A stretch of DNA of 25,423 nt, taken from Atractiella rhizophila (Eukaryota). Within the stretch, counting starts at the first letter, position 1; each line of letters opens with the position of its first letter. The position numbers were made by a program, and so were the translations under genes. The stretch is taken from contig MU271258.1 in NCBI GenBank assembly GCA_021432655.1, positions 91,774 to 117,196 of the forward strand, read 5' to 3'. Under the pieces are notes generated by a model. That model saw only the letters and a program-made list of their open reading frames with translations, did not search any database and was not told the DNA's origin. Below are positions 1-25,423 of this stretch, one piece after another.

Positions 1-596
1 TGTTCTTTCACGTCCCGCTCGTATGCTAAATCCCGTGCCATCCATTCACGCAAACGTTGCTGATCTTCCGCTAAAGTTGTCGATTTAAGGTCAGAATCGT
101 CGGTTGCAGTAACAGCTGTAAAGTGCTCATGGATAGGAAGGGTAGACGAAGCGGTTGCACTGGCGAGCTTCAGCGAATCCAGGATGGAGGGAGACGTCAA
201 ATTTTGAATCTGGTTCATTTGAGCCTGGAGGTCATTAAGCGTTCTGTCGATCATGACCTGCATTGGATCCGTGCCGCTTGTCCGAAACTGGACGTCTGCA
301 AGGGTCGTCTTGCCAGAGTCGAACACCGGACTGGTCATCCCATCTGACACGCTTCCAGCTGCCAAATGAAGCCCATTGGGTATCAGACCAGATTGTATGG
401 GGCTGGAACGAGGAATACCCGGCAAAGAGTGCTGGTCGGGAGTAGAAGCGGACAATTGAGGCTGTTGCATTGGAAACTGAACATTTTGGTGCCCGAATTG
501 GTTGTTCCCAGTGAGGTGGCGCTGACGCATCATTTGCAAGTCGTGGTGGCTCATGGAGGGGTTACCTGCTCGCCCAAACATGTCTTGTCGCATCAT
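1..596 (-). CDS. Partial host-like coding exon with Q/M/P/S-rich low-complexity N-terminal part; weak resemblance to fungal SWI/SNF Snf5-like proteins
   Basis: Manual translation of the minus strand from ATG at 596 gives about 198 stop-free codons running off the window edge (MMRQDMFGRAGNPSMSHHDLQMMRQ...EDQQRLREWMARDLAYERDVKE). It is absent from the ORF track because no stop lies in the window. CpG content is normal, unlike the adjacent repeats. The Snf5 idea rests only on recalled similarity of the W-M-x-R-D-x-x-Y-E segment. Confidence 0.55.
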   Translation of the reverse strand, partial: MMRQDMFGRAGNPSMSHHDLQMMRQRHLTGNNQFGHQNVQFPMQQPQLSASTPDQHSLPGIPRSSPIQSGLIPNGLHLAAGSVSDGMTSPVFDSGKTTLADVQFRTSGTDPMQVMIDRTLNDLQAQMNQIQNLTSPSILDSLKLASATASSTLPIHEHFTAVTATDDSDLKSTTLAEDQQRLREWMARDLAYERDVKE

Positions 597-665
597 GTTG
601 ATTGTTGAAAGTCGCCTGCCTAATGTGAGTCATGCTCAACTGCTGGCACAATTCAAAGTCCCTCG

Positions 666-830
666 CAGGGCTGAGCACATTACAATATAATGTTAATCAT
701 TACTTTTTTAATGCAAAATAATGCTTTTTTGGCACAGTATAATGTAATGCCTTTACTTTCAAAAAAAAATTGTCTATAAGATAAAGGTAATGCATTATTT
801 TCTAATGATTATATTGCATTATAATGGCAG
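666..830. mobile_element. Putative decayed DNA-transposon terminus (hAT-like start CAGGGCTG, subterminal TAATG/CATTA repeats)
   Basis: Abrupt switch to AT-rich, CpG-free sequence starting CAGGGCTGAGC, with many TAATG/CATTA motifs in both orientations, readable as deaminated TAACG/CGTTA repeats. No partner TIR or TSD found. Confidence 0.3.
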
Positions 831-1659
831 TACTTTTGTTCACAAAACACCAATTGATGGAGAACAATAAAAGACAACAAATATAATGGAAATCACCATA
901 CCTCAATACAATAACAGGTGGAAAACCGTGTAACTATTTCACCCCCATTTATGCCTCCAAAGTTAATCAGAATTCATCAGGAACAGAAACACTTGATATA
1001 TCTGGTGAAGCTCTACTGTTAAGACAACTAAGCACTGAAAAAACAACCAGAAAATAAAAACTAATCCAAGCAAACCCAGCATACCTGGGTGCCCTACCAT
1101 ATGATATATAAGAAAGGTTTATTAATACCAGTGTTTTAAAGGGAATTGTACAAGAAATGGGAACAAGAGACAAGAATGGACGCAGAATTAAAGAAGGAAA
1201 ACGAAACACACTTAATGGCAGAGTTGATCTAACACTCTTCATTCCCAGTCTGTCTCCACCATTGCAAAGGTATAGTGGCTGTGGATGGCTCATAGAAAGA
1301 AGACCATTGAGATTGAGAGAGATCCAGAGGAAAGTTGTATGGCAGTCAACTTGTACTCCCTATGAGGAATTTTCATCAACATCTTAGATAATTCAGATTC
1401 ATTATAACCTAATATATACATAACTTTCTCCAGCAAGGTCACAACAAAGCATGTAGATCTCTTTGCAATATCAAGGGAAATGTATCTTTATATAAAAACA
1501 ACATTAAATGTGCACTTTTCAAGTGATTGCTGTGTTTTTTTTTGTAGAGTTCAAGGCCAATAGGTAGAGAATCAAACTACAAGAGCAGGTAAGAAAAATC
1601 TTTGTTTCCTTTGTATGACATCCTGTCAAAGTACACGCTGCAATCAAGAGGTGCGCAAA

Positions 1660-2096
1660 TGTCAGGCTTGCCCCTACGTATTACCGAAATGCACCATCTG
1701 AAGTCACGTGACCCATTTTACCACGTCATGGGAGTACGTGTCTACTTGTCGCCGCTTTGCTCATGCCCACGCTGTTCGCCGATTTCCCCTTTCTCATACG
1801 AATCGCCGCTCAGCAAAACTTACACATTTCGCCCGTCTGCACTGTCCCGTTTTCGCCTTACTACCCTTTCTCTCTAGTACTGCTCAGGATCTCTTATTTC
1901 CAAGATTCACTCTATTGCTTTCCTGAACTAGTTACCTTACATGTTTCAAGAAGCATATGTTACAGTTTATGGCAGTGCCTTTACGTATGTATATATACAT
2001 CAAGAAGTAGTGGTGGTGATTAGAATGTTCTCTTAGGTTTACCTCCACTACAGACGCATCGCCCGTCGGCAACCGCACGTAGTGTCAGCCCTAACA
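1660..2096 (+). repeat. 5' LTR of the Gypsy element (437 bp)
   Basis: TGTCAGG...CCCTAACA termini. Both ends are defined by alignment to the TSD-flanked solo copy at 24067-24554. TATA-like TATATATA near 1990. Confidence 0.92.
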
Positions 2097-2098
2097 GA

Positions 2099-2108
2099 AG
2101 AATACTCT
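2099..2108 (+). promoter_or_regulatory. Candidate self-priming primer-binding site (AGAATACTCT)
   Basis: No TGG tRNA-type PBS follows the LTR. This 10-mer is the exact reverse complement of AGAGTATTCT inside two other copies of this LTR, about 30 nt downstream of the TATA-like box. Confidence 0.55.
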
Positions 2109-2298
2109 CTCTACCTTTCAGAACAGCAAAACTTAAAAAGTATTGGAGGTTTGGGGAGATATGGAAACGTGTGAATCGCCGACGAGCGAAGAATGCATCT
2201 TGCACTTAGAAAGAATGTTCCAAACTCTACACCTCACAACAGAAAAACAGTTCAAAAAACTCGAACAAGACCTCATAACAAGTTTCAACCAATAAAAT

Positions 2299-3450
2299 GT
2301 GCAAACCTCCCAGAATGCGAACAAAATCGCGCAACTGAGTTCCGACGTCCAAAGCACAAACGTCCGAATTTTGCAATTATTGGACTCCAGACTACCCCCT
2401 CCTAGAGACAGTGGAACCACCTCTCCTTTTTTATCACGAACAGACCCAATACCTCAAACTTACTCTCCTCCATCTATACCTCAGACTGCCCAAGTAGCAC
2501 TATATGCAGGTATCAAGCTTGCTCCACCTTCAATCTTTAAAGGAGTACCTAACACAGCTCTGACATTTTTACGTGAAATTTACGTCTACACCTCTACCGT
2601 TCCAGGCCAATTCCGACCGAAAAATCGAAAATCCTATTTACCCTCTCTTACATGAAAGAAGGTGACACAGAAAAATTCGCCGCTGGGATTTTGCGCCGAC
2701 TTGTTGAAAATGAGGAACAAGTTTTGTGGGAACAATTTTTGTCAGAGTTCAAATCGCGCTTCTGCAAAACAGACCACAAGCTTATTGCACAGACGAAATT
2801 GTCTTCACTCCAACAAAAAGGGAACCTGGCATCCTACATCATCAAGTTTGAAGAATTGGCAAATCAGGCTGACTTTGATGATAAAGCCCTTATTTTTTTC
2901 TTCAAACGAGGACTCAATCCTGCCCTACATCTCAAAGTAACCCAAGGAGAGTTCCCAAAATTGCTAGAAGACTGGAAAGAAAAATCTTGGCGAATTGATG
3001 CAGAAGAATCTGCTCATTCAACCTTCTTTCGAAACATCTCATCGGCGAGAGACGGACCCCAGAATACATTTTCTGCCAAAAGAGACAGCTCAAAATCATC
3101 AAAAGCACAGAGAGAGCGGAACACCCGTATCGTATCGACCGAACGTCAGTTGGCCAACGGTCGCCGATCTGTCACCAAACGCCGCTACGCACGCTCATAG
3201 AGCCAAGGACCCCGATGACATGGAAGTTGATGCGACAAAATCTAGACCTCCCCGTTGCAGACGATGCCAAAAGATAGGACATTGGGAAAGAGAATGTAGA
3301 ACGACCATGAACAAGGAACAATATCTCTGAGCTCAAGGAGAATATTTTGATTCAAAAATGATGCACTAAGAGCGACAATTTGGACAATTCGCCGACTAGT
3401 CGCCGAAAACGAGTGCTACCCAGTCGAAAGATCTGGAGGAGGATTTTTAG
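2299..3450 (+). pseudogene. gag: Gypsy gag (frameshifted, internal stops)
   Basis: ORFs 2299-2655, 2652-3200 and 2995-3330 show a retrotransposon gag pattern (WEQFLSEFKSRF...LQQKGNLASYIIKFEELA), DMEVD and the zinc knuckle CRRCQKIGHWEREC. The same frame continues through stops to EEDF* at 3450. Confidence 0.9.
3441..3447 (+). promoter_or_regulatory. Candidate programmed -1 ribosomal frameshift heptamer G_GAT_TTT at the gag/pol boundary
   Basis: The heptamer is in gag phase immediately before the gag stop (TAG 3448-3450), and the -1 frame is open from here (ORF 3462-3704). Confidence 0.6.
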
Positions 3451-3693
3451 GATGGCGGTGGATGAAAGAAGTGTCCCCATTGCCGACTTGCAATTCATTT
3501 ATGTCGTCTAAAATCACTTCCAACAAAACGCCGCCCAGCACAGTATTCCCCTCTTCTGAACAAGACTCCCCATTCCCGAAATTGTGTTTTCCTTCCTGGA
3601 GACAGAGATGCGCAGAAGTCGCAAAAATGTACGACAAAGTCCATTTACGCTCAACAACAGCATCCCTTGTCAGTTCGAAGACGAAGCTCAGAA

Positions 3694-3819
3694 TGTTGGA
3701 TTAGGTGTTATATTTTGTGGTCTTGTGTTGTGTGGTCAGCCTAGGGAGCAGTTTAGGCGGTCATCATCTTTGACCACCAATCTCTGTCCCCTAGCTCCAT
3801 CCAGCATCAGATTCTCTCA
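3694..3819 (+). mobile_element. Solo Copia LTR-B (internally deleted, 126 bp) inserted in Gypsy pol, TSD CAGAA
   Basis: TGTTGGATTAGG...ATTCTCTCA ends match 14946-15166. CAGAA lies at 3689-3693 and 3820-3824. Confidence 0.92.
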
Positions 3820-6800
3820 CAGAACCGCATTCCATCATCCACATTCCCATCGCCGACACGCCACATCGGCGCTCGTTGACAACGCGGCAACCACTTCTTT
3901 TATTTCTCCAAAACTTGTTTCTGCATACAACCTACCCGTCACTCAACTCCCTTCCCCAATGCCCGTTTACAATATCGACGGATCCCTCAATCAAGGGGGT
4001 TCCATCCACTCTGTCGCTTATTTACCCATTTCGATCGCCGCCCATCACGAAGTTTGGCAATTCGCGGTGGCGGAGTTGGGGACGGTCGACATGATTCTGG
4101 GTCATGACTGGCTAAGACACCACAACCCAGAGATCAACTGGGACTAAGGGGAAGTCGAATTCTCTCGTTGCCCTACCAGTTGCAATGCAGATGACGTATC
4201 TATCACTCGCGAACACTTCCCGTCATCGTCTACCTCAATACGAGCCGCTATGACAAAATCGCAGAAACTGGCAAAAGACACAGCGGCGATGAGACCAAAA
4301 AATGTTGTCGAAATACCAACGCAAATCGCCGATTTTGCAGACATTTTCGACAACAAAAAATTCAAAACTTCACTTCCCCCTCAACGACCTTGGGACCACA
4401 CGATCAACCTCATACCGGAAACCAGACCATATGCAGGTCCTGTCTACCCCTTGAAAAGGGACGAACAAGCGGCGCTCGACCAATTCATTGACGCTGAACT
4501 GAGCGCCGGTCGTATATGTCCTAGCACAGGTAAACATGGAGCTTCTGTTTTTTTTTCACGCACCAAATGACTCCTCCGAACTTCGCCCCCTTTTCGATTA
4601 TTGGAAGCTGAATGAAGCCACAGTCAAAGACAAGACCCCACTCCCCATTCAAGCTGACCTCTTTTTCATGGTTTCCGGTAAGAAGTTTTTCAGCAAGATT
4701 GATCTGAGGAAAGGATTCAACAACGTTCGTATCAAGGAAGGAGACGAACACAAAGCGGCATTTCGCACAAATCGAGGACTTTTCGAACCATTGGTGATGT
4801 ATTTCGGCCTCTGCAACTCACCAGGGACTTTTCAAGCTTTCCTGAACTCTATTTTCCGCGCGATGATCGCCACTGCGTTCATCTTCATATACATCGACGA
4901 TATCCTGATTGCGACAGAGACAGAAGAAGAACACTGGGAACGCGTCGGACAAGTTTGTCAAATTTTGCGCGAAAATGGGCTTTATATTAACTTACAGAAA
5001 TGTGTTTGGTGTCAAAGCGAAGTAGAGTATCTAGGATTGATCATTACCAGCAGTGGGATTGAACCGGATCCAGTAAAGGTTGCAGGAGTGATGGATTGGC
5101 CAGAACCAAAAAAACATGAAGGAGGTCCAAATGTTCCTCTGTTTCGCTAATTTTTATCGCCGCTTTTTGCGATAGATTCAGTCACATCGCAAGACCTTTA
5201 TATGAACTGACCAAAAAGGAGGTTTCCTGGATCTGGGGGGTAGATGAACAATGTTCGTTCGTCGCTTTGAAACAGCTCATGACTTTGGCACACGTTTTGG
5301 CACATCCCGAACAAATAGGACGGTTTTTGCTCGAAGCCGACGCGTCAAATTTCGTGACGGGTGCCGTTTTGTCACCAATGAAGCAGGATGGGAAGTTTCA
5401 CCCGATCGGTTTCGTGTCAAATTCGCTAGACACTGCCCAGAGGAACTACGACACCTACGACAAAGAAATGCTCGCGATTATGTGCGGACTGCAAGAATGG
5501 AGACACCTTCTCCAAGGTACTGATGAGCCATTTCTGATCTTGATCGATCATAAAAATCTTGAGTATTTCAGAATTCCACAAAAGTTGAATCGGTGACAAG
5601 CGCGCTGGATCACGGATCTTGCATCCTTCAACTTCACTCTTTTACACCGTCCTAGACGAAACTCCGCAAAACCAGATGCGCTCAGTCGGCGGCCGGATCA
5701 TAAACCGGCGACTTGAGACAACTCCGACGTAGTATTACTCCCAGAGCCTTTTTTCAACATGGATTGTATCACCATCAACGCGACGGGAGCGCGGTTGCAC
5801 TCACAAGACAAATGTCGGAGTTGAGTATCCTGGAACGTGTCAAAAAAGTGCCTGAATGGGAAGAACAAGTAGTCAAGGCCTTGAGAGAGATCCTAGAAGA
5901 ACCGGTGGATGCAATTCGCCGACGAGAGTGGTAAGAAGTCGATGGTGCTGTCTATTTTCGTGGAAAACTCTACATTCCCCGCGATGACGAAATTCGCCGC
6001 TCAATTTTGCAAGACCTGCACGATTCGCAAATCGCTGGTCATCCAGGTGTAAAATCGACGGCGGCTGTCGTGAAAAGGTACTACTGATGGCCAGGTTTGG
6101 CGCATTATGTTCGCCGCTATATTGGCGCCTGTCACACTTGCCACAGAACAAAAAACTTTCCTTCCCCACCTGTCGGGTTTTTGCAACCAAATGACATTCC
6201 CACGCCTCGCTGGCAAATTGTCAGCATGGACTTGGTTGGACCACTCCCAGAATCTGGGGGGTTCGACACGATTGTTGTCATAGTTGACGGACTCTCAAAA
6301 CGCACCTATCCCATCCCCACCCATTTGACAATGGATGCAGAGGGCCTTGTAAGACTTTTTCGCAATCACATATGGAAGCTACATGGACTTTTTGATGTCG
6401 CAATTTTCGATTGGGGAAAAGAGTTTGTGTCTAAATTCACATCCGCGCTTTTTCACCTATTGGGTATCAAAGGCTCACCATCGACAGCCTATCATCCACA
6501 AAGTGGTGGCCAGACTGAACGTATGAACCAAGAAGTTGAGCAATATTTGCGTATTTTCTGCAATCACCTTCAAGATAATTGGGTAGAAGGACTTCCCAAC
6601 GCAGAATTTGCGCTCAACAATCGCGTTAGTTCGGCGACGGGCGTAACTCCATTTTCACTCAATTGTGGTCAACATCCCCGCATGGCTTTTGAACCCATCT
6701 CCGACGAGGACATTCCCGCGGCGGCGCAATTCATCAAAAAGATGCAAATCGCCGACCGGGAAGCACACATGGCACTCGAGCAAGCAGCAGATCTCATGGC

Positions 6801-7395
6801 AAAACATTATGACAGAAAATGCGCACCGGCGCCCGAATATCGCGTCAGCGATTTCGTGTGGTTGAGCGCGAAAAGCATCAAATCGACGAGACCTGTCAAA
6901 AAGTTGGACGACAAATGGCATGGCCCCTTTCGCGTTTTGCAAGTTTTGGGTCCCCAAACTTGAGTTGCCATCCTCATGGAAGATACATCCAGTGTTCCAT
7001 GTGGGCCTAATACGAAAAGTCAACGAAGACGACATCCCTGGCAGAGTCCAGTTGCCCAAACCACCTCTGGAATTGGTGAATGGAATTGAAGAATGGGAAG
7101 TAGAAAAAATTGTTGATGGGAAATGGTTCGGTACCCGAAATAGAGTTTTCAAATATCACGTTCGATACAAAGGGTATTCACTATCTGAGGACGAGTGGAT
7201 CAACATTGCAGATTTAGAAAATTTGCAGGATGCTATAAAAGATCATCACACTGCACCCCCCCACACACCCTCTTGCAGTTGATCCTGATTCTATACCAAA
7301 CTCCGCCAAAAATCGCCCAAATGCGCGTTTTCGTAACCTTCGACGAAAACGTGCTGAAGGGTCTTCCTCACTTTAAGGGGTCCAACACCCCTATA

Positions 7396-7597
7396 TGAAA
7401 GGATCTAAGGCTAGGAGTGGTTGGTGGTCAATAATAATCACATTAGAGAAGTATAGAGAGACATACCTAGGAGTGGTTGGTGGTCAATAATGAGCACCAA
7501 CACACTCCTAGGCAGAACTAAACTACATAGTGATGACTCATACGAGTCATAAGAGTCATAAGAGGCAGATGACCAAAACAACACACTACAACTAACA
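7396..7597 (-). repeat. Copia LTR-A, 3' LTR of a minus-strand element
   Basis: Reverse complement reads TGTTAGTTGTAG...GATCCTTTCA and aligns with 9499-9688. Preceded in element sense by a PPT and the RNaseH end. Confidence 0.9.
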
Positions 7598-7609
7598 CTC
7601 CCACCTGGG
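7598..7609 (-). promoter_or_regulatory. Copia polypurine tract (CCCAGGTGGGAG)
   Basis: Abuts the TG of LTR-A. The identical 12-mer abuts LTR-B at 20432-20443. Confidence 0.8.
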
Positions 7610-7800
7610 CAGCTGTCTCTTGATGCTCCCACCAAATCCAGAGAATCTCCCACCGAATTCATACAATGTATACTCGATATAAAGCAGAAAGCATATTAGT
7701 TTTGCAATGAAAAGAAGGGGGAAAGTCCTCGTACCGCTTAAAGCGGTGTCTTATAACCCCACAGAGGAGGAAAGGAATTTTATTGCGCCCCATAACTGCC

Positions 7801-8799
7801 TCAGACACTTGGGTAGGGGCGCAAACCCATCATAACTTGAAACTTGTCCACGCTGGCGACTGGAAGTGCCTTGGTGAGGAGGTCCGCTGGCATGTTGACC
7901 CCTGGACAGAAGACTGGACTGATCTTGCCCATCTCAACAACATCCCTGAGCCAATAAAAGCGAAGGTCCAGGTGTTTCATTCGACCATGGTGCTCAGGGT
8001 TCTTGGATACCTGTAGAGCGCTGCTGCTGTCTGTGAAGAGAGGAGTAGGACCTTGAGGAGCGAAGCCAATCTCTTCTAAAAGATTCCTTAGCCAGACGAC
8101 TTCTTGGCCAGCTGAGACTCCTGAGACATATTCCGCTTCCGTAGTAGAAAGAGCAACGAGGGATTGTAGTTTGCTGCTCCAACTGACCGCTCCATTGCCT
8201 ATCTTGAGGAGATAGCCTCCCGTAGAACGTCCAGTATCCTTGCACCCAGCAAAATCTGCATCGCAGAAGGCGTGAAAAGGTTGCTTGAGGTCAAAACCAG
8301 TTGCAGAATACTCAATTCCTAAGTTCTGAGTGCCTTTGAGGTATCGTAGAAGATGCTTGGCCGCTTCCCAGTGCTTCTTTCCAGGATTAGAGAGGTACTT
8401 TCCAAGTACAGAGACTGCATGAGCGATATCTGGACGAGTGGATATGGCCAAGTACATCATGGAGCCAACAACGTTGCTGTAAGGGATTGTGCGCATTTCT
8501 TCCTGTTCTTCCTTTGTCTGGGGGCAGTCCTGCTTGCTGAGACCGTGCCCAACGTTGAGAGGAGTGAGGACAGGGTTGCAATCATCCATCTGTTGGCGTT
8601 CTAGGAGGTCCTTAACATACTGTTCTTGATCCAACCACATCATTCTTCGCTTTCTATCTCTCCTAATACGAACCCCAAGTAGGAATTCCGTTGGTCCAAG
8701 ATCTCTGAGTTTGAATCGCTTCCCCAACTCCCTCTTGAAGTCCTCTACAGCACCCTTTGACGTGCTAGCGATCGTAATATCATCCACAAAGACCGGGAC
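7801..8799 (-). pseudogene. pol: Ty1/Copia RT C-terminal part plus RNase H, 5'-truncated
   Basis: PVFVDDITIA, LRDLG, TRPDIAHAV, FCDADFAG, VALSTTEAEY, KHLDLRFYWLRD, PADLLTK, natural stop at 7801. Confidence 0.95.
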
Positions 8800-9249
8800 T
8801 CAGAACTTAGGAATTGAGTATTCTGCAGCTGGTTTCGACCTCAAGCAACCTTTTCACGCCTTCTGCGATGCAGATTTTGCTGGGTGCAAGGATACTGGAT
8901 GTTCTACGGGAGGCTATCTCCTCAAGATAGGCAACGGAGCGGTCAGTTGGAGCAGCCAACTGCAAACCCTCGTTGCCCTTTCTACTACCGAAGCAGAATA
9001 TGTCTCACGAGTCTCAGCTGGCCAAGAAGTCGTCTGGCTAAGGAATCTTTTAGAAGAGATTGGCTTCGCTCCTCAAGGTCCTACAGCTCTCTTCACAGAT
9101 AGCAGCAGCGCTCTACAGGTATCCAAGAACCCTGAGCACCACAGTCGAATGAAACACCTGGACCTTCACTTTTATTGGCTCAGAGATGTTATTGAGATGG
9201 GCAAGATCAGTGTCCGGGTGTCAGTATGCCAGCAGACCTCCTCACCAAG
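8798..9249 (+). pseudogene. pol: Copia RNase H fragment in inverted orientation
   Basis: TQNLGIEYS...FCDADFAG...STTEAEY. Inverted relative to 7870-8331 and colinear with 23507-23953, sharing a small deletion near the end and the same truncation point. Confidence 0.9.
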
Positions 9250-9498
9250 TGACCAGCTGCTCCTGGCTTTACCAGCCCGAAGCGATAGGCCCGCCGTCTT
9301 GGTCTTGTGAAAAACTAGCAATGGTTTATAGTCTTCCTTTACAAAAGGATTGGATGACTTGTCCCAGGTCGTATACTTGTTGACCAGGTGAGCAACTGAT
9401 AAGTCGTCACGGTAAAAGATCAATGAAGGTGAATCATCCAGCCAATACCAGTTCACAATAGGATGTTCTGATGATTTGGTCAGCTCCTTGGCACGCCA
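9250..9498 (-). pseudogene. Fragment of an unknown gene (copy 1), interrupted by the Copia-A insertion; continues at 16826-16918 and in reversed block 16919-18319
   Basis: Near-identical to 23954-24066 plus 24560-24695. Open minus-strand frame (WRAKELTKSSEHPIVNWYWLDDSPSLIFYRDDLSVAHLVNKYTTWDK...). Confidence 0.6.
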
Positions 9499-9688
9499 TG
9501 TTAGTTGTAGTGTGTTGTTTTGGTCATCTGCCTCTTATGACTCATATGAGTCATCACTATGTAGTTTAGTTTTGCCTAGGAGTGTTGGTGCTCATTATTG
9601 ACCACCAACGACTCCTAGGTATGTCTCTCTATACTTCATCAATGCCTCATTATTGACCACCAACTACTCCTAGCCTTAGATCCTTACA
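9499..9688 (+). repeat. Copia LTR-A, 5' LTR (190 bp)
   Basis: TGTTAG...CCTTACA termini, internal duplicated CTCATTATTGACCACCAAC unit, directly followed by a TGG-type PBS. Confidence 0.92.
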
Positions 9689-9701
9689 TGGTAGCGAGAG
9701 C
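9689..9701 (+). promoter_or_regulatory. tRNA primer-binding site TGGTAGCGAGAGC (probably initiator tRNA-Met)
   Basis: Begins TGG immediately after the LTR. Its complement ends ...GCUACCA, as do eukaryotic initiator tRNA-Met 3' ends. Confidence 0.75.
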
Positions 9702-10192
9702 TGGTGGCTAGGATTACACCCATCACCTTCCCCCTCCTCCAGACCACATTTTCACCCCTCCTGCACTCAAATTTCGCTCAATTTCGATGATCAAGACAGA
9801 TCTGTGATCCTCAGACCTTCCTTTACTGCCTTAGAAGGTGTCTGCTTCCTCAAGAATCAAGAAAAATCGAAACCTATCACCTTACCACCCACCACCTGCC
9901 TCAAAACGCACTTTGCCACCCTGGACTCAAACTTCGACGAATTTGGACGTTATAGGGCTTATTTTGATCGTGAAACACTGCGCTACAACTTTACTAGGAA
10001 CCATCTTGGTCACAATAAGCGAAAATTTCGAGATAGCCACTCCATCACCTCCTTCATACCCCCAAAACACATTTTCCGACTTTTTGAAGTCAGATCTGGT
10101 CTGATCTGGACAATTTTATCGCCATTGGATTCACAATAGGCCATTTTACTATCCTACAACAGATCACCTTGATCAGAAGAGTCAAAATTTCG

Positions 10193-10293
10193 AATAATGA
10201 GCACCAACACTCCTAGGCAAAACTAAACTACATAGTGATGACTCATATGAGTCATAAGAGGCAGATGACCAAAACAACACACTACAACTAACA
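10193..10293 (-). repeat. Inverted first half of LTR-A
   Basis: Reverse complement of 9499-9599; ends at the N gap. Confidence 0.9.
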
Positions 10294-10318
10294 NNNNNNN
10301 NNNNNNNNNNNNNNNNNN
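10294..10318. other. Assembly gap, 25 N
   Basis: Direct count. Confidence 1.
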
Positions 10319-13300
10319 ATGTTGTACCAAAGCTATCCTAAACTTCTTAACCACCACACCCCAGTAACTACTTCAACGGGGACATAGTTATTCGGTCAGT
10401 CAGGGTCGAGAGACCGCTGATTACCGTAGTAGATGGCGACGTATCGACCAGAGGGGTCTCTTAAGACTGGGAAGGGGTAGATGAACTCAGAAGGAAACGT
10501 AGAAGGTCGAAGGGTATGAAGCAGGACATGAACAGATCAAGCTAGGATAACGCAGGTTACCCACAAAGACCTGTTACCCTGTGCTTCACCGGGATAGGAC
10601 ACCGTCATCAACGTGAGTCCAACGTTTTCTTACACTCAAGGTGGAGAAGGGGGTGGAGGTCTGGTGTAGAAAGTGCGGGAGGACGTGAGTTTACAACGAC
10701 GAGTTACGGACTAAACGGTAAAGTTACTGTCTCTACCGTAGGAGTCTGGAAGGAATGACGGAATCTAGCTCATCTTACGAACGAATTAGCTAACCTCTAG
10801 TTACCTCTAGTATTCCCACTAGAAGACCTGGTGGGTGATAGGACCCGGAGTTTTGCGTGACTCTCGGTTCCTGAGTTTGAAGCTGCTTAAACCTGCAATA
10901 TCCCGAATTAAAACTAGCACTTTGTGACGCGATCAGCGAAGATCCTTGGTCGAACCAGTGTTATTCGCTTTTAAAAGACCTCCCGTTCCTCCCAGTAGTG
11001 GAGGAAGTTTGGGGGTTTTGCGAAGAAAAGCTAAAAAACTTCAGTCTAGACCAGACTAGACCTGTTAAAATAGCGGTAACCTAAGTGTTATCCGATAAGA
11101 TGATAGGATGTTGTCTAGTGGAACTAGTCTTCTCAGTTTTAAAGCTTTAAACGGTGGTGAGGTGTCAGTAGTAGTGTAGTTGGGGATAGTGGAAAGACGT
11201 AGTGTGGTCCCCTAGAATCCTGAAGTTGGTGTCCCAGATCCTCCTACAGACCCTACCTTTACCGAGTAATTACTCGTGCAATCTCTAAACGACCTGTCTT
11301 GTCGGAACGCGTCGTTTACCACAGTTATACGGTGTTTGTTCGGATCCGCCTATCGTTTGATGATCACGTTGAAGGGTGTACAGAGGGTTAGCGGTAACCC
11401 AGTCTTGGATAGTGTTCTTGTAATATTGATTGTCCCATCGTTCACCTCTTCACGGAACCTCATTTTACCCTCAACCCTCGAGCTAGAAACTTCGGTTTAC
11501 CCCCTCTTCTTCTGGTGATGGTAATGGTAGAGACTACAGGATGTACAGGGTTTGAGACCTTGTTGGACCACAGTCAGAAGTCCGAGTGGCAGATCTTCCC
11601 TTACTCCGAGAGGTAGTTCGTGTTGTTCGAAGAGAAGAAGGTCCCAGTTTTTGAGACGGAATGACGGTGACACCTGATGTTCTTACCATCGTACCGACCT
11701 TATGAGTTACCCTTGTCGGAGGGATCCGAGGTCTTAAACGACCTTTACGTAGATTTGTCGTGTTCCAACGAATAGTTTGCGTGTCTTCTGATCCTGTAGT
11801 ATTAAGACTCCTATGGTTCGCAGACTTCTCGTTGCTTGGACAGTTACAAGCGTACTGAGAGGGTCGATCGTCCTGCTAGGTCTGTGATAAACGCTCGGTA
11901 CGGATCGAGCCTTCGTCGTTTCCCAGGAGTTGTATCGGTCGATTGACTGATTGGTCTTGGCCTCTGATAGGAATTCCTTCTTCTTGGAGTTCTGTTTCAG
12001 TCCCTTTATGAAGTTCGTATTTGTTATATTTCTCTTCACCATAGTCTCAGTTTACCTTCCCGATGGGAGTAGCTTCTTCGTTGTTACTTCTTACCCACTA
12101 GATGTCTTACGAGTCCTGCGATAGTTCTTCGATTTAGACTCATTCCGGGGTCTTGCGAAGTTCTGGAAGTTCTTAACCTATCTCTTACAGTGACCCTTCT
12201 TTTAGTTCTTCAAATCTGTCCTGTTCCTTCCGCGAATAAGGAGGTTCCTTAAACTAGTTATAGAATTCCGGACACCATAGGTCGCACTTGTCTGATAGTC
12301 CTTAAGAGGAGTAGTCTTGCCGTCTCGTCTTGCTCGGTTATCCTGCTAAGTCCTCTGATACCAGCGGTACAAACTTCTTAGACCTGTAGTGGATGAAAGT
12401 GACGGGTAGATATCGTAGTCGCCAGCATGTGTAAGCGTTGTCTAGAGGGAGTACGGGCGCTAGTTGGTGCGATAAGGGGGTGTGCTTGAGTGTCCTTAAT
12501 GAGGTTGGTCGATTTGTAAGTCTTAGTAACCTGCGTGCCGGATGCATGTTCAGGTGTTCCTGCTTTCCGGTGTGTGGAATCCTAGAGTATGATCTTTTAC
12601 GAGTCATGTAGAATAAAGGCTAATAAGGGAAATAACGAAAGGACAAGATCGATAGGTATACAAAGTTCTTTGTATACAATGTTAAATACCGTCACGGAAA
12701 TATATACATATATATGTAACTCGACATCACCACCACTGGAATCTCATAAGAGTATCCAAATGGAGGTGATGTCCAAGCGGAAGAGTACGGTATGATAAGA
12801 GAATCCAAATGGAGGTGATGTCTGCGCAGTGGGTAGCCGCTGGCGTATATCACAACCGGGATTGTGAACGTCTTGTTCGGTTATCCTACTAAGTCCTCTG
12901 ATACAAATATACCAGTCACGGAAACAATTACAAGTCAGTAAATATATCAAAAAGGAGGAAGTCTCTACCAAGCTACCAGTAGTAGAATTTGGTGGTTGTA
13001 CGTAGGAGACCGAGGTAGGTCGTACTCTAGGAGTATACGGACCGTAGTGGGTTTTCCCCTTAGATTCATCGTAATATCACACTATAACGTGATCGGATGA
13101 TATACTTTTACTTTATGGAACCGATGATCCGAAATCAGCTAATTAAACTCGAACAGACCACAAGATTACAACAAAAACAGTGTTTCACCTCGAGAATCGA
13201 CGAAATATTAAAGAAGTAGAACGGTCTATAGTGAATAGTTAAGAATAACTAAGATTGGAATGTACCATGCTTACCGTGACTAATTGTAACACACACTAAA

Positions 13301-13665
13301 AAAATTGGGCCATATGTAAAGGTCTAGGTCGAAGGGCGAAATGGTAATGGTAATCCAAAGAAGAAGACAGACAGGTGAAAAGACAAGAAGGAAGTACTCT
13401 GGAAACATGATAAAATGCCACACTACGAAAAAGAAAGATCACAGGAGGTAAGTAGACCGTAATGAGATTGGTAATGAGTAGGAGTAGAAAGAACGAGTTC
13501 AAACATGTGTCACCACGTGTAATCCAGAGGATCCTGCAAATTGTGAAAGTTCACGAGAAACTTTACGTCCAGATGGCCAACAAAGTGTGGTTATGAAGAA
13601 CGTTGAATCAGGTCCACATTCTTTACATGACATCAAAGCACTATTTTCGTTTGGTCGTCCTTGTA
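10319..13665. other. Reversed-not-complemented block 1 (assembly artefact) hiding Copia Gag knuckle/PR, a Copia-A leader/PR/INT copy, a Gypsy LTR 3' half and a degenerate LTR-B
   Basis: Read backwards, 10620 to 10319 gives CNYCHRIG-HFVSHC...TDWLIDTGATSSMTPHHQFFKSYRNHVV, which runs into PIRVANGE near 13673. 12208-12267 is the mirror image of 16381-16440. The plain complement of 10740-11145 matches 9808-10194, and the plain complement of 12601-12865 matches LTR 1882-2096. The right boundary is uncertain by about 10 nt. Confidence 0.92.
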
Positions 13666-15215
13666 CGTTGTCCCCATCAGAGTTGCGAATGGAGAGGTGG
13701 TTTGGTCTGCTGGGATTGGAGATGTGGTGATTGAAGCGAAATTGGAGGGTCAAAAGTCGAAGCAAGTCACCATTCACAATGTCCTTCATGTCCCCAAGCT
13801 CTGCAGCAATCTCCTATCCGTTTTCAAGCTCACTATCTTCAAGAACATGACCGTCACCATCACTGGGAACAAAGTACGCTTCCTCAAGGACGGAAATCAA
13901 TGTTTTACAGCCACAGTCGACCACAGGAGAGGAAGCATGAGTGCCATCATCGATGGAAGAACACTCATTACCTCAGAGTTCGTTGCACATGTCTCCACCA
14001 CCCCCCTGAACGCTTCCCTGTGGCATAGAAGACTTGCCCACTTGAATCTTGAAGATATAAAGCGAATGCTGAAGAGAGGACTTGTGAAAGGAATGATTCT
14101 GGACTCAGAAGACGCTCCTGACCCTATTTGTGAGCCCTGCATAGCTGGGAAGCAACATAGGATCTACAACAAGGCTGCAGAGAATAGGGAGACGGAAATT
14201 TTAGGAAGGATCAGCTCAGATCTTCATGGACCACTCCCAGTTGCTTCAAGAGAAGGATTTCGCTATTGGGTAGCGTTCATAGACGAGGCAACAAACCACT
14301 GGACGATTGCTTTCCTCAGGAAGAAGTCAGAAGCACCTCAACGCTTTAAGGAGTACAAAGCTATGATGGAGACATTGACTGGAAGGAAAATCAAGAGATT
14401 CAGGGAAGACAAAGAAGGCGCCTACTCCTCAACAGATTTCGATGAATATCTTCGAAATTGTGGCATCCAGCGTGAGCAAACGATTAGGAACTCTCCTCAT
14501 CAAAATGGGAGAGCAGAGAGAGCAAATAGGACGATTCAGGAGGGTATGGTGGCAATACTGGAGGAATCTGGTTTGCCACTATTCCTCTGGCCTCATCTTG
14601 CTTCGGCTGTCGTTCACATCAGGAACAGATCCCCCTCTTCCTCCATCAATCACTCCATTCCCCACACGAAATTGACAGGGCAACTGGTCAATATTTCGCG
14701 TTTCAGAGCTAGATGTCCAAGTTCAGAAGGACGAAGAAGGCACAGTCTGGCATCCCATACACGCAGATGTGCCTTTATAGGTTACTCTACCAGAGCTAAA
14801 GGCTGGGATTTCTGGGATCCAGTGTCTAAGAAGGTCTACACCCGAGATATTGCGAAATTTGATGAGAGGGAGATGCTCTGCAAAGTCAGGAGGAAGGAAA
14901 ACGCGTTGGAACCGCCTCAGGGACTACTGGACAAGTGGAAAGAATTGTTGGATTAGGTGTTATATTTTGTGGTCTTGTGTTGTGTGGTCAGCCACCTTTG
15001 TTTTGTTTGCTTCATTTCGGAGTTTTAGCCCCCTAGGGGGCAGGTTAGGCGGTCATCATCTTTGACCACCAATCTCTGTCCCCTAGGTATGTGTTTCCCT
15101 ATCAATGTCATCATCTTTGACCACCAATCTCTGTCCCCTAGCTCCATCCAGCATCAGATTCTCTCAAGAATGTCAGGATCAGGTGGGAGAAGAAAAGAGA
15201 GATGCTCCTGCCGTC
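13661..15215 (+). pseudogene. pol: Copia protease tail, GAG-pre-integrase and integrase core, interrupted by a solo LTR-B
   Basis: NVLHVPKLCSNLLSV, LWHRRLAH...CEPCIAGKQ, SSDLHGP, QNGRAERANRT, CAFIGYS. The frame resumes after the LTR as CQDQVGEE. Small deletion near 14710. Confidence 0.93.
14946..15166 (+). mobile_element. Solo Copia LTR-B (221 bp), TSD AGAAT
   Basis: TGTTGGA...CTCTCA termini. AGAAT lies at 14941-14945 and 15167-15171. Confidence 0.93.
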
Positions 15216-15219
15216 CTTT

Positions 15220-16808
15220 TGGATTTTAGGGCTTGCCATCGCTCTTGAATATGACTGAGGGACCTCTACTCCTGTTGCTGCACTCATGGCATGCTCTGTG
15301 ACAAGCATATAGCCATATTCCATCGCCTCTGGCTCAGTGAGTACGTCACATTCCTTTACCAACATCCCAAGCTCGTCTGTTGACCCTTCGTCGTTGTTTT
15401 GAGGCGCTTCTGGGGTCCTAAATGTGTCGACAGGTCGTCCTCTACTCGTGGAATAAATTCTTGAAGGCCTGGTGACAGGGGGAGGTGTTGAAGCTGCTGG
15501 AGGAGGTCGATCTGGTGTTGTTGGGTGGATCTGGAGTGGATCTGGAGACTCTGAGAATCTAGGCATGTGAACTCCTGTCCAAGGATCTCTCTGCATGGTG
15601 TACTGACGAGGTGGTGTCCTAGGGCGTTCAGGCAGCAGCTGTATTGGGTCTGGAGACGGCTCTCTTTCTTCTTCTTCTTCTTCTTCTTCGGCCTGAAGGG
15701 GCTGAAATCGATCTGGAGAATGTATTCCAAGTGGTCTGGGTTGGTCCTGAGGTGTAGGTGGTGGTCCTGGCTGTCGAATCCATCCTTCTTCTTCTTCTTC
15801 ATCGTCGTCTAGCGATATCCTGGCTGGAGGAGCGGCTGAAGCATTATTCTGTCCATCTCCCACCTGATCCTGACGCTCCTTCCACTCATCAAGTGGTTCC
15901 TGTGGCTCTTCCAACGTAATCTTCTCCTTCCTCACCTTGCAGAGCATCTCTCTCTCATCAAATCTGGCAACATCTCGAACGTAGACCTTCTTTGCAACAG
16001 GATCCCAGAACTCCCACCCTTTCGCTGCAAGGGAATAGCCTATAAATGCACATTTTCGAGTATGAGATCCTAAGCTGTGTGGCCTTTCATCCTTTTGAAC
16101 TTGAACGTAGGCAGTGCATCCAATGATTCTGAATCTTGAGATGGTTGGAGTAAGTCCAGTGAGTTTCGTGTGGGGAATAGCATGGTTGATCGAAGCTGAG
16201 GGAGATCTGTTGCGAATGTGGACGACTGCTGAAGCGATAGATGGCCAGAGAAAGAGCGGAAGCCCAGATTCTTCAAACACGGCGACCATAGTCTCCTGAA
16301 TCGTCCTATTGGCTCGTTCTGCTCTGCCATTCTGATGAGGAGAATTCCTGATAGTCTGTTCACGCTGGATGTCACAGGCCTTAAGATATTGATCAAATTC
16401 CTTGGAGGAATAAGCGCCTTCCTTGTCCTCTCTAAACTTCTTGACCTTCTTCCCAGTAACATTCTCCACCCAATTCTTGAAGGTCTTGAAGAGTTCTGGG
16501 GCCTCTGATTTTTTCTTAAGGAAGGCAATTGTGCAATGATTTGTTGCTTCGTCGATGAAGGTGACCCAATATCGATAACCTTCTCTGGAAGTGACTGGAA
16601 GAGGTCCATGTAGGTCTGAGCTGATTCTACCCAATATCTTCTTCTCCCTAGTCGTTGCTGACTTGTTGAAGACCCTGTGCTGCTTCCCAGCTAGGCATGG
16701 CTCGCAAATAGGGTCTGGATCATCCTCCAAGTCCAAAATCATCCCATTCACAAGTTCCTTCCTCTTCAGATGCTTGATGTCCTCATAATTAAGATGTCCA
16801 AGTCTTCT
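15220..16808 (-). pseudogene. pol: Copia integrase plus acidic/Pro-rich linker, truncated at both ends
   Basis: Open frame from RRLGHLNYEDIK through CEPCLAGKQ, SSDLHGP, GRAERANRT to VPQSYSRAMASP (start of the pre-RT motif). Confidence 0.93.
15666..15689. repeat. (TTC)8 microsatellite encoding poly-Glu in the Copia linker
   Basis: Direct count; matches EEEEEEEE in ORF 15138-16751. Confidence 0.9.
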
Positions 16809-16918
16809 AGCCTTAGATCCTTACACGCCACTGATCAAATAGCTGGATGCGTGCCTTCGTACACTCTAAGTATAAATCTTGTAGCCAGAGGAAGTTCACC
16901 ATTCTGCATTCACCCTCA

Positions 16919-18319
16919 AAACAACCTTTATCACAGATTTCTAATCAAATAAAACAAAACAAGACACTCCTCTTAGAGAGGTGCCAGTACTAGTTAGGGA
17001 ACTACAGGATGTATTACTTTTACCTTGCTAGTAGGCTTCCCGTACGTCGAGTCATAGTGTACAACCTCACTTCATACGCCCGAGTACGAAGCTTCGTGGG
17101 ACGGGCGACAGACAGATGAGGCGGTACTCGTTTCAACTAAAGGACACCACACGGCGGTCCCTCCGTAAGTCTTTCTGGGGACTATAGTTGTAGAGTTTGT
17201 AGAGTTGCTCCTCGTATTCCACACGTACGAAGAAACTGAGTCTGTTTTGTGCGGTGAGTGAACCGACTGACTATATTAGAGTAAACGGTTTAAACTACGT
17301 GAGGTGTAAGGAAAGAGGACACATCTTTTGTAATGTTGGTTATTCGCTAAGAGTCAGTGGGACTGTCTGTAGGTCAGTCTGGAACATACCGAGTACGTCG
17401 GCGAGGAAGATACCGACTCCTCGGAGGTCTTCTATCGACCTTCTGTCATAGGTCACTTAATCTGCTGTACAGGTTGTAGTATAATCGAAGACACTTCCAG
17501 TATCTCGAGTTCGGATTTCACTCCGCAACAAAACTCAAAAACGGTCCCATTGATGTATGTATGGACACCTTACCCTATTGTTCTTCCGAAACTGTCGAAA
17601 GAAACTCTCCGACATATACCATTCGTTAAAAGGAATACGGAGACACTTAACCTACTCTTTTTCGTAGGTCCTCGAGGGACCTCTTTATACCTAGGGGTCA
17701 CTGTTACTCCACAGACCAAGAGTTCTTCCTCCACGACTCACTGTTATAGTGACTAATTTGAGACCAATTTGAACTACGGCAAGAGTACGGTTATAAAAAT
17801 CTACGTGAGTGGTTCCTGTGTAAATGTAAACGACTTGAACTTCGAAGTAATCTCAACTTCTTATTTCGGTTACTTGCTTTCCGTGTCGTATCTTATCGGG
17901 TTCTTCCTCGCCGGACAGGCAGTCGAGCTGGAATGTTGAAATGAACCCCAAATACGTAGTCGTTAGTGTACAGTCTAGTCCACAGTCTCTTCAGGAAGAA
18001 TACCTACGAAATGTACGCACGTCCTGATAAGTTCAGACACGGCATTCTCAGTCTCTTCTTGAAGTTCCTGAACCACGTTTCAGAGCGCAACAACCGGTGG
18101 CGACTTCTCCGACTTGAACCAAAAGAGTAGCGAAAACTGGTAGAAGGTTTAGACTCTAAAAGTGTCCAGGGGGAAAGACTTCTGGACGGGTCTTACGAGG
18201 TCGTATAAGGTGACCATTGAGATAAACGGGTACAGACTATCTTGGTAGATCTGGTAAACGGTGTATAAAGTCTTACACTCAGTACTGAGTTCAAACCCTC
18301 CGGTTTAATAATCTTTTCC
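16919..18319. other. Reversed-not-complemented block 2 (assembly artefact) hiding the upstream part of the unknown pseudogene
   Basis: 17680-18319 is the mirror image of 24784-25423. The flank ...CACCCTCA (16918) continues in the paralogue as CCTTTTCTAATAA, which is exactly this block read backwards from 18319. Confidence 0.96.
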
Positions 18320-18344
18320 NNNNNNNNNNNNNNNNNNNNNNNNN
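18320..18344. other. Assembly gap, 25 N
   Basis: Direct count. Confidence 1.
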
Positions 18345-20258
18345 CTTCCTCCTGTGTCAAAATAACGCGGGGTATTGACGGAGTATGTGAACCCATCCCC
18401 GCGTCTGGGTAGTAAAGAGCTTAAATGTCTGAGGTCGTTGGCCATTCGGAACCACTCCTCCAGACGTCCGTATCTGAGCGGTCCCGTCTTCTGACCCCAC
18501 TACTCAGGTCTAAGATGACACAGGGACTCGGTCATCTTCGCTTCTAGGTTCACGAAGTACGCAGGTACCACGAGTCCTAAGAACGACCTGAACGTTTCGT
18601 GTCTACGACAGGCAGTTTTCACAACAGCTTGGAAAACCTCGCTTCGGTTAGAGAACGTCTTCTGAAGACTCGGTTTGGTGGAGAACGGGACGACTATGGG
18701 GACTCTACATGAGACGGAGGCACCAACTCTCACGGTGGTCTCTGACGTTGAACGATGAGGTTGACTTGACGAGGAGGAGGCTGTCAATTCTCCATAGGAG
18801 GTCACTGGCCGGTCATAGGAACGTTGGGCGTTTCAGACGTAGTGTTATACGGAACTTACCAACTCTCTATAGTTTTAGACTCCGTCTCATGAGCTACGTG
18901 TACAGGACTCACGGGAACTCTATCGCGGTACTCCACAAACCGTCGAAGGGTCACGGAGAACGGTCTTAACCTGTTCTTAAAAGGCTCCTGTCTCTGTCAC
19001 ACCCGCTACAGTCCCGCACATCGTTGACGTTCCATGTACTCTCTCGACTGCTGTACCGACATCCCTTACCAAGCGTAGACAAGAAGTAGAAGGAACCAGA
19101 CTCCTGTCAGAACGAAGCTATTTGGCACCGGTTGTGACTCCCCTCACTCGTGTCCGAACGTCGATAGGTAGAAGACAGCTTTCTCTTCCAGGAATTGCAT
19201 AACGAGGACTAGGTTGGTGTAGAAGAAGACGAAGGATAGGGCGGATTAGGAGTGAGGTTCGTTTTTAAGGCGGCGAGGTTCCAGGGAGTCGAACTTAGAG
19301 AAAGGATTGAGGAAGAACTTGAGGAGGTGTCGCGAAGACCTGCACGGTCGTTAGCAATATAGCAGGTGTTTCTGACCCTGCTAGTGGAACTGAAGTGGTA
19401 AGCTCATCTAGATCTCTGACGACAGTGTGAACTGGAACCACTTCGGGTACCTGTGCTCGAGGGACAGGTCAAAGAAGACGGTAACTGTAGGAGGAACGGA
19501 CCACGGTATCTAACGAAACTCCTCAAACTCTCGCATAAGACCTCCTGGAACTCCCACTGGAAGACCGACGAACCATATCTGAAGTCGCAGGTAAAGAGGC
19601 AAGTTTTTGCGTCAACTCTACAGGTGACTAAGGTCAAGGTACAGGTCCTGTGTCCGTTCGCTTTCTTACCAAGACTCTCACCGGGTAAACTGACACCTAC
19701 GTTTCCACAGCTTCTTCAGCTTAGGTCCTGCGACCCTCTTCGGGAACTACTGCTTAGATCGGAATATTGCGAGTTAACTCGGCAGTCTGAAGAAGAACTA
19801 TCGTTTGTGGGGTAGACCTAGGTTACTGGAAACGAGGGAAACCACCAAAATGGTCGTGGGTTGAGAACAACAGGTTCACGCGAACTTGGAGGAAGTGGCA
19901 GCGGAGTACGGTAACAAAGCGGAGATCTCAGAAACACCGAAGACGTATGCAGTATCCCTACACAAGGGCACGAGGATGTCGGTACCGTACGAGTCATTGG
20001 AGGTATTTTGGCGTGAGGTTGTGAAGTCCAAGGCATTATTAGGTTGTTAACATTCCTAGATTCCGATCCTCAACCACCAGTTATTACTCGTGTAATCTCT
20101 TCATAGCTCTCTGTAGGGATCCTCACCCAACCACCAGTTATTACTCGTGGTTGTGAGGATCCGTCTTGGTTTGATGTATCACTACTGAGTATACTCAGTA
20201 TTCTCAGTATTCACCGTCTACTGGTTTTGTTGTGTGATGTTGATTGTAGGTCTTGAGC
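18345..20258. other. Reversed-not-complemented block 3 (assembly artefact) hiding an LTR-A (20050-20247) and a full Copia RT-RNaseH
   Basis: Read backwards it gives LTR-A, then PMTYAEA...HLDNKSWVLV...IERYKARFVIKGFSQRPGFDFFDTFA...VDISTAFLNG...PVFVDD...YCDADFAG...STTEAEY...GLRPYPSV*. The 3' UTR then continues directly into TGTGGGGGTTATAAG at 20259. Confidence 0.95.
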
Positions 20259-20610
20259 TGTGGGGGTTATAAGACGCCGCTTTAAGCGGTACGAGGATCT
20301 CTCTACTGGTTTTAGACAGTCAACTAATCTTTTTGCCGTGCCGTTTCATGCTGTCCTTATTCGGTGGGAGCTTTATTGGCTGGCTATTTTTGATGGTTCT
20401 TGGATTTGGTGGGAGCTTCAAGAGGCGGCTGCCCAGGTGGGAGTGTTGGATTAGGTGTTATATTTCATGGTGTTGTGTTTGTGTGGTCAGCCACCTCTGT
20501 TTTGTTTGCTTCACTTCATAATTTTAGCCCCCTAGGGGGCAGTTTAGGCGGTCATCATCTTTGACCACCAATCCCTGTCCTCTAGCTCTATCCAGCGTCT
20601 ATTTCTCTCA
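20259..20610 (+). mobile_element. Copia-B 3' UTR, PPT (20432-20443) and 3' LTR-B (20444-20610)
   Basis: UTR blocks match the reverse complement of 7598-7764. CCCAGGTGGGAG is followed by TGTTGGATTAGG...TTCTCTCA. Confidence 0.9.
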
Positions 20611-20851
20611 TACTGTATGACAGAATCATCTTTCTTGGGATGTTGGAAGACTCCTGTAACAATATCTATTTCCACCTTGTGGATTTTCACAAATATCTCG
20701 CTGGACGAACTATTGTCACCATGTACCCTGACATCGTTGATTTCTGGTCTTGGGATCAGTATATTGAGAAGGTAGATGGATGGTTCTTTAGTAATTTCAC
20801 TAGGCCCATCCCTTGCGTAAGTCTTATTACAGAAAGTAGCAATATTGATTA

Positions 20852-21508
20852 ATGATTACTTTTAAGCGCCGTCGACGCGACAATCAGATAGAGAGAACCG
20901 ATGTGGGTGCAAATAATCAATCTCCTCCTTCAATCGAAATAATCGATGAACTCGAATCGGTTGTTGTTGCACAATCACTCAGACCTGATACTTCAACTTT
21001 AGACATTGAAGACGCTATCTTTGACACCGCTAGCTCAATTACCCTTCCCTCTTTGGAAACCATGTCCACTGGTTTGCAAGATGGTGCAGTTTATTGGCCT
21101 CCAAAGAAGAGCCCAGCCAAGATGTTCGCTACTACAGAGATTGTAAGAGCTCTTTCGGCCCCAATCATCACTGGAAGCCTTCAAGGAGGATATTACGGAA
21201 TTATTTCCAATAGTCAACCTCCTTCTCCTCTTCCTTGGCAAGCACCCATCCAAGTCGAATATGCCAGTCTGAGAGACTTCAGCCCTGCCTTCACCAAAGC
21301 CTTCCTCATCTATCGCATCATGATGTGCAAGATTGACACGTCGGAACCCAATGGTTGGATGATCTTAGCAGTTCTCAACTATGATCTGGAGACAGAAAGA
21401 CACCACCTAATTGGAAGACCTGTCTATTGGCTAACCCTCAAGGACTTACACAGGCAACCTGCTTGTAGTAAACTACTTGCAGCTATGAAAGCGACTAGGA
21501 AGTTTTGA
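20852..21508 (+). CDS. Orphan 218-aa ORF of unknown function, possible divergent chromo-like C-terminus
   Basis: Long stop-free ORF in normal-orientation, non-LTR sequence. The upstream 70-aa ORF (20640-20852) overlaps it by TAATG, so both may be pieces of one truncated gene. No family recognised with confidence. Confidence 0.45.
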   Translation: MITFKRRRRDNQIERTDVGANNQSPPSIEIIDELESVVVAQSLRPDTSTLDIEDAIFDTASSITLPSLETMSTGLQDGAVYWPPKKSPAKMFATTEIVRALSAPIITGSLQGGYYGIISNSQPPSPLPWQAPIQVEYASLRDFSPAFTKAFLIYRIMMCKIDTSEPNGWMILAVLNYDLETERHHLIGRPVYWLTLKDLHRQPACSKLLAAMKATRKF

Positions 21509-22021
21509 AGGCTTTTGATGCTGCCAGACACTAAACATCAGAAAATTTCCTTCTCTTTCTAAAGGATATAGCGAACAACTTGTACTTATACAAGTGTGTG
21601 AACGGCCTTCGTCCCTCAGGCCCTCCAACCCACTCACAAGGGGCATGGCCCCTCGAACCCTACTGTGACCGTTGTAAGGGTTTGAGTCCAGTACAAAACA
21701 TATTTTTCAACCCTTTCAGAATAAAATTTCCTTGCAGGTTCAGAAAGGGGCAAGCAGGTAGGATATGATGGTACAATACATTTCATTCTATTGTGTATGG
21801 TGAGGGAGGTGTGAGGGCTCAAAAGTGCATCTTATGACTCATGCCAAGAACTGATGAATGTTAGAGTATAGGATTGCTAGGCTAAGAGAACCCCTTGTAT
21901 TTGTATTTCTCAAGCAAAGAACTTGTATGATACAAAGGCACTAGATTAATAAGAACAATTGAACACTGTTCATGAAAGAAGATAGTATAGTGCCACGTTC
22001 CCTACAGGATTATTTCTAAAC

Positions 22022-22313
22022 AAGGCTTGAGAACAAGCCTTCCTTTCAAGGAGGGAGAAGTTGTAATGGTTAGGCCACATACATTATAGGAGATACTGGA
22101 ACCTTCTGGAACCTCTTAGTCTGGCCTAGAACATTACTCTGGAACATGGTAGAACAGTCTAGAATATTCTCTGAATAACCTTAACTACCATTGCTTAGAG
22201 TGTCTGGAATATTCTGTAACAATTCCGTAACCACATAAAAGGAGCTTAAATGAGTAAGGATTCCAGACATTCCAACGACCCTACTTCTTCAGTACATTGT
22301 AGAGACCGGATCA
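22022..22313 (+). mobile_element. 3' end of a third LTR element (Gypsy-like): hairpin, PPT and partial LTR
   Basis: AAGGCTTG-AGAA-CAAGCCTT hairpin (22022-22041), purine tract AAGGAGGGAGAAG (22048-22060), then TGTAATGG at 22062. Cut off by LTR-B sequence near 22314. Only one copy is visible. Confidence 0.55.
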
Positions 22314-22519
22314 TATATTTTGTGGTCTTGTGTTGTGTGGTCAGCCACCTTTGTTGTGTTTGCTTCATTTCGGAGTTTTAGCCCCCTAGGGGGCAGTTTA
22401 GGCGGTCATCACCTTTGACCACCAATCTCTGTCCCCTAAGTATGTGTTTCCTTATCAATGTCATCATCTTTGACCATCAATCTCTGTCCCCTAGCTCCAT
22501 CCAGCATCAGATTCTCTCA
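22314..22519 (+). repeat. Copia LTR-B lacking its first about 16 nt
   Basis: Aligns to 14962-15166 and ends ATTCTCTCA, directly fused to RT sequence. Confidence 0.88.
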
Positions 22520-23953
22520 TGAAGGAGATTCAATCTCACTTGGACAACAAGAGTTGGATTCTGGTCAAACCGCCTATAAGGAGCAAGAATCGTTGGTTCT
22601 CGATGGGGGTGTTTGCGGTTAAGAAGAAGTCAAATGGTTCTATTGAGCGCTTCAAGGGCAGATTCATCATCAAGGGGTTCTCTCAACGCCCTGGATTCGA
22701 TTACTTTGATACTTTCGCATCGACGGTCAAATGGGCGACACTTAGGACGATTCTTTCACTCACCTGTGTCCTGGATATGGAGTTAGAGTCTGTGGACATC
22801 TCCACAACGTTCCTAAATGGCGAAATGGATGCAGAAGTCTATGCCAAGCAGCCAGAAGGTCACTGTCAAGGTCCCCCAGAATATGCTCTCAAACTCCCCA
22901 AAGCAATCTACGGCACCAGGCAAGGAGGAAGGCAGTGGCAGAAGAAATTTGACAAGGAAATCACATCCATGGGCTTTATCAAGATCAAGAGTGATGCCAG
23001 TGTTTGGATTTACTCGAAGGAGGACATCAAAGTACTTGTCCCAGTCTTTGTGGATGACATTACTATCGGCTAGCACATCCAAGGGTGCTGTGGAGAACTT
23101 CAAGAGGGAGTTAGGGAAGCGATTTAAGCTCAGAGACCTTGGACCAACGGAATTCCTACTTGGGGTGTGCATTAGGAGGGATAGGAAGCGAAGAATGATG
23201 TGGTTGGATCAAGAACAGTATGTCAAGGATCTTCTGGAACGCCAACAGATGGACGATTGCAACCCTGTCCTTACTCCTCTCAATGTTGGACACGGTCTCA
23301 GCAAACAGGACTGCCCTCAGACAAAGGAAGAACAGGAAGAAACGTGCACAATCCCTTACAGCAATGTAGTAGGCTCTATGGTGTACTTAGCCATCTCCAC
23401 CCGTCCAGATATCGCTCACACAGTCTCTATACTTGGAAAGTACCTTTCTAATCCTGGAAAGAAACACTGGGAAGCAGCTAAGCATCTTCTACAATACCTC
23501 AAAGACACTCAGAACTTAGGAATCAAGTATTCTGCAGCTGGTTTCGACCTCAAGCAACCTTTTCACGCCTTCTGCGATGCAGATTTTGCTGGGTGCAAGG
23601 ATACTGGACCTGGAGGCTATCTCCTCAAGATAGGCAACGGAGCAGTCAGTTGGAGCAGCAAACTACAATCCCCTCGTTGCCCTTTCTACTACCGAAGCAG
23701 AATATGTCTCAGGAGTCTCAGCTGGTCAAGAAGTCGTCTGGCTAAGGAATCTTTTAGAAGAAATTGGCTTCGCTCCTCAAGGTCCTACAGCTCTCTTCAC
23801 AGATAGCAGCAGCACTCTACAGGTATCCAAGAACCCTGAGCACCACAATTGAATGAAACACCTGGACCTTCACTTTTATTGGCTCAGAGATGTTATTGAG
23901 ATGGGCAAGATCAGTGCCCGGGTGTCAGTATGCCAGCAGACCTCCTCACCAAG
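22520..23953 (+). pseudogene. pol: Copia RT plus RNase H, frameshifted and 3'-truncated
   Basis: KEIQSHLDNKSWILV, IERFKGRFIIKGFSQRPG, VDISTTFLNG, PVFVDD, TRPDIAH, FCDADFAG. Frameshifts near 23069 and 23672 and a stop near 23850. Confidence 0.93.
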
Positions 23954-25423
23954 TGACCAGCTGCTCCTGACTTTACCAGCCCGAAGCGATAGGCCCGCCG
24001 TCTTGGTCTTGTGAAAAACTAGCAATGGTTTATAGTCTTCCTTTACAAAAGGATTGGATGACTTGTTGTTAGGGCTGACACTATGTGCGGTCGCCGATAG
24101 GCGATGCGTCTGTAGTGGAGGTAAACCTAAGTGGATAGTATGGCATGAGAAGACTAACCTGTAGTGGAGGTAAACCTAAGAGAATACTCTGAGGTCACCA
24201 CCACTACATCTCGATGTATATATACATAAGTAAAAGCACTGCCATAAACTGTAACATACAATGCTTGAAACATGTAAGATAGCTAGATCAGGAAAGCAAC
24301 AAAGGGAATAAGCGGAAATAAGGCATGTTGAACAGTACAAGTGAGAAAGGATAATAAGGCAATAATGGAGACGGTGCAGACCGGCGAAATGTATAAGGTT
24401 TGCTGAGCGGCGATTCGTGTGAGATAGGAAAGCGGCGATCAGCACGTACGTGAGCAAAGCGGCGATGGGGGGGCACGTGATCCCATAACGTCGTGAAGTA
24501 GGTCACGTGACTTCGTGTGGTGCATTTCGATAATGCGTAGGGGCAAGCCTGACACTTGTCCCAGGTCGTATACTTGTTGACTAGGTGAGCAACTGATAAG
24601 TCATCACGGTAAAAGATCAACGAAGGTGAATCGTCCAGCTAATACCAGTTCACAATAGGATGTTCTGATGATTTGGTCAGCTCCTTGGCACGCCACTGAT
24701 CAAATAGCTGGATGCGTGCCTTCGTACACTCTAAGTATAAATCTTGTAGCCAGAGGAAGTTCACCATTCTGCATTCACCCTCACCTTTTCTAATAATTTG
24801 GCCTCCCAAACTTGAGTCATGACTCACATTCTGAAATATGTGGCAAATGGTCTAGATGGTTCTATCAGACATGGGCAAATAGAGTTACCAGTGGAATATG
24901 CTGGAACATTCTGGGCAGGTCTTCAGAAAGGGGGACCCGTGAAAATCTCAGATTTGGAAGATGGTCAAAAGCATTGAGAAAACCAAGTTCAGCCTCTTCA
25001 GCAGTGGCCAACAACGTGAGACTTTGCACCAAGTCCTTGAAGTTCTTCTCCAACTCTTACGGCACGGACTTGAATAGTCCTGCACGCATGCAAAGCATCC
25101 ATAAGAAAGACTTCTCTGACGCCTGATCTGACATGTGATTGCTGATGCATAAACCCCAAGTAAAGTTGTAAGGTCGAGCTGACGGACAGGCCGCTCCGTC
25201 TTGGGCTATTCTATGCTGTGCCTTTCATTCATTGGCTTTATTCTTCAACTCTAATGAAGCTCCAAGTTCAGCAAATGTAAATGTGTCCTTGGCGAGTGCA
25301 TCTAAAAATATTGGCATGAGAACGGCATCAAGTTTAACCAGAGTTTAATCAGTGATATTGTCACTCAGCACCTCCTTCTTGAGAACCAGACACCTCATTG
25401 TCACTGGGGATCCATATTTCTCC
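23954..25423 (-). pseudogene. Intron-containing pseudogene of unknown family (copy 2), interrupted by the solo Gypsy LTR
   Basis: One minus-strand frame runs from the window end (EKYGSPVTMRCLVLKKEV...) with three isolated stops. A GTAACT...TTTCAG intron (24888-24831, 58 nt) splices in frame into NVSHDSSLGGQIIRK..., and the frame continues across the LTR insertion. Confidence 0.6.
24067..24554 (-). mobile_element. Solo Gypsy LTR (488 bp), TSD CTTGT
   Basis: Reverse complement aligns end to end with 1660-2096. CTTGT lies at 24062-24066 and 24555-24559. Empty site GA-CTTGT-CCCAGG near 9356-9368. Confidence 0.95.

Follow-up and report, generated by a model that had tools for sequence, protein, structure and literature searches.

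The window (the whole stretch of 25,423 nt that was analysed, from Atractiella rhizophila contig MU271258.1) contains fragments of Ty1/copia retrotransposons and two runs of exactly 25 N. Three blocks next to these gaps (10319–13664, 16919–18319 and 18345 to about 20259) matched window DNA only if they were string-reversed, that is, read backwards without complementation; together they comprised 6,661 nt, about a quarter of the window (Table 1). The junction of block 1 with the pol fragment that follows it sits within the protease-domain region.

Table 1. Gaps, mirror blocks, normal partners and flanks in the window
Feature	Position	Strand	Remarks
Normal copia reverse transcriptase (RT) copy	7765–8799	−	In-window partner of block 3
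Assembly gap	10294–10318		Exactly 25 N
Block 1, reversed without complementing	10319–13664		3,346 nt; gap-side end belongs at ~13665
Block 1 part; reversed, the stretch before the protease–integrase region of other copia copies	10319–10872		78–90 %
Block 1 part; reversed, copia 5′ region in opposite orientation	10646–11941		Complement of 9727–10194; 84 % to scaffold C336; indel-rich
Block 1 part; reversed, broken copia integrase	11784–12604		tblastn E 2e-75 to ORF 15141–16820; three stops in hit
Block 1 part mirroring dispersed non-coding repeats	12611–13033		Repeats at 24067–24322 and 3759–3816
Block 1 far end, no partner detected in either sense	13034–13664		CG/GC mirror-like
Normal contig, Ty1/copia pol fragment (Pol_BBD, gag_pre-integrs, rve, SH3_retrovirus)	13665–14956	+	
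Normal contig, second copia integrase fragment	15138–16820	−	Opposite strand to the 13665–14956 fragment
Normal flank of block 2	16815–16918	+	97 % copy of 24679–24783
Block 2, reversed	16919–18319		1,401 nt; gap-side end 18319 belongs after 16918
Assembly gap	18320–18344		Exactly 25 N; mirror block on either side
Block 3, reversed	18345–20258 (edge 20258–20260)		~1,914 nt; gap-side end 18345 belongs before ~20260
Block 3 part; reversed, broken copia RT region	18446–19906		Three frames, stops; E to 3e-92 versus RVT_2-bearing ORFs
Block 3 part mirroring a 190-nt repeat	20050–20248		Repeat at 9498–9688
Normal copia RT copy	22495–23890	+	In-window partner of block 3
Normal paralogue spanning the block 2 junction	24679–25423	+	Stops at scaffold end

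A reading of this DNA from its letters (the sequence-only reading) had described the blocks as mirror images or plain complements of sequence elsewhere in the window, and a BLASTN search of the string-reversed window against the window confirmed this. The strongest match was between 17680–18319 and the mirror of 24784–25423 (97.5 %, 640 nt, no gaps, 1,083 bits). Block 3 gave matches at 18522–19896 (mirror of 22520–23890; 75 %, 1,380 nt), 18347–19380 (plain complement of 7765–8799; 74 %) and 20050–20247 (complement of 7396–7597; 93 %), and block 1 at 11784–12600 (mirror of 16051–16808; 80 %), 10646–11147 (complement of 9727–10194; 81 %) and 12611–12865 (mirror of 24067–24322; 89 %). No alignment between blocks 2 and 3, which flank the same gap, was found by this search. 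The CG/GC ratio was 2.14, 2.88 and 1.96 in blocks 1, 2 and 3, respectively, compared with 0.54–0.86 elsewhere in the window; TG/GT, CA/AC and TA/AT were likewise inverted. Markov segmentation called mirror segments at approximately 10.2–13.6 and 16.9–20.3 kb, with edges imprecise by 100–350 nt, so that block limits were taken from the alignments.

The content of the blocks was ordinary. Pfam domains were assigned to the normal ORFs of the window and these ORFs were then compared with the reversed blocks by tblastn; blocks 1 and 3 reversed gave 15 hits, to a broken integrase and a broken reverse transcriptase of Ty1/copia type, whereas the blocks as written gave none. The copia pieces were fragmentary, nested and cut, with stops and changes of frame interrupting them, and nothing new about the copia elements was found. 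The 190-nt repeat mirrored in block 3 is putatively LTR-like, judging by its TG...CA ends. Of reversed block 1, 2,405 of 3,347 nt matched compared loci; its last 631 nt (13034–13664) had no partner in either sense in the window or the compared scaffold regions, and showed 24 CG versus 8 GC and a weak Markov signal. Block 2 (1,401 nt) has a partner within the window for just 640 nt, as the scaffold stops at 25423, and 1,388 nt of it matched scaffold C336 when reversed; the block is a reversed repeat common to 24784–25423 (97.5 %) and C336 (96 %), with no coding assignment. As written, block 2 matched only itself in the genome, and none of the nine ORFs of at least 100 aa in or overlapping the blocks had a Pfam match; the sequence-only reading had warned that such blocks look like orphan DNA.

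The junctions were examined with each block in four orientations. Plain reversal gave 17–21 alignments across the junction for block 1, two for block 2 and 10–28 for block 3 (counts that include overlapping loci), whereas blocks as written, complemented or reverse-complemented gave none. The in-register join that had been claimed for the flipped gap-side ends was thus found for all three blocks, by plain reversal only. The 16918/16919 junction was exact: reversed block 2 with its flank matched 24684–24883 at 197 of 200 letters without gaps, compared with 26 of 100 letters for the junction side of the block as written, and divergence from the 24679–25423 paralogue was alike in the flank (~3 %) and the block (2.5 %). 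The end of block 3 varied between 20258 and 20260 with the copy compared. For block 1 the most probable end is 13664, which implies an overlap of 8 nt; a gap-free alignment placing the join at 13672/13673 was set aside because contigs assembled from sequencing runs track the window back to 13665. Short overlaps at the joins (8 nt at block 1 and ~33 nt at a block on scaffold C156) look like clipped alignment ends.

The run data were Logan contigs of two public runs, from one sample and one study that are possibly the assembly's own source. Contigs of one run (X2) left the window at 20261, where the continuation matched the reversed gap-side end at 28 of 30 letters and the written letters at five of 30, and at 13665, where the corresponding matches were 25 and eight of 30 (all counted by eye); these loose ends stem from a repeat family and are not provably from the window locus. 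Among the contig matches listed, no loose end lay at 16918 and no joint skipped a block exactly. Run-contig depth at 88 % likeness was zero in all 14 bins wholly within the blocks and above zero in the other 16 of 30 bins, in both runs; this agrees with an artefact but proves nothing alone, and was not counted as evidence.

Further mirror copies were found by searching the genome with the sequence as written. Outside the window, the mirror stretch reached an N-gap in 15 of 16 scaffold regions examined, and in the remaining region (scaffold C2) it lay 349 nt from one. The C156 block was 14.8 kb long and showed the same far-end join. When 55 gap sides were tested, 17 had a continuation and 38 did not; 16 of these continuations were located at far edges of mirror blocks (three in the window, 13 elsewhere), no more than 5 nt from separately found edges. 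The seventeenth, left of the gap at 10294, was spurious because normal flanks read backwards match mirror blocks in the same database, and the reversed-match counts of this test were discarded for that reason. In 482 kb of preset stretches (~1 % of the assembly, five gaps), a scan that blocks under a few hundred nucleotides could escape, no mirror segment was called away from gaps, and segments were found at two gaps on scaffold C40 only. Block edges differed at every block and cut inside reading frames. The error is therefore assembly-wide.

Two supporting details of the earlier reading held in part. Uniform 25-N gaps were true of both window gaps; among 28 distinct gaps in the assembly, a sample biased towards mirror-bearing ones, 11 were exactly 25 N, none was shorter and 17 had 248–3,285 N. 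Mirror blocks abutted gaps of both kinds, which is consistent with a filler shortening some gaps and overfilling others. The decoded sequence had also been called indel-rich. This applied to block 1, with 14 small indels in 498 nt versus zero to four between normal copies (the block 1 partners were just 80–90 % alike, so this control was unmatched for divergence), and modestly to block 3 (4.7–6.4 per kb versus 1.8–4.1), but not to the 640 nt of block 2 next to the gap, which had no indels. In block 2, six of the 11 small indels lay more than 1,000 nt from the gap, a weak distal rise; the rise expected in block 3 was absent, the trend being opposite. The missing rise in block 3 and the indel-free part of block 2 count against the explanation that follows.

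With mirror order, exact far-end joins, a tie to N-gaps and ordinary content observed, the three blocks are almost certainly real genomic DNA, from nested and decayed LTR-retrotransposons, that gap-filling software misordered, and not biology. The mis-orientation artefact first proposed from the letters is supported by the four-orientation test, the run-contig loose ends and the assembly-wide gap tie. A gap filler would have extended contig ends into scaffold gaps using long-read consensus, and its pasting step may have performed half a reverse-complement, with an opposite-strand consensus either complemented but left in its order or reversed but left uncomplemented; both would give identical text. 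Each extension would then have its contig-proximal end beside the gap, while its distal end would abut the contig.

Replication and recombination keep 5′–3′ polarity, as do polymerases, recombinases and integrases, and we know of no biological route to kilobase mirror copies. A rival reading is real mirror DNA, with retrotransposons of this genome copied by some unknown parallel-strand or reversed-polarity route; in its favour are the mirror copies on many scaffolds and one paper which, in its available text, claims parallel-direction synthesis in PCR (PMC4304224). It is nevertheless exceedingly improbable: all mirror stretches that could be resolved adjoin an N-gap, with none called elsewhere in the 482 kb; edges vary by block and cut reading frames; the flank past the far end of a block is continued by that block's gap-side end; run contigs pass from the flank into reversed text; and mirror RT copies do not group. 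Grouping was judged by nearest-neighbour identities: the nearest normal copy of the three mirror RT copies was at 87.8, 98.7 and 96.2 %, and the nearest mirror copy at 84.3, 84.3 and 74.7 %. Three of four mirror integrase copies were slightly nearer each other than normal (97.0 versus 96.6, 97.0 versus 95.0 and 91.2 versus 90.7 %), in a set with a single normal copy of that subfamily. A self-spreading family of mirror elements was rejected on the RT result (three of three nearest to a normal copy) and on the differing block edges.

Chance, low-complexity palindromes or ordinary inversions have a virtually nil probability. Sequences do match their own reversals above shuffles, according to the accessible part of one study (PMC11099658), but when the normal DNA of the window (18.8 kb) was reversed and compared with its unreversed original, the best score was 42.8 bits, from a TTC microsatellite, compared with the 1,083 bits observed. 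An inversion was rejected because reverse-complemented blocks gave no junction alignments and an inversion would not flip dinucleotide ratios as these blocks do; complementation in place was dismissed because merely complemented blocks gave none either.

For the misordering by software that we favour, the source was probably long reads, the fault probably a half-done strand flip and the program probably PBJelly, which as the tool is plausible but unproven. PBJelly leaves overfilled gaps as exactly 25 N. The length of the C156 block and the insertion-skewed indels of block 1 fit long reads. As described in the available sections of its paper, PBJelly treats runs of 25 or more N as gaps, adds sequence to their flanks, shortens gaps that it does not close and flags overfilled ones, and errors in PacBio reads tend to be insertions (English et al., 2012; PMC3504050). 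The blocks resemble its output in their one- and two-sided additions, the 25-N threshold, the Ns kept in shortened gaps, the paired non-overlapping extensions and an uneven consensus quality with insertion-skewed errors; they differ in that those sections describe extensions as correctly oriented, with no reversed or complement-only output. The same artefact could have come from a different gap filler, from a patching script written in-house or from the export of a file, as any lost half of a strand flip yields identical text, and the parts available of papers using or benchmarking PBJelly mention overfilling and no mirror sequence (PMC8848313, PMC9635638, PMC7757076, PMC4580222, PMC6240028). 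Such a source is rather unlikely, the smallest gap in our biased sample being 25 N (11 of 28 exactly so), PBJelly's gap threshold, and the one- and two-sided extensions beside shortened gaps matching its described outputs. A literature search found no description of this error, which weighs little since subscription papers, forums, code trackers and supplements lay mostly outside it.

The blocks are a matter of data quality and hold no new biology. About a quarter of the window, and blocks of up to 14.8 kb elsewhere, are hidden from normal homology searches and could pass for orphan DNA in a novelty scan; a string-reversal check is advisable before findings beside N-gaps in this assembly are used. 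It is possible, if doubtful, that a long-read gap filler in wide use, either PBJelly or a pipeline based on it, makes this mistake systematically and that the fault has gone unreported. Backwards blocks of up to 15 kb would then lie beside gaps in many public assemblies, where they would mask genuine genes and repeats, give rise to spurious orphan ORFs and spoil decoys made by reversing genomes; affected assemblies could be found cheaply by a dinucleotide or reversed-BLAST screen.

Blocks 1 and 3 resemble Ty1/copia elements in that, reversed, they match window ORFs with the domains RVT_2, rve, gag_pre-integrs, Pol_BBD and SH3_retrovirus, and differ in that their copies are fragmentary, nested and broken and that block 2 has no coding assignment. 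Parallel-direction PCR (Bhardwaj & Sharma, 2014; PMC4304224) is the sole claimed opposite-polarity route found in the literature search; as far as its available text goes, it is an in vitro claim and leaves the gap tie and the far-end joins unexplained. The reversed-sequence decoys for homology benchmarks treated by Glidden-Handgis & Wheeler (2024; PMC11099658) arise, in the accessible portion of that study, from the same string operation and are taken as homologue-free, but they are deliberate and their excess matches come from short approximate palindromes, whereas the reversal here is accidental, runs over kilobases and lies in the assembly itself; a decoy made by reversing this genome would hold true matches.

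The sequence-only reading had placed three mirror blocks, in which letter order is reversed without complementation, beside 25-N gaps in the window, and these were recovered at the same positions by BLASTN of the string-reversed window and by dinucleotide ratios. With one exception, all long matches of the reversed window to the window touched 10.6–13.0 kb or 17.7–20.2 kb; the exception, a 47-nt self-match (7466–7512/20117–20162), likewise touched block 3. This search of reversed strings, which that reading had proposed, gave matches of up to 1,083 bits (17680–18319 with 24784–25423, 97.5 %, 640 nt, ungapped). When 18.8 kb of normal window DNA was reversed and compared with itself, no match exceeded 42.8 bits, a score reached at a microsatellite. 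CG/GC was 2.0–2.9 inside the blocks and 0.5–0.9 outside, TG/GT and CA/AC were 0.6–0.7 inside and 1.2–1.7 outside, and TA/AT was 1.3–1.8 inside and 0.5–0.8 outside. An inversion was rejected, since it would keep such ratios as they are.

Positions of gaps, mirror blocks and normal elements in the window
Feature	Position (nt)	Remarks
Assembly gaps	10294–10318, 18320–18344	Exactly 25 N each
Mirror blocks 1, 2 and 3	10319–13664, 16919–18319, 18345–~20259	6,661 nt in total
Gypsy-type ORFs	4503–6960	Pfam RVT_1, rve, SH3_Tf2-1; normal DNA
Copia-type ORFs	7804–8799, 13631–14953, 15141–16820, 22495–23803	Pfam RVT_2, rve, gag_pre-integrs, Pol_BBD, SH3_retrovirus; normal DNA
Dispersed repeat carrying a 34–35-nt duplication	3690–3819, 14941–15170, 20441–20611, 22314–22523	Further copies

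Junctions were compared in constructed joins of flank and block, 150 nt from each, made in four orientations and scored by the number of alignments to other scaffolds that ran across the join. Plain reversal gave 17–21 for block 1, two for block 2 and 10–28 for block 3 (counts inflated by overlapping loci), whereas blocks as written, complemented or reverse-complemented gave none. In all three blocks the gap-touching end continues the sequence lying past the block's other end. The join of block 2 was exact at 16918/16919, reversed block plus flank matching 24684–24883 at 197 of 200 letters without gaps, and the edge of block 3 lay at 20258–20260, varying with the copy compared. Block 1 gave a gap-free join at 13672/13673; because contigs from sequencing runs track the window back to 13665, the assembly contig most likely begins there, with the extension duplicating its initial 8 nt.

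These run contigs were Logan contigs of two public DNA runs, from one sample in one study, in which the region was found and from which the assembly itself may have been built. In the loose ends listed, contigs of one run (X2) ended at 20261 (two contigs) and 13665 (four contigs), and none ended at 16918. Compared by eye, the 30-letter overhang at 20261 agreed with the reversed gap-side end of block 3 at 28 of 30 letters, against 5 of 30 for the letters as written, and that at 13665 agreed with reversed block 1 at 25 of 30, against 8 of 30; these contigs are members of a repeat family and need not originate at this locus. Run-contig cover was absent inside the blocks, which was not counted as evidence.

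The content of the blocks was ordinary once reversed. Searches with six window ORFs (tblastn) gave no hits to the blocks as written and 15 to the reversed blocks (best E 3e-92), with none to block 2 in either form. Reversed block 3 comprised a copia reverse transcriptase (RT) region, hit in three frames with internal stops, and an LTR-like repeat. Block 1 was a mosaic in which non-coding repeats accompany copia fragments of either orientation, and no partner for its final 631 nt was found among the DNA compared. Read backwards, 10319–13033 showed oppositely oriented copia pieces overlapping at 10646–10872, reflecting either natural nesting or chimeric local assembly; a 36-nt direct repeat (12326–12361 and 12869–12904) also occurs in this block. 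Reversed block 2 aligned over 1,388 of 1,401 nt to scaffold C336 at 96 %, whereas as written it had no genome match besides itself. None of the nine ORFs of at least 100 aa within or overlapping the blocks had a Pfam match.

The window forms the final 25,423 nt of its scaffold (C79) in an assembly of 51.5 Mb and 1,998 pieces. LTR-retrotransposon pieces crowd it, with Pfam hits in seven of 19 ORFs searched. A Ty3/gypsy pol at 2296–7282 is broken into several ORFs (Pfam RVT_1, rve, Integrase_H2C2, SH3_Tf2-1), and the end of ORF 6866–7282, judged by eye, may be chromodomain-like. Within the dispersed repeat, a 34–35-nt direct duplication, with AG at its end, flanks a spacer starting with GT (15052–15141 and 22405–22493). 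The 101 nt just before the first gap (10193–10293) are a 100 % inverted copy of 9499–9599 in normal letter order, and could be a repeat collapsed at a contig end. A stop-free plus-strand frame of 219 aa at 20849–21508 lacked a Pfam match, and run-contig depth there was far below that of surrounding repeats.

As written, blocks 1 and 3 had 20 and 19 further matches in the assembly, which could at first suggest a real mirror family. Sixteen scaffold regions with such matches were examined together with a control region on C336. The mirror stretch extended to an N-gap in 15 of the 16, that on C2 lying 349 nt from one, and the control had neither gap nor mirror. Continuations were found for 17 of 55 gap sides: the three window blocks, 13 on other scaffolds, all within 5 nt of independently found edges, and one spurious case of normal flank matching mirror copies. 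At the other 38 there was none, owing either to a normal side or to the lack of a homologue among the DNA compared. The longest block found (C156:71313–86137, ~14.8 kb) ended at a 25-N gap, with an overlap of ~33 nt at its join. In 482 kb of preset stretches with five gaps, picked without regard to mirror hits and taken from C10, C40, C120, C300, C400, C500 and the part of C79 beyond the window, mirror segments were called on C40 alone and none away from gaps. Of the two C40 segments, a clear one of 1.8 kb (41788–43613) was separated from a 25-N gap by 26 nt, and a weak one of 1.4 kb lay at a gap of 256 N. The former may hide non-repeat sequence, since the 150 nt on its gap side matched none of the DNA compared. 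At the start of C120, 1–259 had mirror-like composition (score −17, or −5 over 200 nt) and was followed by a 3,285-N gap. All three mirror RT copies were closer to a normal copy than to any other mirror copy; three of four mirror integrase copies were marginally closer to each other, in a set that included just one normal copy of their subfamily. Parallel-direction PCR, claimed in the available text of PMC4304224, leaves the tie to gaps unexplained.

The pattern is real in the sequence file, but is no feature of the organism. Reversed letter order, exact far-end joins, the strict gap tie and ordinary content uphold the proposal of an assembly artefact rather than new biology, and the blocks are almost certainly of this kind. 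A gap filler would have made contig-end extensions from long reads, and the pasting step would have performed half of a reverse-complement on them. The two possible halves, reversal alone or complementation alone of an opposite-strand consensus, yield identical text and are indistinguishable.

The gap-filling tool PBJelly, to which the sequence-only reading had pointed, is probably responsible; it would keep overfilled gaps as 25 N. By its description (PMC3504050, in the portion available), it counts any run of at least 25 N as a gap and extends the flanks, leaves an appropriate number of Ns where a gap is merely reduced, and flags a gap as 'overfilled' when its two extensions lack overlap yet are larger than the gap. 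Blocks 2 and 3 did not align to each other, and this, with the gap sizes, fits that behaviour. Uniform 25-N gaps, as had been claimed, held for both window gaps but not beyond: in a biased sample of 28 gaps, 11 were exactly 25 N, none was shorter and 17 were 248–3,285 N. The indel profile agreed only in part with long-read filling. The claim of indel-rich decoded sequence applied to block 1 (14 small indels, predominantly insertions, in 498 nt versus 0–4 between normal copies, its partners being more diverged) and, modestly, to block 3 (4.7–6.4 per kb versus 1.8–4.1, with no distal rise), but not to block 2 over the 640 nt nearest its gap, where there were none.

No description of mirror blocks beside assembly gaps turned up in a literature search confined to listings of mainly open-access papers. 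Excerpts of PMC8848313, PMC9635638, PMC7757076 and PMC4580222 mention overfilling, and one of PMC6240028 the 25-N default, with no mention of reversed output in these excerpts. The finding adds no biology; it has some use as a caution about this assembly, which would extend to others if the fault sits in a common tool. Reversed sequence is used, in the available part of PMC11099658, as a decoy presumed to be without true homologues, an assumption that mirror blocks would break.
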